From an uncultured Hyphomicrobiales bacterium (GTDB taxonomy: Bacteria > Bacteroidota > Ignavibacteria > Kapaibacteriales > UBA2268): a stretch of DNA of 64,000 nucleotides. The notes below the pieces were generated by a model. It was given only the letters and a program-made list of their open reading frames with translations, did not search any database and was not told where the DNA came from. Positions 1-64,000 of this stretch are shown piece by piece. The stretch is taken from assembly GCA_964610885.1 (NCBI GenBank), contig CAZSWR010000002.1, positions 23,811 to 87,810 of the forward strand, written 5' to 3'. The position numbers and the translations under genes were made by a program. Each line of letters starts with the position of its first letter. The first letter of the stretch is position 1.

Positions 1-2
1 GA

Positions 3-1100
3 ATTGACGCAGTGAAAGCACAAAAACTATCGAGCGTTTCGCTGCCTCAACCAGAGATTAAATATGATAGACAATGGATTCCAACGGGGTCGTCTGGCTC
101 GGCCGAAACTTCGTTCGGAATCTCGCAAAGCTTTGATTTCCCCACAGTATATTTCAAAAAAGCTGAGAAATTCGATTTAATGGTTGAAACTGAAAAACAA
201 AAATCAACTAACCTTATTGTCGATATTGTTAGGCAAATCAAATGTGCTTATTTTAAAGTGGTTAGAAACATAGGAAAACTTAAACTCGCCGAGGACAATT
301 CAAAATTGGCCGACGAATTCCTTGATAAATCCAAATTCAGATACGACGTCGGCGAGGGTACTCATTTGGAATACATGACGGCCAAAGTCCAATCGGCAGA
401 ATCTGCAAATACAAAAGATATTGTCCGGAACGATCTTCAAAACTCGTATTCTGAACTGATTTATTTGCTCGGATTCGGGAATTCAAATGAAACGCCCAAA
501 TATACAATCACCGATTCACTATCTATCGATAAGATTTCTAATAGAATTGCACTTAGCCCCGACACAGCGATTTCATCTCCGGCTATTGAAATTGCTCGTT
601 CTGAAGTCAGAGTCGCCCAAAAGGAAATGGAACTTGCAGAAGCATCTTATTGGCCCGGGCTAAATATTTCTTATGCGTTTCAAAATAGGGACGACAAGAA
701 TTTCTCAGGTTTTGGAATCGGAATATCTGTGCCGCTCTGGTTTATGTTTGAGCAAAAGGGGAAAACGAACGAAGCAACTGCAAAAGCCATTGCAGCCGAA
801 TACGAATTGAATCAGATGAGGAATTCCATTTCCACAGGATTTGCTGTTGCATTCGGAGAATACGAAAAGAGTTACAAACAGGTACTACTGTACAAAAATG
901 ATATTGTCCCGCAAGCTGAAGAAGTATTTCGCACCGCTTCCGCCGGATACGATGCCGGAGAAAATACATATTTGGAATACATCCAAGCCAAGCAACTGCT
1001 GACAGCTTCGCGGAATAATTTCATTGATGCAGTATATAACTGCTACCTTTCAATATTCATGCTCGAATCGATCAGCGGACAGAACCTGCTGATGAAATAG
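3..1100 (+). CDS. TolC/CzcC-family outer-membrane efflux protein (5' end outside window)
   Basis: The frame of ORF 12..1100 stays open back to base 3. The sequence is outer-membrane-efflux-protein-like (YLEYIQAKQLLTASRNNFIDAVYNCY). It sits directly upstream of the RND adaptor and pump genes. Confidence 0.8.
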   Translation: MDAVKAQKLSSVSLPQPEIKYDRQWIPTGSSGSAETSFGISQSFDFPTVYFKKAEKFDLMVETEKQKSTNLIVDIVRQIKCAYFKVVRNIGKLKLAEDNSKLADEFLDKSKFRYDVGEGTHLEYMTAKVQSAESANTKDIVRNDLQNSYSELIYLLGFGNSNETPKYTITDSLSIDKISNRIALSPDTAISSPAIEIARSEVRVAQKEMELAEASYWPGLNISYAFQNRDDKNFSGFGIGISVPLWFMFEQKGKTNEATAKAIAAEYELNQMRNSISTGFAVAFGEYEKSYKQVLLYKNDIVPQAEEVFRTASAGYDAGENTYLEYIQAKQLLTASRNNFIDAVYNCYLSIFMLESISGQNLLMK

Positions 1101-1166
1101 CTTAGTAATGTGATTCTACTGTTTAATCGTTCAATTGATTTATTAATAATTCGGAAAAATATCATT

Positions 1167-2336
1167 ATGAAATATGTAGTTTTATCTTTGGTTCTGGTAC
1201 TATCGATTTTATTCGTTTCCTGTGGTGAAAATGAAAAGCCTAAAGAGGCCGAACCTGAAAAAAAGGAAGAAGGATCGAAAGAAATAAAGCTGTCTCCCGA
1301 GTCGCTGGAATTGATCAAAATTGAAACTGAAATAGCCGAAGAGAAGCCTCTTACGGGCTACATTGTTTTGCCGGCGGCGATTGTTCCCGACCAGAGCAAA
1401 GAGGCGCGCGTGGGTTCGTTAGTTCAGGGAAGAGTCAAAAAAGTTTTCGTTAACGTTGGCGATCGAGTATCGGCAGGCCAAGTCTTGATGACAATTGAAG
1501 GAACGGAAATCGGTTCAATTAAGGCTTCGTTTATGAAGGCCAAAGCTGTCCTTGACTTTGCAAAATCTGCTCTCGAAAGGCAAAAGAAATTGTATAGCGA
1601 AAAAATTGGCGCTCAGAAATCTCTTCTCGAAACCCAAGCCGAATACGACAAAGCATTGGCCGAATTTCGCGCCGAAGACAAGAGAATTCACTCTATCGGG
1701 CTGACCGACGAAGACGTATTGAATTCAAAAAGCAATGACGACCACACTGCCGGAGTTCTGCCAGTCAGAGCGCCATTGGGAGGAATAATCGCCGAAAGGA
1801 ACGTCATAGTTGGCCAATATATCGACGCATCCACCAATGCCTTTTTAATTCAAAACAACGATATTGTCTGGATCGATGGCCAAGTCTTCGAGAAAGACCT
1901 TGCCAAATTTGATCATAAGACAGAAGCCGTATTTTCATCTTCGGTTTATCCCAAAGAACAGTTTGCCGGCAAAGTCATTTTTATTGGTCAAACGGTTGAC
2001 GAAAAAACCAGAACTCTGCCTGTCCGAGCCGAATTCAAGAATCCGGGATTCAGATTGAAACCCGGCATGTTTGGCGAATTGCGTGTGCCTTATGGCGAAA
2101 ACGTCCTGGCCTTTACTCTTCCGACGGAAGCTGTCGAAACCGACGGCGAGATTTCGTACGTTTTCGTAAGAACTGCGGACACCATATTCGAACAAAGAGT
2201 CGTCGTTCCGGGCAGATCCGTTGGCAATCGTATTGAAATAAAAGAAGGATTGAAAGCAGGCGATTGCATTGTTACGCAAGGCGTGTTTTACATCAAAAGC
2301 GAAATGAAAAAAGGCGATTTGGAAGGAGACGACTAA
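1167..2336 (+). CDS. Efflux RND periplasmic adaptor subunit (CzcB/HlyD family), lipoprotein
   Basis: ATG at 1167 gives the lipoprotein signal MKYVVLSLVLVLSILFVSCG. A coiled-coil hairpin segment is present (LERQKKLYSEKIGAQKSLLETQAEYDKALAEF). The stop overlaps the pump start (TAATG at 2334-2338). Confidence 0.85.
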   Translation: MKYVVLSLVLVLSILFVSCGENEKPKEAEPEKKEEGSKEIKLSPESLELIKIETEIAEEKPLTGYIVLPAAIVPDQSKEARVGSLVQGRVKKVFVNVGDRVSAGQVLMTIEGTEIGSIKASFMKAKAVLDFAKSALERQKKLYSEKIGAQKSLLETQAEYDKALAEFRAEDKRIHSIGLTDEDVLNSKSNDDHTAGVLPVRAPLGGIIAERNVIVGQYIDASTNAFLIQNNDIVWIDGQVFEKDLAKFDHKTEAVFSSSVYPKEQFAGKVIFIGQTVDEKTRTLPVRAEFKNPGFRLKPGMFGELRVPYGENVLAFTLPTEAVETDGEISYVFVRTADTIFEQRVVVPGRSVGNRIEIKEGLKAGDCIVTQGVFYIKSEMKKGDLEGDD

Positions 2337-5300
2337 TGTTAGAGAAACTTATTTCGATGACTTTGTCGCGAAGAGGCATGATAATTTTCGTATCCTTGCT
2401 TATCGTTGCCTTCGGCGTTTATTCGGCAATGAACATCAACATTGATGCTTTCCCGGACGTAACAAACAACCAGGTCGAAATCGTTAGCCGTGCCGGAGGA
2501 CTCTCTGCAGTGGAAATCGAACGTAACGTTACGTATCCGATCGAGACTGCAATGAAAGGGTTGCCCGGAATTGTGCAGATGCGATCTGTTACGAAATTCG
2601 GTTTGTCGATCGTTACAATCGTTTTCAAAGAGAATGTAGATATTTATTTTGCCCGCCAACTCGTTTTCGAGAGATTGGACGAAGCCAAAGACAATCTTCC
2701 CAAAGGCGTTGAGGTCGAGATGGGGCCTATGGCCACAGTTATGGGCGAGATTTATCAGTACAATCTCGAAGGCACAATGCCCAAGGATTCAGCCGAAAAG
2801 GTTGCATATCTGACCAATCTTCGAACAATCCAGGAATGGATTATTACCCCTCAGCTGAAAAACGTACCGGGAGTGAATGAAATCAACTCATACGGCGGTT
2901 ATTTCAAACAATACCAAGTGGTTATCAGCCCCGAAAAGCTATTAAAATACAATGTAACGGTCAACGATATTTTTGAAGCACTCGAAAACAACAACCAAAA
3001 CGCCGGCGGAAATATTATCGAAAACGGATCGGATCAATATATTGTCAGGGGCGTTGGCCTTATAAAAGATACTATTGATATTTCGAATATCGTCCTGAAG
3101 GAAACCGGTGGCGTCCCCACTTTTATCGGCGATGTGGCTCAAGTTAGGATTGGCGAGGCAGTACGAATGGGAGCCGCTCTGAAAAATGGCGAAGAAACAG
3201 TTGGCGGCATTGTAATGATGTTGCGCGGCGAAAACAGCCGCAACGTTGTGCAGAGCGTCAAAGAGAATGTCAAGGAAATAAACAACAACAATATCCTGCC
3301 ACCGGGAATCAAAATTGTCCCGTATTACGACCGTACAGATATTGTTGACGATAGTGTCTATACAATTGTCCGGGCGCTACTCGAAGGTTCGGTGTTGGTA
3401 TTGGTAATCACTTTCATCCTTCTGAGGAGTTTTCGTGGATCGGCAGTTATTTTGATCGCGTTGCCGGTTTCACTTTTGCTGACGTTTATTATGATGAAAC
3501 TAACCGGAATCGGGGCTAATCTAATGTCGATCGGAGGTCTGGTCATTTCGACCGGCATGAAGTTCGATGCGTCGATTATCCAAGTGGAAAACGTGCAGCG
3601 ATTGCTCAACGATCATCCGGGAAAAACCGGACGATTCAAAACGGTTCTTAAAGCCATCATGGATGTTCGGAAGCCGAGTATCTATGGCGAAGTCATTATT
3701 GCAATTACTTTTATTCCAATTTTAGCCCTCGAAGGCACCGAAGGTAAGATGTTCGCTCCGCTTGCGATAACGGTTATTCTTGCAATTGCGGCTTCGCTGC
3801 TAATGTCGATATTCGTCATACCTCAATTGTGCGGTACTTTTCTAAAGCCCCAACAGGAAAAAGAAAGTCCCGTGATGCGATTCTTTTCGAAGCAATATTT
3901 GCCGTTATTAAAATTTGCGATCAAAAAGAAGTATCTTTTGTTGTCGATAGCCGGAATTGCTCTGGTAGGATCGCTTTTCCTGTTTGGCAAGCTCGGTACG
4001 GAATTCATTCCGATTATGGACGAGGGCGCTTTCGATATGGATATTTCGCTTTTGCCGGGAGTTTCGCTTGCAAAAGCTGTGGATATTAACAAAATGGCTG
4101 CCGACAAATTGAAAAACTTCAACGAGCTTGATGTGGCTGTTTGCCGAATCGGACAAACAGGAGTCGCTCTCGACACTCGCGGAGCCGATAAAACCGGTTA
4201 CGTCGGCGTGCTAAGGCCGAAGAACGAATGGAAGAGAGACATTTCGCGCGAAGAGCTGACTCAGGAGATGAGAGACTCGCTGAACCAAATTCCGGGCATA
4301 GCCTTCGGATTCAGTCAGCCTATTCAGTGCCGGATTGACGAAATCGTGGCCGGAACGCGAGCGCAATTAATCCTTAAACTTTTTGGCGACGACATAGAAA
4401 TTCTGAAGAAAAAATCTGAGGAAATAGCGAAAGTCCTTTCGGGAATAAAAGGCGCCACGGATTTAGTAACAGAAAAAATAACTGGTCAGCCATATTTAAC
4501 CATCACTATCGACAGGAAAAAAATATCGCGATACGGTTTGAATGTAGCGGATATCCAAAAAGTGATTGAAATGGCAATCGCCGGTAAGTCAGCTTCAAGC
4601 CTTTATGAAGGGAATAAAAGGTTCGATATCACTGTCCGTTTGCCCGAAGAAAAAAGGAATTCAGTTGATGCAATCAAGGATATCTTTGTCCCGTCAAAAT
4701 CAGGTGCAAACGTGCCGTTGGCACAACTTGCCGATATAAAAATGACAGAAGGCCCGGTTCAAATTAGCAGGCAAGATGGCGTTAGGCGCGTCGGAATCGA
4801 GATGAATATTTCGGGCAGAGATATGGGTGGCTTTGTTGCCGAAGCCAAACAGAAAATCGCCTCGAAAGTTAATTTGCCATCCGGTTATTATTTAACTTGG
4901 GGCGGCCAATTTGAAAATCAGCAAAGAGCCATGACGAAATTAATGATAATCGTACCAGTTGCAATTGGTTTGATTTTACTTTTGCTGTTTGTTACTTTCA
5001 AATCGATACGTTTGTCATTTCTTGTCATTCTGAATCTTCCATTCGCCTTGATAGGCGGTGTGCTGGCATTGTGGATTTCGGGACTGTATTTATCGGTTCC
5101 TGCATCTGTAGGATTCATTGTTTTGCTCGGAGTTGCTGTGCTGAATGGAGTCGTATTGGTTACTCACATATCTCATCTGCGCGATGAAGGTATGGATAAG
5201 GACTCGGCAATTATGCAAGGGAGCATCGACAGGCTGCGTCCGGTATTGATGACGGCTTTTATTACAATTTTTAGTTTGATTCCATCGTTGATAGCTACAG

Positions 5301-5437
5301 GGACCGGATCCGAAGTTCAGAAACCTTTGGCAACGGTTGTAGTGGGCGGACTAATTTCATCAACAATACTGACACTTCTCATTATTCCGGCTGTTTATGG
5401 TTGGTTCGAGAAGAGAAAAGAAGAAGCCGAAATGTAA
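2336..5437 (+). CDS. czcA: CzcA/CusA-family heavy-metal efflux RND pump
   Basis: 1033-aa polytopic RND protein. The N-terminus MLEKLISMTLSRRGMIIF...DAFPDVTNNQVEI is typical of HME-RND pumps. The track start at 2264 overlaps the adaptor gene and was not used. Confidence 0.9.
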   Translation: MLEKLISMTLSRRGMIIFVSLLIVAFGVYSAMNINIDAFPDVTNNQVEIVSRAGGLSAVEIERNVTYPIETAMKGLPGIVQMRSVTKFGLSIVTIVFKENVDIYFARQLVFERLDEAKDNLPKGVEVEMGPMATVMGEIYQYNLEGTMPKDSAEKVAYLTNLRTIQEWIITPQLKNVPGVNEINSYGGYFKQYQVVISPEKLLKYNVTVNDIFEALENNNQNAGGNIIENGSDQYIVRGVGLIKDTIDISNIVLKETGGVPTFIGDVAQVRIGEAVRMGAALKNGEETVGGIVMMLRGENSRNVVQSVKENVKEINNNNILPPGIKIVPYYDRTDIVDDSVYTIVRALLEGSVLVLVITFILLRSFRGSAVILIALPVSLLLTFIMMKLTGIGANLMSIGGLVISTGMKFDASIIQVENVQRLLNDHPGKTGRFKTVLKAIMDVRKPSIYGEVIIAITFIPILALEGTEGKMFAPLAITVILAIAASLLMSIFVIPQLCGTFLKPQQEKESPVMRFFSKQYLPLLKFAIKKKYLLLSIAGIALVGSLFLFGKLGTEFIPIMDEGAFDMDISLLPGVSLAKAVDINKMAADKLKNFNELDVAVCRIGQTGVALDTRGADKTGYVGVLRPKNEWKRDISREELTQEMRDSLNQIPGIAFGFSQPIQCRIDEIVAGTRAQLILKLFGDDIEILKKKSEEIAKVLSGIKGATDLVTEKITGQPYLTITIDRKKISRYGLNVADIQKVIEMAIAGKSASSLYEGNKRFDITVRLPEEKRNSVDAIKDIFVPSKSGANVPLAQLADIKMTEGPVQISRQDGVRRVGIEMNISGRDMGGFVAEAKQKIASKVNLPSGYYLTWGGQFENQQRAMTKLMIIVPVAIGLILLLLFVTFKSIRLSFLVILNLPFALIGGVLALWISGLYLSVPASVGFIVLLGVAVLNGVVLVTHISHLRDEGMDKDSAIMQGSIDRLRPVLMTAFITIFSLIPSLIATGTGSEVQKPLATVVVGGLISSTILTLLIIPAVYGWFEKRKEEAEM

Positions 5438-5445
5438 TATCATCA

Positions 5446-5477
5446 CTCCTGTTTGTCCGTTTGCGGACAAGCAGGAG
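5446..5477 (+). other. Strong intercistronic hairpin (14-bp stem, TTTG loop) between czcA and the P-II gene
   Basis: CTCCTGTTTGTCCG-TTTG-CGGACAAGCAGGAG has 13 Watson-Crick pairs plus one G.U. It starts 9 nt after the czcA stop and ends 25 nt before the ATG at 5502. No U-tract follows. Confidence 0.6.
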
Positions 5478-5501
5478 TGCTATCAAACGAAAGGTAATTA
5501 T

Positions 5502-5843
5502 ATGAAAGAGATAAAGGCGATCATCCGGCCGTTTAAATTATCGGAAGTTATTGATGAACTATCCGAAATTGAAGGCCTTCCGGGAGTTACAGTCTCCGAA
5601 ATCAAAAGCTTCGGAAAATCAAAAACATCAAATGCTAAAGACAAAGTCACATGCGAAGAAGTAGAGCTTATTCCAAGAATTAAACTCGAAGTAGTAGTTT
5701 TGGATTCTATGGTTGAAAGAGTAGTTGAAGCTATTCAGAAAATTGCACATACTGGAAACACCGGAGACGGCAAGATATTCATTACCGATGTCGAAGAAAC
5801 CATAAAGATCCAAACAAATGAAAGGGGCATTTCTGCAATTTAG
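5502..5843 (+). CDS. P-II (GlnB-like) family protein encoded at the end of the czc operon
   Basis: 113 aa. MKEIKAIIRPFKLSEVIDEL...GDGKIFITDVEETIKIQTNERG matches the P-II fold pattern. The T-loop region (SFGKSKTSNAKDKV) lacks the GlnB Tyr51 context. Confidence 0.75.
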   Translation: MKEIKAIIRPFKLSEVIDELSEIEGLPGVTVSEIKSFGKSKTSNAKDKVTCEEVELIPRIKLEVVVLDSMVERVVEAIQKIAHTGNTGDGKIFITDVEETIKIQTNERGISAI

Positions 5844-6004
5844 AAGTGTGTTGAATAAGTAACGCTGTGGCAACCCGTGGGGCAACCCCTGTGTTCTCGA
5901 GTACATTCCTATATCCAATAATATCAGTGTATTACGCGACTGTTTTCTTCGGCCCCGTTTAAAATGGGGTTGGGGGATTTGTAAATATTTCAATGAGATA
6001 CAGT

Positions 6005-6021
6005 AATCCATTCAATGGATT
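6005..6021. promoter_or_regulatory. 17-bp perfect palindrome AATCCATT-C-AATGGATT (possible operator)
   Basis: Read directly from the sequence, in the 600-bp intergenic region upstream of the vWA-WD40 gene. Confidence 0.25.
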
Positions 6022-6103
6022 TTAAACCCATTATTGCCAATCTTTACTTTTTCTGGCAAGCTCTTAACAGCCTGTTGGAGCATGTAATACATTGAAACAA
6101 AAT

Positions 6104-6129
6104 GAGATTCCCGCCTGGCGGGAATGACA
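6104..6129. repeat. REP-like hairpin, GAGATTCCCGC-N-GCGGGAATGACA family (copy 1)
   Basis: 8-bp perfect stem ATTCCCGC/GCGGGAAT with a CTG loop. A related copy lies in inverted orientation at 54674-54700. Confidence 0.6.
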
Positions 6130-6168
6130 ATTTCAACTTGCAAATGTATGATATAATATTATACGCTT

Positions 6169-6324
6169 TTCTTGCTTGTACCTTTCTCCTTGCAACTTGA
6201 TACTCTCTTTCATACCAATCAGAATAATCAAATGAATCAGAGTTCAGACCAATATTCTTGCTTGTACCTTTCTCCTTGCAACTTGTTACTCTTCCTTCAC
6301 TTGTACCTTTCTCCTTGCAACTTG
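6169..6324 (+). repeat. Three direct copies of a 25-31-bp repeat (core CTTGTACCTTTCTCCTTGCAACTTG)
   Basis: Copies at 6169-6199 and 6255-6285 are 31 bp and identical. The third copy at 6300-6324 is the 25-bp core, also identical. The last copy ends 132 bp before the ATG at 6456. Confidence 0.9.
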
Positions 6325-6455
6325 CTGCTTTATACTTGCCATATTAGAAATCACAGCCCACAGAAAAAAACAATCACAACTCAATTTAAGTTATAATAAT
6401 TCAAAATATTTCAATAAATTTGCCTTAGCATAAAGGGGAATTTTTTGGATTGGTT

Positions 6456-9400
6456 ATGAAATTCTTTAATTACTTGATAAAACTCGCATTTTTGATGATT
6501 GTCCATTCGCTTTGCTTGGCGCAATCTTCTCTACACGTGCTCGAAAGCGACATTTCGGGCTATCCGTTCATACGCCTGAAGTATTTTGCGTACAGTACGA
6601 AAGGCGTTATGATGCAAGGCCTCGCGGCGCAGGACTTTCGCGCTTTCGACAACTTGGCGGAGGCAAACATAATCGAAACCGATTGCCCCGCGCAATCGCC
6701 CCAGTCGGAGCTTTCGCTCACGATCTGCATCGATTTGTCCGTTGCCGATGATACAATTTTCGGCGATAGGCTCGCGAAAGCGAAGTTGCTGGCCGCGAAA
6801 ATCGTCGGCGCAATGGATTCTATCACCACTACCTGTGCGTTGACCGATTTCGGTGCCATAAGCCGAATGGAAACAGATTTCACTCGGCAAAAGCAAGTAC
6901 TTCTCGCAAGGATTGCTTCGATTGGCTCAACCCGCGCTGCGCGATACGAGAACGGTTTCCTGTTTCCGCTTTCCGGCGCAATCGACGTTTGTGCCCGTGG
7001 CGGCGCGAACAAGACTATTGTGTTGATTACCGATGGTCGCAAGGGCTGCCAGGCCCAAGAAATCATCAATGCGGCCAAGGAATCGGGCATTAAAGTATTT
7101 GCGCTCTCTCTATCGGATGCGATTTCAACTGATTTGATTCGTATTTGCTCCGAGACCGGTGGCCGCCATTTCTCCGGCCTTTCCGATACGGTCCTGTACA
7201 ATGGATATGCAAGCATGGTGCTGTCGTTGATGTTCAATTACCAACCTTGCGAGATGACGCTGAAGGCCCAACCGAGCTGCGACGACGACCACCAGGTCCG
7301 CATCAGCCTGCCGCTGTATTCCGTTTGGGATTCGTTTTCGTATGCGCTCCCGCAGCAGACAAAGCCCAAGGTGGAAACCGATCCGAAATATATCGGCTTC
7401 AGCGCAGTCGTGCCTTATACTCAAGCAACGAAGAAAATTACAATTATTCCAAGAAACTCGAATCTAAACATTACCAAGTTCACTTTCAAAGATTCGCGAT
7501 TCTCCGTTGTCAGCGGCGACGTGCCGCCCGGCGGGAGTATTTCGCTAATGAAAGACGAACCATACAGCATCACTGTGCAGTTCGCGCCAACGGATTCATC
7601 GATTGTCTATACGCCTCTTGTGATCGAATCCGAGGCCTGTTCGGGCAACATTGTATATATCACGGGTGGGTATCCGAACACTTCGCCGAAGGTAAAAACT
7701 CTGCACATGACTTCCCCGACGCTTCGCCAGCCGCTCATAGTGGGCGATACGGCTCGCGTCAGTTGGGAGGGGCTGCTTCCTGCGGACGTCATTCAGTTGG
7801 AGTACAGGTATTCGCCATCGATGAAGTGGGACACGTTGGTAACAGATATTACCGGTTTGGACTACTCATGGCCTGTGCCCGACCACCTGACGGACAGCGC
7901 AGAAATTCGAGCCATCCAGCTGTGGCCGAACAATATCGGAGAAACTAAGAATTTCATACACAAGAATGGTGTCCGTTCGGCCTTTTTCAATCCGATCGAC
8001 GGCACGACCTGCATTATTGCCTGCATGGACAGCATTGCCCGACTTTTCAATTCCAATACTGGCAAACTGATTTTCGATTTGAAAGGCCACACCAGCGGAA
8101 TCATTTGGGCGGAAATCGACAACGCGCAAAAGTATATCTTTACTGCCTCGGAGGATAGCACAATCAGGCTGTGGAATTACTCAGACGGAAGTTTGGTCAA
8201 AGTGATCTCTGCCGATGACGATATTACGAATGCAGCCTTCAGCGCCGATGGCAAATTCGTCGCAGTTGCGTGCAAACACATCGGAATCAAGCTCTTTTCC
8301 GTAGCAGACGTCCAGCCGCCGATTGTCAAGGCCTGCGACCAAGGATTCATTTGGTTCGTTCGCTTCTCGAGCGATGGAAAGTACATGCTAACCTCTGGCG
8401 CGGGTTCGATCAAGTGTTGGGACTATCCGGCGCTGACGTTGCACTCGACATTCCAATGCCCAACAAATTTCGAAACAGTCATTTGCATTGGCATCAGCTC
8501 GGACAACTCAGTTATTGGCGGTGGGACATGGGCCGGAAACGGCTACGTCTGGGATTTCAATTCCGGGACTATCAAATACACAATCAACCATATCTCTGAT
8601 GTGGCGAAAACAGTGAATTCGATGTCGTTCCACAAAACTGCAACAGACCTTACGATACGGAAGCAAAAAATCCCACCACAGACCACACTGCTGATCTCGT
8701 CTGGCGGTAACGATGCGAAAATCTGGTATGCCTCGGACGGCACTCTGATCGCACCGCTCGAAGAGCACACAAACACGGTGAATACTGCATTCTTCAATTT
8801 CGACGGTAGCCGAGTGCTGACGGCGAGTAACGATTCTATTGCAAAGATTTGGAATCTGGACAAACGCGGTCTGCAAACCGACACTTGCGGCATGTTTCGC
8901 ATCGTAAAGCCACTCTTGGCCGCCAAGGATATTGATTTCGGAACTGCCCAGGCCGGCGGCGTGCGAGATACCACCGTGAACATATTTATCGACAATCAAA
9001 GCGATTTTGCATACGATATATCTTCAATTACGATCTCCGGCAAAGATGCTTCACTTTTTTCAATAGTCGAAAACGGGGAGCCGTTCGAGCTGGATTCGCT
9101 CGGGAACCACGCCGTGAGGCTACGGTATGCCCCGACAGCATCGGGCGTACATTCGGCAGACCTTACGATTTCCTATCCATTGGCAACGAAAACCGTTAAA
9201 TTGAACGGTGTTGCAATCGAAAACGGACTCGCGGGCGGCAATGCTGTTATTGATTTCGGCGATGTGGCCATTGGCGATTTTCGCGATACGACTGTGTCAG
9301 TGCTGCTTCGGAACCAAACGCAAAGTAGCATTTCAATTGATTCAATTACTTCGGGCGAACCCGACCACGGGCATTTCCGAATAATTGAAGCTCCCTGGCC

Positions 9401-10232
9401 GATAGTTCTCCAGACGAATGATGTCTATCCCGTCAGGATTCGTTTCATTCCCGAGGGCGAAGTACGGAGGAACATGGTACTGACCGTGCACAATTCCACT
9501 CAATTCTCTCCTTCCGAGATTTCGCTCATTGCCGACGGATACAAACCGTTTTCCGATTCCTTGCTGGCGTATGTCCCGGAGAGGGTTTCGGCAAAAGCAG
9601 GAGACATTATTGACTTGCCATTGAATGTTGTTTTCAAGGGCGCTGCTCCGGTGGCGGCCAATCGCGAAAAGGTTATCGGGCAGCTTAGTTACAATTCAAC
9701 GCTTCTCGAGCCACTGGACTTCCGCGAAACAATGGCAATCGAAAACAACATCGGCACGATAACTTTTTCAGTTGATCCTCAAGCGGATTCATTGCACCCG
9801 AAGCTCATCAAGTTCCGCGCCGGATTGGGCAACGACACGGCGACGGCCATAAAGCTACACAATTCGCATCCCGCGAAGACCTCTCGCTATGCAATCGAAG
9901 AGCGAAGCGGAAAGTTCTCGCTTTTGGGCGTGTGCCAGCAGGGCGGACCGCGCTTGCTCGAAACCGATACTCGTCTCCGGCTTGGCCAGGCCCAACCAAA
10001 CCCGGTCGTGAGCATATCCACAATCGAATTTGAAATGCTGCAACCTGACAAGGCCAAAATGGTGCTCGTCGATATCGATGGCCGCGAAGTGAAAACTCTT
10101 CTCGATGCGCCGCTTATTCCCGGAAAGCACTCCGTTGAAGTAAACTCCGACGGCGTGGCTGCTGGTGTATATTTCTACGTACTGACAGCCGGCACTGACC
10201 GCAAGACTGGCCGTTTGCAAATCGTGAAGTAG
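6456..10232 (+). CDS. Large secreted vWA + WD40 beta-propeller + Ig-like/cohesin-like repeat protein with T9SS C-terminal sorting domain
   Basis: Signal peptide MKFFNYLIKLAFLMIVHSLCLAQS. vWA-like block (LTICIDLSVADD...IVLITDGRKG). WD40 repeats (GHTSGIIW...ASEDSTIRLWN; EEHTNTVN...ASNDSIAKIWNL). Repeated DFG...RDTTV Ig-like modules. The C-terminus PNPVV...GVYFYVLTAG...GRLQIVK is T9SS CTD-like. Confidence 0.8.
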   Translation: MKFFNYLIKLAFLMIVHSLCLAQSSLHVLESDISGYPFIRLKYFAYSTKGVMMQGLAAQDFRAFDNLAEANIIETDCPAQSPQSELSLTICIDLSVADDTIFGDRLAKAKLLAAKIVGAMDSITTTCALTDFGAISRMETDFTRQKQVLLARIASIGSTRAARYENGFLFPLSGAIDVCARGGANKTIVLITDGRKGCQAQEIINAAKESGIKVFALSLSDAISTDLIRICSETGGRHFSGLSDTVLYNGYASMVLSLMFNYQPCEMTLKAQPSCDDDHQVRISLPLYSVWDSFSYALPQQTKPKVETDPKYIGFSAVVPYTQATKKITIIPRNSNLNITKFTFKDSRFSVVSGDVPPGGSISLMKDEPYSITVQFAPTDSSIVYTPLVIESEACSGNIVYITGGYPNTSPKVKTLHMTSPTLRQPLIVGDTARVSWEGLLPADVIQLEYRYSPSMKWDTLVTDITGLDYSWPVPDHLTDSAEIRAIQLWPNNIGETKNFIHKNGVRSAFFNPIDGTTCIIACMDSIARLFNSNTGKLIFDLKGHTSGIIWAEIDNAQKYIFTASEDSTIRLWNYSDGSLVKVISADDDITNAAFSADGKFVAVACKHIGIKLFSVADVQPPIVKACDQGFIWFVRFSSDGKYMLTSGAGSIKCWDYPALTLHSTFQCPTNFETVICIGISSDNSVIGGGTWAGNGYVWDFNSGTIKYTINHISDVAKTVNSMSFHKTATDLTIRKQKIPPQTTLLISSGGNDAKIWYASDGTLIAPLEEHTNTVNTAFFNFDGSRVLTASNDSIAKIWNLDKRGLQTDTCGMFRIVKPLLAAKDIDFGTAQAGGVRDTTVNIFIDNQSDFAYDISSITISGKDASLFSIVENGEPFELDSLGNHAVRLRYAPTASGVHSADLTISYPLATKTVKLNGVAIENGLAGGNAVIDFGDVAIGDFRDTTVSVLLRNQTQSSISIDSITSGEPDHGHFRIIEAPWPIVLQTNDVYPVRIRFIPEGEVRRNMVLTVHNSTQFSPSEISLIADGYKPFSDSLLAYVPERVSAKAGDIIDLPLNVVFKGAAPVAANREKVIGQLSYNSTLLEPLDFRETMAIENNIGTITFSVDPQADSLHPKLIKFRAGLGNDTATAIKLHNSHPAKTSRYAIEERSGKFSLLGVCQQGGPRLLETDTRLRLGQAQPNPVVSISTIEFEMLQPDKAKMVLVDIDGREVKTLLDAPLIPGKHSVEVNSDGVAAGVYFYVLTAGTDRKTGRLQIVK

Positions 10233-10298
10233 GCGAGAAGTGTTGCTATTATTTTCAGTATTTAGTCTCAGCAGCCGACAATAACTTCGTAATAAACT

Positions 10299-10325
10299 GT
10301 AGGGGCGGGTTCCAAACCCGCCCAC
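10299..10325. repeat. REP palindrome GTAGGGGCGGGTTCCAAACCCGCCCAC
   Basis: Imperfect 27-bp palindrome just downstream of the T9SS cargo gene. It belongs to the GTAGGGG...CCCCTAC family. Confidence 0.85.
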
Positions 10326-10447
10326 GGCATATTATTTATATTGATTTGTACAATAGGTTCCTTCACAGAGATTAATGGCTCTATTTCGCTTTGTTAGGGT
10401 ACTCCATTGGGCTATTTAACTATTAGAAAATCATAGCATTACCTGAA

Positions 10448-10474
10448 GTAGGGGCGAGGTAACCTCGCCCTCAC
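10448..10474. repeat. REP palindrome GTAGGGGCGAGGTAACCTCGCCCTCAC
   Basis: Same GTAGGGG end as the other REPs, with a different GC-rich core. Confidence 0.8.
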
Positions 10475-10605
10475 TTTTGTATTATTACCCAAAGAAAGAA
10501 TTCTATGCGTTTTAGTGTTATTTTTGGATATTCAACAGCGTTTAAGCACTTCTTTCAGAAGACAAACATCATCATATTATCACATCTACACATTAGCAAA
10601 TCATT

Positions 10606-10630
10606 GGGCGGGTTTGGAACCCGCCCCTAC
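10606..10630. repeat. REP palindrome GGGCGGGTTTGGAACCCGCCCCTAC (inverted orientation relative to 10299)
   Basis: The complete CCCCTAC end is on the right side, mirroring the copy at 10299. This resembles a BIME-like pair. Confidence 0.85.
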
Positions 10631-10704
10631 ATCTCTCGTGTTGCATCACATCAGCTAATTAACAAATCCCAGGGCAGATTATTAATAGTCAGCGTTAATG
10701 ATAA

Positions 10705-11832
10705 CTATTCTTCTGTTTCCAGGTTGGGCACGGTTAAGAAGAAAGTGGTGCCGGTGGCCTCTTCGGAAGTGAAACTGACGGTGCCCTTCAGGTATTTTTC
10801 TGTAAAGAGTTTAATCGAATAGGTTCCAATGCCGCGGCCTGCGCCTTTGGTCGAGAAAGATTTCTGGAAAATCTGTTGCTTGACTTCGTCGGGCATGACT
10901 TTAGAGTTATTGACGCATACCTCGAGATGGCCGTTTTCGACAGCCGACGAGATTTTGACAGTGCCGCGAGGCGCAACGGCTTCGAGCGCATTTTTCAGCA
11001 GATTCGAGATCGTTCGGCCGAGCAAGGTGCGGTCAGTATTAATGACGGCATTTTTAGATATTTCTTCGTATATGATCGTACAATCCCTGGCGAACTCGTA
11101 GTGTTTGTTAAGATCAATAATTTCTTTAATAAATTGCCTAATATTAATTTCGGAAACTTCCAATGCCAGTGTGCCCTTTTCGGCGGACAGAAGCTGCCTT
11201 TGGTTTCTGATTTCGTCGATCAATTGCCGGGAGGCCTGAGAAAGCATAGATGAATACTCGTCGTATTCTGGGGGCAGTTCCATTTTCAGTATTTCGCCGA
11301 TTGATTGGATCCCCGAGGCTGTATTCATAATATCGTGGAAGAAAACCCGTTCGAGCACTTCGCGGCGTTTTTCATTGCTTATGTCTGCCATCGCAAAAAT
11401 TATAAAATCGGAACCATTCTTTTTGAATGGGGAAGAGGTTACACGAAGAGTAAGCGAATTCCCATCTAATTGGGTCATTCGGCATTCTTTGGAATTCTCG
11501 ATTCCGTTCAGTCCGGTCAGGATCGACACCAGAGCACCGCAATACTTGCATCCTTCCGTCGTACCGCATCCGACGCCTCCTTCGGTCCTGACGCAGCCAA
11601 ATATTTCGCCAGGCCGGTTGCCATAGAGTTCGCTGCGGTCTTCCAAATCGAACAGATTCATCAGAGCTTTATTGATAAAAACCGTTTGACGATTGCTGTC
11701 GAGTATCATTATCAGATCGGGTATTTTGTCGAAAAGCAATTGAAAATATCCATCCTGCCGGAAAATAGAAATTTCTTTTTCCAGAATTTCTGGAGCTGTC
11801 CGCGAGAGCAATTCTTCTCTTATGATATCCAT
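10705..11832 (-). CDS. Cytoplasmic PAS sensor histidine kinase with a Cx8Cx5Cx2C motif
   Basis: N-terminal PAS-like region containing FGCVRTEGGVGCGTTEGCKYCGA. H-box FFHDIMNTASGI. HATPase motifs NLLKNALEA and GRGIGTYSIKLF. No hydrophobic TM segment is visible. Confidence 0.85.
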   Translation of the reverse strand: MDIIREELLSRTAPEILEKEISIFRQDGYFQLLFDKIPDLIMILDSNRQTVFINKALMNLFDLEDRSELYGNRPGEIFGCVRTEGGVGCGTTEGCKYCGALVSILTGLNGIENSKECRMTQLDGNSLTLRVTSSPFKKNGSDFIIFAMADISNEKRREVLERVFFHDIMNTASGIQSIGEILKMELPPEYDEYSSMLSQASRQLIDEIRNQRQLLSAEKGTLALEVSEINIRQFIKEIIDLNKHYEFARDCTIIYEEISKNAVINTDRTLLGRTISNLLKNALEAVAPRGTVKISSAVENGHLEVCVNNSKVMPDEVKQQIFQKSFSTKGAGRGIGTYSIKLFTEKYLKGTVSFTSEEATGTTFFLTVPNLETEE

Positions 11833-11891
11833 TTTTTTTCTTTCGATGTCAAAAAAATCAAATTAATAAACGAATATTTTTGCTTGATATT

Positions 11892-12836
11892 TTACCAGAG
11901 CGAAAATCCGAGGGATACCGATGCGAAAAGCCCACTGAAATCATCAACCTTTTTTGTGGGCAACAGGTATCCGCATGTAGCTGAGATATTCAGATTCCTA
12001 TTCGAGTAGCACCACACGCCGACTTGTGGATTGAAGAGGAACAGGCTGCCGATTTCCCGTTGGTTGATGCCGCTCAGCTCGACGCCATAGAAAGGAATCA
12101 AATACGAACGGTTTACGTTCCTCTCGAATGAAACCTGCATGCCTAAGCCGTATTTGAATGCGACGCCGAGGCTGTCTTTGTTGGATTCCATATAATCGAA
12201 ACGAAGGAATAGTTTCCCGAGGCAGGGGCCTTTGTTGTCGTTGTGGTGCGCCCACGATACCAAATCGAACTGAATGTTGCCGCCTTTGAATGTGCCATAG
12301 TCTGATTTGTTCTTTGGCGCAAAATAGGTGAACCCGACATTCGGGATGAAACTGGTTGTCCAATCGTCCACGATGCGAATCCTGAGGGGGACCTCTTCGG
12401 TGTGGTATTTGCTGGAAACCTTGATTGTGTAATTATAATCGCCGAGTTCGTCCGAGGTGGCCACCCAAGAGAAACAACGCATTTGCTTGTTGAACCGTAC
12501 ATTTCGCGGTTTTGGAGTGATTGAACATGTAAAACTGTCCAGGTTTCGCGTATAGCAGCCCTGCATCGAATTCTGCATATTAGTTTCATCTTCGTCGAAA
12601 TTAAAAAATACTTCGATAGGCCTGTCGATAGAGCAAAACATAATGGAATTGGCATTGTAGTTCGTGCGGCCATAGAGCGAGTAATACTGATTAGGCGAAA
12701 TGCTGATCGAGAATTCCTTCCTCAGGCATTCCGAATTGTTCGCGGGTTCTTGATCGTTATCATTTTTCTGAGCAAAAGCGAAAGAACATGCAGCAAGGAA
12801 CAAAACAAGAGATACAATTAGCAAACGATTCTTCAT
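11892..12836 (-). CDS. Hypothetical secreted / outer-membrane beta-barrel-like protein
   Basis: ATG at 12836 gives the signal peptide MKNRLLIVSLVLFLAACSFAFAQ. The C-terminus ...SVSLGFSLW ends in an aromatic residue, as OMPs typically do. No recognised family. Confidence 0.45.
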   Translation of the reverse strand: MKNRLLIVSLVLFLAACSFAFAQKNDNDQEPANNSECLRKEFSISISPNQYYSLYGRTNYNANSIMFCSIDRPIEVFFNFDEDETNMQNSMQGCYTRNLDSFTCSITPKPRNVRFNKQMRCFSWVATSDELGDYNYTIKVSSKYHTEEVPLRIRIVDDWTTSFIPNVGFTYFAPKNKSDYGTFKGGNIQFDLVSWAHHNDNKGPCLGKLFLRFDYMESNKDSLGVAFKYGLGMQVSFERNVNRSYLIPFYGVELSGINQREIGSLFLFNPQVGVWCYSNRNLNISATCGYLLPTKKVDDFSGLFASVSLGFSLW

Positions 12837-13409
12837 TTGGATTTCCACCGGAAAGTTTCAAAAACACAATTTCAATAGAACAAATTACAAAATATCGATT
12901 GAATTCGCCAGATAAAAAATGAAAAAGTGTTTTCGAGGAGAACGGTGCTATACAAAACAAATATCAGCAAAGACACAAATACCACAACCAACAGATTATC
13001 TGGTGTTATGGGTAGTTTTATACACATTCTTTCGTTCTACAAATGTATTATAAAACAAGGGAATTAGTTTGAAGCATAACCTAACATAAAAATTAGGAAC
13101 GAGATGACGGATATTTTATATAGAAATAAATAAACGTGTTGTGAAAATGATGCAGTTCATATCTTGTTTGAATGATAGTGCATTATTAAATCGAGGCGAA
13201 AGGAGTAACGATAAAAAAAAATGGTATTAAGAGGTGTTTTGAAGTAATTTTATTTTTTTATTATGTATTTAATAGTTAAATTAAATTGTTTAAAAAAATG
13301 AAATATTTTTTTCGTTTTTGTAAATAAAATATATTTATATACGTTGTATGAACTACAGCATTTCTTGAAATATTTTTGATGTATTTACCAAAGAAGGGTG
13401 AAGTGTTTT

Positions 13410-13868
13410 ATGGGAAAAAAAATCGATTCACTACGCCGGGGCGGATTTTTAATAGCAAAAATCCACCAGCTCTCCGGAAGAGTCTTCGCTCGCAAATTGA
13501 AGGAGCAAGGGGTTCTTGAAATCAATCCATCGCAGGGCCGAATCCTTTTTGCCCTCTGGGAGCAGGACAATATTCCGATAACAGAGCTGTCGCACCGCAC
13601 TCAGTTGGAGAAATCAACCCTGACGAGCATGCTCAACAGGCTCGAGCGAGAGGGATACGTCGAGAGAGTGCGCTCCACGGACGACAAAAGGAAAATTTGC
13701 ATCAGAAGAACCAAGAAAGACAAAGCGTTCCAAAAGTCTTACTTAGAGATTACTGATAGCATGGCCAAGCTAATCTATCAGGGACGCTCGGCCGAAGAAG
13801 TCAACCAATTCGAAGAGTTCCTCTCGAAGGTATTGGAAAACCTCGAAGAATACGAAGAGACCAGATAG
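13410..13868 (+). CDS. MarR-family transcriptional regulator
   Basis: Winged-HTH pattern LFALWEQDNIPITELSHRTQLEKSTLTSMLNRLEREGYVERVRSTDDKRK. Confidence 0.85.
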   Translation: MGKKIDSLRRGGFLIAKIHQLSGRVFARKLKEQGVLEINPSQGRILFALWEQDNIPITELSHRTQLEKSTLTSMLNRLEREGYVERVRSTDDKRKICIRRTKKDKAFQKSYLEITDSMAKLIYQGRSAEEVNQFEEFLSKVLENLEEYEETR

Positions 13869-13926
13869 GACAATCATTCGCCCGCGATAGGCGAATGATT
13901 TGTATTAGATGGAGGTATTTGAATAA

Positions 13927-13968
13927 AGAGAACTAATCCGCAATGCTTTGCGGGTTGTTCTCTTTTTC
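13927..13968 (+). terminator. Rho-independent terminator after marR
   Basis: AGAGAAC...GTTCTCT outer stem with an inner CCGCAA/TTGCGG stem, followed by a T-rich run. A second hairpin (AATCATTCGCC/GGCGAATGATT) lies at 13872-13901. Confidence 0.6.
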
Positions 13969-14079
13969 TTTTGCTTCAAGTATGAACAATTTTCGCTGGC
14001 GAGCAAAAATCAATCCCGCCGGCGCCGCCTTTTTTCTTATATTTGCACTGATTTGAGTTCTGTGAATTATTATTTTTTA

Positions 14080-14787
14080 ATGAATATGTTACTTTTCGCA
14101 ACAAAACTAATAATGATTGCCGTCTCGACGGTATATTATTCGCTGAGTGTGCTCTTCCTGCTTGCCCGGAAAAAGTCTGGGGACGACGTTTATAACGAAA
14201 TTGTGAGGTGGTCCGCTTCACTGCTGCGGATCACAGGTGTGAAGATAGATGTTACGGGCCTGGAGAATCTGCCGGATGGCGAATCGTTCGTGTTTATGCC
14301 GAACCATTCGTCCTTGTTCGATATTCCGGTATTCCTGTGTGGCATCGGCCGGAAGACATCGATTATCTACAAAAAGGAGCTTGAACGGGTGCCGATTTGG
14401 GGCTATGCGCTCAAGAAATCGCCGTTCATCAGCATCAACCGTGCGGACGCCCGCGAGGCAATGGGCGCGATGGAAGAGGCGGCTCGCAGCCTGGACGAGG
14501 ACGCATCGATTCTGATTTTTCCGGAGGGGACGCGGTCAGAAGACGGGCGCTTGGGCGAGTTCAAACGCGGAGCTTTTATGATGGCCGGATTCACAGGGAA
14601 GCGCATTGTGCCGGTTACGCTGATTGGTACGGCAGAAATTCTGCCCCGAAAAAAATATTTTTTCAAGAGTGGAACTGTTCGTTTCATAGTCGGCAGTCCG
14701 CGGGAAGTGCCTGATAAAAAAGACCGTTTGGCCGAGAAGGCCTTAATAGCAGAGCTTCACGAAGAAATAAAAAATAATTTACCATAA
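14080..14787 (+). CDS. plsC: 1-acyl-sn-glycerol-3-phosphate acyltransferase
   Basis: HX4D acyltransferase motif NHSSLFD and FPEGTRS motif. ATG at 14080 precedes the N-terminal TM helix. The track start at 13948 runs through the terminator and was not used. Confidence 0.85.
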   Translation: MNMLLFATKLIMIAVSTVYYSLSVLFLLARKKSGDDVYNEIVRWSASLLRITGVKIDVTGLENLPDGESFVFMPNHSSLFDIPVFLCGIGRKTSIIYKKELERVPIWGYALKKSPFISINRADAREAMGAMEEAARSLDEDASILIFPEGTRSEDGRLGEFKRGAFMMAGFTGKRIVPVTLIGTAEILPRKKYFFKSGTVRFIVGSPREVPDKKDRLAEKALIAELHEEIKNNLP

Positions 14788-14842
14788 AAAAAGTATTTGG
14801 TAGATCGGAAAAAAGTTCGTAATTTTGAATTCTAAGTTCTTT

Positions 14843-14915
14843 GGTCAGGTAGCTCAGTTGGTAGAGCAGTGGACTGAAAATCCACGTGTCGGCGGTTCAA
14901 ATCCGTCTCTGACCA
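14843..14915 (+). tRNA. tRNA-Phe (anticodon GAA)
   Basis: A cloverleaf can be read by eye. Acceptor GGTCAGG/TCTGACC, D-arm GCTCAGTTGGTAGAGC, anticodon stem-loop GTGGA-CTGAAAA-TCCAC, T-arm GGCGG-TTCAAAT-CCGTC. CCA is not encoded. Confidence 0.95.
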
Positions 14916-14928
14916 CAACACAAAAATA

Positions 14929-14957
14929 AGCCTCCGAAATTCGAGAGGCTTTTTTTT
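14929..14957 (+). terminator. Rho-independent terminator after tRNA-Phe
   Basis: GCCTCCGAA/TTCGAGAGGC stem followed by T7. Confidence 0.8.
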
Positions 14958-15517
14958 ATGTCTCCCCGCATTAGGACTGAAACCCATTCTAAGTAACACA
15001 GCATTCTGTTCATATTACTATTGATATTCAGACGTTGCAAGCATTCATCGGCAGTGACTGCTAAAAATAGAAAAAAAATTTATATTACTGTGAAATTATT
15101 ATTTGTATTTAATAATAAAATATTTGTATGTTTGTATTAAAGTCAATTGATATAGTAGAATGTGATTTCGTTCATCGGTGTTAGCACCGGGTATTGAAAT
15201 AAAGACCTCCCCCAAAGAGAGTATTATGGTACTCTTTGCTGGTACACAAAGTGGTTGTTCGGAAAGCTATACGTAGCCGGTAACGACTACTTCGCGAATC
15301 TTTTGTATGCAGTGACGGGAGTTCCTAAGCGAGCTACAGTGCGAGTAGGGGAGATGGAATGGGAGAGGCAGGGGAAGTGGAGGGAATATGAAATAAATCA
15401 AATCCATAGTAATTATCAAGTTATAAAGCTGACCAGTGAATTAGTTGTTTATGTGAAGGGAATGGCGTCTACGAAGTGGTGAATATTAATATTTTTAAAA
15501 TAAATTAGAGAATTGAA

Positions 15518-16084
15518 ATGATAGAATTTTGGAAATTATTTTCTGAGGAATTATTTAACAATCTTAATTTATTGAGGAATGGTTGGTTTTTAAGATATTA
15601 TGATAAGTCAAAATTTACTTATCATACAATAAATAGTATTATTCCATTTGTTGGAAAAAGATTAGGGCTTGAAATAGAATCTGAGTTAAGATTACCTGAT
15701 CATAGTAGAATAGATTTTGTATATGGTAGAAATATTCATAATCGTTTTCAAATTAATTTTGCAATTGAACATGAGAATGAATGGGATTCTTGGTATGAAG
15801 AATTACTAAAACTCTCAGAATTGAATTTGGATATAAAAAAAGTGCTAATATCATATTACCATTGGCGTGATGAAAATATTGATTGTGTAAAGCATAACAT
15901 ATTATATAATTGTAATCCCCAAAGACTTAATAAAGATTTCCTTTTTATATTTGGGCCAGGTGAGTTTCCCAAAAATGATCTTGGAAAAAAAAGTGTAAAA
16001 GATCAAGATTACAAAGCATTTGTATTTAATGGAACTAAATTTGAAGATTTAGAAGATATTCCAATATTAAGAAATCTTAAATAG
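15518..16084 (+). CDS. Hypothetical protein with a possible restriction-endonuclease-like core (islet gene 1)
   Basis: 188-aa ORF with strongly AT-rich codon usage. The segment HSRIDFVY...(16 aa)...FAIEHENE resembles the D...E-x-(K/E) strands of the PD-(D/E)XK fold. The family was not recognised. Confidence 0.4.
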   Translation: MIEFWKLFSEELFNNLNLLRNGWFLRYYDKSKFTYHTINSIIPFVGKRLGLEIESELRLPDHSRIDFVYGRNIHNRFQINFAIEHENEWDSWYEELLKLSELNLDIKKVLISYYHWRDENIDCVKHNILYNCNPQRLNKDFLFIFGPGEFPKNDLGKKSVKDQDYKAFVFNGTKFEDLEDIPILRNLK

Positions 16085-16194
16085 AAGTAATATATGATTA
16101 TTTGAAAATTCCGAAGCCATTTGCTTGATTATGATTATTGAGTGGCTGCATCTCTCATATTTATTGATTAATTACAAACTAACTGGAAAATGAA

Positions 16195-17388
16195 ATGGAA
16201 AAGTTAAAACTGTTGGAAGAATATTCAAAAATATCAAATGAACTAAAAGAGAACATGCTATACAATCTTTCTAAATCTTCGAAAGAACTCTTTCATAGCG
16301 ATTTTATATGCTGGCTTATAAACAAATATCCAACGGCTTTGAGGAGGATGTTTGAGAGAGTATTGGACAAAGAATTGAAAGATTTTTCAATTTGCCAAAG
16401 AGAAAAAGATAGGTTGGATCTTTCCATTTGTGGCATCAATAATGATCCTAATTTCAATCCCAATTCCAATATGCTTTTAGTTATTGAAAATAAAGTCAAG
16501 AGTTATCCATATAAAAATCAATTAATTAAATATAACAAGACATTAGAAAAAGAATTAAATGTAGAAAAAATTCTTCTGACATTATTTAACCCGACACAAA
16601 AAGATAGTATTGAAGGTTGGACTGTCGTCGAATACAAAACACTATTTAACAAAAACAATTGCAAGGAATTATTAGAATCGGCTACTCAGAATGACCAATA
16701 TATTATCAATCAATATTTGGATTTTTGGAACAATATGCAATTGATTATTAAATATGTAAATATGAATGATTCTTTTGCTTTGTTCGACAGGGATAATAAA
16801 ATATTTACTACACTAAATGATATTGGCCTGGGTTACAACTATATAAAAATATGTTACTTGGATTTAAGTTTTAAAGTATTTGAATCTTTGAAAAAATCCT
16901 CGGATGTTACTTCTGCAATTCTTACAGAATCATGGTTGGTCGAGAAAGGTGCGTTCAATGTCTCTTCTTGGTTCACCAATAGAAGCAATCAACCATTAGT
17001 TGATATAAACTATTGCATTGAGAATAAATCAAAAAGTCGTGGGTTTGGTGTTCAATTACAAGAAAGAGGTTTTAAATTATATTCAAACACTTCACAAGGA
17101 CAAATCGAATTGCCACTAAATGTATTAAAAGAGCTGTTGAAAACAATTCAAGAAAACAATAGTGATCTATTTGATGAAACAGTGAGAAACATCGGACAAA
17201 GAGAATCTTCTAAATCAAACAACACCTACAAGTATGTAAAGTTAAATCTTCGATCTGACATTACCGTAGAGCAAGTTACGAACCTTATGGTGTCTTCAAT
17301 GCTGCTATTATACAATGACTACATAGCTAATAATTATAAACGCGAAAAAATACAACCAATAATTGGCAAAATTTCTACTGATAATTAG
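16195..17388 (+). CDS. PD-(D/E)XK nuclease superfamily protein (islet gene 2)
   Basis: 397 aa. The N-terminal pattern ELFHSDFICWL...RLDLSI...LLVIENKVKS...QLIKY (H, D, ExK, QxxxY) is typical of PDDEXK-type orphan nucleases. The C-terminal ~230 aa are unassigned. Confidence 0.6.
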   Translation: MEKLKLLEEYSKISNELKENMLYNLSKSSKELFHSDFICWLINKYPTALRRMFERVLDKELKDFSICQREKDRLDLSICGINNDPNFNPNSNMLLVIENKVKSYPYKNQLIKYNKTLEKELNVEKILLTLFNPTQKDSIEGWTVVEYKTLFNKNNCKELLESATQNDQYIINQYLDFWNNMQLIIKYVNMNDSFALFDRDNKIFTTLNDIGLGYNYIKICYLDLSFKVFESLKKSSDVTSAILTESWLVEKGAFNVSSWFTNRSNQPLVDINYCIENKSKSRGFGVQLQERGFKLYSNTSQGQIELPLNVLKELLKTIQENNSDLFDETVRNIGQRESSKSNNTYKYVKLNLRSDITVEQVTNLMVSSMLLLYNDYIANNYKREKIQPIIGKISTDN

Positions 17389-17585
17389 CAGGTACATTTC
17401 AAAGCATAAAGCAAACTCCACAGCGAATATCAGTATTTCAGATCGATTTGATGGGCTTGTGTTATTTACATAAAGCCCATCAATCGTATTATACGCTCTT
17501 CCACATAATACAGCCAATCGCTTATGCACTAATATTCTCGTAACCTTCTGTGTTCTTCGTCTCTCTTGCAATCGCCACCTTCCAC

Positions 17586-17876
17586 TCACACCCAATCGCT
17601 GAGGAACGCTTGGTGCTTCACCGGCTCGAATTCCGTTACGGTGTGCGTGGCCACGTTTTCCAAATGGTAGGGATCATTTAAGAAAAAGTTTACTATCTTT
17701 TCGCGTGATTCGGCGCGGCACACGATGATTCCGCCCGTCCTGGGGCTCTTCGGGCCGGAGCAAAGCAATAACCCCGCCTCGTATCCGGTTTGGAGAAATT
17801 CGCGGTGGCGCGGAAGGACCGCTTCGATGGCTTCTATCGGCTTCGTGTAATTAATATCTACAATGAAATGTTTCAT
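17586..17876 (-). CDS. YciI-family protein
   Basis: 96 aa. MKHFIVDINYTKP...HREFLQTGYEAGLLLCSGP...GGIIVCRAESREKIVNFFLNDPY matches the YciI pattern. Confidence 0.8.
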   Translation of the reverse strand: MKHFIVDINYTKPIEAIEAVLPRHREFLQTGYEAGLLLCSGPKSPRTGGIIVCRAESREKIVNFFLNDPYHLENVATHTVTEFEPVKHQAFLSDWV

Positions 17877-17977
17877 ACAAAATGTCCTGCATGATTAACA
17901 ATAAACACTATTGTATAATACGTTGGATGTTGGGTTTTGTTCGTGGAAATTTTGGAATATTTTCAAGTTATCACGCG

Positions 17978-18487
17978 CTAAAACAGGCCAATGCGAATGA
18001 CCAATTTATTGTCGTCGTTGACGTAAACCTTCTGTAACAGGCACTTTTCGATGCCCGACAAATTGTACAGCGGCACCTGGCGGAAGTATTTATTCACTAT
18101 GTAATTCGACACAGCCGTCTCGACACCCCACACGTCCCCAAAGAAATTGAAATTGTCCACTTTGATATTCGAGAAGAAAATCGTGTCGTGCAGTATCAGC
18201 GGCGAACCGGAAAACGTGATCGTGCCGTTCTTTTCCACTTCCAGTCCCAGAATGGATTTATGCACCGCGAGCGATACTTTTATCTGCACCGAATTTTTGT
18301 TGTATTCCAGTATGACCGTATCAATCTGTTTGATCCGCAGGTTGACGACCGACAAATCCTGTTCGCGCGGGAGGCTTTCGTTGGCCTTGTCCTTAATTTC
18401 TGTATTGGTCAGTCTGTAATTGTAGCACGCCTGGGCCATCAGTGCGAGAGCCATTATTAAACCGAGAAGGATACTTTTGCTTTTCAT
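17978..18487 (-). CDS. DUF1439 (YceB-like) lipoprotein
   Basis: ATG at 18487 gives the lipoprotein signal MKSKSILLGLIMALALMAQAC. Size and layout are YceB-like (YRLTNTEIKDKANESL..., ...VSNYIVNKYFRQVPLYNL...). The track's longer ORF overlaps the upstream gene. Confidence 0.55.
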   Translation of the reverse strand: MKSKSILLGLIMALALMAQACYNYRLTNTEIKDKANESLPREQDLSVVNLRIKQIDTVILEYNKNSVQIKVSLAVHKSILGLEVEKNGTITFSGSPLILHDTIFFSNIKVDNFNFFGDVWGVETAVSNYIVNKYFRQVPLYNLSGIEKCLLQKVYVNDDNKLVIRIGLF

Positions 18488-18498
18488 TGCGAATGCCT

Positions 18499-19080
18499 TT
18501 AGAATGAAATACGAACCCGGACAGCCGGGTTGTACAGTTTGTCCACGTCCGGCCGGATCGATACGTCGAACTTCTGGTAGCGGAAATCGAAAAGGTGCGC
18601 GTCTGTATAGGCATCGACAGCCGATAGGACGTACACGCCGAGCAGGAACAGTCCCGACAGGTCGCGGTTGTCTTGGTAGTAGTTCCGCCAAGACTTCAAA
18701 GAGTCCAATTTGGTGCTGTTTGGATTGGCTTTTTTCTCGCTGTCGTATGCGTCGCTGAAGTCGTTGTAATGCGAATTGTTGTATATCACAAAGTAGCCAA
18801 GAGTGCCGGCTGCACCGATGAAGAGCGGTGCTTTCCAATAGCTTTCGTTGTAGATCTGGCCCAGCCCGGGGCAAACAAACGAGAGCAGGACGGCTTTGGT
18901 CGGGGATTTCCTCATCGTAAACTTAGTTGTGTAGGCATTTTTGTCTTTCGTGGAATCGGAGGCGGTGGGAGTTGCTGCCGTCAGCGATTGATTGCAAATC
19001 GTAATGAACACGAAAGCAAAAGCGAGAAGAAGCAATTCAAATCGTTTTGTTCGTGCTATATCTAATAGTTTTAGTTTCAT
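18499..19080 (-). CDS. DUF5683 domain-containing membrane protein
   Basis: SFVCPGLGQIYNESYWKAPLFIGAAG...LSAVDAYTDAHLFDF is the DUF5683 signature common in Bacteroidota-like genomes. ATG at 19080 was chosen as the start. Confidence 0.7.
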   Translation of the reverse strand: MKLKLLDIARTKRFELLLLAFAFVFITICNQSLTAATPTASDSTKDKNAYTTKFTMRKSPTKAVLLSFVCPGLGQIYNESYWKAPLFIGAAGTLGYFVIYNNSHYNDFSDAYDSEKKANPNSTKLDSLKSWRNYYQDNRDLSGLFLLGVYVLSAVDAYTDAHLFDFRYQKFDVSIRPDVDKLYNPAVRVRISF

Positions 19081-19235
19081 CAATGCCGTCAATTGTTTCC
19101 AACTCATCCCATTACAAATACGATTTGCCCGCCAAAAAGGTACGCAACGAAGGAATAATAACACATCGCAAAAAAATAGGACTACCACAAAACATTAAAA
19201 AGTAGGAGGGTAGTCCTATCTCAAAAAGCCAAGAA

Positions 19236-19616
19236 TTACGGTTTAATCGCAATCAGTTCGATTTCCACGCGGACGTCTTTGGGCAAGCGGGCCACTTCGA
19301 CGGCGGAGCGGGCCGGAAAGTCCGATGTGAAGTACTCGGCATAGACGCCGTTCATAATTGCGAATTCGTTCATGTCCTTGAGGAATACGGTTGTCTTGAC
19401 CACGTTTTCGAGCGTGCAACCGACGGATTCGAGTGCTGCTTTGATGTTGGCAAAGACTTGGTGTGTCTGGGTTTTGACGTCGTCGCCGGCGAGTTCGCCA
19501 GCTGCTGTGAGCGGAATCTGGCCCGAGAGGAATACGAATTTGTCCATCGCGACCATGCCCTGCGAATAGGGGCCGATAGGGGCCGGAGCCTTTTCAGTGA
19601 AGATTACTTTTTTCAT
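19236..19616 (-). CDS. ridA: RidA/YjgF-family reactive-intermediate deaminase
   Basis: 126 aa. [11 protein letters not shown]...LSGQIPL...[13 protein letters not shown]...[19 protein letters not shown]. Confidence 0.9.
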
Positions 19617-19816
19617 CTTTATCCTTTAATATTGTGTGGAACAATCAAGATTTCTTTCAATAAAAATGATCGTACAAACAGAATTTGCACAAAAATTTAA
19701 TGTAAAATTAAAAAAAAAGGAGAAAACTTTTAAGAAATATTGTAAACCTTTTGTAGATTTGTAGTTTATATTTCTTGAAAACTTGTTGTTAGATTTATAA
19801 ATATTAAGGATGAATC

Positions 19817-21367
19817 ATGAAAAAATTTGCTAATATGACTTATATCGATTTTTCGGTAAAGTCGAATTTCACAAAGCAAAAGAATGCTGTTAATAAAGTC
19901 CGCGCCCAGTTTGGGAAAGAGTACCCGAACATCATCGATGGCAAGGAAGTGTTTACGACTGCAAAGACCAAATCGATCAACCCTGCGCATCCGTCGGAAG
20001 TGATCGGCGTATTCCAAAAAGCCGGCAAAACCGAGGCAGAAGCCGCAATGCAATCCGCCGCCAAGGCATTTGAAACATGGAAAAAAGTCGCCCCGAAGGA
20101 AAGAGCCGAATACCTTTTCCGCGCAGCCAAAGAAATGCGCAAACGCAGAATGGAAATCAACGCATGGATGATCTCCGAAGTCGGTAAGAACTTCCTCGAG
20201 GCAGACGCCGACACATGCGAAGCCATCGATTTCCTCGAGTTCTACGGCCGCGAAATGATCCGCTACGCCGGCAAACAGCCGCTCGTGGGATACAAAGGCG
20301 AAAAGAACGATTATTTCTATATCCCGCTTGGCGTCGGCCTTGTGATTCCGCCGTGGAACTTCCCCTTCGCAATCACAGCAGGCATGACCACCGCCGCAAT
20401 CGTCGCCGGAAACACAGTCGTTTTGAAACCTTCGAGCGATTCGCCCATGATGGCATGGTTGCTCTACGATATACTCAAAAACGTCGGATTGCCCGATGGC
20501 GTGCTTAACTTCTGCGTCGCAAGCGGCGCCGAAGCCGGCGATTATCTGGTGGCACACAACAAAACCCGTTTCATCAGCTTCACCGGTTCGATGGAAGTCG
20601 GCCTCCACATTAATCAATTGGCAGCCACGATGCAACCCGGCCAAATCTGGATCAAACGCGTTGTCGCCGAAATGGGCGGCAAAGACGGTATCATCGTGGA
20701 TTCCGAAGCAGACATCGACGAGGCAGTCGCCGGCGTGGTTACTTCGGCCTACGGATTCCAAGGCCAGAAATGTTCGGCTTGTTCACGCGCCATCGTTGAT
20801 AAGAAGATCTACAACGAATTCGTGAAGAAACTCAAAGTCGCCGTCGAAGCTCTCCCGATCGGCAACCCGGAAGACAACGTAAGATTCGGCCCCGTGGTCA
20901 ATGCCAAATCCGAACAAAACGTGTTGAGCTACATTGAAATCGGCAAAAAAGAAGGCAAATTGCTCTGTGGCGGCAAAAAAGCCGAAGGCATGGACGGATA
21001 CGTCATCGAACCGACCGTCATCGTGGACTTGGCTCCCGATTCGCGCCTGATGCAAGAAGAAGTCTTCGGACCGCTCCTCGCCGTCTGCAAATCCAATGAT
21101 TACGACGATGCTCTGAAAATTGCAAACAATACAATATTCGGCCTCACCGGCGGCGTATTCTCGCTGAATAAAGACAAGATCGAACGCGCACGCAACGAAT
21201 TCCATTGTGGCAACCTCTATTTGAACCGCAAATGCACAGGCGCCCTCGTCGGCGTGCAGCCCTTCGGCGGATTCAATATGAGCGGTACGGACTCCAAAGC
21301 CGGCAGCCGCGACTATTTGTTGCTCTTCATGCAGGGCAAATCAGTTGCAGAGAAAATCCTGAAATAA
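19817..21367 (+). CDS. pruA: L-glutamate gamma-semialdehyde (1-pyrroline-5-carboxylate) dehydrogenase
   Basis: 516-aa aldehyde dehydrogenase with a RocA/PruA-type N-terminus. Catalytic motifs EMGGKD and FGFQGQKCSACSR. Confidence 0.85.
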   Translation: MKKFANMTYIDFSVKSNFTKQKNAVNKVRAQFGKEYPNIIDGKEVFTTAKTKSINPAHPSEVIGVFQKAGKTEAEAAMQSAAKAFETWKKVAPKERAEYLFRAAKEMRKRRMEINAWMISEVGKNFLEADADTCEAIDFLEFYGREMIRYAGKQPLVGYKGEKNDYFYIPLGVGLVIPPWNFPFAITAGMTTAAIVAGNTVVLKPSSDSPMMAWLLYDILKNVGLPDGVLNFCVASGAEAGDYLVAHNKTRFISFTGSMEVGLHINQLAATMQPGQIWIKRVVAEMGGKDGIIVDSEADIDEAVAGVVTSAYGFQGQKCSACSRAIVDKKIYNEFVKKLKVAVEALPIGNPEDNVRFGPVVNAKSEQNVLSYIEIGKKEGKLLCGGKKAEGMDGYVIEPTVIVDLAPDSRLMQEEVFGPLLAVCKSNDYDDALKIANNTIFGLTGGVFSLNKDKIERARNEFHCGNLYLNRKCTGALVGVQPFGGFNMSGTDSKAGSRDYLLLFMQGKSVAEKILK

Positions 21368-21389
21368 TCTGTAACAATATCATTTCATC

Positions 21390-21425
21390 AAAGGCGGGCC
21401 ACATCGGTTCGCCTTTGCTTTTTTA
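21390..21425 (+). terminator. Rho-independent terminator after pruA
   Basis: AAAGGCG...CGCCTTT stem followed by GCTTTTTTAT. Confidence 0.7.
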
Positions 21426-21735
21426 TGCAAATTTGTTTGAAAAATATTAGTTAATACTATGAAATAAATGGCCTTTGACGAATAGTTTTGAATAAATATT
21501 TCAAGATTATTTATGGTATTATCGCGAAATACAGAAAACTAATACAAATCAACTATTGTATTGAAAAATCGAGAGATAGATATTGATTGCTTCCATATAT
21601 TACTCATAAAACATTTATTTTGATACGAAATAAATAAAGAATGAATAATTATTAATGAATCTTTTTTGAAACTTGAAATTTCAATGTTCGTATAAATTCA
21701 GGAATTGAAAAATTTATGGTTTATCAAGGCTGACA

Positions 21736-24027
21736 ATGAAATCAATCAAGACTTTTGCCTTAGTGCTTTTCTTTGCCTCATTAGGATTTTCTCATGCTGC
21801 AAGCCCCAAAGCAGCCAATGCCGGAATTAATGCCGGACTGAGCGGGTATGTGGTCGATGAATCGACGAAGGAAACAATTATCAGGGCTTCGGTCGCAATC
21901 AAATCACTGAAAACCGGAAGCTTTACGAACAAGAACGGTTTTTTCTCGATCAATAATATTCCTCCGGGCAAGTATGAAGTAACTGTCAAGATGTTGGGAT
22001 ACGAGACAATCACCGAAGAAATCACATTCGAGAAAAGCGATGACATCAGGAAAACCTTCGGGCTGAAGCAAACCGCTGTCCAAGGGCGCGGCGTCAAGGT
22101 GCAGGGCAACCGCACAGAAGAGGAAAAACGAGAAATATCAATCAGCAAAGTCGTTATTCCGGTCGAGCAAATAAAGAATATTAAAATCGGTGGCGAATCC
22201 GATGTGTTTCGTACGCTTCAGTACCTGCCGGGCGTGTTGACCTCTTCGCAGATATCGAGCGCGTTGTTCGTCCGCGGCGGGTCGCCAGACCAAAACTTAG
22301 TGCTCGTCGATGGTTCGACGGTCTATAATCCCACGCATATTTTTGGGTTCATTTCCACTTTCAATGGCGACGCTATTAAGGACGTCGAACTCATTAAGGG
22401 CGGATTCCCCGCGGAGTATGGTGGCCGCTTGTCCGCCGTGCTGAACCTTACGCAAAAGGACGGCAACATGGAGAAAGTCCACGGCAATGCTTCCCTTGGC
22501 GTGATATCGTCTCGCGCTTCGCTCGAAGGCCCCAGCCCGATCAAAGGCGGTACGTGGTTCGTCGGAGGCCGCCGCACATATTTCGAGGCTATCAAGGCTA
22601 TTTTGCCCGAAGATGATAAGAATCCCTTGCCTGACTTCAATTTCTACGACTTGAACGCGAAGTACTCGCAAATCCTTAGCGACAACGATAAGGTGTTCGT
22701 CAGCGGATTCATGAGCGCAGACAAGTTTTCGATTGGCAACTATGGAATCAGCATGGATCTTTCGATAAGCAACGAATTGGCATCGGCCCGTTGGAACCAC
22801 ATATTCAGCTCGAGCCTGTTTTCCACTCTGAACGTAAGCGCCAGCAAATATACTAACAAGTTCCTCGGGGACAATTCCGGATATAAATTCATTTTCAATA
22901 ATTCAATAACTGACTATTCAGCTAAACTCGGTTTTGAATGGTACCTAAACGAAAAAATCACGGTTAAGTCCGGTTTGGATGTTTCAAATTATAAGTTCAC
23001 ATATTTGCAAAACTTCTCAGGCAATACCGATTCCACTGTCGATAACAAAAATGGACAGTTGAACATGGCCATTACTGATTGGAACTACGCCGCCTATGCG
23101 CAAGTGAACTACCAAGTGTCGGATCTTCTATCGGTGCAGGCTGGCCTGCGCGAAAGTTATTGGGACCTTAGCGACAAGATTCTTATGGATCCGCGGGCCT
23201 CGATACGCTATCAACTGCAGGAAAAAGTTGCTATCAAAGCAGCCGCCGGCATTTACCACCAGAGCCTCAGGCTGATTTCCCAACCGGATTTCCAATTCTT
23301 CGATACTTGGTTGCCGAGCGATACCACTTCGCCAGCGAGCCGCGCAGACCACTATATTCTGACAATCGAGACTCAACCGGCTGATAACTTCGACCTCAAT
23401 TTTGATTTCTACTACAAACGCATGTATGGAATCGGCGAAATGAATCGCTCCGCATACGAAGGCCGCACAGTATCCTCGCTATTCTACTTCGGCGATTCAT
23501 ATTCCTACGGTGCTGAGATATTTGCCCAGTACAGGACGGATAGATTCTACGGTTGGTTCGGCTATGCCTTGGGATACATTAGTAACAAATTCCCAAATAT
23601 CAATTATGGCGACGAATACCGCCCGAAATATGACCGCCGCCACGACCTGAAAATCGTTGCCCAATACCAAATCGATGAAAACTGGGAAATCGGCGGGACG
23701 TTCACTTTCCAATCCGGCCAATCATATACAGCGGCCACTTCGCGATACCAATCCGGCCTTCCCGATATGGAGATTGGCAAAGGCAAATGGGTCTATTCGC
23801 AAAGGAACGGCCTGCGCTTGCCTCCATCGCACCAATTGAACCTGATGGTATCGAAAAAGTTCGACATCTTTGGATTGGATGCAAAGGCAACCCTCGATAT
23901 TTATAACGTGTACAACCACAAGGATATCTGGTTCCGTTACTATGACTTGACGAAATCCAAAGCAGAAGTTACAGACGTTACTCTGTTGCCGATACTTCCC
24001 ACGCTTTCGTTCGAGATAAAATTCTAA
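21736..24027 (+). CDS. TonB-dependent receptor with N-terminal CarboxypepD_reg-like domain
   Basis: Signal peptide. GYVVDESTKETIIRASVAI...GKYEVTVKMLGYET (carboxypeptidase-regulatory fold). Plug motifs (ESDVFRTLQYLPGV, RGGSPDQNLVLVDG). C-terminal barrel ending ...LSFEIKF. Confidence 0.9.
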   Translation: MKSIKTFALVLFFASLGFSHAASPKAANAGINAGLSGYVVDESTKETIIRASVAIKSLKTGSFTNKNGFFSINNIPPGKYEVTVKMLGYETITEEITFEKSDDIRKTFGLKQTAVQGRGVKVQGNRTEEEKREISISKVVIPVEQIKNIKIGGESDVFRTLQYLPGVLTSSQISSALFVRGGSPDQNLVLVDGSTVYNPTHIFGFISTFNGDAIKDVELIKGGFPAEYGGRLSAVLNLTQKDGNMEKVHGNASLGVISSRASLEGPSPIKGGTWFVGGRRTYFEAIKAILPEDDKNPLPDFNFYDLNAKYSQILSDNDKVFVSGFMSADKFSIGNYGISMDLSISNELASARWNHIFSSSLFSTLNVSASKYTNKFLGDNSGYKFIFNNSITDYSAKLGFEWYLNEKITVKSGLDVSNYKFTYLQNFSGNTDSTVDNKNGQLNMAITDWNYAAYAQVNYQVSDLLSVQAGLRESYWDLSDKILMDPRASIRYQLQEKVAIKAAAGIYHQSLRLISQPDFQFFDTWLPSDTTSPASRADHYILTIETQPADNFDLNFDFYYKRMYGIGEMNRSAYEGRTVSSLFYFGDSYSYGAEIFAQYRTDRFYGWFGYALGYISNKFPNINYGDEYRPKYDRRHDLKIVAQYQIDENWEIGGTFTFQSGQSYTAATSRYQSGLPDMEIGKGKWVYSQRNGLRLPPSHQLNLMVSKKFDIFGLDAKATLDIYNVYNHKDIWFRYYDLTKSKAEVTDVTLLPILPTLSFEIKF

Positions 24028-24060
24028 TTAACCGGATTAATAACAAATTGAAATAAAACT

Positions 24061-24966
24061 ATGAAAAAGAATAAAACTATGAATTTCGGCAAAAACTTGC
24101 TCTTAGTGCTTTCGGTTGTTTTGTCCGGTATGATTATTTCTTCGTGCGAAGACTCGCTGCCGGCCGACTACCAACCCAAAACAATAGTCGAAGGATACTT
24201 GCTCGTGGACAATCCGATTTCTTGCATTCGTGTTATGAAATCACAGCCTGTGCTCGATTCGTTCGACCGATTCAAAAGTGCGATTACCGACGCCAAGGTC
24301 TATATAGTCGAAGGCGACAACAGAATGGAATTAGTTTTCAATAACGATACTGCCAATCCGGCTTTCACGCTTGCAGACCAAAACTATAAAGTCAAACCGC
24401 TCACCACATATTCGCTCGAGGTGCGAGTAATGGAAAACGGAAAAGAAAAGATCATTACCGGAACCACCACCACACCGAACCGAGTGGAATGGGTGCGCCG
24501 CGCCAAACGGTTCGAACAATATCCCTTGGATACGGCACACGTCAAACCAAACGATACATGCTCTTGGACAAACGTCGATCGGCCAGTGTATTATTTGTTG
24601 TCGTGTCGTTGCCTGGACACGCTTGCATACGGAAAATACCTCGATGGCGGCAATCCAAACGAAAAGAACCGCCGTATCTACCGCCCTTGGGACGACGAAG
24701 AAGATCAGAGCAAACACCCCGAAATATCTCAGTGGGCGATGATCTCGGAGAATTCATCACCGGTTGTATGGACGATATTTAAATTCTATGGACTTCACGA
24801 AGTAACGATTTGGGTGCCCGAGGAGAATTTCTTGAAATGGTTCATTCAATACTCTTGGTTCGCCGATTACAACGAAAACACTTCAAGCGTCAATGGTGGA
24901 TTCGGGTGGTTCGGAAGCGCCAGCTGCGCAAGGGATACCGTTTTCATACTCAAGAACCAACCGTAG
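24061..24966 (+). CDS. DUF4249 lipoprotein (TonB-receptor partner)
   Basis: Lipoprotein signal ...LSGMIISSCED. The sequence KTIVEGYLLVDNPISCIRVMKSQPV is typical of DUF4249, and the gene follows a TBDR as that family usually does. Confidence 0.7.
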   Translation: MKKNKTMNFGKNLLLVLSVVLSGMIISSCEDSLPADYQPKTIVEGYLLVDNPISCIRVMKSQPVLDSFDRFKSAITDAKVYIVEGDNRMELVFNNDTANPAFTLADQNYKVKPLTTYSLEVRVMENGKEKIITGTTTTPNRVEWVRRAKRFEQYPLDTAHVKPNDTCSWTNVDRPVYYLLSCRCLDTLAYGKYLDGGNPNEKNRRIYRPWDDEEDQSKHPEISQWAMISENSSPVVWTIFKFYGLHEVTIWVPEENFLKWFIQYSWFADYNENTSSVNGGFGWFGSASCARDTVFILKNQP

Positions 24967-25016
24967 CAATTCAGAGAATCAGTGTTTCAAAATTGATATA
25001 CGTCCCAAATTTCCCA

Positions 25017-25057
25017 AGCCCTTCCGCAAGGCAATTCTTTCGGAAGGGCTACTTTTA
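25017..25057 (+). terminator. Terminator hairpin after the DUF4249 gene
   Basis: AGCCCTTCCG / CGGAAGGGCT 10-bp stem followed by ACTTTTA. Confidence 0.6.
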
Positions 25058-25063
25058 TGAATT

Positions 25064-25115
25064 CGACGAATGACTTCCGATAAACATGTTTTCATACTCC
25101 CTTCTCCCGACGGGA
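25064..25115 (+). repeat. 52-bp repeat, copy 1 (identical to 34888-34939)
   Basis: CGACGAATGACTTCCGATAAACATGTTTTCATACTCCCTTCTCCCGACGGGA is present identically, in the same orientation, on the other side of the kdp cluster. Confidence 0.95.
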
Positions 25116-25263
25116 ATGTAATATCAATTTCATAAATACATGAAAATGTAATTGGTTGTTGAATGTTGATGTTAATTAATAAGGTGTTGCAGTCTCCACT
25201 TATTAGATTGAAGTTTAAGATTCTGTGAATCATTTGAAAGAGCAACTAATTCTATGCCTATAT

Positions 25264-25959
25264 TCAGTTTTCGGGATCATCAGAAAACAGGTATCCCACG
25301 CCGGAAACTGTTTTAATATACTTAGGTTTGCCGGGTTCGGATTCAATTTTTTTCCTCAGTTGGCCCAGGAAGACTCGCAAATACTGAGTTTCATCGGCAA
25401 ATGGGCTTCCCCAGATGCTTTCGAGTATCTGCTTGTGGGTCAGTACTTTGCCAATATTGTTGAATAGTAATTTGAATATTGCATACTCTGTTGATGTCAG
25501 TTGTATGATTCTTCCGTTTTTCTTTAGCACTCTCGACGATAGATTCAGTTCAAACTCGCCGTAGGTTTTGACTGACGATTCGCTGACACTGTCTTTGTGC
25601 CTAAGTGCCACGCGAATCCTGGCCATTAGTTCACCGGAATGAAATGGCTTGGTAATATAATCGTCGGCGCCTGAATCGAGAAGTTTGATCTTATCCATTT
25701 CTGTGCTTCTAACTGAAAGAATGATGATCGGCGCAGAACACCATTCTTTTATTTCATTTAATACTTCAATTCCTTCCATGTCGGGCAAATTGAGGTCGAG
25801 AAGCACTAATTCAGGTATATGCGAGGCTGCCAACAATAATCCTGATTTGCCTGTATCGGCAATTATGACTTCGAAATCATTAGCCTCTAAAGTCAGTTTC
25901 AGCAGCCTACAGATCTGTGGTTCGTCGTCAATGACTAATATTTTAGTTTTGTTGCTCAT
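25264..25959 (-). CDS. kdpE: KdpE response regulator (OmpR family)
   Basis: Receiver domain (ILVIDDEP...LVLLDLNLPDM) plus a winged-helix output (IKTVSGVGYLF). Its start overlaps the kdpD 3' end by 17 nt. Confidence 0.9.
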   Translation of the reverse strand: MSNKTKILVIDDEPQICRLLKLTLEANDFEVIIADTGKSGLLLAASHIPELVLLDLNLPDMEGIEVLNEIKEWCSAPIIILSVRSTEMDKIKLLDSGADDYITKPFHSGELMARIRVALRHKDSVSESSVKTYGEFELNLSSRVLKKNGRIIQLTSTEYAIFKLLFNNIGKVLTHKQILESIWGSPFADETQYLRVFLGQLRKKIESEPGKPKYIKTVSGVGYLFSDDPEN

Positions 25960-28576
25960 ACAATGGTAAAAGTATTTCGAAAATTAAGCCTGAAGGGATG
26001 TTGCTTCTGACGGAGATTTGACCCTTGTGAGCTTCGATGAAGCCCTTTGCTATGGACAATCCCAGGCCGCAACCGCCCCGTTTCGAACCAAGCGGCCTAT
26101 AAAACTTCTCGAACAATCTTGGCAATTCATTCGAGTTCAATCCATGTCCGTTGTCACGGATTGAAATCATTAATTTGCCGGGAGCGTTTTCTGTTGTTAT
26201 CGAAATCGAACTTCCTTCGGGCGTATAGGTTAATTCATTTAGGATAATATTGAATAATGCCTGCGTCATCAAGCCATAGTCGGCGTTGATTGTATCGATT
26301 TCCGCTCGGAATTCGGTCGAAATTGAATAGCCGGCCGATTTGTCCCGGAGCTGGTTCAACACTTCGAGAATTAGTTCCTGTGCGCTGTATGGTTCGGTGT
26401 TCAATTGAAGCTTGCCCGATTCCAACCTTGAAATATCAAGCAGATTCTCGACCAGCAGGTTCAACCTGTTCGAGGCAACGAACATCTCGTTCGCAAATTT
26501 TTTGACTAATTCCGAATTCTGAGCAATGTTATTATCCAATATACTCGTCGACGAACCGGTAATAACGGCAATTGGCGTGCGGAATTCATGCGAGATGGAA
26601 TCGATCAATGTGTTGTACAACCTGCTGGTTTCTTGGTCGATGGAAATCTGTTTGAGCTGCTCTTCGGCCTCTTCCTTTTCGTAGAAACTCGTTAATTGTT
26701 CGAGGAAATTCACAATTAAGTTCTCTTCTTCAATCAGCAATTTTTTCTCCAGAATGAGGCAGAACAAACCAATTATTGACTTCTTTGAGTTCACGGGAAA
26801 GTACTGCGCAATCGCATCGGGAAGGTTGTTGGTGAATTTGCCGGCGATTCTGTTGTTGTCCAAGGCCCACCTGCCGATAGCTAATTCTTTGTTGTCGAAA
26901 TGAATTGAATCGCTTGAAGATTTTATCTGCTCCATATTCCTGTCGAAAAAAACAACATTCGAGGAAGTGTGCTTATAGATGTGCTTGATCGTAACATCGA
27001 TTGCTTCGGCCTTGTTGGAGCAAGACGACAAATCCTTCGTAAAGCCCAGTAAAGCCAGGGAGGTCTTCTCTCTGGCCAGTACCAATAATCGCTGTTTTTT
27101 CACCCTTGAAACAAGCAATCCCGAAGTCAGGGCAATTCCAAAATTCAATAAAAGAGTGAGTACGTCATGGAGTTGGCCTATTTCAAAGGTGAACAAAGGC
27201 GGGATAAAGAAGAAATTCCAAATTAGTGAGTTCAATATTGCTGCGAAAATAATCGCTCTCCTGCCCGCATAGAATGGGATCAGCATAAGATTGAGCAGCT
27301 GGATTAATCCCACAGATTGGTAGCCCAAATAATTCGTGAAGGGATAGCACAAGATTGAGACAGTCAAGACCGATGCCAAAGGGAATACATAGTCTTTTGC
27401 TGATGTTGCTTGTTCCTTTCTGGATTGATGCTTAACTTTTTTCGAATCGACCTGTTCGGGGCGAATGATGTAAATATCGATATTTCCGCTCTCGGAAATC
27501 AGCCGATCCAAATAATTATCTCTTTTTAAGTAATTGAGTATGCTGTACTTCGTAGGTTTCCCGATGATTATCTGGCTGATGTTGTTCTTCAGGGCAAATA
27601 CAAGAAGTCCATCGACGAGGTCTGTATTGGCAGTTGTGATAACTTCTGCACCCAATTCTTTGGCCAATCGGAGATTCTTCTCGAGTTGTTCGATTTGCAA
27701 GTCGGTCTCTTTTATGTCCGTTTTAACATAAACAGCATACCATTTTGTCTTCAGGGCATAAGCCATTCTGCGTGTCCATTTGATCAACTCAATCGAGAAT
27801 GGGCTGGAGCCAACAGCGACCATGAGCTTGTCGGCGGCTTTCCAAGGTCCTGTTATGTTTTTCTCGCTCATGTAGTTAACCAAATCGCTATCAACCTTTT
27901 CGGCTGTGAGTCGCAAAGCCATTTCCCTTAGCGAAATCAGGTTCCCGGCCTTGAAGAAGTTATTGGAGGCCAGCTGAGCTTTGTCGGCTACGTAAACCTT
28001 GCCGTCAGACAGCCTTTGCAGCAATTCCTCGATGGGCAAATCAATCAACTCGATGTTTTCGGCAATCTCTATGATTGAATCCGGTACGGTTTCTTTGATG
28101 TTGATTCCCGTAATTTGCTCAACAGTTTTGCTTCGGCTTTCGATATGCTGCACGTTAATCGTCGTTAGGACGTGGATACCATGCTCCATCAATTCGAGCA
28201 CATCCTGGTACCTTTTCGAGTGCTTCGACCCCGGTATATTGGAGTGCGCAAGCTCGTCCACCAACACGAAATCCGGTTTTAGTTCGACAGTTTTCTCCAA
28301 GTCGAATTCTTCGGCAACCATTCCTTTGTAATTAATCTTTTTCCTCGGAATGATTTCAAATCCTGTCAGCAACTTTTCGGTCTCGGAACGGCCGTGAGTC
28401 TCGACGTAGCCGATTGCCACTCGATACCCCGCGTCCATCAGTTCCTTCGCGTGGAGCAGCATTGAGTAGGTTTTGCCAACGCCGGCGCACATCCCAAAGA
28501 AGATTTTCAAGTTGCCATTTTTCTTCTTGGTTTCTGTAGCATTGATTCTGGCCAATATTTCGTCTGGAGTGGTCAT
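25943..28576 (-). CDS. kdpD: KdpD sensor histidine kinase
   Basis: 877 aa. N-terminal KdpD domain with P-loop FFGMCAGVGKTYSML, a Usp-like region, four hydrophobic helices, H-box SHEFRTPI and an HATPase domain. Confidence 0.95.
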   Translation of the reverse strand: MTTPDEILARINATETKKKNGNLKIFFGMCAGVGKTYSMLLHAKELMDAGYRVAIGYVETHGRSETEKLLTGFEIIPRKKINYKGMVAEEFDLEKTVELKPDFVLVDELAHSNIPGSKHSKRYQDVLELMEHGIHVLTTINVQHIESRSKTVEQITGINIKETVPDSIIEIAENIELIDLPIEELLQRLSDGKVYVADKAQLASNNFFKAGNLISLREMALRLTAEKVDSDLVNYMSEKNITGPWKAADKLMVAVGSSPFSIELIKWTRRMAYALKTKWYAVYVKTDIKETDLQIEQLEKNLRLAKELGAEVITTANTDLVDGLLVFALKNNISQIIIGKPTKYSILNYLKRDNYLDRLISESGNIDIYIIRPEQVDSKKVKHQSRKEQATSAKDYVFPLASVLTVSILCYPFTNYLGYQSVGLIQLLNLMLIPFYAGRRAIIFAAILNSLIWNFFFIPPLFTFEIGQLHDVLTLLLNFGIALTSGLLVSRVKKQRLLVLAREKTSLALLGFTKDLSSCSNKAEAIDVTIKHIYKHTSSNVVFFDRNMEQIKSSSDSIHFDNKELAIGRWALDNNRIAGKFTNNLPDAIAQYFPVNSKKSIIGLFCLILEKKLLIEEENLIVNFLEQLTSFYEKEEAEEQLKQISIDQETSRLYNTLIDSISHEFRTPIAVITGSSTSILDNNIAQNSELVKKFANEMFVASNRLNLLVENLLDISRLESGKLQLNTEPYSAQELILEVLNQLRDKSAGYSISTEFRAEIDTINADYGLMTQALFNIILNELTYTPEGSSISITTENAPGKLMISIRDNGHGLNSNELPRLFEKFYRPLGSKRGGCGLGLSIAKGFIEAHKGQISVRSNIPSGLIFEILLPLYEQQN

Positions 28577-29148
28577 TTCGCAAATTCAATGAGTTTGATA
28601 TTCAGTTCCAACACGTTCACTTTCGGTTCTCCGAAGATACGAAGGCTCCTGTCCTCAATAGACGAATTAACCAATGTTTTTAAGTTTTGTTTCTGAAATT
28701 CGTTGAAATGCCTTCTTTCGGAGATCCGATCGACTTGGAACAGGGCCGCTTCCGGGGAGATGTGCGGATCCACGCCGCTACCGGACGCAAAGAGCAGATC
28801 CTTTGGCACATCGTTGATATTCACTGCCGCGTGATACATCTTGAGTGTGTCGATCCTTGCCGCAATGGCTTCCTTCATTCTTGTTCCAATCGGATTTAAA
28901 TTGCTTCCGCCAGACGGCATCGGCTCCGAAGATACTGCCGAAGGCCGACCCCAGAAGAATTCAGGGCCGGAGAATCGTTGCCCCAACAACTCGCTCCCAA
29001 TTATACAGCCATCACGAGTAATCAAAGAGCCATTGGTTTTCTCGTTGAAGCAAACTATTCCAAATAAATAGATTGACAATGGATAGATAATACCCACTAT
29101 CAAAGTCAATAGAAGGAACAGTTTGGCCGCTATTATTATATTCTTCAT
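28573..29148 (-). CDS. kdpC: Potassium-transporting ATPase subunit KdpC
   Basis: 191 aa. Single N-terminal TM helix. Contains GGSNLNP and ASGSGVDPHISPEAA, which are KdpC signatures. Overlaps kdpD by 4 nt. Confidence 0.9.
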   Translation of the reverse strand: MKNIIIAAKLFLLLTLIVGIIYPLSIYLFGIVCFNEKTNGSLITRDGCIIGSELLGQRFSGPEFFWGRPSAVSSEPMPSGGSNLNPIGTRMKEAIAARIDTLKMYHAAVNINDVPKDLLFASGSGVDPHISPEAALFQVDRISERRHFNEFQKQNLKTLVNSSIEDRSLRIFGEPKVNVLELNIKLIEFAK

Positions 29149-29159
29149 TTCTGCCTCCT

Positions 29160-29642
29160 TTATTTGTCCAGCCTGTCCAAGATGGTGTTTTCAAAGACGC
29201 CTTTGGACGCTTCAACAATCTCGATTTCGTTGTCAAATGAAAACTTACCTCTTGGTATTTCTTGATTGCATTTCAAGAAAAACTTAGTATTAATAATGAC
29301 TCTACACTCTTCATTGCTCATTGGAACGATTTGAATCTTCGTCGTATCAAAAAATCGGGACAATGTCGTTATGTGATTGTACTCTTGAGTGCTGACAAGT
29401 GTTTTTAGCTTCTCGAGCGACAAGTCTCCCGCGGCTGTTATCAATCCGGCATTCTGGTCCGAATCGACGACTGTATGGCCAATGTCGGAGAGTATTGTCG
29501 GTAAATCATTCCAAACGGATGACTTACTCTTATTAATAATTCGATAGTTCTTCGAGAAATTCGAGTATTCATCGTGTTCGTTCCTGCTGCAAGACAGGAA
29601 CAGAATACTCAGAATAATGCCGTATTTAATTAACTTTTTCAT
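29160..29642 (-). CDS. Hypothetical lipoprotein encoded between kdpB and kdpC
   Basis: 160 aa. Signal MKKLIKYGIILSILFLSCS. No recognisable family. Packed tightly (7 nt after kdpB, 11 nt before kdpC) on the operon strand. Confidence 0.5.
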   Translation of the reverse strand: MKKLIKYGIILSILFLSCSRNEHDEYSNFSKNYRIINKSKSSVWNDLPTILSDIGHTVVDSDQNAGLITAAGDLSLEKLKTLVSTQEYNHITTLSRFFDTTKIQIVPMSNEECRVIINTKFFLKCNQEIPRGKFSFDNEIEIVEASKGVFENTILDRLDK

Positions 29643-29649
29643 GACAATC

Positions 29650-31752
29650 TCATATTAAATGTAGAACTTCAATTAGTGTATCAATTGCTTTTATACCGAG
29701 GAAAGGCACCAATACGCCACCCACTCCGTAAATGAAAATATTCCGCCTCAGAATCGAAGATGCGCTTCTCGGTTCATATTTGACGCCCTTCAGCGCAAGT
29801 GGAATCAATGCTACGATTATGAGTGCGTTAAAAATTATCGAACTCAAAACGGCGCTCTCGGGGCTGGCCAGGTGCATAATGTTCAATTTCGACAGCGCTC
29901 CCGTACCATTAATGACATACAGAGAACCGAATATCGCGGGCAGAATTGCAAAATACTTCGCTACGTCGTTTGCAATGCTGAACGTCGTCAGCGCTCCGCG
30001 TGTCATTAGTAATTGCTTGCCAATTTCGACCACGTCAATTAGTTTCGTCGGGTTGGAATCGAGATCCACCATGTTCCCTGCTTCGCGCGCGGCTTGGGTT
30101 CCCGAGTTCATGGCAACGCCAACGTCGGCTTGCGCGAGGGCCGGAGCGTCGTTAGTGCCATCGCCAATCATGGCAACAAGTTTGCCTTCGGCCTGCTCGT
30201 GGCGGATTCTGTTTAATTTATCCTCGGGCGTCGCCTCGGCAATAAAATCATCAACACCGGCCTCGGCAGCGATGGAAACTGCCGTCAAGGGGTTGTCTCC
30301 GGTGATCATTACCGTCTTGATGCCCATTTTTCTCAGCTTCTCGAAGCGCTCCTTGATCCCTCCTTTGACGACATCTTTCAGCCTGATCACGCCCAAGATT
30401 TTGTCGCCCTCGCACACGACGAGCGGTGTGGAACCTTCGGAGGCAACGTCCTCGACAATTTTATCTATTTCCGTCGGGCACTCGCCACCGATTTCGCAGA
30501 CGTAGCTTTTGATTGATTCGGCTGCTCCTTTCCGTATCCGAATCTCTTTGCCTCCTTTTTTGATATCGACTCCGCTCATCTTGGTTTGGGCGGTGAAAGG
30601 GATAAACGTGAGCGACGAATCCTCGATTTGTTTGCCCCTCAGGTTGAATTCCTTCTTGGCAAGGACCAGGATTGAGCGCCCCTCGGGTGTGTCGTCCGAA
30701 AGCGAAGACAATTGCGCCCGCTCGGCAAGGTAGTTCACATCGACCCCTTTGACTGGAATGAACTCCGAAGCCATTCTGTTGCCCAACGTGATGGTGCCGG
30801 TTTTGTCGAGCAACAAGACGTCCACGTCGCCAGCGGCTTCGACGGCTTTTCCGCTCTTCGCGATAATGTTGCGTTTCGTCAGGCGGTCGATTCCGCTTAT
30901 GCCGATAGCGTTCAATAGTCCGCTGATAGTCGTGGGGATCAGGCAAACGATAAGCGAAATCAGAATCGGCAGGCTCAATCGCGATTCAGTTTGGCCCGAT
31001 GCGTTCATTGCATATAGCTCGAATGGCTTCAGCGTGAAGACTGCGATCAGGAAAATTATCGTCATCCCGCTCAAAAGAATTGTCAAAGCGATTTCGTTAG
31101 GCGTCTTTTGGCGTTTGGCGCCTTCGACGAGCGCGATCATTTTGTCGAGGAAAGTATCGCCGGGCATCGACGTGATCTGTATGATAATTCTGTCGCTTAT
31201 CACTTTGGTCCCGCCGGTAACGGCCGAGCGGTCGCCGCCACTTTCGCGGATGACCGGTGCGGATTCGCCTGTGATTGCCGATTCATCCACGCTGGCAATG
31301 CCGTCCACAATATCGCCATCGCCCGGGATGGTGTCCCCGGCCTCGCACACGACGAGGTCGCCAGTTTTCAGTTCTGACGAGAGGATTTTCTGTTCGGCGA
31401 TTCCTTCAAACGCTGCAACGCCCTTTGTCATATTGGGATTAGAGATTTTCCGCGCGTATGTATTCGTCCTCATTTTGCGCAGTGTGTCGGCTTGGGCTTT
31501 GCCGCGGCCCTCGGCGATCGCCTCCGAAAAGTTAGCGAAGAGAACCGTGAACCACAGCCAGAGCGATATTTGCAGATTGAATCCCGACCAATCCACGGCT
31601 GTTATAACTGTCGTGATCACGGCTCCAATAAAGACGATGAACATAATCGGGTTTTTGATTTGCTTTGCCGGACTCATTTTTCGGAAAGAATCGCCCACGG
31701 CGGCTGAAATCAGCTTTTTATCGAATGTTTTTGTTTGATTTTTCATTTTCAT
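29650..31752 (-). CDS. kdpB: Potassium-transporting P-type ATPase subunit KdpB
   Basis: P-type motifs [17 protein letters not shown] and [16 protein letters not shown]. The start is ATG 31752 or 31746, preceded by GGAAGA. The track start at 31782 adds 10 unlikely residues. Confidence 0.95.
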
Positions 31753-31870
31753 TCTTCCTGTCGTTACACACTCACGCTGCAAACTTATCCGAATTGATAT
31801 ATGTATGAAATATGGACATGGCCGGGATTTATAAAGATTTTGTAAAGAAGAGAGAACGGAAATGTCAGAC

Positions 31871-31898
31871 GTAGGGGTTCAAAATTTTGAACCCCTAC
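31871..31898. repeat. REP palindrome GTAGGGGTTCAAAATTTTGAACCCCTAC (AT-core variant)
   Basis: Perfect 28-bp palindrome 104 bp upstream of the RAYT ATG. It is preceded by GTCAGAC, as is the copy at 32742. Confidence 0.9.
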
Positions 31899-32152
31899 AG
31901 ATAAATATATCCCCACACCCCTACTTTTTGACCCCATACTTCTCATAATAAAATAATCAATAAAGAATCCCGTGTCCTATATAAAAACAACAGACTTAAG
32001 CAATGAAATACAACCCCGACACGCACCATCGCAAATCAATCCGTCTGAAGGAATTTGATTATTCGCAGGCCGGATATTATTTTATCACTATTTGCACGCA
32101 TAACCGAGAGCATTTGTTCGGGGATATTAATGAAATCATGGTTCAGAATAAT

Positions 32153-32179
32153 GTAGGGGTTCAAAATTTTGAACCCCAC
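32153..32179. repeat. REP palindrome embedded in frame inside the RAYT ORF (translated [10 protein letters not shown])
   Basis: GTAGGGGTTCAAAATTTTGAACCCCAC lies within the coding sequence. Confidence 0.85.
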
Positions 32180-32329
32180 CAAAAACAAATGAAATTGGAT
32201 GCCGGTGGTAAAATTGTTGAAAAATGTATTGAGGATATCCCTGCTCATTTTCCATTAGCCGAGATCGATCATTATTGCATTATGCCCAACCATCTGCATT
32301 TGATAATAATTATTAACGGACAAATAAAT

Positions 32330-32369
32330 GTAGGGGTTCAAAATGGGGTTCAATATTTTGAACCCCTAC
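32330..32369. repeat. Composite REP inside the RAYT ORF (translated VGVQNGVQYFEPLH)
   Basis: GTAGGGGTTCAAAA-TGGGGTTCAATATTTTGAACCCCTAC has a duplicated left half-site. It lies just after the HUH motif. Confidence 0.8.
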
Positions 32370-32618
32370 ATATTGAACCCGAGAAAAACCAATTTCAAAA
32401 GATAATTCCTTATTCATTAGGATCGATTATTAAAGGATTGAAAAATAGGCGTAACAAAATGGTTTAAAGAGAATACATCAATATATCACGTTTGGCAACG
32501 AAATTATTACGAACACATAATTCGCAATGAGAAAGAATTGTTTGAAATAAGAAAGTATATTGAACTGAATCCTATGAATTGGAACAAAGATGAGTATTTC
32601 GAATAATACAAATATTAA

Positions 32619-32643
32619 CCTGTAGGGGCAATGCCCCTACAGG
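32619..32643. repeat. REP palindrome CCTGTAGGGGCAATGCCCCTACAGG (short-core variant)
   Basis: Perfect palindrome 13 bp downstream of the RAYT stop. Confidence 0.9.
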
Positions 32644-32681
32644 TAGATCTAAACAAAAAGGCGTGTCACATTTTATACATT

Positions 32682-32739
32682 CCTCTCACCCCAACCACTC
32701 CACAACAGGCCCCAAACAAAGAGCGGGCAGAAACGTCAG
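32682..32739 (-). repeat. 58-bp duplicate of the kdpA 3' end (copy of 32808-32865, 1 mismatch)
   Basis: The reverse complement encodes LTFLPALCLGPVVEWLG-stop, like the true kdpA terminus. The single difference (CCT vs CCG) is synonymous. The duplication period is 126 bp. Confidence 0.9.
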
Positions 32740-32741
32740 AC

Positions 32742-32768
32742 GTAGGGGTTCAAAATTTTGAACCCCAA
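32742..32768. repeat. REP palindrome GTAGGGGTTCAAAATTTTGAACCCCAAC
   Basis: Lies between the two copies of the kdpA 3' end and is preceded by GTCAGAC. Confidence 0.85.
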
Positions 32769-32811
32769 CAGACAAATGAACCCCAACAAAAAACAATACA
32801 AACGATACCTC

Positions 32812-34476
32812 TCACCCCAACCACTCCACAACCGGCCCCAAACAAAGAGCGGGCAGAAACGTCAGTGCGCCGACGATGAGTATCACGCCGATCAGGAGGA
32901 ATGCAAATAGCGAAGTGTCCGTGCGGAAGGTGCCTTGCGATACCGGCGTCGTCTTCTTCTCCGAGAGCGATCCGGCAATCACCAACACGGGAATAATCAC
33001 CGCAAACCGACCAACCAGCATGCCAAGCCCGAGCATTATGTTGTAGAAATCCGTGTTCGCGTTCAGCCCGGCAAAGGCCGAACCGTTGTTGCCCGCGGCG
33101 GACGCAAAGGCGTAGAGCACCTCCGAGAACCCGTGCGCGCCGCTCTCGGCAATGCTGCCCAGCCCCTCCGGCACCGACAAAGCAATCGCCGAAAACCCGA
33201 GTATCACAAAACTCGGCGCAATTACGGCGAGCATAGCCATCTGAATTTCCTTCGCCTGAATTTTCTTGCCCAAGTATTCGGGAGTGCGCCCGATCATCAG
33301 CCCGGCAATGAATACGGTCAGCAGGACGAAAATCAACATGCCGTACATTCCTGCGCCCACGCCGCCGAAGACAATTTCGCCCAACATGATGTTGAACATT
33401 GCCACCAAACCGGAGCCGGGCATTAGCGATTCGTGCATGGCATTGACCGAGCCGCTCGAGGCCGCCGTCGTGAAGGTGGACCACATCACGGAATTAGTTA
33501 TCCCGAATCGAGTTTCCTTCCCTTCCAAATTGCCCGCAATCCCAAGCGACGGGTTCATCGAAAACTCCGAATACAGAGAAACCGAAAGCCCGATGGCCAG
33601 CAGCAGCAGCATCACCGCAAACAAAGTCCAGCCTTGGCGCGCGGAGCCGACAATCTTGCCGAATGTAAACGTCAGGGCGGCGGGAATGAGCAAAATGGAG
33701 AGCATCTGCAACAGATTGCTAATCGGTGTGGGGTTCTCGAATGGGAAAGCAGAATTGGCATTAAAGAATCCACCGCCGTTCGTGCCGAGCTGCTTGATGG
33801 CGATTTGCGACGCTGCCGGCCCGCCGGGGATCGTTTGCTTGATGCCTTCGAGCGTGCTGGCATCGGTATAGGCGTTAAAGTTCTGAATCACGCCCTGGGA
33901 CACCAACAGAATGGCCAAAAGGGCACTCAGGGGCAGCAGCACGTAAAGAGTTGACCGGGTTACATCGACCCAGAAATTGCCCAATTCGGAGGATTGTTTG
34001 TTTCTGATGCCTCTCGCCAGGGCTATAAAAACCGCGATACCGGTCGCCGCGCTCAGGAAATTCTGAACTGTCAGCCCGGCCATTTGCACGAAGTACGACA
34101 TGGTTGTTTCGCCGGCGTAGGATTGCCAGTTAGTATTCGTCATAAAACTAACTGCCGTATTGAAGGCCAGCGATGGATCGGCGCCGGGGAGTTGTTGCGG
34201 GTTCAGCGGCAAGTACTGCTGGCAGACTTGCAAAAGGAAGACAGCAACGAAACCGAAGGCATTGAAGGCCAGAAGCGAGAAAAGGTAGCTCTTCCAATTC
34301 ATCTGACTGTGGTCGTCGATCCCGAGCAGTTTGTAGAGTTTCAGCTCGAACGTTTTTAGCCATCTGTTGTTAATATCTTTATATAGAACTTGGTAGATAT
34401 ACGTGCCAAGCGGTTTAACTGTAAGTATCAATATTGCCAGCATGGCAACAACTTGGATTATATCGTAAATATTCAT
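32812..34476 (-). CDS. kdpA: Potassium-transporting ATPase subunit KdpA
   Basis: 554-aa polytopic protein with a typical KdpA N-terminus and selectivity-filter-like segments (NTNWQSYAGE, GTNGGGFF). AAGGAGGA lies 6-13 nt upstream of the ATG. Confidence 0.95.
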   Translation of the reverse strand: MNIYDIIQVVAMLAILILTVKPLGTYIYQVLYKDINNRWLKTFELKLYKLLGIDDHSQMNWKSYLFSLLAFNAFGFVAVFLLQVCQQYLPLNPQQLPGADPSLAFNTAVSFMTNTNWQSYAGETTMSYFVQMAGLTVQNFLSAATGIAVFIALARGIRNKQSSELGNFWVDVTRSTLYVLLPLSALLAILLVSQGVIQNFNAYTDASTLEGIKQTIPGGPAASQIAIKQLGTNGGGFFNANSAFPFENPTPISNLLQMLSILLIPAALTFTFGKIVGSARQGWTLFAVMLLLLAIGLSVSLYSEFSMNPSLGIAGNLEGKETRFGITNSVMWSTFTTAASSGSVNAMHESLMPGSGLVAMFNIMLGEIVFGGVGAGMYGMLIFVLLTVFIAGLMIGRTPEYLGKKIQAKEIQMAMLAVIAPSFVILGFSAIALSVPEGLGSIAESGAHGFSEVLYAFASAAGNNGSAFAGLNANTDFYNIMLGLGMLVGRFAVIIPVLVIAGSLSEKKTTPVSQGTFRTDTSLFAFLLIGVILIVGALTFLPALCLGPVVEWLG

Positions 34477-34854
34477 TTCAGAATCCTCCTTATAAATTTC
34501 ACTGGATTGTCTCAGCAGAAGGCCAATGATACATACGGAGTAAATATCATTTCAATTTGCCAAACAACTAATGCAAATCTATTGTTTCCGGCATAAGTAT
34601 GAAATTCTGAAAGATGGGTAAAATATAAAGAATTCATAAAGACAGGTTGGCAGCGGTAGGTGGTGCTTGAATTGTTATGCTATTCATGCAGAAGTAGTAT
34701 GAACCTGTTGATAAAGCACAAGACTTGCAACAACTGGTTTTAATCCAATGCAAGAATCGTAGTAAATCATTGATATATCGACAAATCCCTCATCTCGATA
34801 TGCCAAATGGGGCAAAAGAAATTTGAAATAATCCCAAAAAGTTCGTTAGAAAAA

Positions 34855-34958
34855 CCCTCAATCCCTAAATCCCTTTCTCCCAAAGGGCGACGAATGACTT
34901 CCGATAAACATGTTTTCATACTCCCTTCTCCCGACGGGAGAAGAGCCGGGGATGAGGG
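34855..34958. mobile_element. MITE-like 104-bp element with imperfect terminal inverted repeats (CCCTCAATCCC ... GGGGATGAGGG); contains 52-bp repeat copy 2
   Basis: The left arm CCCTCAATCCCTAAATCCCTTTCTCCCAAAGGG is roughly the reverse complement of the right arm CCCGACGGGAGAAGAGCCGGGGATGAGGG. The core at 34888-34939 is identical to 25064-25115. Confidence 0.55.
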
Positions 34959-35081
34959 TATAGCAAATATGTCAAATTTTAACGAATAATTTGGGATCAT
35001 GTAATTACACTTTACTAATTATTCGCCAATTGGAGACTAACCAAGCATTTTTCCATTTGAATCTTAATTCGATTTCTTTCT

Positions 35082-36182
35082 CTACTTCTGCTCGCGAACG
35101 GCGACGACGTGTATGTCTTTGCCGCATTGGGAGATGCCTTTGATGGCGAAGTGTTTGGCTTCGTTGAGGAAATTAATCTTGTACGATGCGAAGGCGTTCA
35201 AACCGTTCCCGATAATCATGGGTGCAATGAAAACGTGCAATTCGTCCGTCAGGTCCGATGCGACGAACGAAGAGAAAATCGAGGCTCCGCCCTCCACCAT
35301 GATTGATCCGATCGAGTATTCGCTCAAAAGAGTGCGAAGTATTGGTTCCAATTCCAACTTTCCGAAGGCATCGAGCTGCGAAGGGACGATCCTCAGCCCG
35401 GCCGCGCGCAGAGTTTCGGATTTGCGGGTAACGGACGATTCGTGGCTACAGCAGACGATGGTTTGCTTTCTTTGGTCGTCCGTGAAGTTCCTGATGCTCA
35501 GCGGCAGCGTCAGGTGCGTATCGAAAACAATTCGGAACGGGTTCCTGCCCATAACGTTCCTGACTGTCAACTCGGGATTGTCGATCGAGGCGGTTCGTTT
35601 GCCGATCAGGACCGCGTCAATCTCGGAGCGCAGCGCGTGGGTGCGTGTGCGGCTTTCCTCGCAAGTGATCCATTTGGATTGGCCGGTGGACGTGGCAATC
35701 ATCCCGTTGAGCGATTGCGCCACCTTCACTACCACGTAGGGCAGCCCGCTTGTGATGTGTTTGAAGAAAAATCTGTTCGCCCACAGGCATTCGTTTTCCA
35801 GCACGCCTGTTTCCACTTCGATGCCTGCCTGGCGCAGTTTTTCGATGCCCTGGCCGGCCACGAGCGGGTTGGGGTCCAGCGTGCCCACGACGACGCGCGA
35901 AATACCTTTCTCAATAATCAAATCGGCGCATGGTGGATTCTTGCCCTGATGGGAGCATGGCTCCAGGTTCACAACCAAAGTGGAACCTTTGACCTGTTCG
36001 TCCGAAAGCTGGTTGATAGCATTTGCTTCGGCGTGTGGTTCGCCAAAACGGCGGTGAAACGATTCGGAAATAATGCTTCCGTCTTTGATAATAACAGCAC
36101 CTACCCTCGGATTGGGGCTTACGAGTCCTGTACCTTTGTACGCCAACTCCAAGGCTCGTTTCATTGCTGATTTGTCTGTCAT
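35082..36182 (-). CDS. ribD: Bifunctional riboflavin biosynthesis deaminase/reductase RibD
   Basis: Deaminase zinc motifs HAEANAI and PCSHQGKNPPC, followed by a C-terminal reductase domain. Confidence 0.9.
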   Translation of the reverse strand: MTDKSAMKRALELAYKGTGLVSPNPRVGAVIIKDGSIISESFHRRFGEPHAEANAINQLSDEQVKGSTLVVNLEPCSHQGKNPPCADLIIEKGISRVVVGTLDPNPLVAGQGIEKLRQAGIEVETGVLENECLWANRFFFKHITSGLPYVVVKVAQSLNGMIATSTGQSKWITCEESRTRTHALRSEIDAVLIGKRTASIDNPELTVRNVMGRNPFRIVFDTHLTLPLSIRNFTDDQRKQTIVCCSHESSVTRKSETLRAAGLRIVPSQLDAFGKLELEPILRTLLSEYSIGSIMVEGGASIFSSFVASDLTDELHVFIAPMIIGNGLNAFASYKINFLNEAKHFAIKGISQCGKDIHVVAVREQK

Positions 36183-36564
36183 CGTTTTCTATGCCCGCTG
36201 TTGTATTAAAAATTCTGTGATTCGCGCTTCGTACAGTTATTGATGCGCGATTATTTCGACGCAAATTGCTCAGGAAATTTCCCTCGGCAAAACGTCAGAT
36301 AATGCTTTTGTAAAAATATCAAATTGAACTTATACGGCAAAGAAAAATTCGTGATTAATTATAGTAATGTGAATTTTTTAGTTCCATCGATTTGGAGTAA
36401 TTTTGTAATTGATTAGCTTGGCAGACAATGGAAAGCTGGCAAGCAATAGTTTTTTCGGTTGGTGTTTTTTATTTGTACGAATAATAAATAATACAATTAT
36501 CAATCTAATGGCACGGATTGTGCATTTGATTATTTGTTTGTTCTTGAAAACTGATGGAAATGAA

Positions 36565-37329
36565 ATGAAGAAGTTAACAGCCAGTATTGCTTTTTTCTTT
36601 GCCACTTTGAATGTATTCGCGCAAAGCTCTGCCGGCGACAAAGCAATTTACGAGTCTCGGTACATCGTCGATATGCCCACTGCCGGCGTGCTGGCGAAGG
36701 GCACTTTCTCGATATATACCATGATGTTCCAAGAGGGCGGACTGATGGCCGAACTCTACACAGCTCCGTTCGAGGATTTCAATATGGGACTCAGTTTCGG
36801 CGGGTCAAACGTCGTCGGGACGGGCAAGCCCACATTCCAGAACCTTCCTGGAATTCATATCAAATACCGAATCATCGATGAAACTCGCGGTTTCCCTGCG
36901 ATTACCCTCGGAGTGATCACGCAAGGCCGCGGATTCTTCTACACGGACGAAACTCGTTTCCAGACAATGTCTCCGGGCGTTTTCGCCGCCGTCAGCAAGA
37001 ATTTCAAGTGGGCATTGGGGTCATTAGCTCTCCATGGCGGACTGAATTACTCATTCGAGCCGAAACCCGAAAACAGGAACGTGAATTTCTATGCAGGTAT
37101 GGAACAATCAATCGGCAACGTTATCAGCTTGAATCTGGAGTTCAACTCGAATCTCGACGACAAAAACCGCGAAATCACTCTGAACCAAGGCATGTTGAAC
37201 GCTGCACTGCGTTGGTCGGTGGCCAAGGGCCTCACTTTCGAGCTTCAGGCGCGGGACCTGCTGAAACACTCGAAACGTACCGAAGAAATAAACAGAATTA
37301 TTGGAATTGAATTTATTAGCCCATTTTAA
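36565..37329 (+). CDS. Hypothetical outer-membrane beta-barrel-like protein
   Basis: ATG at 36565 gives the signal MKKLTASIAFFFATLNVFAQS. Alternating hydrophobic pattern. C-terminus ...IGIEFISPF. The family was not recognised. Confidence 0.45.
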   Translation: MKKLTASIAFFFATLNVFAQSSAGDKAIYESRYIVDMPTAGVLAKGTFSIYTMMFQEGGLMAELYTAPFEDFNMGLSFGGSNVVGTGKPTFQNLPGIHIKYRIIDETRGFPAITLGVITQGRGFFYTDETRFQTMSPGVFAAVSKNFKWALGSLALHGGLNYSFEPKPENRNVNFYAGMEQSIGNVISLNLEFNSNLDDKNREITLNQGMLNAALRWSVAKGLTFELQARDLLKHSKRTEEINRIIGIEFISPF

Positions 37330-37346
37330 ATAAAACTGGATTTGCA

Positions 37347-38033
37347 ATGAACCATACGATTAAAATAGCCCCAAGCCTCCTTTCTGCAGACTTTTCAGCA
37401 CTCGAACGCGACGTACGCACTTGCGAGGAAGGGAAAGCCGACATACTCCACGCCGACATCATGGACGGCCATTTCGTGCCAAACATCACTTTCGGGCCGC
37501 TCGTCGTCTCGGCAGTTGCTCGTAAGACGTCCCTGCCGATTTCGTGCCACTTGATGATCGAAAATCCCGACAAATACATCGATGAATTTGCCAAAGCAGG
37601 CGCATCATACATCTCTGTCCATGCCGAAGGTTCGGTCCACACTCACCGGACACTTTCGAAGATACAATCGACAGGCGCAAAGGCCGGGCTGGCGCTCAAT
37701 CCCGCCACGCCACTCGAGTTCGCCTACGCCGCAGCCGAGTATTGCGATTTCATCTTGCTCATGTCGGTCAATCCTGGATTCGGCGGCCAAGCATTCATTC
37801 CGTCGTTCCTCAGGCGTTGCGCCGCTCTTCGCGAATATTTGATAAAGAATAATCTGGAGAAGCAAGTGGAAATCGAAGTCGATGGCGGGGTCAAAGCAGA
37901 CAACGTGGCAGAAATCGTCCGAGCGGGCGCATCGATCATCGTTTGCGGTTCCGGTGTGTTCTCCGGCGATATTGTCTCGAACATTGCCCTCGTGCGCCGC
38001 AATGCCGAAACAGCCTTGCAAACTATAAATTAA
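37347..38033 (+). CDS. rpe: Ribulose-phosphate 3-epimerase
   Basis: IAPSLLSADF...HADIMDGHFVPNITFGP...MSVNPGFGGQAFI...VDGGV. Confidence 0.95.
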   Translation: MNHTIKIAPSLLSADFSALERDVRTCEEGKADILHADIMDGHFVPNITFGPLVVSAVARKTSLPISCHLMIENPDKYIDEFAKAGASYISVHAEGSVHTHRTLSKIQSTGAKAGLALNPATPLEFAYAAAEYCDFILLMSVNPGFGGQAFIPSFLRRCAALREYLIKNNLEKQVEIEVDGGVKADNVAEIVRAGASIIVCGSGVFSGDIVSNIALVRRNAETALQTIN

Positions 38034-38055
38034 TTTCAAAACGATAGAAAAGAAA

Positions 38056-38841
38056 ATGACAGATAAAAAGCCAAATATATTGGTTACCAACGACGACGGA
38101 ATCGATTCGCCGGGCATCTACGCTTTGGTGAAAGCCCTGAAAAGGATCGGCAACGTGTTCGTGGTGGCTCCCGACAGGCAACAAAGCGCCGTGGGCCATG
38201 CACTTTCGGTTTCGCAACCCCTGCGCGTTACCAAATTCCACCGGAATGGCGAAATGTTCGGATATGCCGTTACTGGCACTCCGAGCGATTGTGTGAAGAT
38301 TGCCATCAGCTCGTTGATTAAAGAGAAATTGGACCTCGTCGTCTCCGGGATCAATCATGGAAGCAATACGTCGATCAACGTCCTCTATTCCGGCACGGTA
38401 TCGGCCGCCACAGAGGGTATGCTGGGCGGGATCCAATCCATGGCAGTCTCGATGGCAGACTACACATGGGACGGCGACTGCACTCCCTCGGCAGAATATG
38501 CCGTCTTGATCGCCCAAAAGCTCCTCGAGAACCCGCTTCCGGCCGGGACAATTCTGAACGTGAACGTGCCGGCTTTGCCTCTGGACCAAATCAAAGGCAT
38601 TCGCTCCACGCAGCTCAGCAATTCCGTCTGGAACGATTCATACGAAAAGCGTACAGATCCGTTCGGGCGAGACTATTACTGGTTCGCCGGCGAATACAAG
38701 GTGTTCGACAAAAGCGAAAATTCCGACGACGGCGCAGTCCTTGCCGGCTACGTGGCCCTTACGCCTATGAAATTCGAATTCACCGACGCCAAGTCAATGT
38801 CGATTACAGCTGAATTCGAAAGTATAGGCAAGATTAAATAA
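38056..38841 (+). CDS. surE: 5'/3'-nucleotidase SurE
   Basis: ILVTNDDGIDSPGI...SGINHGSN...YSGTVSAATEG. Confidence 0.95.
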   Translation: MTDKKPNILVTNDDGIDSPGIYALVKALKRIGNVFVVAPDRQQSAVGHALSVSQPLRVTKFHRNGEMFGYAVTGTPSDCVKIAISSLIKEKLDLVVSGINHGSNTSINVLYSGTVSAATEGMLGGIQSMAVSMADYTWDGDCTPSAEYAVLIAQKLLENPLPAGTILNVNVPALPLDQIKGIRSTQLSNSVWNDSYEKRTDPFGRDYYWFAGEYKVFDKSENSDDGAVLAGYVALTPMKFEFTDAKSMSITAEFESIGKIK

Positions 38842-38851
38842 CGGCCTTGAA

Positions 38852-40825
38852 ATGAAGAAAATAATACTAAAGAAGAAGGATATTTCCACAATTCGCGAGC
38901 GAATCGATTATAAAATTGATTACGCCAATGAATTGAACCCGGCCCAGTACGAAGCCGTCATGCACAACAAAGGCCCGGCGCTCGTCATCGCCGGAGCAGG
39001 CACGGGCAAAACGAGGACGCTCATCTACCGAGTTGCGCGGCTCGTGGAGGACAGGGTGCCGCCGGAATCGATCCTTCTGCTCACGTTCACCCGGAAATCC
39101 GCCTCGGAAATGCTTCGCCGCGCATCGAATTTGCTCGATGGCCGGTGCGAAACCGTTGCCGGCGGCACTTATCATTCTTTCGCGCTACAAACTCTGCGCA
39201 AATTCGCCAAACACGTCGGGTACGAACCAACGTTCACAGTCTTCGATTCGTCGGACATACTCGATACAATCAACCTCTTGCGCTCGCGTTTGAAGTTCGA
39301 CAAAACAAAAAAGCGCTTCCCGAAGAAAGAAACTCTTTCGACTATTTTTAACCTCGCCGTGAACCGTTGCCAATCGATTGAAGATGTGATTATCGACGAT
39401 TACCCGCAGTTCATGGACGAAATCGACCAAGTGAAGCAACTCTTCGACGAATACAACGCATACAAGCGCCGCAGCAACACAGTCGATTACGACGACCTGC
39501 TGACGCTTCTGCACAAGTTGCTCGCCGAGGTGCCCTCCGCCAAAGAAGAAATTAATCGTATGTACAAATACGTCTTGGTGGACGAATACCAGGACACGAA
39601 TCGTTTGCAACACGAAATAGTGATGCAACTGGCCGGGCCGGAACAAAACGTGATGGCCGTCGGGGACGACGCGCAAAGCATATACTCGTTCCGCGGCGCC
39701 GAGTTTGAAAACATAATGAGCTTTCCGGATTCTTTCAGCAATTGCGCCGTATTCAAAATCGAAGAGAACTACCGCAGCACTCAGCCGCTTCTGGATCTGA
39801 CGAATTTCATTATTTCCAATGCAGCACACAAGTTTGAAAAAGAACTTTTCTCGCGGCGCACCGACGGCGAGCGCACAAAGATAGTTTGCTCGGCAGACGA
39901 ACAGCAACAGTCTTTGTTCGTAGTGCAGCAAGTGTTGCAACTGCGCGAGGATGGTATCCCGATGGACGAGATTGCAGTGCTCTTTCGCTCGTCGTTCCAT
40001 TCTTTCGATTTGGAAATTGAACTCAATAGAGCAAATATTCCATACAAAAAGTTCGGCGGAATGCGTTTCATCGAGACTGCCCACATCAAGGATCTTCTGG
40101 CTTTCTTCAAGGCGGCCAACAATACGACCGATGCCATCAGTTGGCACCGGATACTGACGCTGGCCGACGGAGTGGGCGAGCGGACGGCAACGGCTGTAAT
40201 CAATTCGATTATCGAGAATAGGGGAGACTTCGCATCGGTTTCGCCCGGTAAACGCGCCGGAGAGAAACTCTCGGAAATGTTTGATTTCATGAAGCGATTC
40301 GCCGAGTCCAAACACTCAATCTCCGAAATGGCGACGATGCTGGTTGAGTTCTACAAACCCGTACTGAAAAACAAATACGACGATTGGCAAAAGCGCCAGA
40401 AAGACCTCGAAGCCTTCATCCAGATTGCCGAGCGATACAAGAACATAACCACACTGCTGAACGATATGGCGCTCGATCCGCCTTTGGATTCCGTTATGGA
40501 AATCGATCCCGAATCGAAAGAGGAAGAATTCCTGACGCTTAGCACTGTGCATTCGGCCAAGGGCTTGGAGTGGAAGGCTGTTTTTATTATTTGGGCGCTG
40601 GACGGGCGATTCCCGTCGGCCAAATCAGTCGAAACAGTCGAATCGATCGAAGAGGAACGCCGATTGTTCTACGTGGCCGCCACGAGGGCCAAGGAGCACC
40701 TTTTCATTTCGTATCCGACGAACGTTTTCGACAGGTTCGAGGGCTGCGTGCTTTCGAAGCCATCGCGCTTCCTCGACGGCATTACCGAAGACATAGCCGA
40801 ATACTTCGTGCTCGAAGAGGAATAG
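38852..40825 (+). CDS. UvrD/PcrA/Rep-family ATP-dependent DNA helicase
   Basis: Walker A AGAGTGKTRTL, motif II VDEYQDTN, VGDDAQSIYSFRGA, TVHSAKGLEW and YVAATRAK. Confidence 0.9.
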   Translation: MKKIILKKKDISTIRERIDYKIDYANELNPAQYEAVMHNKGPALVIAGAGTGKTRTLIYRVARLVEDRVPPESILLLTFTRKSASEMLRRASNLLDGRCETVAGGTYHSFALQTLRKFAKHVGYEPTFTVFDSSDILDTINLLRSRLKFDKTKKRFPKKETLSTIFNLAVNRCQSIEDVIIDDYPQFMDEIDQVKQLFDEYNAYKRRSNTVDYDDLLTLLHKLLAEVPSAKEEINRMYKYVLVDEYQDTNRLQHEIVMQLAGPEQNVMAVGDDAQSIYSFRGAEFENIMSFPDSFSNCAVFKIEENYRSTQPLLDLTNFIISNAAHKFEKELFSRRTDGERTKIVCSADEQQQSLFVVQQVLQLREDGIPMDEIAVLFRSSFHSFDLEIELNRANIPYKKFGGMRFIETAHIKDLLAFFKAANNTTDAISWHRILTLADGVGERTATAVINSIIENRGDFASVSPGKRAGEKLSEMFDFMKRFAESKHSISEMATMLVEFYKPVLKNKYDDWQKRQKDLEAFIQIAERYKNITTLLNDMALDPPLDSVMEIDPESKEEEFLTLSTVHSAKGLEWKAVFIIWALDGRFPSAKSVETVESIEEERRLFYVAATRAKEHLFISYPTNVFDRFEGCVLSKPSRFLDGITEDIAEYFVLEEE

Positions 40826-40926
40826 GCCAGCTGCATGTTTTGATATATATTCACTTATATAGTTTGATTTCTCGTTCATTTTTGCTAATTTTAAATTAAG
40901 TGTAAAGAGTAAAAAAGGGGATTGAA

Positions 40927-41754
40927 ATGAAAAGAATATTTGCTTCGTTGTTAGTGCTTATGCTTTTGGCCGCGGCCACCGCCAACGCCCAGACAGAGCA
41001 AGTGCGGAAGTTGCTCAAGCAACTCGCAGCCGGAAAAACCGAAGAAGTACGCAAACAGCTTCCCGATTTGCTTTCAAACTATCCCAACCATCCGGGCGTT
41101 CTGTACCTGAACGCTGCCGCAATGGACGATGCTAAGAAAGCATTAGACATCTATGATAAAATAATCCGTTCCCACAGCGATAGCGAATGGGCCGACGATG
41201 CCTATTGGAGAATCATCCAATACTATGCAATCGCCGGAAATATCAAAATGGCAGAAAAAGAACTCGATGCCTTTCGCAAGAAGTATCCCAATTCGGATTT
41301 CCTCTCGCCGGCTACGGACGTGGTCGCCACAACAAAGAAAATTAACGGCAAGCACAAAGCCGCCACCAGCAAAGACGAAGTAGCCTCGAAAACCGCCGAC
41401 AAGAAAGAAGCAAAAGCCGAGGCAAAGAAGAACGGGAAAAACGGAAAAGCCGACAAAAAAACTGCCGCAAAAGAAGACAAAAAGAAAAAGGGCAAACAAG
41501 CAGCCGCCGACGATGGCCAGAAAAAAGTCTATGGCCTGCAAATCGGCGTGTTCCGCTCCTCCGAAGCAGCCAAAGATGAAAAGGATAAATACAAATCCAA
41601 AGGCGTCGCCGTAGAGATTCGCGAAAAGGAAATCGGCGGCGAGAAGATGTGGTCGGTCGTGGTCGGCAATTACTCGTCGGAAGCAAATGCCGAAAAAGCC
41701 AAAGCAGAAGTCCAAAAGGCTTGCGATTGCAGCCCAATTATAATTAAAAAATAA
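40927..41754 (+). CDS. SPOR domain protein with N-terminal TPR/YbgF-like region and Lys-rich linker
   Basis: Signal peptide. TPR-like ALDIYDKIIRSHSDSEWADDAYWRIIQYY. Low-complexity KKEAKAEAKKNGKNGKADKK linker. C-terminal SPOR domain (YGLQIGVFRSSEAAKDEK...WSVVVGNYSSEANAEKAKAEV). Confidence 0.8.
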   Translation: MKRIFASLLVLMLLAAATANAQTEQVRKLLKQLAAGKTEEVRKQLPDLLSNYPNHPGVLYLNAAAMDDAKKALDIYDKIIRSHSDSEWADDAYWRIIQYYAIAGNIKMAEKELDAFRKKYPNSDFLSPATDVVATTKKINGKHKAATSKDEVASKTADKKEAKAEAKKNGKNGKADKKTAAKEDKKKKGKQAAADDGQKKVYGLQIGVFRSSEAAKDEKDKYKSKGVAVEIREKEIGGEKMWSVVVGNYSSEANAEKAKAEVQKACDCSPIIIKK

Positions 41755-41791
41755 CTTACTTTAGGTTGCAAGGCCTATCTGATTCTTTGCT

Positions 41792-43804
41792 ATGGATTTA
41801 ACACTCTATCAATTGCGGGTGGTCGGCGCAAAAGCCCTCGCAAAAAAGCTAATCAAACGAATAACATCGAAATCCCGACGCAGGAAAGCCCGCGCACGGG
41901 ATTTTTCTTTTCCTACCTATTCTCAGTCGTTTCCGGCGGATTTTTCGATTCGAGATGGGATTATTGACTTCGAGGAAATCATACAGTCTGTGGGCAGGAA
42001 AAGTGATTATTTCAACCAAGCAGCTGATTGCCTTGACCAGTTCTTTGCGCACGAATATAATTTTCTCTCGGATAGGTTTATTCCAAGGAACAGGAAAGAG
42101 ATTCCAGATAACCCTGTAAATGCTTTCGTTAACGAATCCAACCGAGACGAATCCAACAGATTATTTGGGTTGATCGACAGGGATTACAAGCTGATAAATT
42201 GGCAGTCTGACCACGCGGCCGGTATCGAATGGGATTCGAGGGCGCATATATCTGAGATTTCTTATGGAAAAAATAGTGCAGACATCAAGGTGCCGTGGGA
42301 GCTTGGCCGCTTTCAGCACTTGCTTCCGTACATGCTGTTGCGCTTCAAAGGCGAAGGAATGGATCGGATAGCTTCCGAATTCAATAACCAGTTTCTCGAC
42401 TTCGCCGCTTTCAATCCGCCTCGGTTTGGCGCGCAATGGAAATGCACGATGGACGTAGCCCTTCGGGCATTTAGCCTTTTGGCCTGTTGCGATGCACTCG
42501 CACAGTCCGCTGCGGCATTGCCAGAAGAAGTAATGGAAGTATTTACGCGGAGCATTTTCGAGCATGGCAATCATATTCGTAGGCATTTGGAATGGAACGA
42601 AGGGGCGCGCGGGAATCATTATTTGGCGAACTTGCTTGGGCTGATTGCCATTGGCTCCTATGCCACAGGAGAATCGGCTAACAAATGGTTGATTTTCGGC
42701 GCAAAGGAATTGGACAAAGAAATCAAATATCAATTCAACGAAGACGGAACGAACTTCGAGGCATCGACGAACTATCACGTTTTTGCATTGGAAATGGTGC
42801 TTTGGGCCTTGTATTTGTTGCGCAATACGGACGCGAAATCAAAAATTTCATCTGAATCCTTTTCTAAAATCCGCAAAGCGCTTGAGTTCACTTACGCAAT
42901 TTCGACACGCGAAGGATTGATTCCGCAAATCGGCGACAACGACGGAGGGCGAGTTTTCCCGTTGGCCGAGTCTGTATGCGACAAGCGGCCCGTCTTTATG
43001 CTCTATTCCATGCTCACGGGCGATGATTCGGCCTGCGAGCATTTCGGAATTGCCAAGCCGGAAAAAGGGCACAAATTCTATTCAGAACTAAAAACTGATT
43101 TCGAGAGCTATGGCCGGAGCATTAACGGCAGAGTGGTTTCCTTCAAGGATTTCGGATTATACGTGTTCAGAAATGAGCACTATTTGGCCACATTCCGCTG
43201 TGGCTCTGTCGGGCAGCGTGGCAAGGGCGGGCACGCCCATTGCGACCAATTGGCCCTGACGCTCACCGTTGGCGGGAAAGAAATCATTAGCGATTCCGGG
43301 ACGTATGTTTACACATCGAACCCGGCCGAGCGGAATCGTTTTCGTTCGTCGCGTGCGCACAGCACTATTATTATCGATGGCAAAGAACAATTTCCTTTCG
43401 GCGAAGAAACGACGGATGATTTGTTTTGGATTAAAGATAACAAATTATCCGCCGATATAGAAATAAGTGGCCTTTGCAGAATCGAAGCGAGCCACAATGG
43501 CTATTTGAAGAGAGTATATCGTAGAATTGAATTCTTTGAAAAAAGGATATTAATAGAGGACAGATCGGAGAGCGGAGAATTCGAGTCACGACTGATTTTG
43601 GCACCGGAATGCGAAGTTAAACGATCAGATTCAAGTTTTGATTGTATTATATGCGAGGATGTGGTTTTGTCGTTAAAAAATAAACGAGGATTTGCTGAAT
43701 TATTAACAAGCGAATATTCAAAGACATACGGCAGTATTGAAACTACATCGAATATTACTGTAAAGAACGATATGAGTACCAATGTAATTGATTTAACGTT
43801 ATAG
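41792..43804 (+). CDS. Heparinase II/III-family protein
   Basis: (alpha/alpha)-toroid-like NHYLANLLGL...NYHVFALEMVLWA and a C-terminal beta-sandwich GGHAHCDQLALTLTVGGKEIISDSGTYVYT, typical of heparinase II/III-like proteins. Confidence 0.7.
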   Translation: MDLTLYQLRVVGAKALAKKLIKRITSKSRRRKARARDFSFPTYSQSFPADFSIRDGIIDFEEIIQSVGRKSDYFNQAADCLDQFFAHEYNFLSDRFIPRNRKEIPDNPVNAFVNESNRDESNRLFGLIDRDYKLINWQSDHAAGIEWDSRAHISEISYGKNSADIKVPWELGRFQHLLPYMLLRFKGEGMDRIASEFNNQFLDFAAFNPPRFGAQWKCTMDVALRAFSLLACCDALAQSAAALPEEVMEVFTRSIFEHGNHIRRHLEWNEGARGNHYLANLLGLIAIGSYATGESANKWLIFGAKELDKEIKYQFNEDGTNFEASTNYHVFALEMVLWALYLLRNTDAKSKISSESFSKIRKALEFTYAISTREGLIPQIGDNDGGRVFPLAESVCDKRPVFMLYSMLTGDDSACEHFGIAKPEKGHKFYSELKTDFESYGRSINGRVVSFKDFGLYVFRNEHYLATFRCGSVGQRGKGGHAHCDQLALTLTVGGKEIISDSGTYVYTSNPAERNRFRSSRAHSTIIIDGKEQFPFGEETTDDLFWIKDNKLSADIEISGLCRIEASHNGYLKRVYRRIEFFEKRILIEDRSESGEFESRLILAPECEVKRSDSSFDCIICEDVVLSLKNKRGFAELLTSEYSKTYGSIETTSNITVKNDMSTNVIDLTL

Positions 43805-43976
43805 AAATAACGTATTATATTGATTAATAATGTCTAAAGTCCATTCTAATAAATAATCAGTATTTTTGAATTATTATTTTTATTAATATTTCTTTTGGAA
43901 TATTAAGAAAAATATCGTTAATTCACATTTTAGAAAATAACTCACTTGAAAAACAGATTTATACGGGTAAGAAAAT

Positions 43977-46256
43977 ATGAGAAGCTTAACAAAAGTATTG
44001 GATGTTAACAAAGAGAAATGTATTAATTGCCACCAGTGCATCGCGGCATGTCCGGTGAAATTCTGCAACGACGGCAGCGGGGACTATGTAACGGTTAATC
44101 CCGATATGTGTATCGGGTGCGGTAATTGCATCACGGCCTGTACGCACGACGCGAGAATCGGAATTGATGATTATGACAAGTTCATGGAAGCTGTCAGAAT
44201 GCGCGTGCCAATGGTTGCTGTTGCAGCCCCGGCAATTGCTGCTAACTTTCCGGGCGATTACTTGCGGATTAACGGCTGGTTGAAATCAATCGGCGTGGAA
44301 GCTGTTTTCGACGTGAGTTTCGGTGCGGAGCTGACCATTAAATCTTACCTCGATGCCATTCAGAACAAAGGCGTCAAAACCGTAATCGCGCAACCCTGCC
44401 CGGCCATCGTTACATATTGCGAGATTTACCAGCCGGAGCTGCTCAAGAACCTTGCGCCGGCCGATTCGCCCATGCTTCATACGATCAAAATGGTCAAACG
44501 TTTCTACCCAAAATATGCGAATCACAAAGTAGTTGTCCTTTCTCCTTGCTTCGCAAAGCGTAGGGAATTCGACGAAACTGGGCTTGGCGATTTCAACCTG
44601 ACTTATCAATCAATAGCCAAACACATCAAGGATAATTCAATTTCTTTGGCGTCGTATCCTGTAACTGATTACGACAACACACCTGCCGAACGTGCTGTGC
44701 TGTTTTCGACGCCAGGCGGGCTTATGCGCACGGCCGAACGTGACGTGCCCGGAGTCATCGAGAAAATCCGCAAGATCGAAGGCGTTGACCACATATATCA
44801 TTACCTGCACGATCTGGACAAAGCCATAGGCGGCGGTTATGCACCGCTTATCGTCGATTGCCTCAATTGCGCACGCGGTTGCAATGGCGGGCCTGCGACT
44901 ATTGCAAAAGACAAGCCTCTCGATTGGGTGGAGCATTCGATCGAGCAACGTAACATTGAAATGCAGCAGCGCTACAAAGAGTCCAAGGCCGAATTCGCTA
45001 CAATCGGCGAAGCAATCGACAAATACTGGGAACCGGGGCTGTACGACCGCACGTACATTAACATGAGGGAGAATTATACAGTTAAGAAACCCAGCGCCAG
45101 AGAATTGGAAGATATTTATGCCCATATGCTCAAAGCAAACGAGCAGGATTACCTGAATTGCTCCGCTTGCGGATATGGTACATGCGAAGACATGGCAATC
45201 GCTATATTCAACGGGCTGAACAAAGTCCAGAATTGCCACCACTACCGCCTGCGCGAATTGGAGACCGTTTCGAACGTCATCGATCAGGAACTCAACAAAG
45301 CATTTACAAACCTGCTTCGCAGCAGCGAAGACCAGCAGCACTCCGTCGAGGAAATGTCCATTGCCATTAAGCAATACATCGGCACAGTGAAGGAAATGAA
45401 GAACATTATTCTCGAGCAAAACACAAGGGTTTCATCGACTTCGAGCGCAATGACCGAACTGACGACCAGCTTCGACCATATTTCGCAAACCGCCAATTTC
45501 GCTGCAAGCAAAACAAACGACAACGTACGCGCTGCCGAGGACGGACGCAAGAAAGTCGGGAAAGTACTCGAAAAGGTTGATGAAATCGATGACAGTATGC
45601 AGAGCATTAATACCGAGATTCACAACATACTTACGCTTACTGAAAAAATCGAGAAGATGCTCCGTTCCATCAACGACATTGCAAGCCAGACCAACCTGCT
45701 CGCGCTCAATGCGGCTGTCGAATCCGCCAGAGCCGGCATACACGGCAAAGGTTTTGCAATCGTGGCAAACGAAGTGAAAAATTTGGCTTCTCGCACATCG
45801 AACCTAACAAAAGAGATTGCCGAAGTCATCGACAATATCAAGAAAACTGTCGAAAATGCAGTTAACGTTACCGACAATGGCATCAAACTCTCGAAGGAAA
45901 GCCGCGGAGTGGCCGACCAAGCCGACCACAGCATCAACAAGATTCTGGGCATGATTAACGATATCAACGAAATGTTAGCGAATATTTCTGACATTACGAA
46001 CGACCAAAACGTGGCCTCGAAGGACGTATTGAAAAACACTGAAGAGCTGACCGTGCTGGCCCAAGGGACAAGCGGCGCACTCAAGGATCAGGTGTCTGCA
46101 ATCAACCAAATCATTATCTCATTCAAATCAGTTCGCGAAATAACCGAAAAGAACACTGAGATCGCTAATGAATTGGCAAGTGTATCGAACCACCTTAGTG
46201 AAACGCTCGAAAGAGTTGTCGATAAACATGTGGCATCGCTCTCGGAGAACAATTGA
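43977..46256 (+). CDS. Soluble methyl-accepting chemotaxis protein with 2x[4Fe-4S] ferredoxin + [FeFe]-hydrogenase-like (H-domain) + Cx2Cx4Cx16C input module
   Basis: Ferredoxin motifs CINCHQCIAACP and CIGCGNCITACT. H-domain-like motifs AQPCPAIV, SPCFAKRRE and DCLNCARGCNGGP. Cys 395/398/403/420. MCP hairpin tip QTNLLALNAAVESARAGIHGKGFAIVANEVKNLA. No TM or HAMP segment is seen. Confidence 0.8.
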   Translation: MRSLTKVLDVNKEKCINCHQCIAACPVKFCNDGSGDYVTVNPDMCIGCGNCITACTHDARIGIDDYDKFMEAVRMRVPMVAVAAPAIAANFPGDYLRINGWLKSIGVEAVFDVSFGAELTIKSYLDAIQNKGVKTVIAQPCPAIVTYCEIYQPELLKNLAPADSPMLHTIKMVKRFYPKYANHKVVVLSPCFAKRREFDETGLGDFNLTYQSIAKHIKDNSISLASYPVTDYDNTPAERAVLFSTPGGLMRTAERDVPGVIEKIRKIEGVDHIYHYLHDLDKAIGGGYAPLIVDCLNCARGCNGGPATIAKDKPLDWVEHSIEQRNIEMQQRYKESKAEFATIGEAIDKYWEPGLYDRTYINMRENYTVKKPSARELEDIYAHMLKANEQDYLNCSACGYGTCEDMAIAIFNGLNKVQNCHHYRLRELETVSNVIDQELNKAFTNLLRSSEDQQHSVEEMSIAIKQYIGTVKEMKNIILEQNTRVSSTSSAMTELTTSFDHISQTANFAASKTNDNVRAAEDGRKKVGKVLEKVDEIDDSMQSINTEIHNILTLTEKIEKMLRSINDIASQTNLLALNAAVESARAGIHGKGFAIVANEVKNLASRTSNLTKEIAEVIDNIKKTVENAVNVTDNGIKLSKESRGVADQADHSINKILGMINDINEMLANISDITNDQNVASKDVLKNTEELTVLAQGTSGALKDQVSAINQIIISFKSVREITEKNTEIANELASVSNHLSETLERVVDKHVASLSENN

Positions 46257-46302
46257 AAATTAAGGCAATAGCCTCAGTTCAATGAATCTGTTGAATAAAA
46301 AC

Positions 46303-46336
46303 AAAAAGCCCCCGAAATTCGGAGGCTTTTTTGTTT
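46303..46336. terminator. Bidirectional terminator between the convergent chemoreceptor and gdh genes
   Basis: AAAAAGCCCCCGAAATTCGGAGGCTTTTTTG: a stem flanked by an A-run and a T-run. Confidence 0.75.
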
Positions 46337-46358
46337 GAGCTTAAAGCATCTAAATAGA

Positions 46359-47645
46359 TTAGACCCAGCCACGAAGTTTGACTGCTTCGGCAACTCTCGA
46401 GATCGAGATCATGTATGCTGCATCGCGCATGTAAACGTTTTTCTGGCGAGCCAAGTCGCTTACAGCGTGGAATGCGTGTGTCATTTTCTCATCGAGTTTG
46501 GTGAGGACTTCTTCTTTTGTCCAGAAGTAGTTCATGTTGCACTGTACTTGTTCGAAGTACGAGCATGTTACGCCACCTGCGTTAGCAAGGAAGTCAGGAA
46601 TGACGAAAATACCTTTTTGTTTGATAATTACGTCGGCTTCGGGTGTCGTGGGGCCGTTTGCGCCTTCAGCGATCAATTTAACCGAAGGTTTGATTTTCGG
46701 TGCTGTTTCGGCATTGATTTGGTTTTCGACTGCTGCGGGGACGAGGATGTCAACATCTTGTTCGATCCATGCGCCGCCGTCGAGGATTTCGTAACCAAGT
46801 TCTTTTGCTTTAACTTTGTCGATTTCGCCAAATTTGTTTGTGATTGACCACAATTCTTTGACGTCCATTCCGCTCAGTTTGCGGTATGTGTATGATTTTT
46901 GGTCTTTGGGATCCCAGCAAGATACTGCGACGGGTTTGCCACCGAGTTTCTGGTACATGTCGATAGCATATTGGCTAACGTTGCCAAAGCCTTGGAATGC
47001 GGCCGTTGTTTTCTTGGGGTCGATTCCGAGTTCTTTGAGTGCTTCGCGAACGCAATACATTACGCCGTAGCCGGTTGCTTCGGTTCTGCCGAGCGAGCCA
47101 CCGAGGCCGAGGGGTTTGCCGGTGATGAATCCGGGGACTTTGTATCCGTTGATTTTCTCGAGTTCATCCATCATCCAAACCATGTGTTGGCCGCTTGTCA
47201 TAACGTCAGGGGCGGGAACATCTTGGAGAGGTCCGACGTTGCGGGCAACTTGGCGCACCCAACCGCGGCAGATAAGCTCTTGTTCGCGAAGTGAGAGGTT
47301 GTGGGGATCGCAGATAACGCCACCCTTGCCACCGCCGAGGGGGATGTCAACTACTGCGGTTTTCCATGTCATCCACATCGAAAGTGCGCGCACTGTGTCG
47401 ATTGTCTCGTGCGGATGGAAACGGATGCCGCCCTTTGCGGGACCGCGTGCGTCCGAGTGTTGGCAACGGAAACCACGGAACACTTTGTATGTGCCGTCGT
47501 CCATGCGAACGGGGATTTGGAAATGATATTCGCGATCGGGATTTCTTAAGAATTCGCGAGTTGCTTGATCTAATCCTAATTTTTCGGCAACAGCGTCAAA
47601 TTGAGTTTGCGCCATTTTGAAGGGATTGAATGCTTCACTTGCCAT
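46359..47645 (-). CDS. gdh: Glutamate dehydrogenase (Glu/Leu/Phe/Val dehydrogenase family)
   Basis: 428 aa. Catalytic region PLGGGKGGV. Rossmann motif FQGFGNVSQY. Confidence 0.9.
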   Translation of the reverse strand: MASEAFNPFKMAQTQFDAVAEKLGLDQATREFLRNPDREYHFQIPVRMDDGTYKVFRGFRCQHSDARGPAKGGIRFHPHETIDTVRALSMWMTWKTAVVDIPLGGGKGGVICDPHNLSLREQELICRGWVRQVARNVGPLQDVPAPDVMTSGQHMVWMMDELEKINGYKVPGFITGKPLGLGGSLGRTEATGYGVMYCVREALKELGIDPKKTTAAFQGFGNVSQYAIDMYQKLGGKPVAVSCWDPKDQKSYTYRKLSGMDVKELWSITNKFGEIDKVKAKELGYEILDGGAWIEQDVDILVPAAVENQINAETAPKIKPSVKLIAEGANGPTTPEADVIIKQKGIFVIPDFLANAGGVTCSYFEQVQCNMNYFWTKEEVLTKLDEKMTHAFHAVSDLARQKNVYMRDAAYMISISRVAEAVKLRGWV

Positions 47646-48072
47646 AACGATTCTCCATTAAACAAATTTATTAAGGACAAATTACTATAAAACGTCCTGA
47701 AAATTAATTTCGCAAAAGACACCTTTTGCAAATGCAATTTATCGGAAAGTTATTGAAAAAAAAAGATATTTTTTATTTTTTTATCAAATTTACGTTTTAT
47801 GTGTTAGTGCTTATATGTTGTGCTTCGGTGCGAATCCTTGGCAAGTGCGACTTTCGACGTCCCGCCCAACCATGCCATCGCTCATGTGTTTAGCAGATTC
47901 CAAGTACAGAATGATTCAGTTTGAGCGCTATCATTCGGAAAATGAAATTTTAACTCACGCTGGTTGGACATTTGTTTTTGCAAACCTTTGTATCTGAATT
48001 GATTTTTAAGTGTATATTATATATGAAATTCGTAAATTGCAATTGACGACTTTGAAAACTGGAAAAAATATT

Positions 48073-51000
48073 ATGAAGGTCTTTATTAGCAAGGCGATTC
48101 TGTTTTTTTGTTTGGGCTTCGTGTCTGCCTTTGGTGCGAATGTCGAGATCACATCTACCGATCGCGGAGTTGCGTACTCACATTCGGGAATCGAATGCAG
48201 AACCACTGCTGGTGGCTTAAATCTTGTGAATGCCAACTGCTTTATTACACCTCTCGGCAGCAATGGATTATCGTTGGACGAAATTCGATTCGTCGTAGCT
48301 GTCCCGGCATCGTATCGCCCAGAGCCGGTTTCCGTTGAATTTCAAACTTCAACACTGTCTGAATCGGCTACCGAGGCAATTCGCGCAAATCATTCGAAGG
48401 GTACTGGGCAATCTTTCACACTGTTGGGGCGCACTCCTCAGTTGCGATTCGAGGAGCTGGGATCGAGGAGGGGAGTCCGACTTCTGCTTGCGAAAGTATT
48501 GCCGTACGCAATCGATAACGATGGCCGCCCTGTGCTGATTTCGAGCCTTTCGTTCCAATTGGATTTTGGTATTGCTATGCACTCTTCTGCGGCGCCTGGC
48601 AGTATTGCCGAATTGTTTGCCTCTTGCGAAAACATTTCTCAATTGCCACAGTTACTCCAATTGGCCGCTCGGAACGATAAAAAATCGGTTTCGCCCCAAG
48701 CCGCTTCGTTCAATCCTAAGGACACAGCTTGGTACGACGGCCGTTTGAATTATGCTAAGATAATCACTAAGCAAGACGGTATTGCATTCGCCACTGGCGA
48801 TTCGATTATCGCGGCCCAGCCTGCATTTGCCGGTGCCGATTTGCGCCACTTGAGGCTGCTCTACCGCGGGAAAGAAGTGCCATTCGCCGCAGTGCCGGAT
48901 TCTGCCAAGCTTTCGTCATCGACTAAGATTTACTTTCACGGTATTCATTGCCCATCGGATACTGCTTGGTTCGACTATTACACAGACGAAGCGGTTTATT
49001 TCCTCGAATTCAATGAGGATTCTGTTCGCATTCCGCTGAGGCATTTCCCGAGTGTTGGAATTGGCGACCTGACTAACGGCGTGCAAACCGCTGTGCATCG
49101 GGAGAAGGATGCTATTTATTTTCATTTAGACGATCCATACAATACAGAAACCAGCCCGGCAGAAAACTGGTACTGGCTTGGAATGGATCCATTAAGCAAC
49201 CCTAATATTTACGATACAATTGATTTCCATCCGATGCATGGCCAGAATTACTTGCTTTCGGTCAGGCTCGGATCTTGGTATTGCGACAACGAAAATAGTC
49301 CCTATTCGCATCGATTGGGCTTCTATTTAAACGGCAACAAGGTTCTCGACACTCTTCTGCCGTTCAGGCCTCGGCACACCATTGAGTGCATACTGCCGGA
49401 TTCACTTTTCAAAAACGGAACAAACTTTATAAAGTTGTCATCTCTCGGGCTGAAGGACGATACTGGAACAATTATCGCAACAGATGTCCTGGCTCTTGAT
49501 TATTATGAAATCAAAGGCATGGCAGCCACGGCGACACGAAACGGCATATTCTTCGGCGATATTGACAAAAACAGTGAGCCAATTTCAGTAAATATAACCG
49601 GCGTCAGAGAGAATACTGCTTACGCAATCGATTCGCGAAATCTGTTTTTCGGTTCCTTCCCAACCCATGGCGACACTTTGGAGATCCATCTGCCATCGTC
49701 CGAATTCGGATATTCCATTATCGCATCAGGGCCGCAACTTATGGAGCGTGCTACTGTCCGGCGTGTGGCCAAAACTTTCCTCAGAAGCGAATCGATGACT
49801 GCCGATAATATTATTATATACCACGAGAATTTTTCCCAAGCTGCGAACAAATATAAAGAATATCACGACGCAAACGGCACAGCTACCGTGGCCATCAATA
49901 TCGATGACATCTACAAAGAATACAGCTATGGCAAGAAAAATCCGTGGGCCATTCGATACTTCCTTCGCGACGTGCGTTCTCGGTGGGCCATGTTCCCCGA
50001 GTACCTTACTATTTTGGGCGGCGCCTGTAGCGACCCAAGAAAGGTCCTTCTGGGCACTTCGAATATTGATTACGTTCCTGCTTATGGAATGCCTTTGAGC
50101 GATTACTGGTATTCGTTGCTCGACGAAGACTCTGGATCGAACCTGTCTTCGATATTAATCGGGAGAATTCCCGCAAGGACCAACCAAGAGGCTGAGGACT
50201 ACTTGACTAAATATATTTACGTGGACACTCTGAAGTCGCAAAACTGGGAAAACAATATGCTTTTTATTTCCGGTGGTTACGGCCCGGAGCAACGCACGCG
50301 CTTCCGTACTGTGCTAACGTCGGGCTACAACAGCATGATTGCCCGCGATTTATGCGCAGATTCAATCACATTCTCCAGGTACGACGACGAATCGTCTGAG
50401 TCCCAAGGGGCCATGATACGCGATGTAATCAACCAAGGAACAGGAATAATCATGTTCGTCGGCCATGGCTCGCCAAAATACATCGACAACGACGGTTGGC
50501 AGGTGCAGAGGCTCGGGAATACTGGCCGTTTTCCGCATTTGCTCACGGTTTCGTGCAACACTGCCGATTTCGCAATATCCAGCGGGCGTTGCCGAAACGA
50601 CGAATATATTATGGACAAGAACCTTGGTTGCATTGGTACGATGGGATTCACATATTTGAGCCAAGTCAGTTCGGATTATCCGATTGCAAATAATTTCTTT
50701 TCGTTGCTTGCCGACAGGAAAAGAAAATCCTCAACTTACGCGGGACTGCTCAACGATCTGAAAGACAAATTGGGGCCGGAATACAAATACTACATCTCTA
50801 TGATTCTCGCATATCTTGGGGATCCGCTTTCCAAAATCCGTTACGCCGAGACTGATTTATTCTTTCCCACCAATACTGTTCGCGCCTCGAACCATACGAA
50901 CCAAACCGACCTTTCGGAGTTCGATTCGACGGCATTCGTAGATTTCGATATTACAAATCTGGGCTTCCGGCCCAATGCCCGATTCCGAGTGATGGCAATT

Positions 51001-53412
51001 CGCCGCACCGAAGCAGTAACCGACACATTATATATTTATCCCGAAATGGGCTGCCATTCTGCTTCGCTGAGTTTTCCTTTTCCCATCAGAGACATGAAGG
51101 GCCGGCACTATCTGACGATTGTCATCGATCCGGATTCCTTAGTACCGGATAAAGACCGCAGTAATAACAAGCTGAACACATTCTTCGATGTATTGCCCAT
51201 GGGCATACTAATGCTCGACCCGATTAGTAATTTGGATGTGGACCCCGATCGGCCCATAATAAACTATATTAGGCCCAATCCAACCGATACAAATAGTACA
51301 AAGATAATAATTACTAATGCCCTAACTGGCGATACTGTTATTACTTCGTCCCAGGGCGAAATTTCTAACCATGAACTCTTCAGCTCGTGGTCCTTACTGA
51401 AAAGGCTATCGACCGATTCGCTCTATTATCTGGATGCTTATAGCTCCGGCGGCACGGCAATCGAAAAACATACTCTACATATGCCATTCCATGTCGGAAA
51501 GCAATTTTCGTCTCAATACGCCAATTGGAAGAGCTTCTCGGCGGACCTTGCAAACAATTCTCACGAGAATTTGATGACGGACGGGAACCACAATTTGATT
51601 TTCGATACCATACGCGCACCCTTCTCGATTACAGCCGCCGCATGGGATGCCGATTCGAATTGCCACAGATTGGAAATTGTTTACCGAAACAAGACTCTTG
51701 TCGAAATTTCGCACGAGGGCGCCAGGCCTCGCGGTTTCAATATTATCACGATCGACGGGCGGACCTTGGAGGCGAAGAAATATGTAAGATTCGACACTTG
51801 GGGGGACGACTTAGCGCCCGAGAATGACTCCACTGCTATCAGATTGGTGGCCTACCTGCGCGACTCCATTTCCCGAGATGATTATATGTTTATCGGGACA
51901 TGCGACGAATCCTTCCGCCTAACGTTAGTGGACAAGAATTTGCATCGTAGCGGCTCCATAGACACACTGAAAACAGTCCTTGCCGCTTATGGCCTTAGGG
52001 ATGTCGATTCATTAGGATTCAAGGCCACAGTGGCCATGGTGGGCAAGTGGAATGCAGCACAGGGAGAATTGCCTCAGTACGTCGAGAAAAACTTTGGCAA
52101 AGTGGCCAGGATTCAAGGTATGCTGAAAACGCCAATGATGAACGCAAAAATCATTTCGAAGATTATTGGGCCGGCCCAATCGTGGAAGGACTTCTCCATG
52201 ATCGGCGATCTGGACGACCCGCTCCTCGAAAAAAGAATCGTGATTAAGGGCCTGGACAAGGATAAACTCAATCCCGTTATTCTTGTAAATGAAATAAATA
52301 CTCTTTCGGTTCCATTGGATTTAGTCCAAGGGAAAGATTTCCCATTCATACAGGCAGAAATTGAATTATCTAAAGCATCAGATTCGGCCCGCGCTGCGGT
52401 GAGCGCTCTCGATTGCCAATACGTCTATTCGCCCGAATCGGCAATTTCAGCTAAGCTGTCCGGTTTCGTTTCCGATACGGTGATGAAAGGCGATACAGCA
52501 ACCATCAAACTCCAGATTTGGAATATTGCACGCAGGGCTTCGTTCGAACCACTGTCAACACAATTGGCTCTCGTCTCCGGGAACGTTACGCATTTTAAGG
52601 TGATTTCTTCAATCCAAAAGCTGCCTGCGCTGTCGTATCTTTCCTATGAGAGAACGATACCAACTGATTTTCTTTTAGGGAATTATAGCTTACAGGTGCA
52701 CACAGACTCTCCGGCAGATGAGACCGAACTCTACCTGTTCAATAACTACCTAAGCCTGCCCCTGTATGTGGCTAATGATACGGAAAAACCGAAATTGAAA
52801 CTGATGATTAACGGCAAGGAAGTGGCCGATGGCGATTTCGTGCCGAAATACGCAACCGCGCGGGTGGAACTCCGCGACAACTCGGCAATTCCCGTGAACA
52901 AAGACGAAGCCGTTTCGATTCGACTGAATGGATATATTCTTTCCGACTCGAACACTGACAGCTGGGCCGTTAAAGATTACGGGCACTCTCGGCCACTGAA
53001 ATATGAAGTCGGTTTCTCCAAGATGTTCAGCGTGAATGATAACATCATAGAAGTTGTGGGGATCGATGCGGCAGGCAACTCGGACACACTGACAATGAGG
53101 TTGTGGGTGTCTCGCGATGCTTCGTTTGCCGAAGTTGAGGCCTATCCCAATCCTACGCCTGGCGATTGTTCGTTTGAATTCGACCTGAAAACTCCCGACG
53201 CCGAAGGTGACTGCAATATTGAAATCTTCGATATGATGGGCAAGAAAGTGCGCACAATCGATGCCGCAGCAGTGTTGGGACATAACAAGGTTGTATTCGA
53301 TGGTATGGATTCTGACGGCAACCTGATTCCGCAAGGATTCTATCAATATCGCTTGAATTTGGTTGGCCGATGGGCCGAACCCGTAATTGGTAAGCTGATC
53401 GTCGTGAGGTAA
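48073..53412 (+). CDS. Giant (1779 aa) peptidase C25 (gingipain-like) domain protein with T9SS C-terminal sorting domain
   Basis: Signal MKVFISKAILFFCLGFVSAFG. C25 block IIYHENF...DDIYKEYSYGKKNPWAIRYFL...YLTILGG...IGRIPARTNQEAEDYL with catalytic-type FVGHGSP and LTVSCNTADF. CTD: AYPNPTPGDCSFEF...GFYQYRL...GKLIVVR. Confidence 0.75.
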   Translation: MKVFISKAILFFCLGFVSAFGANVEITSTDRGVAYSHSGIECRTTAGGLNLVNANCFITPLGSNGLSLDEIRFVVAVPASYRPEPVSVEFQTSTLSESATEAIRANHSKGTGQSFTLLGRTPQLRFEELGSRRGVRLLLAKVLPYAIDNDGRPVLISSLSFQLDFGIAMHSSAAPGSIAELFASCENISQLPQLLQLAARNDKKSVSPQAASFNPKDTAWYDGRLNYAKIITKQDGIAFATGDSIIAAQPAFAGADLRHLRLLYRGKEVPFAAVPDSAKLSSSTKIYFHGIHCPSDTAWFDYYTDEAVYFLEFNEDSVRIPLRHFPSVGIGDLTNGVQTAVHREKDAIYFHLDDPYNTETSPAENWYWLGMDPLSNPNIYDTIDFHPMHGQNYLLSVRLGSWYCDNENSPYSHRLGFYLNGNKVLDTLLPFRPRHTIECILPDSLFKNGTNFIKLSSLGLKDDTGTIIATDVLALDYYEIKGMAATATRNGIFFGDIDKNSEPISVNITGVRENTAYAIDSRNLFFGSFPTHGDTLEIHLPSSEFGYSIIASGPQLMERATVRRVAKTFLRSESMTADNIIIYHENFSQAANKYKEYHDANGTATVAINIDDIYKEYSYGKKNPWAIRYFLRDVRSRWAMFPEYLTILGGACSDPRKVLLGTSNIDYVPAYGMPLSDYWYSLLDEDSGSNLSSILIGRIPARTNQEAEDYLTKYIYVDTLKSQNWENNMLFISGGYGPEQRTRFRTVLTSGYNSMIARDLCADSITFSRYDDESSESQGAMIRDVINQGTGIIMFVGHGSPKYIDNDGWQVQRLGNTGRFPHLLTVSCNTADFAISSGRCRNDEYIMDKNLGCIGTMGFTYLSQVSSDYPIANNFFSLLADRKRKSSTYAGLLNDLKDKLGPEYKYYISMILAYLGDPLSKIRYAETDLFFPTNTVRASNHTNQTDLSEFDSTAFVDFDITNLGFRPNARFRVMAIRRTEAVTDTLYIYPEMGCHSASLSFPFPIRDMKGRHYLTIVIDPDSLVPDKDRSNNKLNTFFDVLPMGILMLDPISNLDVDPDRPIINYIRPNPTDTNSTKIIITNALTGDTVITSSQGEISNHELFSSWSLLKRLSTDSLYYLDAYSSGGTAIEKHTLHMPFHVGKQFSSQYANWKSFSADLANNSHENLMTDGNHNLIFDTIRAPFSITAAAWDADSNCHRLEIVYRNKTLVEISHEGARPRGFNIITIDGRTLEAKKYVRFDTWGDDLAPENDSTAIRLVAYLRDSISRDDYMFIGTCDESFRLTLVDKNLHRSGSIDTLKTVLAAYGLRDVDSLGFKATVAMVGKWNAAQGELPQYVEKNFGKVARIQGMLKTPMMNAKIISKIIGPAQSWKDFSMIGDLDDPLLEKRIVIKGLDKDKLNPVILVNEINTLSVPLDLVQGKDFPFIQAEIELSKASDSARAAVSALDCQYVYSPESAISAKLSGFVSDTVMKGDTATIKLQIWNIARRASFEPLSTQLALVSGNVTHFKVISSIQKLPALSYLSYERTIPTDFLLGNYSLQVHTDSPADETELYLFNNYLSLPLYVANDTEKPKLKLMINGKEVADGDFVPKYATARVELRDNSAIPVNKDEAVSIRLNGYILSDSNTDSWAVKDYGHSRPLKYEVGFSKMFSVNDNIIEVVGIDAAGNSDTLTMRLWVSRDASFAEVEAYPNPTPGDCSFEFDLKTPDAEGDCNIEIFDMMGKKVRTIDAAAVLGHNKVVFDGMDSDGNLIPQGFYQYRLNLVGRWAEPVIGKLIVVR

Positions 53413-53456
53413 ATATAGGTAGCAATCGTTTTTGCTTTTTGAATGGAATTTGAAGA

Positions 53457-54629
53457 ATGGAATTGAAGAAGGCTTTATATATATTTCAGAAATACTATCC
53501 GTGGGACGTTCGCGCCGAAAAGGTGATGACTTCGCTGGCCAAAGCCGGCTACGAAGTTAGAGTGCTCTGCCGGACAAATGGCGAAAATGATTCGGAATTG
53601 CGTTTGTTGGATCATTGCAGCGCAAGGTCGGTTGGTAGCGGAATCAGGTTTCCGCTATCGCTCCCGATACCGAAGAATCCTGTCTGGAAGCGCGCAATCG
53701 AACGCGAAATCGAAGAGTTCCGGCCGGACGTCGTCATCCCACGCGAGATTATGCTTGCCGAAGATGCAGCCCAAGCTGCCCATAAACGAGGAATACCTGT
53801 GGTAATGGATATGGCAGAAAACTATCCGTCGGCAATGAAGAATTTCGTTAAGTATTCAAAAGGGTTTGTAAATCGATTGCTGGTTCACCGATTGGACGTC
53901 CCGGAGTGGGTCGAGAAAAGAGCCGTTCGGGTGATGGACGGGATTTTCGTCGTCTGCGATGAACAAATCGAAAGGCTTGGGCAAAGTTTCGGCTTCCCCG
54001 AATCGCGGATGGCAGTTGTGCACAACACTCCGCCAATCAGTTTTTTGAAGGATCCAATACAAAGGGAATCAAACCACGTAATCACTTTTGGGCACCACGG
54101 CTTTCTCTCCGGCGATAAAAGAATCGACAGCCTGGTGGCGGGATTCTTGATTGCTGCCGAGTCGGACCCGGACATTCGTTTGCTCGTGGCCGGTGGGGGA
54201 GAGCTGCTCGAGGAGTATCGGGCAATTGTCTCGAAAAGCCGTTTTGCCGACCGTATTGAATTCACCGGCTCTTATGATTTCGCTCGGTTGCCTGAAGTAT
54301 TGGCCAGGATGGACGTTGGCGTTATACCATACCCGGATACGGACTTCAATCGTTACACAATTCACAACAAGATATTCGATTATTTTGCGGCATCGATGCC
54401 CGTTTTGGTCAGCGACGTCAGGCCGCTACGTCGGATTGTCGGCGAAACTCAGGCAGGAATCGTCGGAGATTTCCCTTCGGCCGAATCCGCGGCGCGATCG
54501 CTTCTTGGCTGGCGCGAAAAGTTTACACCTGAAATGCAAAAACGCGCCCGCAGCGCATTCGCGGCAAAGTATAATTGGGTACAGGATTCGGAAGTGCTTG
54601 TCAGGTTCGTTAATGGATTGCTGAAGTAA
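53457..54629 (+). CDS. Glycosyltransferase family 4 (GT-B, group 1)
   Basis: 390 aa. The N-terminal half is GT4-like. The C-terminal half (RLLVAGGGEL...DVGVIPYP...NKIFDYFAASMPVLVSD) is typical of retaining GT-B enzymes. Confidence 0.75.
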   Translation: MELKKALYIFQKYYPWDVRAEKVMTSLAKAGYEVRVLCRTNGENDSELRLLDHCSARSVGSGIRFPLSLPIPKNPVWKRAIEREIEEFRPDVVIPREIMLAEDAAQAAHKRGIPVVMDMAENYPSAMKNFVKYSKGFVNRLLVHRLDVPEWVEKRAVRVMDGIFVVCDEQIERLGQSFGFPESRMAVVHNTPPISFLKDPIQRESNHVITFGHHGFLSGDKRIDSLVAGFLIAAESDPDIRLLVAGGGELLEEYRAIVSKSRFADRIEFTGSYDFARLPEVLARMDVGVIPYPDTDFNRYTIHNKIFDYFAASMPVLVSDVRPLRRIVGETQAGIVGDFPSAESAARSLLGWREKFTPEMQKRARSAFAAKYNWVQDSEVLVRFVNGLLK

Positions 54630-54673
54630 TCAGGTTCTTTGTCTTAGTATTATATCATTTCCTGCTTGAATTC

Positions 54674-54700
54674 TGTCATTTCCGCGTAGTCGGGAATCTC
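54674..54700. repeat. REP-like hairpin, TGTCATTCCCGC-N-GCGGGAATCTC family (copy 2, degenerate)
   Basis: TGTCATTTCCGCGTAGTCGGGAATCTC resembles the reverse complement of 6104-6129 (TGTCATTCCCGCCAGGCGGGAATCTC). Confidence 0.5.
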
Positions 54701-54771
54701 CTCTTACTTCAATTAGTTACTTGGGGCAAAGTGAATTAGTAGAGCATGGTTCGTTCCCGATAAAACAGGAC

Positions 54772-57700
54772 TTAATTGGCAGACGATAAATTTCTGTAGA
54801 ATTCATGGCTGCGCGGCAACGTGAACCGGAAGGAAGTGCCGATGCCGGGCTGGCTTTCGCAGATGATTCGGCCGCCATGGATACCTGTAAATTCTTTGCA
54901 TAGGATTAGTCCGAGACCGGTTCCTTTTTCTGTCGAGTTATTAATCGAGATGTGCGAAACATCGATCCTGAAGAGCTTGCCAATATCCTCTTCGGAAATA
55001 CCTATACCCGTGTCGGTTACTGATATTTCCAAGAAATCGCCGACTTCGCGAGAGGAAATGGTGATAGAATTATCTTTCGATTCGTCCTCTTGGATGAACT
55101 TGACAGCATTGTTCAGCAGATTCCGAAGGATTGTTTTGAGCATGTGTATGTCTGCGCACAAATACGTATCGGGCGGCACTTCGGAGACGAGCCGAATGTG
55201 CTTTTTCGCTGCGCTTATTTGGTAGAGGTTGAATTTATTCATGACGATGTAGTGCAGGTCCGCCATTTGCGGATTGAATTCAATTCTGCCGGTTTGCGTG
55301 CGAGACCATTCCAACAGGTTTTCGAGCAATGCGAAAAGCCGGAGGCTGGTTTTGTGCATTTCGGATGTGATTTTCGTAATCTCGTTCAAAGACATTTCTT
55401 GAATGTCTTTCGTCAAGATCTCGGCCAGGCCGATGAAGCCGCTGAACGGCCCGCGGAGGTCGTGGGCAATGATATTCAAGAATTTATCCTTGGACTTGAT
55501 TGCTTCTCGCAATTGCCTTTCGCCCACTTGGAGCGCTTCGATGACTTCGCGCCTTTCCAGCGCGCCGTCGATGATGAACGAGGCTGTGCGAATAGAATCA
55601 ATTTCGGCATCTGTCCAATTGCGTTCGCGTGTGCAGTCGTCGAAACCAATGTAGCCCCAAAGATTGCCGCGAGTCCTGATTTCTGTCGTAAGGATTGATT
55701 TGATTCCTTTGTCGGCGAAGAGGATTTGGAACTGTTTGGGGAATTCATTTATTGATCCGAAAACAGTTGGTTCGTCTTCGTAATGCCTAAGGAATTGGCT
55801 GAAACGTTGTTTCTTTGTCAGGTCATCTATTTCGCCAGATGGTACGTTTCTTGATTTGAATCCCGGGCGTATCCATTCGCAGCTAAGTTGGAATTCGCTA
55901 TTGGAATGATTATTTGCGAGCCTGTAAATGAACGCCCTGTCCGAATTGGAGGCCTCGCCGAGCAGTCGCAAAACGTTTGCAATGGATTGGCCGAAATCGG
56001 ATGATTTCATTAGCAGTTCGGCAGCGATGGCCACCGCTTGGAGGATCCGGTTCCGGCTGTCGAGGTTGGTCTCTTGCAGCTTCCGTTCGCTGATGTCTTG
56101 CATGGTAACAATCATGCCGGTGTACTTTTTCCCATCGGTGAGGGGAATTAGCCAACCGTTATAGAAAGCAATATTTTGTGTTTGTTTTATTAGGAATTCT
56201 TCGTCAAAATATGTAGGGATTAATTGTTTCTTTACATCGTCAAAGATATTAATAAACTCTGATTCCAAATATCGATGGAATATTGCTTTCAGATTGTTGC
56301 CTATCATCGCATCCCTGCTCAATGAAGACATTCTTTCGAGCGCACTGTTCACGTACGTGTAGTTGTCGTTGGCATCGAACACCATGATCCCGTCATTAAC
56401 TTTTTCGACGATGGTTTCGTAGAATTCTTTGAGCGCAATAATTTGGGATTCTAATAATTTGCTCTGAGTTATATCGTTCAAAATGGAATGGGTCTGTTTG
56501 AAAACGCCATTAGCGTCCCGCCCGACTTTGCCGTTGAAGGATACAATAATACTCGAGTTGTCTTTTTTTCGCATAACCAACTCTACGTTTGTCGTCTCGC
56601 CCGATTCCAGGAAACTTTTGAATATTGCAGGGAATTTGGCCTTTTCTTCGTCGCAGAGGAGCTCGGTGAAGTGGTGTCCGATGACTTCTTCGGCCCGGTA
56701 CCCCAACAAATCCAACCAAGCAGAATTGACATCGAGGAAGTATCCTTTTTCGTCGAGGCTTTGGTAGCCAAGCGGGGCATTTTCGAAAAGCATACGGAAT
56801 CGTTTTTCGCTGTCCTTCAGGGCTGTTTCGGCGAGCCGCTTTTCTGTGATATTTTCCATGATTCCGTCAATGTATTCCAATTCGCCTGAACCGTTGAAAA
56901 CCGGGTGGCCATGATCAAACAGCCAAAGTTCTTTTCCCGTTTTGGTGACGAGGCGGATTTCTTGCGAAACGTCTCCGCTCGATGGCGAGAATTGTTTCAA
57001 GAATTCGAATCGCTCGTTCTTGAAGGCATAGGTTTCAAATACATCGATCGAATAAAGATCTTCTGATGAATTGTAGCCAAGCATTTTTGCGACTGCATTG
57101 TTCGCGAAAAGAATCTTCCCTTGCGGAGTCGTCCGATATACTCCAACGGGCAGTGTATTGGTGAGGTTCCGATATTTTTCTTCGCTATCCCTGAGGGCCA
57201 ATGCAATATGCTTCTGCTCGGTAATATCTTCAATTTGCGAAATAATGTACAGAGGTTGGAGCGAATCGCTGCGGACTATTGTCATTGTGGCATTCACCCA
57301 AATTGTACGACCGTCGGAGCGTTTGAAGCGTTGTTCCAATTTTATAAATTCAGATTTGCCTTTGATCAAATCTTCGATTGCGGCGGTGGTCGTTTCGATG
57401 TCTTCGTGGTGCGTGATAAAATCAGAATTCATCGACAGAATTTCGTCTTCGGGGTACATCAGCATCGAACAGAAAGCCTGATTCACCCGATAGAACCGCC
57501 CGCCCAAGTACGATATTGTCATGCCGATAGCAGACTTCTCGAAGATGTTTCGCATCATTTCTTCGCTACGGCTGAGCGCTTCTTCGGCTTTGCGCAAGTT
57601 TTCGACGTTGACAAGCACACCGCGCAGTCCGATGGGCTTATTTTTTTGTTCGATCACGTTCGTCATGACTACGCCCGGGAAAGAGGAGCCATCGGCACGC

Positions 57701-59181
57701 TTGAAATCGAACTCTGATGATTTGTTGCTTAGTTTGGAGAAACGGCGCACGAAGGCATCTTCAATGTCTTCATTTGGCAATGGGACGATAAAATCGCGTA
57801 TGTTTAGCCCAGATTCTACAATGCTTGGTTGGAATCCAAATTCGCGGAAGCCTTCATTGTTGCAATAAGTAACGTTGGCCTGCATATCAGTTTCGAAAAC
57901 GATAAGAGGCAACATTTCAGCAAATTCGCTAAAACGCAATTCGCTGCGGTTCAGTGCTTCTTCTGTTTTTTTCGATTTAGTGATATCTACGGCAATAACG
58001 AGGAGGCCGCTAATATTGCCGAACTTGTCCCTGAGGGGGATTTTGTCGGTTTGTACCCATTTACCGACACCGCTGGATGTCGTTAGATGCTCAATGATAT
58101 TGTATTTCGGCCGGCCGGTGTTCATCACTTCGAGGTCGTCTGTGTAGTATTTTTCGGATTCCAGCGGGAGAATCTCATGTGCATTGCGGCCTTCGATTCT
58201 GTCTTTTGGCAGTCCAATCAGGTCTGCTGCTTGTTGGTTGACTCGGATGAAATTATTCTGCGAGTCCTTGTACCAAAGGGTGGCCGGAATGGATTCAAAA
58301 ATCAGTTCCAATTCTTCGGAAACTGATATTATTTTCTCTTGGTTCGCCCTTTTCTCGGTAACGTCGGTTGCAAAGACTGCAATTCGGCTAACCTTCCCCT
58401 TGTCATCGAAAATTGGTATCTTGTCGGAAACCAACCAGACGAGGTCGCCGTGATAGTTCTGAAAGCATTCCGAAATGCCATAGATGGCTTCGCCAGAATT
58501 AATAACCTGAAGGTCTTCTTTGTAATACTGAAGGTGCTTGGCAGGGAAGAGTAATGACGCATTTTTTCCTTCGATGTCTTCGCGTTGCAGTCCAATCAGT
58601 TTAGCAGCGGCATTGTTGACGCTGATGTAATTGTTCAGTGTGTCTTTGTACCAAATCGGGTTGGGATTGGAATTGAAAATAATGTCGGCATCGTTTGATT
58701 GTGGAGAAGTGCTTTCTGATTGGCAAAGGAGAGATTTTTTCGTAACGGTGCAGAGAGCAGTTTCCGAATCGTTCAGAATCGTGATAGCGATTTCGATGAT
58801 GTGTTCGGTGCCGCGCTTGTCGACAATTTTTAGCGAATTTGAATTGCTTGAGACTTTGCAAGATATTGCATCTGAAATCGATTTCCGGAATTTTTTTATG
58901 AAAGTATGGTGGACGATTGTTTCGATTGCTTTGCCCAGAATGTCTTCTTCGGAATAGCCGGTATGCAGCAAAAACCTGCGGTTGCTGTTCTCGATTGTAA
59001 AGTCAGAAAGATTCACGGTAAAAGAGCAGTCTTCAGTTTTTTTAAATAGCTCTTTGTATTTATTCAACTCATTTTGCAACAAATCTATATGCGATTCTGT
59101 AGCATTCTTATGGGCCGTTTTTTTTATTTTATCCGTTACTGCCTTGTCTTTCTCAGGTGTATTTCGAATCCTGGAAGCCAT
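54772..59181 (-). CDS. Cytoplasmic multi-PAS + GAF hybrid-input sensor histidine kinase (1469 aa)
   Basis: Seven inter-module linkers of the D(I/V)TE(K/R)K...E.L type imply about eight PAS modules. GAF-like region (SDRAFIYRL...LWGYIGFDDC). H-box IIAHDLRGPF. HATPase NLLNNAVKF, DTGIGI, GTGLGL. The N-terminus is hydrophilic. Confidence 0.85.
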   Translation of the reverse strand: MASRIRNTPEKDKAVTDKIKKTAHKNATESHIDLLQNELNKYKELFKKTEDCSFTVNLSDFTIENSNRRFLLHTGYSEEDILGKAIETIVHHTFIKKFRKSISDAISCKVSSNSNSLKIVDKRGTEHIIEIAITILNDSETALCTVTKKSLLCQSESTSPQSNDADIIFNSNPNPIWYKDTLNNYISVNNAAAKLIGLQREDIEGKNASLLFPAKHLQYYKEDLQVINSGEAIYGISECFQNYHGDLVWLVSDKIPIFDDKGKVSRIAVFATDVTEKRANQEKIISVSEELELIFESIPATLWYKDSQNNFIRVNQQAADLIGLPKDRIEGRNAHEILPLESEKYYTDDLEVMNTGRPKYNIIEHLTTSSGVGKWVQTDKIPLRDKFGNISGLLVIAVDITKSKKTEEALNRSELRFSEFAEMLPLIVFETDMQANVTYCNNEGFREFGFQPSIVESGLNIRDFIVPLPNEDIEDAFVRRFSKLSNKSSEFDFKRADGSSFPGVVMTNVIEQKNKPIGLRGVLVNVENLRKAEEALSRSEEMMRNIFEKSAIGMTISYLGGRFYRVNQAFCSMLMYPEDEILSMNSDFITHHEDIETTTAAIEDLIKGKSEFIKLEQRFKRSDGRTIWVNATMTIVRSDSLQPLYIISQIEDITEQKHIALALRDSEEKYRNLTNTLPVGVYRTTPQGKILFANNAVAKMLGYNSSEDLYSIDVFETYAFKNERFEFLKQFSPSSGDVSQEIRLVTKTGKELWLFDHGHPVFNGSGELEYIDGIMENITEKRLAETALKDSEKRFRMLFENAPLGYQSLDEKGYFLDVNSAWLDLLGYRAEEVIGHHFTELLCDEEKAKFPAIFKSFLESGETTNVELVMRKKDNSSIIVSFNGKVGRDANGVFKQTHSILNDITQSKLLESQIIALKEFYETIVEKVNDGIMVFDANDNYTYVNSALERMSSLSRDAMIGNNLKAIFHRYLESEFINIFDDVKKQLIPTYFDEEFLIKQTQNIAFYNGWLIPLTDGKKYTGMIVTMQDISERKLQETNLDSRNRILQAVAIAAELLMKSSDFGQSIANVLRLLGEASNSDRAFIYRLANNHSNSEFQLSCEWIRPGFKSRNVPSGEIDDLTKKQRFSQFLRHYEDEPTVFGSINEFPKQFQILFADKGIKSILTTEIRTRGNLWGYIGFDDCTRERNWTDAEIDSIRTASFIIDGALERREVIEALQVGERQLREAIKSKDKFLNIIAHDLRGPFSGFIGLAEILTKDIQEMSLNEITKITSEMHKTSLRLFALLENLLEWSRTQTGRIEFNPQMADLHYIVMNKFNLYQISAAKKHIRLVSEVPPDTYLCADIHMLKTILRNLLNNAVKFIQEDESKDNSITISSREVGDFLEISVTDTGIGISEEDIGKLFRIDVSHISINNSTEKGTGLGLILCKEFTGIHGGRIICESQPGIGTSFRFTLPRSHEFYRNLSSAN

Positions 59182-59330
59182 AACGATTTTTCAATAGAAT
59201 TGGTTTGGAACATAAATCAAAATATAAATTACGAAACTTTTCCTGAAATCAAAAACGAAAATTAATAAATATGATTTAATAAATTTATTAAATTCAATGC
59301 TATGCCGAACGAATCGGGACGTCTCGATTC

Positions 59331-60788
59331 TTAGAAAAATGATGTTATTATTGACGGGAACAGGCCCAGCGCTATGAGCGCTAAGCAAGAAATCCATAGC
59401 AATGGTTTAATTCCGCGAGTGTCCGCTTCGGGCGGATTGTCCGGTTTGGTTTGGAAGTACATTTTGATGATTAACCCAATATAGAAATACATTGAAATCA
59501 TCGTCGCAACGACTGCGGCCACCGTCAGCCAAACCATATTTGATTTCACAGCTGCCGCGAAAAGGTAGTATTTCCCGAGGAAACCGGCAAACGGCGGCAG
59601 TCCGGCCAGAGAGAACATGAAAACAGACATCATTGCTGCCAGTAGCGGTTGCGATTGCGAAAGTCCCGCGTAATCATCCAAATTCATCATTTCGCCATTC
59701 TTCTCGATGGACGAAACCACTGCGAAGGCACCGAATTGCATGAATAAATATGCTGCCGAATAGAAACCGATGGCGGAGAATCCCATCGGCGTCCCGGCGG
59801 CGATTCCCATAAGCAAATAGCCTGCGTGCGCAATCGAGGAATAGGCCAGCATTCTCTTGACGTTGGTTTGTACCAAAGCAGAAATATTGCCGACGAACAT
59901 CGTCAGCACAGCAACCAAGGCAACAATGAAGTTGTAATTCCAGAAGTATTTCGTTGCTTCGGAATTCTGCATTGCCCCGGCCAACATAGATTTTGAAACA
60001 ATTATGAAAGCCGCAGCCGCTGCGATTTTTCCGGCCGTGCTCATGAATCCGGTAACGACCGTTGGAGCGCCTTCGTAAACGTCCGGCGCCCATTGGTGGA
60101 AGGGGAACGCTGCGATTTTGAAAGATAATCCGACAATTAGCAAGCCCATACCAATAAGCAAATAAAGTGGTGTGTACGCGCCGATAGCAATAGCCGACGA
60201 AATACCGTTGAACGAAATATGGCCTGTCGAACCGTATATCATTGCCATGCCGTAGAGCAGGAATCCAGTGGCGAAAGAGCCAAGAAGGAAATATTTAACG
60301 GCAGATTCGACCGATTTCTCGCGTTTGCGGAAAAAGCCGGACAATACGTAGAATGAGATTGTCATTAATTCAATACCGATGAAAAGAACCAAAAGGCTGT
60401 TCGAGTGCGCGATTAGCATCATACCGACAATTGAGAAAACCATCATCGAATAGAACTCGCCATATTCGGCATATTCTCGCCGCAAGTATTGCTTTGCGCT
60501 GAGCGCGGTAAGGATTCCGGCAGAAATGAATAAAACATCGAAAAATGCAGAAATCCCGCCGAAAGTAATCTGTCCTTTCGTAACCAGATCCGTGTGCATC
60601 AATAGCGCAATGTCTTGGTCTGGCACGGTCGCAGTGGCCAAGGCAGCCGCGCCGGTTGCGCCGAGGATGATCAAGGTCAAAAAGTGGTTCAGTGTCCTGT
60701 TCTTGAAATAAGCATCAACGAGGATTAATACAATCGATAGCGATGATATTAAAATTAGTGGCGATGCGAGAATTATTTCTTGGTTCAT
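59331..60788 (-). CDS. nuoN: NADH-quinone oxidoreductase subunit N
   Basis: 485-aa antiporter-like subunit and the last gene of the nuoL-M-N series. Contains LAYSSIAHAGYLLMG. Confidence 0.9.
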   Translation of the reverse strand: MNQEIILASPLILISSLSIVLILVDAYFKNRTLNHFLTLIILGATGAAALATATVPDQDIALLMHTDLVTKGQITFGGISAFFDVLFISAGILTALSAKQYLRREYAEYGEFYSMMVFSIVGMMLIAHSNSLLVLFIGIELMTISFYVLSGFFRKREKSVESAVKYFLLGSFATGFLLYGMAMIYGSTGHISFNGISSAIAIGAYTPLYLLIGMGLLIVGLSFKIAAFPFHQWAPDVYEGAPTVVTGFMSTAGKIAAAAAFIIVSKSMLAGAMQNSEATKYFWNYNFIVALVAVLTMFVGNISALVQTNVKRMLAYSSIAHAGYLLMGIAAGTPMGFSAIGFYSAAYLFMQFGAFAVVSSIEKNGEMMNLDDYAGLSQSQPLLAAMMSVFMFSLAGLPPFAGFLGKYYLFAAAVKSNMVWLTVAAVVATMISMYFYIGLIIKMYFQTKPDNPPEADTRGIKPLLWISCLALIALGLFPSIITSFF

Positions 60789-60826
60789 ATATCTGTCCTG
60801 TGTAGTCTTATGTCTTTATTAATGAA

Positions 60827-62392
60827 CTATTTACTTCTGATTAGTTCAGTGCCCGGGAATGGCAATTCAGCGTTTTTATTCTTTTGGTAATGAATTCTAT
60901 TGACAAGCGAGCGGGTGGACTGCTCCGAAAGGTTCAGAAACGTATTAGGATTAAGACCAATCCACACAATAAACAATACAATTGGGATCATCATGCTCCA
61001 TTCGCGTGGCGAGAGGTCCGAAAGGTGGTGGTTCTTTGGATTGTCGTTCGTGCCGAACATAACCCTACCAAACATCCACAGCAAATAAACCGCTGCAAAA
61101 ATGACACCTGTCGCCGCTGTTATCGTGAAAGCTTTCGAGCCGAGAGCCTCGGAATTGAACGCTCCGAGCATGGTGAGGAACTCGCCCACGAAGCCGTTCA
61201 AGCCCGGCAAGCCGACAGAAGCGAGCATCGCTATAGCAAAGAATACAGAGTAGGCGGGCATCACTCGGGCCAGGCCTCCAAATTCGGATATTTCGCGAGT
61301 GTGGCGGCGTTCGTAGATCACTCCGACGGCAAGGAAGAGCATCCCCGTCGAAAGGCCGTGGTTCACCATTTGTATTGTGGCCCCTTGGATACCTTCGGCC
61401 GTCAAAGAGAAAATTCCCAAGACGACAAAACCCAAGTGCGAAACAGAGCTGTATGCCACCAGTTTCTTCACGTCTGTTTGAACCATGGAAACGAGCGCTC
61501 CATAGACGATTCCGATCACTGCCAGCCATCCGATATACGGAGCGAACATCCACGAGGCTTCGGGGAATAGATCAATATTGAACCTGAGCAGTCCATAGGT
61601 GCCCATTTTCAATAATACTGCCGCCAGGATGACCGACCCGGGAGTCGGGGCCTCCGTGTGTGCCGATGGCAACCATGTGTGCAATGGGAAAAGCGGAACC
61701 TTGATGCAAAACGATAGAGCGAAAGCGAGGAACAGCCACTTCTGCGTGCCGATAGGGATGGGAGACGAAAAGATTGTGTTGCGAATCAAGACGAAATCCG
61801 ACGTGAAACCATTCGGAAGGCCCGAAGCCGCTCCGGCCCAACTGCCCAACCAGACAATTGCCACGAGCATCAGCAAAGATCCGACCACCGTGAAAATAAA
61901 GAATTTGACAGTGGCATAGATTCTGTTTTCGCCGCCCCAGATACCAATAATGAAATACATCGGTATGAGTATGATTTCCCAAAAAATGTAGAAAAGGACT
62001 AAGTCCAAAGAAATGAATACGCCGATCATTGCAGTTTCGAGCAGCATCAGCAGCGAATAATACTCCTTGTGGCGCTTGCTAATCGAACCAAACGACGACA
62101 ATACCGCAATCGGTATAATGAAAGTCGTTAGCAAGACGAGTAGCAAAGACATACCATCGATTCCAGTACGGAAAGCAATATTGAATTCCGGAAAGAATGT
62201 TGATTCACTAAAGAATTGGAACCCAGGGTCGGCAGGATTGAAATCAACCAGCAGGAAAAGAGAAACAATAAAAGTGGCAATAGACGACGCCAGAGCCAAA
62301 TTCTTTATCAGGCCTATTGAATTACGGTTAATTGCAAGTATTGCCCCGAAGGCCACGAGCGGAAGAATTAACGTAATATGTAATGTAGTCAT
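60827..62392 (-). CDS. nuoM: NADH-quinone oxidoreductase subunit M
   Basis: 521 aa. FYIFWEIILIPMYFIIGIWGG, HTWLPSAHTEAPT and LVAYSSVSHLGFV. Confidence 0.9.
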   Translation of the reverse strand: MTTLHITLILPLVAFGAILAINRNSIGLIKNLALASSIATFIVSLFLLVDFNPADPGFQFFSESTFFPEFNIAFRTGIDGMSLLLVLLTTFIIPIAVLSSFGSISKRHKEYYSLLMLLETAMIGVFISLDLVLFYIFWEIILIPMYFIIGIWGGENRIYATVKFFIFTVVGSLLMLVAIVWLGSWAGAASGLPNGFTSDFVLIRNTIFSSPIPIGTQKWLFLAFALSFCIKVPLFPLHTWLPSAHTEAPTPGSVILAAVLLKMGTYGLLRFNIDLFPEASWMFAPYIGWLAVIGIVYGALVSMVQTDVKKLVAYSSVSHLGFVVLGIFSLTAEGIQGATIQMVNHGLSTGMLFLAVGVIYERRHTREISEFGGLARVMPAYSVFFAIAMLASVGLPGLNGFVGEFLTMLGAFNSEALGSKAFTITAATGVIFAAVYLLWMFGRVMFGTNDNPKNHHLSDLSPREWSMMIPIVLFIVWIGLNPNTFLNLSEQSTRSLVNRIHYQKNKNAELPFPGTELIRSK

Positions 62393-62411
62393 AATTCTAA
62401 TTATTTATTTG

Positions 62412-64000
62412 TTACAAAGAGAGTAATAATGCAATTATGGCGACGATGCCGGCAGTCATAATAACGGCATAGTTCTGTGCAACGCCGCTCTGGATTCGCC
62501 TAATAATCTGCCCGGCGCCCTGCGTCGATTTTGCAATCGTATGTACAAGCCCATCGATTATTCCGACATCGAAGAACTTCCAAAGGAACGAATGCGAGAG
62601 TTTATATATGGGATCAATTATTACTGCGAAGTAAAACTCGTCGAGTTTGTATTTGCCGAGCAAAAGTCTATAAATAGGATTGAATGATTTCGCAAGGCGC
62701 CGTGGCGAATTCCATTGCGGGTCTGAGTACCATTTCTTGGCAATTAGTATTGCCGAAATTGCTGCAATCACCGAAATTCCCATCAGCAAGTATTCCATTA
62801 TCAATGAATGCTCGTGTGGAGTATGATTGAATTTGATTATTTCGTTAGCATTAGCGAAGACAGGGCCGAGCCAAGACTCGAGCAGATTGGTGTGTTCGCC
62901 CATGAATCCGCCCAATGCGTGCGGGAGGCCAACGAAGCCACCGATGGCGGAAAGGACTGCAAGCACAACCAGCGGGACAGTCATAACTTTCGGGGACTCA
63001 TGGGGTTTCGCGTGCGAGGCGGCAAACCTTTCTGTGCCGTAGAAAGTCAAGTACAGCAGACGGAACATATAGAAAGCCGTCATGAAAGCAGTCAGTAGCA
63101 GAATGATCCACAACCATGGCGAGCCATTCGAGTACGTCATCCACAGGATTTCATCCTTGGAAAAGAATCCGCTGAAGAATGGGATGCCGGATATGGCAAG
63201 TGTGGCCACAAGGAAAGTCCAATGCGTCGTCGGCATATAGCGTTTCAGGTTGCCCATCTTTTTGATGTTTTGTTCTTCGTGCATTCCGTGGATCACCGAA
63301 CCGGCGGCCAAGAACAGAAGGCCTTTGAAGAAAGCGTGCGTCATCACATGGAACACGCCGGCAGTGAAGGCGCCGACGCCCAGAGCAGCGAACATGAATC
63401 CAAGCTGCGAAACGGTGGAATATGCTAATACTTTTTTAATATCGTTTTGCACCAAACCGACCGTTGCCGCAAAAAAAGCCGTTAGTATTCCAATGATTGC
63501 CACCACGTTCATTGTTGTCGGCGAAAGAGCGAAGAGTGTTGCATTCCTTGCGATAAGGAAAATACCGGCTGTAACCATGGTTGCTGCGTGAATCAGTGCA
63601 GAAACCGGCGTGGGGCCGGCCATTGCGTCGGGCAGCCAAACGGCCAATGGGATCTGGGCGGATTTACCGGTGCAGCCCAAGAACATAAGCAAAGTGATAG
63701 CCGTAACCGAAGCGCCGGCGTAGAGAGTCGATGCGTTTTGGTTTGCCATTTCTGCAATGGTAGTGTATTCGAGCGAGCCGAATAAGCTGAATACGAGGAA
63801 CATCGCGATAATGAATCCGAAATCTCCGATTCTGTTCACGATGAATGCTTTATTTGCTGCGTCGCCAGTCCAGCGGATTCGTGTGCCCTCGAATTTGCGG
63901 TCGTACCAGAATCCGATAAGCAGATACGAGCAAAGACCCACGCCCTCCCAACCGAGGAAAGTCAGCAGAAAGTTCGACGCCAAGACCAAATTTAGCATCA
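62412..64000 (-). CDS. nuoL: NADH-quinone oxidoreductase subunit L (N-terminus outside window)
   Basis: FLGWEGVGLCSYLLIGFW, WLPDAMAGPTPVSALIHAATMVTAG and LAYSTVSQLGFM. The frame is open to the window edge. Confidence 0.9.
   Translation of the reverse strand, partial: MLNLVLASNFLLTFLGWEGVGLCSYLLIGFWYDRKFEGTRIRWTGDAANKAFIVNRIGDFGFIIAMFLVFSLFGSLEYTTIAEMANQNASTLYAGASVTAITLLMFLGCTGKSAQIPLAVWLPDAMAGPTPVSALIHAATMVTAGIFLIARNATLFALSPTTMNVVAIIGILTAFFAATVGLVQNDIKKVLAYSTVSQLGFMFAALGVGAFTAGVFHVMTHAFFKGLLFLAAGSVIHGMHEEQNIKKMGNLKRYMPTTHWTFLVATLAISGIPFFSGFFSKDEILWMTYSNGSPWLWIILLLTAFMTAFYMFRLLYLTFYGTERFAASHAKPHESPKVMTVPLVVLAVLSAIGGFVGLPHALGGFMGEHTNLLESWLGPVFANANEIIKFNHTPHEHSLIMEYLLMGISVIAAISAILIAKKWYSDPQWNSPRRLAKSFNPIYRLLLGKYKLDEFYFAVIIDPIYKLSHSFLWKFFDVGIIDGLVHTIAKSTQGAGQIIRRIQSGVAQNYAVIMTAGIVAIIALLLSL

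Follow-up and report, generated by a model that had tools for sequence, protein, structure and literature searches.

Immediately downstream of a tRNA-Phe gene in the 64-kb window (the whole stretch of DNA analysed here), an AT-rich islet carries two co-oriented open reading frames, ORF1 (188 aa) and ORF2 (397 aa). The question is whether they constitute one functional system, as proposed in a first-pass annotation that took them for a two-gene module of nuclease-fold proteins, or two genes that merely lie side by side. The tRNA, its terminator, both ORFs and the motifs on which that proposal was based (SRIDFVY, FAIEHENE, HSDFICWL, RLDLSI, VIENKVKS and QLIKY) are all present at the places described. 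Still, we favor, with a probability of about 0.6, a reading in which the islet is a pile-up of two independent single-gene accessory modules, probably anti-phage ones, and not one system.

The left landmark of the islet, and of the associated synteny breakpoint, is the tRNA-Phe (GAA) gene at 14843..14916 on the plus strand, identified by ARAGORN and scoring 70.9 bits with the Rfam tRNA model. It is followed on the same strand by a terminator hairpin, AAGCCTC...GAGGCTT, with a T-run (14928..14959), found by sequence inspection and by the terminator scan; the scan reports the 14928-14959 stem on the minus strand only, so the terminator looks bidirectional. A non-coding spacer of 558 nt (14960..15517, no strand assigned) separates the tRNA from ORF1 (15518..16084, plus strand), a member of a rare, unannotated family. 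ORF2, assigned to the PDDEXK_4 nuclease family, occupies 16195..17388 on the plus strand. The AT-rich 110-nt gap between the two ORFs (16085..16194, no strand) contains no terminator-like site according to the terminator scan, and co-transcription of ORF1 and ORF2 is hence possible. To the right, the convergent ORF2 and YCII genes are separated by a spacer (17389..17585, no strand), where the GC content returns to 0.40 and a hairpin with a 9-bp stem, GATGGGCTT/AAGCCCATC, is located at 17450-17481. The YCII-family gene (17586..17876, minus strand; PF03795, E = 1.1e-10; GC3 0.649) lies outside the islet and is the first gene of the right flank with host composition. The neighboring genes recognized in the Pfam scan are MarR, the PlsC-type acyltransferase, YCII, DUF1439-like, DUF5683 and RidA.

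The GC content is 0.26-0.31 over 15400-17400, compared to 0.45-0.55 in the flanks. With GC 0.282 at 15400-17399 against the genome mean of 0.477 (sd 0.040; z = -4.86 among 6694 2-kb windows), the islet is the second lowest-GC 2-kb window of the assembly, only 0.015% of windows being equally low. The same tendency is seen at third codon positions, GC3 being 0.148 in ORF1 and 0.294 in ORF2 versus 0.58-0.68 in the flanking genes. The left spacer is more heterogeneous: two blocks, 14952-15169 (GC 0.275) and 15401-15517 (GC 0.282), are AT-rich like the other intergenic DNA of this genome, and a purine-rich patch at 15170-15400 has a host-like GC of 0.472. As the 14952-15517 spacer is thus not uniformly foreign-looking, the clearly foreign part is limited to approximately 15400-17400; the AT-rich DNA initially described as running from the tRNA to about 17.4 kb is confirmed over this part, but not over the patch. 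The 558-nt spacer presumably contains the promoter of ORF1. It has no Rfam match, its folding z-score of -0.93 does not support a structured RNA, and in 60 genomes of the family it matches only low-complexity AT sequence, being otherwise unique. A 75-aa ORF at 15255-15482 has no Pfam match and is not supported as a gene.

Sequence comparison supports the interpretation of the 15400-17400 region as approximately 2 kb of horizontally acquired low-GC accessory DNA that lies where synteny breaks, immediately downstream of tRNA-Phe. Apart from its extreme composition, this is suggested by the distribution of the genes, as ORF1 is found in none of 40 relatives and ORF2 has matches in two of the 40, both distant; among some 400 genomes of the phylum, the ORF1 family is present in two and the ORF2 family in seven. 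The PlsC-tRNA-Phe linkage is retained in 12 relatives, and the DNA downstream of it is different in every genus. In all nine relatives examined, the YCII, DUF1439-like, DUF5683 and RidA genes are absent within 12 kb, and no empty site is found. Since none of these nine genomes shares the synteny of the right flank, an empty-site comparison is impossible at this distance, and the boundaries of the insertion are those given by composition alone.

Its position beside a tRNA, the edges of intermediate GC and the long non-coding spacer with its odd host-GC patch might also mark a decayed remnant of a larger element integrated at tRNA-Phe, which has lost its integrase and att site, with ORF1 and ORF2 as leftover and possibly non-functional cargo. 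However, both ORFs retain full length and every family-invariant residue. Neither an integrase nor a fragment of one is detected among the ORFs or in Pfam scans of the islet and flanks, a repeat search over 14700-18200 yields no flanking direct repeat, and the 22-nt 3' end of the tRNA has no second copy in the window at up to three mismatches. Moreover, a tRNA is found at a distance of up to 2 kb in just one of 80 ORF2-family loci, so that the family is not characterized by proximity to tRNA genes, and such an origin seems distinctly improbable. The suggestion of a tRNA-adjacent defence islet is retained in one respect, the relatives of both genes being often found among defence and toxin-antitoxin genes, and lost in the other, as neither the recurrent tRNA nor an integration scar is seen. 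The absence of ATPase genes from the islet and flanks is confirmed by the ORFs and Pfam scans, as is that of methyltransferases; none of the latter is encoded between the PlsC and YCII genes, and the locus does not qualify as a type II R-M system. Neither ORF is matched in phage and plasmid collections searched with tblastn; in IMG/VR, ORF1 has no match and ORF2 a single one, at a contig end.

By its sequence, ORF2 is a PDDEXK_4 family protein retaining all family-invariant catalytic residues. It scores 41.4 bits with PF14281 (PDDEXK_4), above the gathering cut-off of 22.3 (E = 2e-10), and the match spans residues 20-174 and positions 2-181 of 183, that is, nearly the whole model. E31, D75, E98, K100 and Q109, which make up the complete E / D / ExK / Q catalytic motif set of the family, are invariant in the alignment of 40 sequences and fall on elements H32-44, E76-80, E93-100 and H107-117 of the AF2 model. 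The PD-(D/E)XK signature initially noticed in ORF2 is thus confirmed, and so is the extra C-terminal region, which proves to be conserved. In the two-domain model (pLDDT 83), the N-terminal PD-(D/E)XK domain (residues ~1-150) is followed by a helical linker (~157-234) and an alpha/beta domain (~240-390). PF14281, a PD-(D/E)XK superfamily family listed as having unknown function (Steczkiewicz et al., 2012; PMC3424549), models the N-terminal domain and does not extend to the C-terminal one. The latter, of about 160 residues and with nearly invariant G290, R294, Y345 and Y347, has neither a Pfam model nor a structural match, although Foldseek with the full-length protein returned nothing above noise, probably as an effect of submitting both domains as one query; the family profile retrieves nothing from PDB sequences at E up to 10. 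The possibility that this domain is a degenerate copy of the N-terminal one, or a relative of ORF1, was considered and rejected (hhalign, 0.1%).

The statement that no known system could be recognized has to be revised, as ORF2 matches, in addition to PDDEXK_4, three HMMs of the PADLOC candidate PDC-S26, with E = 3e-10 for the best and 2.6e-7 for another. PDC-S26 is a single-gene "phage defence candidate", one of 145 candidates described by PADLOC and proposed because it is found embedded in loci of the BREX, DISARM and type I R-M systems (Payne et al., bioRxiv 10.1101/2024.01.29.577857); in the literature searched, we find no paper with a test of it. All 40 ORF2 relatives match these models, the profile lengths (397-415) are close to that of ORF2, and ORF2, too, stands as a single gene lacking any constant partner, with relatives located within type I R-M loci or next to them. 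In this window, however, no defence system surrounds ORF2, and the alignment is restricted to the nuclease core (profile positions 92-204 or 43-204 of ~400). As only about 113-160 of 400 positions are covered, ORF2 is, on profile evidence, a distant cousin of PDC-S26 within the same broad group and not its clear member.

Relatives of ORF2, of which 221 were collected, are patchily distributed over many bacterial and archaeal phyla, and the best relatives are just 28-33% identical to ORF2. Some adjoin DarTG, KAP NTPase and IS66 genes, others, type I R-M, WYL and AAA_21 genes; further neighbors include type I R-M, AAA_15/21, DUF2779, helicases, MTES_1575 and helicase-nuclease genes, and many neighbors are not defence genes. 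No family dominates among the genes flanking 34 relatives, the top one being present in 6 of 136 cases, and the small genes upstream of some relatives are unrelated to each other; ORF2 therefore behaves as a single-gene module.

Many PD-(D/E)XK enzymes are repair nucleases, and together with the frequent non-defence neighbors and a family function listed as unknown (PMC3424549) this could point to a host DNA repair or recombination enzyme having no role in defence. We consider this improbable, given the patchy occurrence of the family (7 of 400 genomes of the phylum), the extremely foreign composition of the islet, the recurrent proximity of relatives to R-M, DarTG, WYL and helicase-nuclease genes, and the absence of conserved repair partners.

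If ORF2 is a defence protein, its metal-dependent N-terminal domain (E31, D75, E98-x-K100, Q109) would perform the cleavage, and the C-terminal alpha/beta domain, joined to it by long helices in the model, may recognize a target or a trigger and thus gate the nuclease. Such gating would let a single-gene nuclease with no methylase spare host DNA, either in type IV-like restriction of modified or foreign DNA or as an infection-triggered suicide nuclease. Type IV (modification-dependent) enzymes such as Mrr and MspJI combine a PD-(D/E)XK nuclease with a reader domain. ORF2 resembles them by analogy only, being likewise one polypeptide that lacks a cognate methyltransferase and joins a nuclease to a second conserved domain; its domain order is reversed, the ORF2 model has no notable PDB match, and the one trace of MspJI is a weak match to the ORF1 model. 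In a defence role, ORF2 would extend the PDC-S26 / PDDEXK_4 candidate class by a divergent branch of Bacteroidota-like origin, and provide a compact, 397-aa case for studying how a nuclease with no methylase spares its own genome, with the conserved C-terminal domain, which has no known fold match, as the obvious place to look.

ORF1, on the contrary, is not matched in any of four profile libraries (Pfam, NCBIfam, PADLOC and PHROGs). Its family is rare, with 29 representatives among 1.84 billion proteins, each of about 190 aa. D66, E84, E86 and W92 are invariant in the alignment, and K98 is conserved at 90% or more. The AF2 model (pLDDT 94.1) consists of H30-48, E52-55, E67-73, E76-85, H92-100 and E107-115, that is, it has the alpha-beta-beta-beta-alpha-beta core order, with D66 just before beta2, E84 and E86 at the end of beta3, and K98 on the following helix. 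This order of elements, with acidic residues at the beta2 start and on beta3, is the one expected of a restriction-endonuclease fold, and on the model ORF1 is plausibly a small single-domain protein with a nuclease fold of this type. In the active site predicted from the model, D66, E84-x-E86 and K98 would fit a PD-(D/E)XK site where the third catalytic position is occupied by Glu instead of Lys. The same replacement is known in BamHI (D94, E111, E113), and the predicted acidic triad of ORF1 similarly maps to where beta2 begins and beta3 ends. Unlike BamHI, ORF1 is a lone 188-aa protein with no adjacent methyltransferase, and the two share neither detectable sequence similarity nor significant structural similarity.

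Structure searches are less definite. Foldseek repeatedly retrieves restriction-endonuclease-fold proteins as weak matches, including TSEN, PaqCI, BsmI, BbvCI, NucS/EndoMS, Bax1 and MspJI, as well as phage proteins annotated as "restriction endonuclease" or "RecB family". Those in PDB have E 0.1-0.7 and TM 0.23-0.35, and a BFVD "Restriction endonuclease" is matched weakly, too (E = 9e-3, TM 0.36). No nuclease structure is matched significantly, the only match with E < 0.001 being to the non-catalytic central domain of acetyl-CoA carboxylase, and the family profile has no hits among PDB sequences at E up to 10. Hence, of the two nuclease folds initially proposed, that of ORF2 is backed by PF14281, and that of ORF1 is plausible, with weak fold matches. 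ORF1 might alternatively be a non-nuclease, for example, a small regulatory, immunity or anti-restriction-type protein in which a three-layer alpha/beta fold happens to be combined with conserved acidic residues. The lack of significant structure or sequence matches to nucleases, the carboxylase match and the missing canonical Lys of (D/E)xK all agree with this reading, which carries appreciable weight but is unlikely: the conserved D, E-x-E and K occur exactly at the expected elements of the core, the named weak matches are repeatedly restriction-endonuclease-fold enzymes, and the ORF1 family profile aligns to the catalytic hairpin of PDDEXK_4 (hhalign with the N-terminal domain, 33%, E = 4.6e-4, spanning beta1-beta2 including the catalytic Asp).

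The relation between the two genes was assessed by a co-occurrence census of about 90 ORF2-family and 13 ORF1-family loci. No relative of ORF1 is observed in three sets of ORF2-family loci (0 of 80, 0 of 7 and 0 of 4), and no PF14281 gene, in any of the approximately 13 ORF1-family loci; among some 400 genomes of the phylum, both families are present together only in this one. The two-gene module of the first-pass annotation, which was to be abandoned if its genes did not co-occur elsewhere, is thereby largely refuted. An obligate pair, whether a nuclease and its partner, a toxin and its immunity protein, or a sensor and an effector, could be advocated since the ORFs are adjacent, co-oriented and both AT-rich, are separated by 110 nt in which no terminator-like site is found, and since a small co-oriented gene of some kind directly precedes four of the ORF2 relatives as well. 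The latter genes, though, are unrelated to ORF1: a 183-aa gene upstream of the Marinicella relative, tried as an ORF1 analogue, has no similarity to it, and the others are kin neither to ORF1 nor to each other. In addition, GC3 of ORF1 and ORF2 differs two-fold, and ORF2 relatives are filed by PADLOC as single-gene candidates; with the census result, this leaves an obligate system very improbable. Nor do the genes classify as a toxin-antitoxin pair, as neither matches a toxin-antitoxin family in the four profile libraries and the pair is not conserved. Given the adjacency, the shared orientation and the absence of a terminator between them, ORF1 and ORF2 may still have a local functional link in this genome, and they may have arrived either jointly or separately. 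Under the preferred reading of two independent modules, what the analysis chiefly yields in practice is a negative finding: the attractive pattern of a tRNA-adjacent nuclease pair would here be a coincidence of two independent genes, a caution for scans based on context only.

ORF1 is the more original part of the islet, representing a confidently folding family that none of the four profile libraries contains and that counts only a few dozen proteins out of billions. Its relatives are repeatedly found among R-M and toxin-antitoxin genes (after the hsdR gene of type I R-M, and beside HicA, AbiEi/AbiEii and HigB/VapBC/BrnT), and about half of the contexts are not defence-like (KsgA-RecG, redoxin, TPR). 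The gene is always a lone one in unrelated contexts, including that between the core genes KsgA and RecG, and its closest relative is followed by a terminator-like hairpin of its own. No conserved non-coding DNA, target or flanking sequence is found around the relatives. The family can also duplicate as a one-gene unit: in genome G145, a 919-bp repeat, 98.4% identical and containing only the ORF1-family gene, occurs with sharp ends at two unrelated loci, with neither terminal inverted repeats nor target duplications.

These data allow for a selfish free-standing nuclease gene, homing-endonuclease-like or self-mobile, that is, a single-gene cassette of no benefit to the host. PD-(D/E)XK homing endonucleases do exist, e.g., I-Ssp6803I, and the lone occurrence in unrelated contexts, the extreme rarity and patchiness of the family, the G145 repeat and a GC3 of 0.148, with no sign of host adaptation, would suit this reading. 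We regard it as quite unlikely, however, since no intron or intein context is seen, the relatives share no target or flanking sequence, inverted repeats and target duplications are absent, several copies reside in toxin-antitoxin and defence clusters and fit defence-island cargo equally well, and a single duplication event is thin evidence.

A broader and tentative proposal, itself rather unlikely, is that ORF1 founds a new family of PD-(D/E)XK-type nucleases that are very small (~190 aa), stand alone and carry a D / E-x-E / helix-Lys site. Such a protein would act by itself, serving as a minimal single-gene module for phage defence or addiction, or else being spread as a self-mobile cassette of about 0.9 kb with neither inverted repeats nor target duplications, comparable to the G145 unit, and its adjacency to ORF2 would reflect a landing site that collects genes of this kind.

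The two co-oriented genes of the AT-rich islet, ORF1 (188 aa, 15518–16084, plus strand) and ORF2 (397 aa, 16195–17388, plus strand), were proposed in the first-pass annotation to constitute a two-gene defence or novel module; we find that they are not one system. Six-frame scanning with the ORF1-family HMM identified no ORF1 relative in the ORF2-family loci, be it the four from metagenomes and relatives, the seven found by sampling 400 genomes of the phylum, or the 80 (with ±8 kb flanks, 1.0 Mb) drawn from 185,579 species genomes. A gene of the PDDEXK_4 family, to which ORF2 belongs, is in turn absent at ORF1-family loci L005, L012, L013, L014, and L017, and from the contigs encoding ORF1-family proteins P0123, P0124, P0126, P0127, P0128, P0144, P0151, and P0157. 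Among the genomes compared, the ORF1 family is present in two genomes of the phylum (G145 and G286), the ORF2 family, in seven other phylum genomes and two relatives, and both together, only in the genome of the window. The families thus co-occur at no other locus or genome checked, an outcome that the annotation itself had listed as one that would refute the module.

Local gene order agrees with this. The closest ORF1 relative (53% identity) has a terminator-like hairpin of its own downstream and no ORF in the next 340 nt, and the small co-oriented genes upstream of four ORF2 relatives are related neither to ORF1 nor to one another. The four nearest genes at 34 ORF2-family loci contain no dominant partner, the most common one, DUF2779, accounting for 6 out of 136. 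As no terminator is found in the 110-nt gap between ORF1 and ORF2, the two may be co-transcribed here, which would be a local accident.

The islet itself, with both ORFs and every peptide string quoted for them, is confirmed. The tRNA-Phe (GAA) gene predicted by ARAGORN and Rfam (14843–14916, plus strand) lies 5' of it, as claimed, and is followed by a hairpin (AAGCCTC...GAGGCTT) with a T-run at 14928–14959, read from the sequence; the scan gives the stem on the minus strand only. GC content is 0.26–0.31 over 15400–17400, compared to 0.45–0.55 on either side. Across the 3.65-Mb assembly, 6694 windows of 2 kb have a mean of 0.477 and an sd of 0.040; the islet, at 0.282 (z = –4.86), is the second-lowest GC stretch there. 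GC3 is 0.148 in ORF1 and 0.294 in ORF2 versus 0.58–0.68 in six neighboring genes, a difference far above chance. While the compositional deviation is real, it had been drawn too broadly, from 14916 onwards: since AT-rich intergenic DNA is usual in this genome and the 15170–15400 patch is host-like (GC 0.472), the clearly foreign part is approximately 15400–17400. The only stretch in the assembly more AT-rich than the islet is located outside the window (contig C1, 42816–46331, 2-kb GC 0.279), within a single 1172-aa minus-strand ORF adjoined by a 351-aa ORF, and is probably another foreign gene.

The flanking genes are ordinary, with MarR and a PlsC-type acyltransferase upstream, and YCII, a DUF1439-like gene, DUF5683, RidA, and aldehyde dehydrogenase downstream; at the islet and its flanks we find, in line with the first reading, no integrase, methyltransferase, or ATPase. 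A hairpin with a 9-bp stem (GATGGGCTT / AAGCCCATC), a 14-nt loop, and no T-run is located at 17450–17481 between the convergent ORF2 and YCII, and may be a transcription stop common to both.

The linkage of the PlsC-type acyltransferase gene to tRNA-Phe (14083–14916 in the window; L019–L039 in relatives) is kept in 12 genomes of the family, covering at least 12 genera, but the DNA 3' of the tRNA differs in every genus compared, and the right-flank genes of the window are never found within 12 kb in the relatives compared, so that tRNA-Phe marks a long-standing synteny breakpoint. As the genus is represented by a single genome, there is no empty site to compare at this taxonomic distance. The 3' end of the tRNA has no second copy in the 64-kb window, and a tRNA is present within 2 kb at just one of 80 ORF2-family loci; hence the appearance of a tRNA-adjacent island is a local circumstance rather than a property of either gene. 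The 558-nt spacer between the tRNA and ORF1 has no Rfam match and does not fold above shuffled sequences (z = –0.93). Sixty genomes of the family contain no relative of it, nor of its 15170–15400 patch. Two AT-rich spacers enclose this patch, which lies 5' of ORF1 and is purine-rich with strongly positive GC skew; a 75-aa ORF at 15255–15482 has no family match. The patch may be left over from native DNA or from an earlier insertion.

The PD-(D/E)XK signature noticed in ORF2 is borne out. The protein matches Pfam PF14281 (PDDEXK_4) over nearly the whole model (41.4 bits, cut-off 22.3) and three PADLOC profiles of the single-gene phage defence candidate PDC-S26 (best E = 3e-10), the latter restricted to their nuclease core; NCBIfam and PHROGs yield no notable match. 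We identified 142 relatives among 5.8 billion clustered proteins, most of them of about 400 aa and the best 33% identical. In an alignment of 40 sequences, all of which match PDC-S26 models, E31, D75, E98, K100, and Q109 are invariant, forming the classical helix-Glu / Asp / ExK / Gln set, and conservation extends to the C-terminal half (G290, R294, Y345, Y347). In the AlphaFold2 model (pLDDT 83, pTM 0.80), an N-terminal alpha/beta nuclease domain is followed by long helices (157–234) and then by a C-terminal domain built of five consecutive strands plus alpha-beta-alpha. A Foldseek search with this full-length model gives no meaningful match, nor does the family profile match PDB sequences. 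Profile comparison ruled out that the C-terminal domain is a copy of the N-terminal one.

PF14281 was listed as "function unknown" in a 2012 superfamily survey (PMC3424549). The PDC systems are 145 untested candidates (bioRxiv 10.1101/2024.01.29.577857) that were nominated by "guilt-by-embedding" at loci for BREX, DISARM, and type I R-M, and the sole mention of PDC-S26 in the literature searched merely counts it. ORF2 appears to be a divergent new member of a known, uncharacterized candidate kind. We estimate the probability of nuclease activity, presumably metal-dependent, at about 85%; a role in defence is favored only slightly. The conserved C-terminal domain may recognize the substrate or a phage cue, and because of this a single gene without a methylase could spare host DNA, acting either on modified or foreign DNA in a type IV-like manner or as a triggered suicide nuclease.

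ORF1 is the more interesting lead, a member of a rare family outside all profile libraries searched (Pfam, NCBIfam, PADLOC, PHROGs). Exhaustive phmmer search of 1.84 billion representatives yields 29 relatives, nearly all of 183–204 aa, and a profile search of the 5.8-billion protein set adds a handful. D66, E84, E86, W92, L99, V109, Y113, and G146 are invariant and K98, E95, and N87 nearly so, with the consensus R-I-D ... A-I-E-H-E-N ... W-x-x-E-L-x-K-L. In the confident AlphaFold2 model (pLDDT 94.1, pTM 0.90), three N-terminal helices precede alpha(30–48), beta(52–55), beta(67–73), beta(76–85), alpha(92–100), and beta(107–115), followed by alpha-beta-alpha-beta-beta. In this model D66 starts the second strand and E84/E86 end the antiparallel third one, which is where enzymes of the restriction-endonuclease fold carry their PD and (D/E)xK motifs. 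Glu occupies the Lys position, as it does in BamHI, and a conserved Lys is on the next helix.

Foldseek gives no significant fold match for ORF1, the sole match with E < 0.001 being an acetyl-CoA carboxylase central domain. Proteins of the restriction-endonuclease fold come up repeatedly among the weak PDB matches (TSEN, PaqCI, BsmI, BbvCI, Bax1, NucS/EndoMS, MspJI, Mus81, BsaWI), and named weak BFVD matches include "Restriction endonuclease", "RecB family nuclease", "PD-(D/E)XK", and "MmcB-like". In hhalign, ORF1 aligns to the PDDEXK_4 nuclease domain over beta1–beta2 including the catalytic Asp (33% probability, E = 4.6e-4), and to the full-length family profile with 8% probability. We consider it fairly probable that ORF1 is a divergent PD-(D/E)XK-fold protein. 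It could be a small, probably oligomeric nuclease of the PD-(D/E)XK type that works on its own, whether it serves as cargo for defence or addiction or is a selfish cassette.

Neighborhoods of ORF2 relatives include DarT-DarG, KAP NTPase, and IS66 in Marinicella. Other relatives adjoin type I R-M, a WYL/WCX regulator, and AAA_21, and further loci have type I R-M subunits, AAA_15/21, C-5 methylase, SWI2/SNF2, DUF4011–AAA_11/12–MTES_1575 helicase-nucleases, and a second PDDEXK_4, along with many unrelated genes. DUF2779, a protein of about 510 aa with a Cas4/RecB-like nuclease domain, stands beside ORF2 relatives at loci L091, L114, L136, and related Bacteroidales loci. In gut Bacteroidales this may reflect a pairing specific to the lineage; as several of these loci look near-identical, the events are few.

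An ORF1-family gene on the P0126 contig (ENA ERZ1426853, 8423 nt) directly follows the hsdS–Fic–hsdR genes of a type I R-M system, matching the "embedded gene" pattern used to nominate PDC candidates. It lies 32 nt 3' of hsdR, the Fic gene being embedded between hsdS and hsdR, and precedes DUF6361 and a 304-aa gene. Other relatives adjoin HicA, DUF6577/AbiEii, or HigB, VapBC, and BrnT, are located between KsgA and RecG or beside redoxin, TPR, or MORN genes, and in one case share a contig with small co-oriented ORFs almost without family matches. In G145, a 919-bp unit carrying the ORF1-family gene alone is present at two unrelated loci on contigs C2 and C3 (L013:6688–7606 and L014:6612–7530) with 98.4% identity and sharp ends, and has neither terminal inverted repeats nor a target-site duplication. 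Neither family is found in phage or plasmid collections, and both are essentially absent from IMG/VR. The closest ORF1 relatives are on contigs of 25–30% GC and the examined ORF2 relatives, on those of 32–40% GC, which fits likely low-GC donors, possibly different for the two genes.

Follow-up and report, generated by a model that had tools for sequence, protein, structure and literature searches.

A degenerate REPtron between kdpA and kdpB, probably filling a variable slot that separates two predicted KdpE-controlled units

In the 64-kb stretch of DNA analysed here (the window), kdpA and kdpB are separated by about one kilobase that carries an antisense transposase gene and its REP palindromes. 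In the reading that we favour, with a probability of roughly three in four, this REPtron fills a variable slot separating two KdpE-controlled units, the operon having been split earlier by promoter duplication. The REPtron is a degenerate one of TnpA_REP subclass 2.4, its gene broken by a one-base insertion. The cassette itself is an ordinary element of a previously described kind, and the noteworthy part is its context.

The proposed course of events is as follows. In this lineage kdpA and kdpB would have formed two units before the REPtron arrived, and the REPtron would not have broken a compact kdpFABC operon. An earlier event would have copied a kdp promoter region of ~95 nt, comprising the KdpE direct-repeat box and a Bacteroidota-type −33/−7 core, to a place before kdpB, so that KdpE is predicted to activate both kdpA and kdpB-X-C-D-E. 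The slot would extend from the kdpA 3′ end to the kdpB KdpE box, and different genomes would fill it with different foreign antisense genes. The REPs, now just downstream of kdpA, probably serve as the 3′ hairpin or terminator of the kdpA transcript, by analogy with E. coli.

The kdp locus and its gap

In canonical kdpFABC operons, kdpA and kdpB are adjacent or overlapping. This adjacency, usual for kdpFABC-kdpDE loci, is absent in the window, although kdpA, kdpB, kdpC, kdpD and kdpE are all present and intact on the minus strand:

32812-34476, minus strand: kdpA, 554 aa, with a short C-terminus (...VVEWLG, then stop); Pfam KdpA at 5e-238 over the whole profile
29650-31746 (alternative start 31752), minus strand: kdpB, the P-type ATPase subunit, intact; full-length Pfam match
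29160-29642, minus strand: ORF-X, 160 aa, lipoprotein-like, wedged between kdpB and kdpC
28573-29148, minus strand: kdpC; full-length Pfam match
25943-28576, minus strand: kdpD; full-length Pfam match
25264-25959, minus strand: kdpE; full-length Pfam match

The kdpB product aligns with its relatives across residues 1-700, and the orthologous start is the ATG at 31746 (MKNQTKTFD versus MKKETKTFD in relative L001). With kdpB starting at 31752 or 31746, the gap from the kdpA stop (32812) therefore measures 1,059-1,065 nt (1,065 from ATG 31746). The original prediction had put it at about 1.06 kb, and the measurement agrees. The corresponding spacer in relatives has a median of 14 nt (n=79) and is at most 110 nt in 77 of the 79.

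The relatives most at issue are L161, L162 and L163, which have the 554-aa form of KdpA and sequence downstream of kdpA. The L161 protein has a C-terminus identical to that of the window. Ahead of kdpA, kdpF is reduced to a 12-codon ORF (MIFTPYVSLAFC, then stop) where L162 and L163 carry a 26-aa kdpF. ORF-X, used as a lineage-specific probe, found no relatives in the metagenome collection.

The RAYT gene and its REPs

The cassette comprises the following features; where no strand is given, the feature is a palindromic unit without assigned strand.

32003-32606, plus strand: RAYT/TnpA_REP gene, frameshifted (part 1 32003-32467, part 2 32448-32606)
31871-31898: upstream REP, perfectly palindromic over 28 nt and 105 nt ahead of the RAYT ATG; −20.6 kcal/mol
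32153-32180, plus strand: in-frame REP, N-terminal portion of the RAYT coding sequence (VGVQNFEPH)
32330-32369, plus strand: in-frame REP between the HUH and Tyr motifs, encoding VGVQNGVQYFEPL, with an internal 12-nt duplication
32618-32644: short-loop double-foot REP, ACCTGTAGGGGCA-A-TGCCCCTACAGGT; −23.4 kcal/mol
32740-32804: 65-nt REP unit, made of the palindrome 32742-32769 (GTAGGGGTTCAAAATTTTGAACCCCAAC) and a tail with half-REP fragments

A RAYT-type HUH/Y1 gene had been proposed on the strand opposite to the kdp genes, and its motifs, family match and homologues all agree with this. The HUH motif is HLHLII (in MPNHLHLII) and the catalytic tyrosine lies in QRNYYEH (in WQRNYYEH); both match invariant columns in an alignment with 23 homologues. 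The fused ORF matches NCBIfam NF047646 (REP_Tyr_transpos) with an E-value of 7e-14 and 51.9 bits, below the cut-off of 80, and Pfam Y1_Tnp with 19-21 bits, under the threshold of 23. Despite these sub-threshold scores the assignment is retained because of the E-value and of homologues named RayT. Full-length homologues show 50-59% identity with 99-100% coverage of the fused 200 aa, and the sole PDB match is the TnpA_REP structure 4ER8, in which both motifs are aligned.

While the presence of the gene stands, its intactness does not. The frame is broken at an A5 run (32441-32445), where one extra A leaves pieces of 154 and 52 aa, whereas the homologues have one continuous frame. The frameshift sits in a homopolymer, and a sequencing error could account for it.

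The cassette is compositionally foreign: its GC content is 0.34-0.36 versus 0.52-0.54 in kdpA and kdpB, and the RAYT gene itself has a GC of 0.34 and a GC3 of 0.36 against 0.47 and ~0.57 in host genes. Its DNA had no match in plasmid collections and none in phage collections, and Rfam matched nothing in the region. The window holds one RAYT copy, and no near-identical copies were found, the best protein match having 59% amino acid identity.

Five GTAGGGG...CCCCTAC palindromes lie around and inside the RAYT gene, where shuffled sequences lead one to expect 0. Those originally placed at 31871, 32619 and 32742 were recovered at 31871-31898, 32618-32644 and 32742-32769, the last with 1 mismatch and a fold of −16 kcal/mol. 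At least five stable hairpins had been foreseen on the kdp strand, and all five palindromes do fold there as RNA, at −15 to −24 kcal/mol (z −3.2 to −6.6). The REP at 32618-32644 is terminator-like on the kdp (minus) strand, with the tail TAATATTTGT. The 64 kb contain no such palindrome outside the cassette and so offer no example of REPs dispersed through this genome.

Homologous RAYT loci share this organization. A hairpin of the GTAGGGG..CCCCTAC type occurs ~250-320 nt into the coding sequence in at least 68 of 80 loci, with 30 different inner stems that are all fully self-complementary, attesting to compensatory changes. In about 45 of the 80 this hairpin also stands beside the gene, and REP copies lie kilobases away from the RAYT gene in L097, L100, L143, L148 and L149. 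The N-terminal in-frame REP is found in only some of the aligned homologues. We dropped the in-CDS palindromes as a new discovery; they have been published already (PMC6006769) and are therefore treated as a feature of the family.

Relation to known elements

Subclass 2.4 REPtrons abound in Bacteroidetes and Cyanobacteria and combine double-foot REPs with an in-frame REP inside the gene (Quentin, Siguier, Chandler & Fichant 2018, PMC6006769). As whole units, REPtrons are said to be immobile. The element of the window resembles them in its Y1 HUH/Tyr protein, in cognate REPs whose 5′ GT[AG]G foot is matched by its complement on the 3′ side, and in the in-frame REP between HUH and Y. It differs from them by its frameshift, by the additional N-terminal in-frame REP, by the lack of dispersed REP copies within the 64 kb and by its foreign-looking low-GC slot. 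IS200/IS605 elements also have a Y1 HUH transposase and hairpins near the unit ends. However, the protein of the window belongs to the RAYT clade, the palindromes are perfect and of the REP type, one of them inside the gene, and no second or near-identical copy of the unit was found (best 59% aa).

In E. coli, REPs within operons are well documented; REPs just after a gene partially terminate transcription there and stabilise the upstream mRNA at its 3′ end (bioRxiv 10.64898/2026.03.23.713779). Stable GTAG-footed hairpins right after the stop codon of a gene are common to the window and the REP/BIME of yjdMN (REP325). In contrast to the latter, the hairpins of the window accompany their own transposase gene, their effect on kdpA mRNA is a putative one, and the downstream gene seems to own a promoter.

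A REP between two units and convergent with a gene is in a typical placement (Di Nocera 2013, PMC3733652). REP/RAYT units had been expected between operons and not inside one for a fixed-stoichiometry complex, yet homologous RAYT genes sit between hsdM, hsdS and hsdR of type I R-M operons, and also between two ABC half-transporter genes.

Twin predicted KdpE-type promoters

Candidate regulatory elements precede both kdpA and kdpB:

34624-34640, minus strand: predicted KdpE box of the kdpA promoter, TTTATG AATTC TTTATA; relatives have this same box ahead of kdpA
34574-34581, minus strand: predicted −7 box of the kdpA promoter (TAGATTTG)
31830-31846, minus strand: predicted KdpE box of the kdpB promoter, TTTACA AAATC TTTATA (TTTACA-N5-TTTATA), kept in L162 and L163
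31780-31810, minus strand: predicted kdpB core promoter, TTTC (31810-31807), N19, TAAGTTTG (31787-31780)

The pattern TTTAYR-N5-TTTAYR has exactly 2 matches in 64 kb (0.17 expected), both on the kdp strand, one upstream of kdpA and the other upstream of kdpB. The E. coli KdpE half-sites read TTTATA-N5-TTTACA (Narayanan et al. 2012, PMC3264566). The predicted kdpB core lies 34 nt ahead of the ATG and is conserved as TAATTTTG in L162 and L163; from the box-to-core spacing in the window, the KdpE box would fall at roughly −73 to −57 relative to the predicted start. Within the window, TAnnTTTG is overrepresented in sense-strand upstream zones, with 10 of 50 matches in 2.6% of positions (p=6e-7). 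A sigma-70 promoter scan gave no excess over shuffles (6 versus 4.1±2.1) and was therefore not used for kdpB.

The ~100 nt preceding kdpB show conservation across the window, L162 and L163, and constitute a paralogue of the kdpA promoter region. Between the window and L162, the kdpB upstream sequence is 67% identical over 253 nt, 103 nt of upstream sequence included (E=3e-15). The paralogy of the two upstream regions within a genome is clearest in L162 (z=25.5) and L163 (z=17.1) and weaker in the window (z=3.1), where their similarity is a modest 53%.

The window shares with the E. coli kdpFABC promoter the half-sites, the 5-bp spacer, a similar distance to the predicted core and the presence of kdpDE in the locus. 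It differs in having two regulatory regions, before kdpA and before kdpB, a core of the Bacteroidota type (TAnnTTTG), a kdpF that is a remnant, and an extra lipoprotein gene between kdpB and kdpC.

From sequence we infer KdpE binding, promoter activity, separate kdpA and kdpB transcripts and REP effects on kdpA mRNA. The predicted kdpB promoter, conserved in L162 and L163, would speak indirectly against a single kdpA-kdpB transcription unit, and thus against the original placement of the cassette within one. With two predicted KdpE-controlled units, the cassette would instead lie between units, convergent with kdpA. Three consequences had also been suggested: uncoupled subunit expression, REP-mediated mRNA processing and a new internal promoter for kdpB-X-C-D-E. 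Of these, the internal promoter, at the level of prediction, gains comparative support. The literature searched describes neither a split kdpA/kdpB nor a kdpB promoter inside the operon.

Relatives and the history of the split

The closest relatives have 76-80% KdpA identity, and none above 80% was found in the databases searched, so that no near-identical genome displays the slot free of the REPtron. In L162, kdpA is followed by 2.3 kb with two antisense genes (196 aa and 342 aa) and then by kdpB; in L163, by 2.8 kb with one antisense gene (682 aa) and then by kdpB. In L161 there is no kdpB within the 237 nt past kdpA, where the contig ends. The gap occupants of L162 and L163 are unrelated to one another and to the RAYT gene, and none is a RAYT. 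All 554-aa KdpA forms of known context are split, while the 555-558-aa forms are compact.

The cassette had been regarded as what separates kdpA from kdpB, a role that is hard to reconcile with L161-L163, which are split without a RAYT. Given these split loci and the conserved kdpB promoter paralogue, the operon was most likely split before the REPtron, by promoter duplication. The comparison of related kdp loci, planned beforehand, largely points to a wide spacer as the ancestral state in this lineage; its content varies, with different inserts in L162 and L163, and L161 offers a partial view.

Duplication of the kdpA 3′ end

The end of kdpA is present twice, as a 61-nt direct duplication:

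32805-32865, minus strand: A2, the functional kdpA 3′ end including the stop codon
32679-32739, minus strand: A1, a non-coding second kdpA 3′ end, 59/61 identical; 0/2000 shuffles reach its score

The two copies flank the REP at 32742-32769. A third, decayed copy at 31848-31870 (18/23 in register) was considered and rejected, because this stretch runs into sequence conserved in the lineage just ahead of the kdpB KdpE box (L162 and L163: CATTTC...TCTTTA) and because a free local alignment was non-significant (136/2000 shuffles). Among the loci tested, long non-REP direct repeats flanking RAYT/REP units occur only in L125 (a 121-nt duplication of a convergent gene), L130 (a 295-nt tandem duplication, REP pair included) and the window, so they are not a general rule for such units.

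A joint reading, which we regard as unlikely, takes the split locus as a landing pad for antisense genes and has REP or REPtron insertion in this subclass make long target duplications, such as the 61 nt of kdpA in the window and the 121 nt in L125. If true, a stable split kdp locus with twin KdpE promoters would repeatedly capture foreign genes, direct target duplications of 60-130 nt would restore the adjacent gene's 3′ end, and a similar long-duplication event could have made the promoter copy that split the operon. Y1/IS200-type transposition is not known to produce target duplications, so such insertions would have to follow another, perhaps replication-fork-associated, route.

Alternative explanations

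The most direct alternative is that a REP/RAYT cassette transposed into a compact kdpFABC and split it, leaving kdpB to rely on read-through of 1 kb with an antisense gene and hairpins or on an insertion-derived promoter. Compactness in 77 of 79 more distant relatives, the foreign composition of the cassette and a terminator-like REP facing the kdp direction would all suit this course of events. Nevertheless, it is quite unlikely in view of the 554-aa KdpA relatives L161-L163, split already without any RAYT, and of a kdpB promoter region, kept in L162 and L163, that lies outside the REP-bounded cassette. The split itself might have arisen more than once. A simple NJ tree places L162 and L163 beside the compact-operon relative L164 and not beside the window, and a single origin is therefore not proven; moreover, the Kapaibacterium MAGs L037 and L064 carry a different, same-strand two-gene insert at the kdpA-kdpB junction. 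Together with the 76% identity of the two promoter copies of L162, close to between-genome values, these observations would fit a junction hit, and a promoter copied, independently in each genome, with no single ancestral split. We hold such convergence to be improbable: the kdpA-upstream copies resemble one another more than they do the kdpB-upstream copies, the kdpB-upstream region of the window is closest to that of L162, kdpB-upstream copies share kdpB-specific bases (TATAT[CT][AT]AT), and the 554-aa KdpA truncation is common to all split loci.

Two further alternatives concern the cassette itself. The RAYT gene would be functional if the frameshift were a homopolymer sequencing error, in which case an active REPtron would maintain its REPs. 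This is doubtful, albeit the least remote of the alternatives: the single defect is one extra A in the A5 run, the catalytic motifs are preserved, the REPs on either side are perfect or nearly so, and the 97% identity of the 61-nt copies suggests recent REP-associated activity, but the 64 kb hold no further REP copies, and decay would be compatible with the low HMM scores and with the 12-nt internal duplication of the CDS hairpin. Finally, low GC, repeats and the MAG source could raise the suspicion of an assembly chimera, with the 31.8-32.8 kb segment foreign to this position. Such an artefact is highly improbable, as both junctions run into the expected kdp neighbours in the right order and orientation, the kdpB promoter block adjoining the cassette is conserved in independent assemblies, and the duplicated kdpA ends differ at 2 positions, as real copies would.

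Significance

In the favoured reading, a slot occupied by the REPtron between two KdpE-controlled units, the genes of a pump with jointly needed subunits are spread over two units in one lineage, apparently through duplication of a KdpE-dependent promoter instead of reliance on co-transcription. Furthermore, subclass-2.4 RAYT genes emerge as common between the cistrons of multi-subunit systems (type I R-M, ABC pairs). If transcript mapping confirms the two units, the locus would illustrate cleanly how an operon can split in nature and keep its co-regulation, and it would caution against taking every large intercistronic gap as a disruptive insertion.

The kdp locus and its gap

The kdp locus of the window and its gap include the following features, listed along the reverse strand.

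Reverse-strand features of the kdp locus and REP variants of the gap
34640-34624, reverse: predicted KdpE box before kdpA, TTTATG-AATTC-TTTATA
34581-34574, reverse: predicted kdpA core element, TAGATTTG
32812-34476, reverse: kdpA, full-length Pfam match
32618-32644: short-loop REP variant
32330-32369: REP with a 12-nt internal duplication
31846-31830, reverse: predicted KdpE box before kdpB, TTTACA-AAATC-TTTATA
31810-31780, reverse: predicted kdpB core (TTTC, 19 nt, TAAGTTTG), ending 34 nt before the ATG
29650-31746, reverse: kdpB, full-length Pfam match
29160-29642, reverse: ORF-X, 160 aa
28573-29148, reverse: kdpC, full-length Pfam match
25943-28576, reverse: kdpD, full-length Pfam match
25264-25959, reverse: kdpE, full-length Pfam match

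The orthologous start of kdpB is the ATG at 31746, and the gap to kdpA is therefore 1,065 nt. Among 79 related loci retrieved with KdpA, the median spacer between the kdpA stop and the kdpB start is 14 nt, and 77 of them have at most 110 nt; the wide gap of the original prediction is thus genuine and well beyond the usual range. Its GC content is 0.36 against 0.52-0.54 in kdpA and kdpB, and the GC3 of the ORF within it is 0.36 against about 0.57 in host genes.

The locus has further peculiarities. ORF-X (GC 0.39) is lipoprotein-like with a signal peptide (...LSILFLSC), lies 7 and 11 nt from kdpB and kdpC, and was not found in 80 related kdp loci nor in the metagenome collection; in the related locus L163 a lipoprotein-like ORF of 159 aa occupies this position and is 24% identical to it, which is not significant. 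At the site matching 34512-34550 (reverse strand), where the relatives L162 and L163 have a typical KdpF of 26 aa (MFALFGILALIILVYLFYSLIRPEKF), the window holds only a 12-codon ORF (MIFTPYVSLAFC, then a stop), and kdpF seems lost or decayed. Elsewhere in the window (GC 0.46), the adjoining forward-strand ORFs 15518-16084 and 16195-17388 (GC 0.25 and 0.30, GC3 0.15 and 0.29), next to the tRNA gene 14843-14915, are probably foreign DNA.

The gap element

The forward strand of the gap carries a Y1/HUH (RAYT) gene, whose ORF 32003-32467 (154 aa) ends prematurely; the C-terminal part resumes in a different frame at 32448-32606, and the fused product has 200 aa. This sequence matches NCBIfam REP_Tyr_transpos at 7e-14, under the curated cut-off, and Pfam Y1_Tnp weakly; among solved structures it matches only that of E. 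coli TnpA_REP (4ER8). Its database matches number more than 7,000 proteins, several of which bear the name RayT. The best 120 of these, leaving aside the source contig's own 154-aa ORF, measure 173-253 aa and cover 96-100% of the fused sequence in a single frame; the A-run 32441-32445 of the window copy therefore holds one extra A (GGATTGAAAAATAGG, where homologues encode G-[FL]-K-I-G). In an alignment with 23 homologues, the HUH and Tyr motifs are intact.

The REP palindrome GTAGGGGTTCAAAATTTTGAACCCCTAC occurs at 31871 (perfect), 32153, 32330-32369 and 32742, with no copy elsewhere in the 64-kb window and 0 expected by chance. The gene and the GTAGGGG...CCCCTAC palindromes are present as originally described, and all five palindromes, the short-loop variant included, fold into RNA hairpins on the kdp strand (-15 to -24 kcal/mol). 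The reverse-strand REP 32644-32618 resembles an intrinsic terminator for kdpA. Both intra-ORF palindromes are in frame, and their peptide VGVQNFEP... also follows the HUH motif in the 23 aligned homologues, which span several phyla.

The architecture was compared across 80 homologous loci from metagenomes. At least 68 of them have a hairpin of the GTAGGGG...CCCCTAC type some 250-320 nt into the coding sequence, with 30 different inner stems, every one self-complementary; the same hairpin also lies 7-180 nt from gene ends in about 45 loci and kilobases away in some. TnpA_REP subclass 2.4, of which Bacteroidetes and Cyanobacteria have many members, was defined by its 'double foot' REPs and, uniquely, in-frame REPs between HuH and Y, and the whole TnpA_REP and REP unit is named REPtron (Quentin et al. 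2018, PMC6006769). The window cassette has every listed feature of such a REPtron but is frameshifted. It belongs, in decayed form, to a family already described, and the in-CDS REPs of this subclass are published. A separate observation concerns L083 (FWPV01219460.1), a 1,067-nt metagenome contig holding one RAYT gene only: its 90-nt terminal direct repeats (2-91 and 978-1067, 99% identical) are characteristic of a circle or tandem array of ~977 nt, possibly an excised REPtron.

The final 61 nt of kdpA including the stop codon occur twice, as a functional copy at 32805-32865 and as a non-coding one at 32679-32739; the two are identical at 59 of 61 positions and lie on either side of a 65-nt REP unit. 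What comes after the non-coding copy is, by eye, loosely similar to the native sequence downstream of kdpA in the relative L161. Y1 transposition is not known to make target duplications; REPs are join points of tandem duplications, as reportedly described by Shyamala et al. in 1990. Similar REP-associated duplications are seen in two other RAYT loci. L125 has 121-nt repeats (4764-4884 and 5629-5749) that enclose the RAYT and duplicate the convergent gene's 3′ end, and L130 has a ~295-nt tandem duplication (5389-5517 and 5684-5812) inside the RAYT gene with a copy of the REP pair. Directly 5′ of the L125 RAYT lies an hsdS C-terminal fragment (ending in LDALLPSILDRAFKGEL and a stop), and a RAYT HUH fragment is also found upstream.

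Did the cassette split the operon?

No KdpA relative above 80% identity was found among 5.8 billion proteins searched, and the nearest named relatives are Bacteroidota and Kapabacteria MAGs. Contig context was looked up for the closest relatives with the short 554-aa KdpA of the window (L161, L162, L163 and L166). In L162, kdpA is followed by antisense genes of 196 and 342 aa and then by kdpB 2.3 kb downstream; in L163, by an antisense 682-aa gene and kdpB 2.8 kb downstream. The contig of L161 (80% identity, sharing the ...VEWLG end) stops 237 nt past kdpA with kdpB absent there, and that of L166 stops at the kdpA stop codon. Neither RAYT nor double-foot REP was found in the L162 and L163 inserts or the L161 flank. 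The original prediction made the cassette the cause of the separation; kdpA already lacks an adjacent kdpB in L161-L163, which carry no RAYT there, and the cassette probably did not split the operon. The inserts are mutually unrelated and each has a GC content below that of its own kdp genes. Relatives with a 555-558-aa KdpA (L001, L002, L005, L164 and L167) have compact kdpA-kdpB junctions.

A predicted promoter before kdpB

About 100 nt 5′ of kdpB are conserved across the window, L162 and L163, and the kdpA-upstream region has the same layout of box, then core. Paralogy of the two regions is clear in L162 (z=25.5) and L163 (z=17.1) and weak in the window (z=3.1). The direct repeats match the E. 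coli KdpE half-sites, TTTATA-N5-TTTACA (PMC3264566). There are exactly two TTTAYR-N5-TTTAYR sites in the window, before kdpA and before kdpB (0.17 expected), and the extended box is present 5′ of kdpA in many relatives. The -7 element of Bacteroidetes, TAnnTTTG, is strongly enriched upstream of genes on the sense strand: 10 of its 50 hits in the window fall in zones that make up 2.6% of positions (p=6e-7). This enrichment, ~4- to 8-fold within 150 nt upstream of genes with the tRNA included, fits a host with Bacteroidota-type promoters. The kdpB gene appears to have its own copy of the kdp promoter, with promoter function and KdpE binding predicted from these motifs. Pairwise identities suggest that the duplication is older than the divergence of window, L162 and L163; the kdpA-upstream copies are alike across genomes, and the window kdpB-upstream region is nearest to that of L162. 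However, a simple neighbor-joining KdpA tree does not render the split genomes monophyletic.

Inserts between cistrons

The original expectation of REP/RAYT units between operons, and not within one for a fixed-stoichiometry complex, does not fit this family, where RAYTs between cistrons are no rarity. Among 30 homologous loci with enough flank, the RAYT is co-directional with both neighbours in 19 and antisense between co-directional genes in 2.

RAYTs between cistrons (genes by Pfam)
L085: hsdM/RAYT/hsdS
L091, L100: hsdS/RAYT/hsdR
L104: Abi_C/RAYT/hsdR
L101: RAYT between two ABC half-transporter genes
L138: antisense RAYT between two pilin-like genes

RAYTs of the subclass recur within type I restriction-modification operons and are also found with a TIR gene on one side and a methylase gene on the other (loci L085, L091, L100, L104 and L148, also L101, L138 and L143).

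Other kdp loci also tolerate inserts. Two Candidatus Kapaibacterium MAGs (L037, 7768-8821; L064, 7759-8785) have a same-strand cassette of two genes (~175 and 183 aa) between kdpA and kdpB, which may be a toxin-antitoxin or defence pair; the second gene of L037 weakly matches RiboL-PSP-HEPN (6.9e-5), and its L064 counterpart has no Pfam match. Extra same-strand ORFs lie between kdpB and kdpC in FCB-group loci: L058 (9644-11005) and L076 (4034-5473) encode two similar proteins of 453-479 aa, whose N-termini look like signal peptides and which may be outer-membrane proteins; L062 (6868-8151) has a lipoprotein-like ORF, then a 244-aa ORF; and L064 (11067-12491) a hydrophobic 185-aa ORF, then a 284-aa ORF resembling a short-chain dehydrogenase. 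In L027 (7666-7774) and L068 (7660-7772) the kdpA-kdpB spacer is compact apart from strong palindromic hairpins, of -26.3 kcal/mol and -23.5 kcal/mol respectively; this junction is thus a landing site for small hairpin elements too.

Proposed arrangement

The locus would comprise two units, kdpA and kdpB-X-C-D-E, each with a predicted KdpE-box promoter. The interval from the kdpA 3′ end to the kdpB KdpE box would be a variable slot, occupied in the window by a REPtron (~31861-32804) convergent with kdpA. REPs typically lie 3′ of ORFs, where neighbouring genes converge or run in one direction (Di Nocera 2013), and those directly past kdpA are in this typical position; 32644-32618 may terminate the kdpA transcript. 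In E. coli, REPs cause partial termination and stabilise transcripts at the 3′ end (bioRxiv 10.64898/2026.03.23.713779). Comparison with three distant relatives points to a kdp fission specific to this lineage, with its KdpE promoter duplicated and a slot of variable content. We believe that this fission is a more interesting result than the cassette itself.

Follow-up and report, generated by a model that had tools for sequence, protein, structure and literature searches.

The window, the 64-kb stretch of DNA analysed here, holds a RAYT gene in antisense orientation between kdpA and kdpB. Two copies of the REP palindrome that flanks this gene lie in frame within it, and its reading frame breaks ahead of the catalytic tyrosine codon. 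An earlier reading made from the letters of the window (the sequence-only reading) had placed the ORF, the HLH motif, the REPs and the A5 run at the coordinates used below, all of which we confirmed against the sequence. The gene features are as follows.

32003–32467, + strand: RAYT/TnpA_REP ORF in frame A, 154 aa, ending in a premature TAA at 32465–32467
32291–32299, + strand: HUH motif codons H-L-H within MPNHLH, from the sequence and alignment to 4ER8
32441–32445, + strand: A5 run with a one-base insertion; A4 gives ...GLKIGVTKWF...
32442–32606, + strand: C-terminal part of the RAYT, in the +1 frame only, IGVTKWF...WQRNYYEHIIRNE...KYIELNP...EYFE, stop at 32604–32606
32556–32558, + strand: predicted catalytic Tyr codon, the Y of KYIELNP, aligned to Y115 of E. 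coli TnpA_REP (4ER8)

The gene is a RAYT, as the sequence-only reading had recognized, and its predicted fold is that of HUH/Y1 transposases. Deleting one A yields a repaired protein of 200 aa, which we used as the query for homology search and structure modelling. The search returned 7,094 homologues at E ≤ 0.001, several of them named by their sources as 'REP element-mobilizing transposase RayT', and the HUH histidines, WQR and the Y-I-x-x-N-P helix are invariant in the homologue alignment. Compared with the PDB, the family profile matched a single entry, 4ER8, the E. coli TnpA_REP bound to REP. When the repaired protein was modelled with AlphaFold2 (pLDDT 75.8), this structure again gave the best fold match (E 1.4e-06), ahead of the ISDra2, IS608 and IS200 transposases. 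The protein scores below the curated cut-offs of PF01797 (19.1 bits against 23) and NCBIfam NF047646 (51.9 bits against 80, with the match confined to the C-terminal part), which counts against the overall explanation given below. Most clear homologues likewise have no precomputed Pfam hit, so these models appear poor for subclass 2.4, the group to which we assign the gene.

Frame A encodes the N-terminal conserved motif, the β-hairpin, the HUH strand and the start of helix αC, roughly the N-terminal two thirds of a RAYT. Its MPNHLH aligns to the HUH motif of 4ER8, placing the His-hydrophobic-His pattern on a β-strand, and this pattern is invariant in 28 homologues. The frame-A product lacks the WQ motif and the catalytic tyrosine (YIELNP) because the extra A shifts the frame before the end of αC. 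The +1 frame is open from 32442 and translates as K-IGVTKWFKENTSIYHVWQRNYYEHIIRNEKELFEIRKYIELNPMNWNKDEYFE, that is, K-IGVTKWF...VWQRNYYEHIIRNE...KYIELNP...EYFE. As the gene stands, the tyrosine codon lies in this frame, past the frame-A stop; removal of one A from the A5 run brings it into the same frame as the HUH motif and gives ...SLGSIIKGLKIGVTKWF..., a residue-for-residue match to the family consensus. The proposal that a single extra A divides the HUH-bearing portion from the Tyr-bearing one, with A4 restoring GLKIGVTKWF, is thereby borne out. The catalytic tyrosine had been sought in NYYEH (32505–32510); it does lie beyond the frameshift, at a different place. The NYYEH tyrosines align to RFWEH in E. 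coli TnpA_REP and are not catalytic. The catalytic residue of the E. coli enzyme is Y115 in DYIYINP (PMC3479197), and it is the Y of KYIELNP that aligns with it.

To evaluate the shift, we took as reference the nearest homologue with DNA available, L084, from an Ignavibacteria metagenome-assembled genome (59% aa identity). Pairwise alignment places one extra nucleotide in the A-run relative to L084, and the change is a single-base insertion relative to every homologue. Judged from these comparisons, it is probably a genuine inactivating mutation at the A-run, and what remains is most likely an inactive relic of the gene. None of the window's large ORFs is broken (1,800, 1,469, 1,260 and 1,057 aa, plus kdpA and kdpB), and a Pfam scan of ten ORFs from adjacent pairs found one family or none in each, with no family split across neighbours. 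From these ORFs, indel errors appear rare in this assembly, and pervasive frameshifting of the assembly is rejected.

If the shift were an isolated error of assembly or sequencing, or a minority variant taken up into the consensus, the organism would have an intact 200-aa RAYT. We consider this unlikely, with several observations in its favour: the shift sits in a homopolymer (A5 where A4 is expected), removal of one base gives a consensus-perfect protein with HUH, WQ and YIELNP all intact and no other defect, and the sequence is carried by one contig only. The unbroken large ORFs and unsplit families argue against it, as does the length of the run, five A's being a short run for most platforms to misread.

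Other transposase families are known to use programmed frameshifting, and the AAA-A context would let tRNA-Lys re-pair in the +1 frame. However, it is very improbable that +1 ribosomal frameshifting or transcriptional slippage at the A-run joins the two frames here and limits transposase dosage, a dependence on slippage that the sequence-only reading had also put forward: L084, also with a 5-A run, is in frame through the same codons, the reading frame is unbroken in 79 of 80 genome homologues, five A's are too short for efficient transcriptional slippage, and no stimulatory element was identified. Four of the 80 loci gave no in-frame HUH..WQ match to a regular expression. Three of these are intact motif variants and the fourth, L004, is an ordinary pseudogene with an in-frame stop and NQIH replacing the HUH motif, the sole visibly dead gene among the 80 genome loci. 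A shift at the same position was found in none of the four, which, for the 80 loci covered, rules out a frameshift shared or programmed across the family.

The locus is a REPtron, a RAYT gene with its own REPs on both sides. The repeats and their copies within the gene are arranged as follows.

31871–31898, no strand: left flanking REP GTAGGGGTTCAAAATTTTGAACCCCTAC, a perfect 28-nt double-foot palindrome; DNA hairpin of −12.3 kcal/mol, z −7.9
32139–32186, + strand: site-1 insertion of 48 nt (16 codons, none of them in L084), holding REP copy 1 (32153–32179) without the right foot CCCCAC
32156–32177: copy of the 22-nt REP core, from the core search of the 64 kb
32330–32384, + strand: site-2 REP region, in the loop that joins the HUH strand to αC; a 17-bp stem is still predicted
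32345–32366: copy of the 22-nt core with one mismatch, from the same search
32618–32644, no strand: second-type palindrome with GTAG foot, ACCTGTAGGGGCA-A-TGCCCCTACAGGT (GTAG...CTAC), 12 nt past the RAYT stop
32742–32769, no strand: right flanking REP, with a core identical to that of the left REP and an imperfect right foot, CCCCAAC
32745–32766: copy of the 22-nt core, from the same search

The left flanking REP is part of a ~70-nt repeat unit (31848–31917), a second copy of which lies at 32719–32788. At the kdpA–kdpB junction that holds the REPtron, 61 nt of the tail of kdpA are duplicated. The short hairpin form and the conserved GTAG foot both fit the GTAG class of REPs, and the flanking copies have the double foot (5′ GT[AG]G, 3′ C[TC]AC) described for subclass 2.4: the left one is a perfect GTAG...CTAC and the right one shares its core. 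Every REP copy is predicted to fold as a stable DNA hairpin (−9.2 to −16.9 kcal/mol, z −3.1 to −7.9). The 22-nt core occurs four times in 64 kb against 0.01 expected by chance, and all four copies are confined to 31871–32769; a search of the 64-kb window found no further REP copies outside this interval. Chance palindromes are ruled out by this count together with the ~9- to 19-fold higher density of hairpins in the HUH–WQ loop than elsewhere in the ORF or in flanking DNA. The second-type palindrome downstream of the gene has a positional homologue in the GTTAGGGGCACGGCATGCCGTG... repeat that follows a related gene in locus L081.

At the DNA level, the segments inside the gene repeat the palindrome of the flanking REPs. 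As had been proposed, there are two of them in frame, both in phase 0: copy 1 (32153–32179) in frame A, and a composite copy 2 (32330–32369) that reads VGVQNGVQYFEPLH. The AT-rich REP of the window holds the stops TGA and TAG in phases 1 and 2. Only phase 0, at a length that is a multiple of three, can therefore survive within an ORF, and in-frame copies always read VGVQNFEPL.

The two sites differ in their structure relative to L084. The first insertion had been estimated at 17–20 residues, and alignment to this nearest homologue gives 16 (48 nt, 32139–32186). In the model, it occupies the tip of a β-hairpin (residues 47–58, with strands 40–46 and 59–65 on either side). Site 2 corresponds to residues 111–132, modelled with a pLDDT of ~40 between the HUH strand and the helix at 139–157. 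L084 has one plain REP there, to which the window adds 27 nt, or 9 codons, in two blocks of 12 nt (32343–32354) and 15 nt (32370–32384). Fragments of the left arm and of the right arm are both repeated, and by alignment the extra 27 nt would fit a second REP unit, either nested within the first or a duplicate of it. The site-2 REP is identical between the window and L084 at 28 of 28 positions, loop bases included, compared with 66.6% identity over the other aligned coding DNA. The window and L081 form a mosaic whose breakpoints precede site 1 by ~20–50 nt and follow site 2 by ~120 nt; these positions, away from the REPs, rule out recombination breakpoints at the REPs themselves.

We surveyed homologues at 80 genomic loci, which represent Bacteroidota, Ignavibacteria, Chloroflexota, Cyanobacteria, Nitrospirota, Planctomycetota, several classes of proteobacteria, Spirochaetia and further groups; 76 of these loci have an in-frame HUH..WQ match. 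A perfect hairpin (stem ≥ 9) lies between HUH and WQ in 59 of the 76, and the remaining 17 have no strong hairpin there. Hairpin density per kb is 4.6 between HUH and WQ, compared with 0.5 elsewhere in the ORF and 0.24 in flanking DNA. At 35 of the 59 loci, L084 to L086, L004 and L009 among them, the internal hairpin has no second copy within ~5 kb. A REP-bearing transposase gene, which the sequence-only reading had taken to be unusual, is thus the rule in these homologues and a recognized hallmark of subclass 2.4 (PMC6006769). Some homologues carry partial tandem repeats of the segment (five times in L021, three times in L013 and L061), a pattern that hairpin slippage would be expected to leave.

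Almost all of 27 aligned homologues have VGVQNFEPL or a close variant just past the HUH motif, and a subset has a second segment of this type before helix αA. Peptide variants include VGVENFQPL, VGAKNFSPL and VGARHAVPL, among others. At the DNA level the feet GTAGG...CCTAC are shared, and the inner arms vary between lineages and change together (TTCAAAATTTTGAA, CGAAAAATTTTTCG, CACGGCATGCCGTG, CGCAGCATGCTGCG and CGACGCATGCGTCG). Across 31 distinct 28-mers, 99.2% of cells are paired, with 82 double-sided changes, and no shuffle or slid register comes near; only 28-mers with both feet and a minimum of 10 paired positions out of 14 entered this count, which overstates the signal and leaves the hairpin density as the unbiased figure. 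The segment is read in phase 0 in 33 cases, in phase 1 in 9 and never in phase 2, which would read TAG. One identical 28-mer, GTAGGGGCACGGCATGCCGTGCCCCTAC, is translated as VGARHAVPL in L020, L026 and L050 and as RGTACRAPT in L024 and L079.

Because the arms co-vary and the same 28-mer is read in two phases, it is the DNA palindrome that is constrained, rather than the peptide; on this comparative evidence, the conserved object across the family is the palindrome. The sequence-only reading had held that NVGVQNFEP segments conserved in homologues with non-palindromic DNA would speak against REPs within the gene. The peptide is indeed conserved, but the DNA is palindromic too, with compensatory arms and two reading phases, and the REP-in-gene interpretation stands. 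That VGVQNFEPL is a conserved peptide motif of the enzyme whose palindromic DNA is incidental has next to no probability, even with its same placement in most close homologues, given the compensatory inner-arm changes, the RGTACRAPT translation of an identical 28-mer, the presence of the window's own 28-mer beside the gene and dispersed in intergenic DNA, and the predicted disorder of the segment.

The exact 28-mer of the window occurs in at least 120 metagenome stretches, and 87 matches in 80 metagenome loci were listed. Among the matches listed, 17 occupy the site-2 position in a RAYT gene, 8 have a RAYT no more than 400 nt away, 40 have no detectable RAYT within 1 kb and 22 are too near a contig end to call. 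Among these listed matches, ~30 of the 40 dispersed copies fall in short open frames and are probably intergenic, and ~10 are in frame in ORFs of at least 150 aa, including ORFs of 1,257, 745 and 641 aa; intragenic GTAG REPs, which these ~10 in-frame 28-mers match, have been described by Di Nocera et al. 2013 (PMC3733652). A repeat that lands widely and survives in genes only in phase 0 supports an origin of the in-gene copies by insertion followed by a reading-frame filter.

We propose that single-strand insertion, the process by which REPs are scattered elsewhere, also brings the in-gene REPs into place. They would then be reshaped by hairpin-provoked slippage, which could have produced the 12 + 15-nt composite here and the partial tandem repeats in homologues. 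Copies may persist because two surface loops, the tip of the N-terminal β-hairpin and the loop between the HUH strand and αC, are permissive. In the last step, the extra A in the A-run would have inactivated the gene. With high confidence, then, we describe the locus as a subclass 2.4 REPtron with REP copies in two permissive loops and a gene that has since been frameshifted. Against this explanation, the window holds only four REP copies, all within the REPtron. Against the view of the internal copies as passengers, the high occupancy and perfect stems of site 2 could equally mean a selected function, and the 35 of 59 loci without a second copy within ~5 kb are a poor fit to simple spill-over from flanking REPs.

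Alternatively, the in-gene REP may not be a tolerated passenger but serve a cis function. As a hairpin in single-stranded DNA or mRNA, it could be bound by the RAYT and so allow the enzyme to sense or regulate the gene that encodes it, or it could be a protected 'master copy' that links REP sequence and enzyme specificity as the gene moves between genomes. Occupancy of site 2 across many phyla with mostly perfect stems, the complete identity of the REP between the window and L084 amid diverged coding DNA, and the many loci in which the in-gene copy is the sole one within ~5 kb all favour such a function. We nevertheless hold it to be doubtful. Site 2 lacks a strong hairpin in 17 of 76 homologues; copy number, loop position and length are highly variable, with frequent partial tandem duplications, which is more like mutational turnover; the same REP lies in frame in unrelated genes; and the conservation is also explained if recognition by the RAYT constrains all REPs of the family.

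We offer only as a tentative idea, with the odds clearly against it, that the in-gene REP of subclass 2.4 RAYTs is a selected part of the system, either as an autoregulatory self-recognition hairpin or as a protected master copy that holds repeat and enzyme specificity together during horizontal transfer. If it is selected, the middle of the gene, with its REP, might be a specificity cassette open to exchange, as hinted by the window/L081 mosaic. Most subclass 2.4 RAYTs keep a perfect substrate hairpin in their own coding sequence, far better conserved than the neighbouring codons. Should the enzyme bind or cleave its own gene, this would build feedback into the relation between a domesticated transposase and its repeats, and would provide a handle on the co-evolution of REP sequence and RAYT specificity.

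In-gene, in-frame, double-foot REPs were described by Quentin, Siguier, Chandler and Fichant (2018, BMC Genomics 19:475; PMC6006769) as a unique feature of TnpA_Y1 subclass 2.4. A literature search for functional work on in-gene REPs, or for later work on subclass 2.4, found nothing beyond that paper. The subclass corresponds to Bertels RAYT group 4, has a length of ~194 aa and is marked by NH[IFV]H, WQ and YIxNNP. Its hosts are Cyanobacteria, Bacteroidetes and scattered phyla, and its 'double foot' REPs end in 5′ GT[AG]G and 3′ C[TC]AC. The insertions are 'generally' between HuH and Y, in a variable-length loop between β3 and αC that was modelled as a peripheral extension (PMC6006769). According to Bertels et al. 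2017, group 4 is rare in Proteobacteria and common in Cyanobacteria, Chlorobia and Caldilineae, and its flanking 16-mers are only moderately repeated, which fits the lack of other REP copies in the window.

The gene is most likely a member of TnpA_Y1 subclass 2.4 (Bertels group 4). It shares with the subclass the N-H-u-H, WQ, Y-I-x-x-N-P and N-terminal motifs, the length of ~194 aa, the GT[AG]G/C[TC]AC ends of the REPs, the in-gene REP past the HUH motif (32330–32384) and a patchy taxonomic spread over many phyla. Its departures from the consensus are slight: WQ is exact, and NHLH (against NH[IFV]H) and YIELNP (against YIxNNP) are each off by one position, with close homologues showing NH[VI]H and YIxNNP. 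Beyond the published pattern, this gene has an extra REP upstream of the HUH motif, at the tip of the β-hairpin, its REP at site 2 is a composite formed by nesting or duplication, and its reading frame is shifted.

Two further systems invite comparison. The REPtron of E. coli TnpA_REP (YafM; 4ER8; Messing et al. 2012; Ton-Hoang et al. 2012) has the same HUH/Y1 fold, a GTAG hairpin foot, the catalytic tyrosine in a Y-I-x-x-N-P helix and REPs that flank the gene. By contrast, the E. coli enzyme belongs to subclass 2.2, shares only ~18% identity with the window protein, and has imperfect, bulged, single-foot REPs with none inside its gene. The Rickettsia RPEs and the intragenic GTAG/CGTC REPs of Di Nocera et al. 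2013 (PMC3733652) are likewise short palindromes in frame in genes and tolerated in loops. Here, unlike in those cases, the host gene encodes the enzyme thought to mobilize the repeat, and the insertion site is common to most of the subfamily. The trait itself was published in 2018, and the window adds a further, apparently inactivated, example of it.

The REPtron, comprising the frameshifted RAYT gene and its flanking REPs, lies in antisense orientation within the kdp operon. Whereas kdpA usually stands next to kdpB, here the whole ~1-kb REPtron parts the two genes, thereby placing five strong hairpins inside the operon transcript. Comparison within the window revealed a 61-nt duplication (97% identical), made up of the final 18 kdpA codons and a further 7 nt, with one copy on each side of the right flanking REP and a decayed third copy adjoining the left one. 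The features are as follows:

34476..32812, kdpA
32805-32865, copy of the kdpA tail
32742-32769, right flanking REP
32679-32739, second copy of the kdpA tail
31871-31898, left flanking REP
31848-31870, third copy of the kdpA tail, first ~23 nt only (AAGAG.G..C.GAAA.GTCAGAC)
31782..29650, kdpB
29160-29642 (-), 160-aa ORF between kdpB and kdpC, inside the operon, without a match in Pfam

The left and right flanking REPs have the junction CCCCTAC-GT-CTGAC in common. This pattern of duplication and junction may be a trace of the way in which the REPs or the REPtron were inserted.

Among the 59 genome loci whose homologue has a perfect hairpin between HUH and WQ, 35, including L084–L086, L004 and L009, carry the REP inside the RAYT gene but lack another copy in the surrounding ~5 kb; at many homologous loci, the in-gene copy is thus the only local one. 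In homologues, the loop between the HUH strand and alphaC often contains tandem partial REP repeats, or two or three full REPs (L021 331-645, L013 5250-5477, L061 4624-4833, L002 and L009), with examples including VGAKDFSGAD five times, NNFSPQPS three times and DDAHPY three times. This suggests that hairpin-driven slippage is the source of the loop's hypervariability. In the Bacteroidales homologue at L004 (5001-5603), an in-frame stop codon interrupts the first beta-strand and HUH has become NQIH. This gene is clearly a pseudogene, yet it retains perfect in-gene REPs at both sites.

We compared window segments 31950-32130 and 32490-32650 with the RAYT gene of L081, a locus from another metagenome (3950-4650; protein P0084). 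Both gene ends are ~97–100% identical, and the agreement takes in ~55 nt of upstream sequence as well as where the 3′ palindrome lies. The centre of the L081 gene, from about codon 30 to WQ, belongs to another subtype and holds a different REP type, GTAGGGGCACGGCATGCCGT, translated RGTACRA. The two genes are related as a mosaic, which looks as though the REP-bearing core had been swapped. In the window gene, all four segments match the VGVQNFEPL clade, so the probable recombinant is L081.

Among the matches listed, the window's exact 28-mer REP also occurs in metagenome contigs in frame, read VGVQNFEPL, within large unrelated open reading frames of 1257 aa (L115), 745 aa (L128), 641 aa (L159) and 210 aa (L153), and in unrelated ORFs at L138 and L097. 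These are of the same kind as the in-frame intragenic insertions reported for other GTAG REPs (Di Nocera et al. 2013, PMC3733652).

Follow-up and report, generated by a model that had tools for sequence, protein, structure and literature searches.

Sensory-type H-domains joined to an MCP (methyl-accepting chemotaxis protein) module were catalogued as early as 2016 in HydDB (Sondergaard, Pedersen & Greening), which lists them as [FeFe] group C2, 'Chemotactic (putative)', and proposes that H2 is sensed and the signal passed through the MCP (PMC5037454); a later genome annotation uses the group C2 label likewise (PMC9431212). The literature searched yielded no experimental work on hydrogenase-MCP fusions, no characterised member and no characterised bacterial receptor for hydrogen gas. 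Two sensory enzymes of other architectures have been characterised, TamHydS from Thermoanaerobacter mathranii (group D, M2e) and TmHydS from Thermotoga maritima (group C, M2f). The loss of the proton-relay Cys299 is common to all sensory [FeFe] hydrogenases (PMC8163306), the residue being Ala in both TmHydS and TamHydS (PMC10407848), while a Cx2Cx4Cx16C motif marks the sensory M2e/M2f (group D/C) enzymes and Ser353 is a hallmark of the M2e type (PMC8163306). Despite its Ala299, TamHydS assembles with [2Fe]adt an H-cluster in full (PMC8163306), and its Km for H2 is low (PMC8163306; PMC10407848). On the output side, the soluble T. maritima MCPs TM1143 and TM14 (PDB entries 2ch7 and 3g67) form long antiparallel coiled-coil hairpins with a conserved tip and no transmembrane segment.

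The gene described here occupies positions 43977..46256 on the + strand of the window, the 64,000-nucleotide stretch of DNA that was analysed, and in the ORF list encodes 759 amino acids plus stop. Pfam matches and motif positions order its product as two ferredoxin-type motifs, an H-domain, a linker, a Cx2Cx4Cx16C motif and an MCP hairpin, and the same sensor-plus-MCP architecture, with PF02906 and PF00015 in one polypeptide, recurs without exception among the 120 best-scoring database homologs, which span at least six phyla. Judged by its sequence, the product is probably a chemoreceptor that resides in the cytoplasm, free of the membrane, and belongs to what HydDB calls [FeFe] group C2. With the type already catalogued, what is new is one more member only, and this copy adds little beyond the family apart from a monocistronic example and a quantified measure of selection on the pocket.

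The hydrogenase-type sensor

The protein begins with two ferredoxin-type [4Fe-4S] motifs (F-domain, residues 10-59, 44004..44153, + strand) that match Fer4 and Fer4_7 in Pfam and employ C15/18/21/25 and C45/48/51/55, and these eight cysteines are all invariant in 72 sequences. Next follows the H-domain (residues 79-306, 44211..44894, + strand), which has the [FeFe]-hydrogenase large-subunit fold and matches Fe_hyd_lg_C (PF02906) with an E-value of 2.4e-32 and 112.9 bits against a cut-off of 22.1. CpI is matched by the domain with an E-value of 2e-20, the AF2 model has a pLDDT of about 90-97 over the H-domain, and the top 50 Foldseek PDB matches of the modelled sensor half are exclusively [FeFe]-hydrogenases (best E 5e-17). 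The ferredoxin-type motifs and H-cluster domain recognised in the original prediction are thereby borne out, and the H-domain is placed firmly within the [FeFe]-hydrogenase superfamily.

The three H-cluster motifs quoted in that prediction were likewise all found at the residues given. The L1 motif AQPCPAIV (residues 138-145, 44388..44411, + strand) supplies C141, which in the CpI alignment corresponds to C300, a [4Fe-4S]H ligand, and has P140 in place of the proton-relay C299; the best 120 homologs share the pattern [AS]QPCPA[IL]V, and none of the 120 departs from its Q, P, C, P and V. In L2, SPCFAKRRE (residues 189-197, 44541..44567, + strand), the CpI and homolog alignments equate C191, K194 and E197 with C355, K358 and E361 in CpI numbering, and S189 stands in place of M353. 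L3, DCLNCARGCNGGP (residues 294-306, 44856..44894, + strand), was located by homolog alignment and pocket comparison and contributes C298 and C302 as equivalents of C499 and C503 (bridging Cys), with L296 in place of M497 and an additional invariant C295. The H-cluster ligands C141, C191, C298 and C302 and the CN-binding K194 (K358) do not vary in any of the best 120 homologs. Of the proton-transfer residues known from group A, the CpI alignment leaves E279 and E282 opposite a gap, and the S319 region reads Ala-Pro.

The sensor's best BLAST partners are two paralogs encoded in the same genome, C47 (HydS plus histidine kinase; 30% identity, 171 bits) and C46 (HydS plus PAS; 27% identity, 167 bits), and TamHydS follows with 25.5% identity and 100 bits. 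All three align end to end with the C-terminal cluster included, over residues 6-436 (the collinearity with TamHydS being given as 10-440), whereas alignments with group A enzymes are limited to the H-domain and score 70-89 bits. Since the sensor aligns with HydS types through the C-terminal cluster and lacks C299, the N-terminal 420 residues are, as read from sequence and predicted fold, a sensory-type [FeFe]-hydrogenase. In the phylogenetic tree the MCP-fused sequences form a single clade (UFboot/SH-aLRT 98/96) separate from group A (100/100) and from the histidine-kinase, PAS and TamHydS representatives, these being the three non-MCP sensory sequences in the tree, with the PAS- and histidine-kinase-type paralogs of this genome standing in for group C. 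TamHydS groups with the latter two types outside the MCP clade, on a very long branch (7.3) and from a sequence machine-read from a PDF, so that its placement is unreliable.

The receptor shares with TamHydS the two N-terminal [4Fe-4S] motifs, the loss of C299, the Cx2Cx4Cx16C motif and the replacements of M353 by Ser and M497 by Leu (PMC8163306). TamHydS differs, however, in ending after the cluster domain with no output domain, in having Ala at position 299 instead of an invariant Pro, and in its proposed proton-path residue E252, which is L249 in the receptor. An assignment to group D (M2e) on the grounds of S353 and L497 was rejected on the BLAST scores, the tree and the proton-path residues: of the group D traits, S189 at position 353 is present, while L249 and D294 stand where E252 and E289 would be and the protein continues into an MCP output. 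TmHydS and the two paralogs have the same sensor layout as the receptor and an L1 of the form xxxCPAxV, but their output is a PAS and/or histidine kinase in contrast to the MCP of the receptor. Position 353 is Gly in TmHydS (PMC8163306) and both paralogs and Ser in the receptor; where the receptor has Pro at position 299, TmHydS has Ala and the paralogs have Thr or Ser. Membership in the TmHydS-type group C (M2f) is ruled out, as Pfam finds no PAS domain after the C-terminal cluster and the AF2 model has an uninterrupted helix from residue 421.

The H-cluster pocket appears to be held unusually constant. All 22 of the examined positions are invariant in 72 family members, among them K358, P324 and F417, which contact only the [2Fe] subsite, while only 40 of the 214 other H-domain positions (19%) are invariant (Fisher p 7e-15). 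The clade-fixed residues comprise Pro299, Cys496, Met325, Ser353, Leu497, Ala232 and Leu423, with C299 to Pro, S232 to Ala and Q325 to Met as substitutions within the pocket. These counts constitute quantified evidence, at the level of sequence, that the altered pocket of the MCP-fused clade is under strict selection, and a decayed domain as the meaning of the altered L1 is ruled out by the invariance of QPCPA and the entire pocket. The original prediction had seen in the altered L1 a reason to doubt that a full H-cluster is assembled, but this doubt did not hold up, because the loss of C299 is shared by the sensory enzymes and TamHydS assembles the full cluster. The pocket of the clade is nevertheless unlike that of both characterised sensory enzymes, with an invariant Pro at position 299 against Ala in each and Leu at the group D proton-path position E252; given these two differences, the cofactor chemistry in the MCP clade may differ from theirs.

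The C-terminal cluster and the signalling hairpin

The H-domain is followed by an 86-residue linker (44895..45152, + strand), delimited by the end-to-end BLAST alignments with HydS proteins and the AF2 model, and by the C-terminal cluster domain (45153..45236, + strand), which matches PF04060 'FeS' at residues 393-420 with 27.7 bits against a cut-off of 23. C395, C398, C403 and C420 (nt 45159-45236) were confirmed to have the exact Cx2Cx4Cx16C spacing, and these cysteines are invariant in at least 119 of the best 120 homologs. The original prediction had named this as a motif of sensory hydrogenases, rightly so, as it is defined for M2e/M2f (PMC8163306).

The remainder of the protein is an MCP signalling hairpin (45237..46253, + strand) with an N-arm helix at residues 421-585, the tip at about 586 and a C-arm at 587-758, as delineated from the AF2 model, Pfam and PDB matches. 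MCPsignal (PF00015) is matched at residues 515-692 (E 1.1e-37, 129.9 bits), and TM1143 and TM14 are the best PDB sequence matches, for residues 456-721, with an E-value of 4e-28 for TM1143 (2ch7). The conserved tip LLALNAAVESARAGIHGKGFAIVANEVKNLA (residues 574-604, 45696..45788, + strand), which is the CheA/CheW-binding region, has the invariant residues L575, N578, E582, A586, G587, G590, F593, V596, E599 and L603 and reads LLALNAAVESARAG..G.GFA.VA.EV..LA. In the AF2 model the signalling helix begins immediately past C420, the last cluster ligand, and the N-arm runs unbroken for about 165 residues up to the tip. What sets the receptor apart from TM1143 and TM14 is its sensor, a hydrogenase module with four clusters that passes straight into the N-arm helix.

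The hairpin thus agrees with the canonical, membrane-free form initially proposed: there is no transmembrane segment, the maximum 19-residue Kyte-Doolittle mean over the protein being 1.22, and no HAMP or PAS domain is matched in Pfam, with PAS sought at E-values up to 1. The hairpin is equal in length to that of the poly-HAMP membrane receptor MCP_C84, the gene of which adjoins a CheW gene. The strict methylation site [ASTG]xx[EQ][EQ]xx[ASTG], a consensus from model organisms, does not occur in the receptor, while the other three MCPs of the genome have 2-5 matches each and close orthologs have 0-4. The missing consensus weakens the case for adaptation by CheR and CheB, which nonetheless would be possible.

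Genomic setting

The receptor gene stands alone, whereas both HydS paralogs adjoin group A hydrogenase genes. Its upstream neighbour is presumably a heparinase II/III-like gene, named by reading its sequence alone, and downstream lies a convergent gdh; the neighbouring ORFs include no che or hyd genes, and membership in a che or hyd operon is ruled out by these neighbours and a terminator-like hairpin after the gene. This hairpin (46303..46331, no strand assigned), located between the receptor gene and gdh, has a 13-bp stem. The terminator scan placed it on the - strand, but with A/T runs on either side of the stem it is read as working in both directions, which implies that the receptor gene is a monocistronic unit. 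The gene is rare within its class, being found in 2 of 151 sampled genomes, and none of the 16 genomes sampled from its own family and order carries it.

Elsewhere in the genome, the maturases and chemotaxis components that the original prediction had suggested looking for are all encoded. HydE (343.6 bits), HydF (520.5) and two copies of HydG (529 and 527) score above their curated cut-offs; five group A HydA genes are also present, and these catalytic hydrogenases would call for the maturases even without the receptor. The che set comprises two CheA, four CheW, a 321-aa CheW-domain ORF, three CheR, a CheB and a CheZ-like gene, together with FliG. With this pathway encoded and the H-domain inside the superfamily, neither of the two findings that the original prediction had named as able to overturn it was made. 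The CheZ-like gene adjoins one of the CheA genes in C74, and a second cluster, C44, carries CheA, CheW, CheR and CheB, with a hybrid PAS histidine kinase/response regulator at its end.

The proposed H2-sensing chemoreceptor finds support in orthologs from other genomes. In Thermospira aquatica the ortholog is the first gene of an operon encoding MCP, CheB, CheR, RR-PP2C, CheW and CheA, a group A HydA is its immediate upstream neighbour in two MAGs, and the P0003 ortholog is about 7 kb from fliM/fliN/fliO. Of 13 genomes with an ortholog, 10 have a HydG that scores above the cut-off and two of the other three are bins of 1.4-1.6 Mb; catalytic HydA is present in every ortholog-carrying genome tested for it. 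Neither HydF nor HydG was found in G190, a relative that is 99% complete and has an ortholog of 59% identity. As its two group A HydA genes need maturases, the likeliest cause is a gap in the assembly or a match missed by the search; with these catalytic genes present, G190 was rejected as a test case of a maturase-free ortholog genome.

Proposed hydrogen sensing and competing explanations

With the receptor, the bacterium can probably direct its movement according to hydrogen gas; the coupling of an H2 or redox signal to chemotaxis that the original prediction suggested is also how HydDB reads group C2 (PMC5037454). Sequence and fold suggest that the sensor would hold two ferredoxin-like [4Fe-4S] clusters, an H-domain with four Cys and the CN-binding Lys, and a fourth [4Fe-4S] cluster on the Cx2Cx4Cx16C motif, with HydE, HydF and HydG expected to install the [2Fe] subcluster. 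Since the sensor has neither the proton-relay Cys299 nor the proton pathway of group A, its turnover should be slow, by analogy with TmHydS and TamHydS, and such a slow module would act as a reporter of H2 partial pressure and not as a metabolic enzyme. Binding or oxidation of H2 would make the sensor change in conformation or redox state, and this change could pass into the helix that starts after C420 at the modelled junction. The tip would then modulate one of the two CheA kinases through CheW and bias flagellar rotation; genes for these components are present, and the partnership is presumed. Taken as a whole, a mechanism in which an H2-sensing hydrogenase module drives Che output is the reading that we favour with moderate confidence. 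A more specific version, in which the MCP-fused clade is a direct H2 chemoreceptor with its own fixed pocket and with the cluster state mechanically coupled to CheA control, we regard as possible rather than probable. In it, the 165-residue signalling helix has at its N-terminal end the fourth Cys ligand of the C-terminal cluster, and the state of the cluster domain would consequently couple mechanically to the kinase. A simple signal by cluster reduction is, on the other hand, undermined by TamHydS, the C-terminal cluster of which stays unreduced under 1 atm H2 (PMC13104023). Also speaking against the favoured mechanism are the missing strict methylation site, the lack of linkage to che or hyd genes, the absence of the gene from the sampled relatives, the residues at positions 299 and 252, and the catalytic hydrogenases, which by themselves would account for HydE, HydF and HydG.

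The same observation on TamHydS, in which H2 does reduce an N-terminal cluster (PMC13104023), is consistent with a redox or energy-taxis sensor, where the Fe-S chain, with or without an H-cluster, would equilibrate with the reduced-ferredoxin pool and report internal reducing power; H2 would then count only as one couple poising the clusters. In favour of this reading, the receptor is cytoplasmic, and its two N-terminal ferredoxin-type clusters are invariant and of a kind that, to our knowledge, serves every [FeFe] hydrogenase as the place on the surface where electrons enter; the genome moreover encodes five hydrogenases of bifurcating type or group A, through which H2 is linked with ferredoxin and NADH. 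For redox sensing, however, a plain ferredoxin-like domain would suffice, whereas the invariance of all 22 pocket positions, including those that contact only [2Fe], argues that the diiron site is used, and we consider the redox reading unlikely. That pocket also bears on the still less probable case of an Fe-S-only protein, as is reported of the eukaryotic Nar1/NARFL, with no [2Fe] subcluster, in which damage to a [4Fe-4S] cluster would sense O2, ROS or NO and cause negative aerotaxis in a strict anaerobe. Such a protein would accord with the changes of C299 to Pro, S232 to Ala and Q325 to Met and with G190, where HydF and HydG were not found, but the pocket is invariant, HydG accompanies the ortholog in 10 of 13 genomes, the finding in G190 most likely has the cause given above, and TamHydS, with Ala299, Ser353 and Leu497, binds the full H-cluster (PMC8163306), which together make this case very improbable.

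Another alternative keeps the H2 input and changes the output, in that the receptor would act on C44, a second Che-like system of non-flagellar type, and thereby control gene expression or some other behaviour. The two CheA systems, the hybrid kinase/regulator at the end of C44 and the missing strict methylation consensus would fit such a role, as would the receiver-PP2C phosphatase in the T. aquatica operon, an enzyme typical of alternative-function Che pathways. We nevertheless judge it rather unlikely, given that FliG is present, that the CheZ-like gene adjoins the C74 CheA, that the P0003 ortholog lies close to flagellar genes, and that the hairpin is as long as that of MCP_C84 with its neighbouring CheW gene.

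If the direct-receptor reading is true, a bacterial H2-taxis receptor would for the first time be defined at the molecular level, and kinase activity would become a readable output for the long-standing problem of how HydS-type hydrogenases signal. MCP fusions give a direct readout of sensory-hydrogenase signalling in the form of measurable CheA kinase activity or swimming bias, and the fused members are convenient in being soluble and single-chain, with the sensor half modelled confidently by AF2. The host, a Kapabacteria/Ignavibacteria-like MAG, carries histidine-kinase and PAS versions of HydS alongside the monocistronic MCP fusion.

Domain organization and class of the sensor

The hydrogenase-MCP gene lies exactly where the original prediction placed it, at nt 43977-46256 of the forward strand, and encodes a 759-residue protein in which Pfam locates two ferredoxin-type 4Fe-4S motifs (residues 10-59), an Fe_hyd_lg_C domain (PF02906, residues 79-306; 112.9 bits, cut-off 22.1, E = 2.4e-32), an 'FeS' domain (PF04060, residues 393-420; 27.7 bits, cut-off 23) and an MCPsignal domain (PF00015, residues 515-692; 129.9 bits). 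The three predicted H-domain motifs are found at residues 138-145, 189-197 and 294-306, and the position claimed for the cysteines C395, C398, C403 and C420, nt 45159-45236, is correct. The protein had also been described as free of TM, HAMP and PAS segments, which is borne out: Pfam detects neither HAMP nor PAS even at E = 1, and a membrane segment is absent, as the Kyte-Doolittle mean over 19 residues peaks at 1.22.

A placement of the N-terminal domain outside the [FeFe]-hydrogenase/Nar1 superfamily would have overturned the prediction, and the domain clearly falls inside. Besides the Pfam match, residues 5-263 align with Clostridium pasteurianum hydrogenase CpI (E ~2e-20), and the best NCBIfam models are [FeFe]-hydrogenase subfamilies, all scoring far under their cut-offs. 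An AlphaFold2 model for which 72 family members were used has a pLDDT of ~90-97 over the whole sensor, and the top 50 Foldseek matches of the model in the PDB are [FeFe]-hydrogenases throughout, the best being CbA5H (E = 5e-17). By the CpI alignment the four H-cluster ligands are C141, C191, C298 and C302 (C300, C355, C499 and C503 in CpI), and K194 and E197 correspond to K358 and E361. The position of the proton-relay C299 is occupied by P140, and E279 and E282 of CpI stand opposite an alignment gap, thus the proton pathway of group A is missing.

The sensor belongs with the sensory enzymes. The Cx2Cx4Cx16C motif, which the original prediction correctly linked to putative sensory [FeFe] hydrogenases, marks the C-terminal cluster in group D (M2e) and group C (M2f); the enzymes of the two subclasses are termed putative sensory and lack C299 (PMC8163306). 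The genome holds eight Fe_hyd_lg_C genes including the hydrogenase-MCP gene; five are group A enzymes with the L1 motif TSC[CS]PGW, whereas L1 reads TTTCPAVV in a HydS-histidine kinase (HK) fusion on contig C47 and GSSCPAFV in a HydS-PAS fusion on contig C46. The sensor can be aligned over its full length, through the linker and the C-terminal cluster, with the HK type (30% identity, 171 bits), the PAS type (27%, 167 bits) and TamHydS (25.5%, 100 bits; sequence as given in the PMC6984386 SI), while alignment with the group A enzymes is confined to the H-domain (70-89 bits). The divergent L1 is therefore a class character, and its interpretation as a mark of decay is rejected. Nor does it cast the doubt on the H-cluster that had been raised, as TamHydS assembles a complete H-cluster from [2Fe]adt despite the missing C299 (PMC8163306).

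The H-cluster pocket and the MCP-fused family

The 22 positions that line the H-cluster in CpI were compared in 72 family members, and all 22 are invariant, as against 40 of the 214 other H-domain positions (19%; Fisher p = 7e-15). Fifteen are the same as in CpI, and seven are fixed but differ from it (S232A, C299P, Q325M, M353S, V423L, V496C and M497L). S353 and L497 are shared with TamHydS (PMC8163306), whereas position 299 is Ala in both TmHydS and TamHydS (PMC10407848) and Pro in the MCP-fused family, and the TamHydS proton-path residue E252 is replaced by Leu249. An extra cysteine by the pocket, C295 (CpI position 496; window 44859-44861), adjoins the M497-equivalent Leu, is invariant in all of the best 120 family members and is missing from group A enzymes and the HK/PAS HydS paralogs; it could act as a proton relay or as a redox switch peculiar to the clade. 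This pattern of invariance argues for a diiron site that would be occupied and tuned in a clade-specific manner.

The fusion is a type already known, to which the window gene adds one member; it corresponds to HydDB group C2, 'Chemotactic (putative)' (PMC5037454), a label reused in later genome mining (PMC9431212). We found no experimental study of any family member in the literature searched. Among database homologs the best 120 show 42-60% identity, and PF02906 occurs together with PF00015 in every one; by source names and retrieved loci they come from Kapabacteria, Ignavibacteriales, Melioribacteraceae, Bacteroidota, Geobacteraceae, other Deltaproteobacteria, Spirochaetaceae, Leptospirales, Brevinematales, Thermospira, Synergistaceae and Phycisphaerae. 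These names agree with a putative Kapabacteria/Ignavibacteria-like origin of the source genome. A maximum-likelihood tree, which took in only three non-MCP sensory sequences and in which the TamHydS branch is very long, unites the MCP-fused sequences in one clade (98/96), with group A (100/100) and the HK, PAS and TamHydS representatives outside it; this would fit a separate subgroup.

The gene occurs in one of 121 genomes in an even phylum sample, the source genome only, and in two of 151 in a class sample, the second being G190, a same-class relative (59% identity); it was found in none of five same-family and none of 11 same-order genomes. Such sparse distribution suggests lateral acquisition or sporadic retention. 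HK- or PAS-type HydS is present in 28 other genomes among the 151.

Signal transmission and output

In the AlphaFold2 model a single unbroken helix runs from residue 421, adjacent to the fourth C-terminal cluster ligand, C420, to the tip at ~586, the return helix comprises residues 587-758, and no adaptor separates sensor and hairpin. Mean conservation is 0.76 in both the H-domain and the C-terminal cluster domain, 0.81 in the hairpin tip and 0.40-0.44 in the arms, which supports an output-agnostic sensor. The N-arm is ~100, 153 (the window protein) or ~180 residues long across the family, so hairpins of differing length have evidently been combined with one and the same sensor.

The other three MCPs of the genome, MCP_C84 (C84:5184-8528, minus strand), MCP_C1 (C1, around 61773-62240, minus) and MCP_C3 (C3, around 97561-98028, plus), are very large membrane receptors (978-1114 aa) whose five to six repeats of ~90 aa follow the pattern ...GDFNEIKNNLN...LDAVIGPLNVAAEYVDRIAKGDIPP...; in MCP_C84 Pfam finds one 4HB_MCP_1 sensor, one HAMP and six HAMP_2, a poly-HAMP array. 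The window hairpin and that of MCP_C84 are equally long, exceeding those of MCP_C1 and MCP_C3 by 14 + 14 residues. The tip of the window hairpin (window 45696-45788), AGIHGKGF...NLASRTS, resembles that of MCP_C1 and MCP_C3, AGRHGKGF...NLAARSA, and the MCP_C84 tip has the family consensus AGEQGRGF...KLAERTT; the likenesses in tip and in length point to different MCPs. The strict methylation consensus, derived from model organisms, has no match in the hydrogenase-MCP protein versus two to five in the other MCPs, a caveat for CheR/CheB-dependent adaptation.

The most likely reading, which we consider reasonably probable, is that the protein is a cytoplasmic H2 chemoreceptor, in which the state of a slow, high-affinity H-cluster would reach the MCP helix by way of the C-terminal cluster domain, and from the helix CheA. 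Because H2 does not reduce the C-terminal cluster of TamHydS (PMC13104023), a conformational signal appears more likely than a simple redox switch. Sensing of ferredoxin or of the redox pool as the input seems unlikely, and an Fe-S-only O2/ROS sensor that lacks the diiron site, set against the invariant pocket, is more improbable still. The maturases that the original prediction proposed to look for are all encoded in the 85% complete assembly, HydE, HydF and two copies of HydG scoring over curated cut-offs, and HydG passes its cut-off in ten of 13 genomes with an ortholog. Of the three HydG-less genomes, two are bins of 1.4-1.6 Mb; from the third, G190 (99% complete), HydF is likewise missing, and a HydE-like match is its sole maturase hit. 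G190 (C48:42024-43301, C14:155439-164618) makes no case for a maturase-free sensor, since, in addition to the ortholog and a HydS paralog, this genome carries two group A HydA genes, whose products must depend on maturases; the missing HydF and HydG would reflect either an assembly gap or unusual maturation. Catalytic HydA is present in all five genomes tested (G000, G190, G247, G249 and G254).

Whatever the input, the hairpin might feed a non-flagellar Che-like system and not the flagellar motor, a possibility to which we give a minor though appreciable weight. A che pathway, whose absence would have spoken against the original prediction, is present: one CheA system on C44 comprises CheA, CheW, CheR, CheB and a hybrid PAS kinase/receiver, the other on C74 a CheZ-like gene, CheA and a LytS/LytTR pair, and additional CheW and CheR genes as well as FliG are also encoded. 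In Thermospira aquatica the ortholog (CP073355.1, locus 8001-16788, L048) heads an operon of MCP, CheB, CheR, receiver-PP2C, CheW and CheA; CheR and CheW here flank the receiver-SpoIIE (PP2C phosphatase) protein, which suggests a non-motility, partner-switching type of output in that organism.

Genomic neighborhood

All three sensory-hydrogenase output types, HK, PAS and MCP, are present in the genome. The HK fusion (C47:2101-4134, a 678-aa open frame) and the PAS protein (C46:24393-26195, 601 aa) lie directly 3′ of group A/bifurcating-type HydA genes (C47:3-1628 and C46:22298-24322, respectively), whereas the MCP-fused gene stands alone, outside any che or hyd operon. Its upstream neighbor we take, from reading the sequence, to be a heparinase II/III-like gene; downstream are a terminator-like hairpin with a 13-bp stem (46303-46331) and a convergent glutamate dehydrogenase gene, followed in the window by an 1800-aa ORF (48010-53412). 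Elsewhere in the family, a group A HydA immediately precedes the ortholog in one Spirochaetaceae and one Deltaproteobacteria MAG, and two Deltaproteobacteria MAGs carry tandem duplicates (loci L033, 3073-7003, and L039, 2670-6445), each copy ~52% identical to the window sensor.
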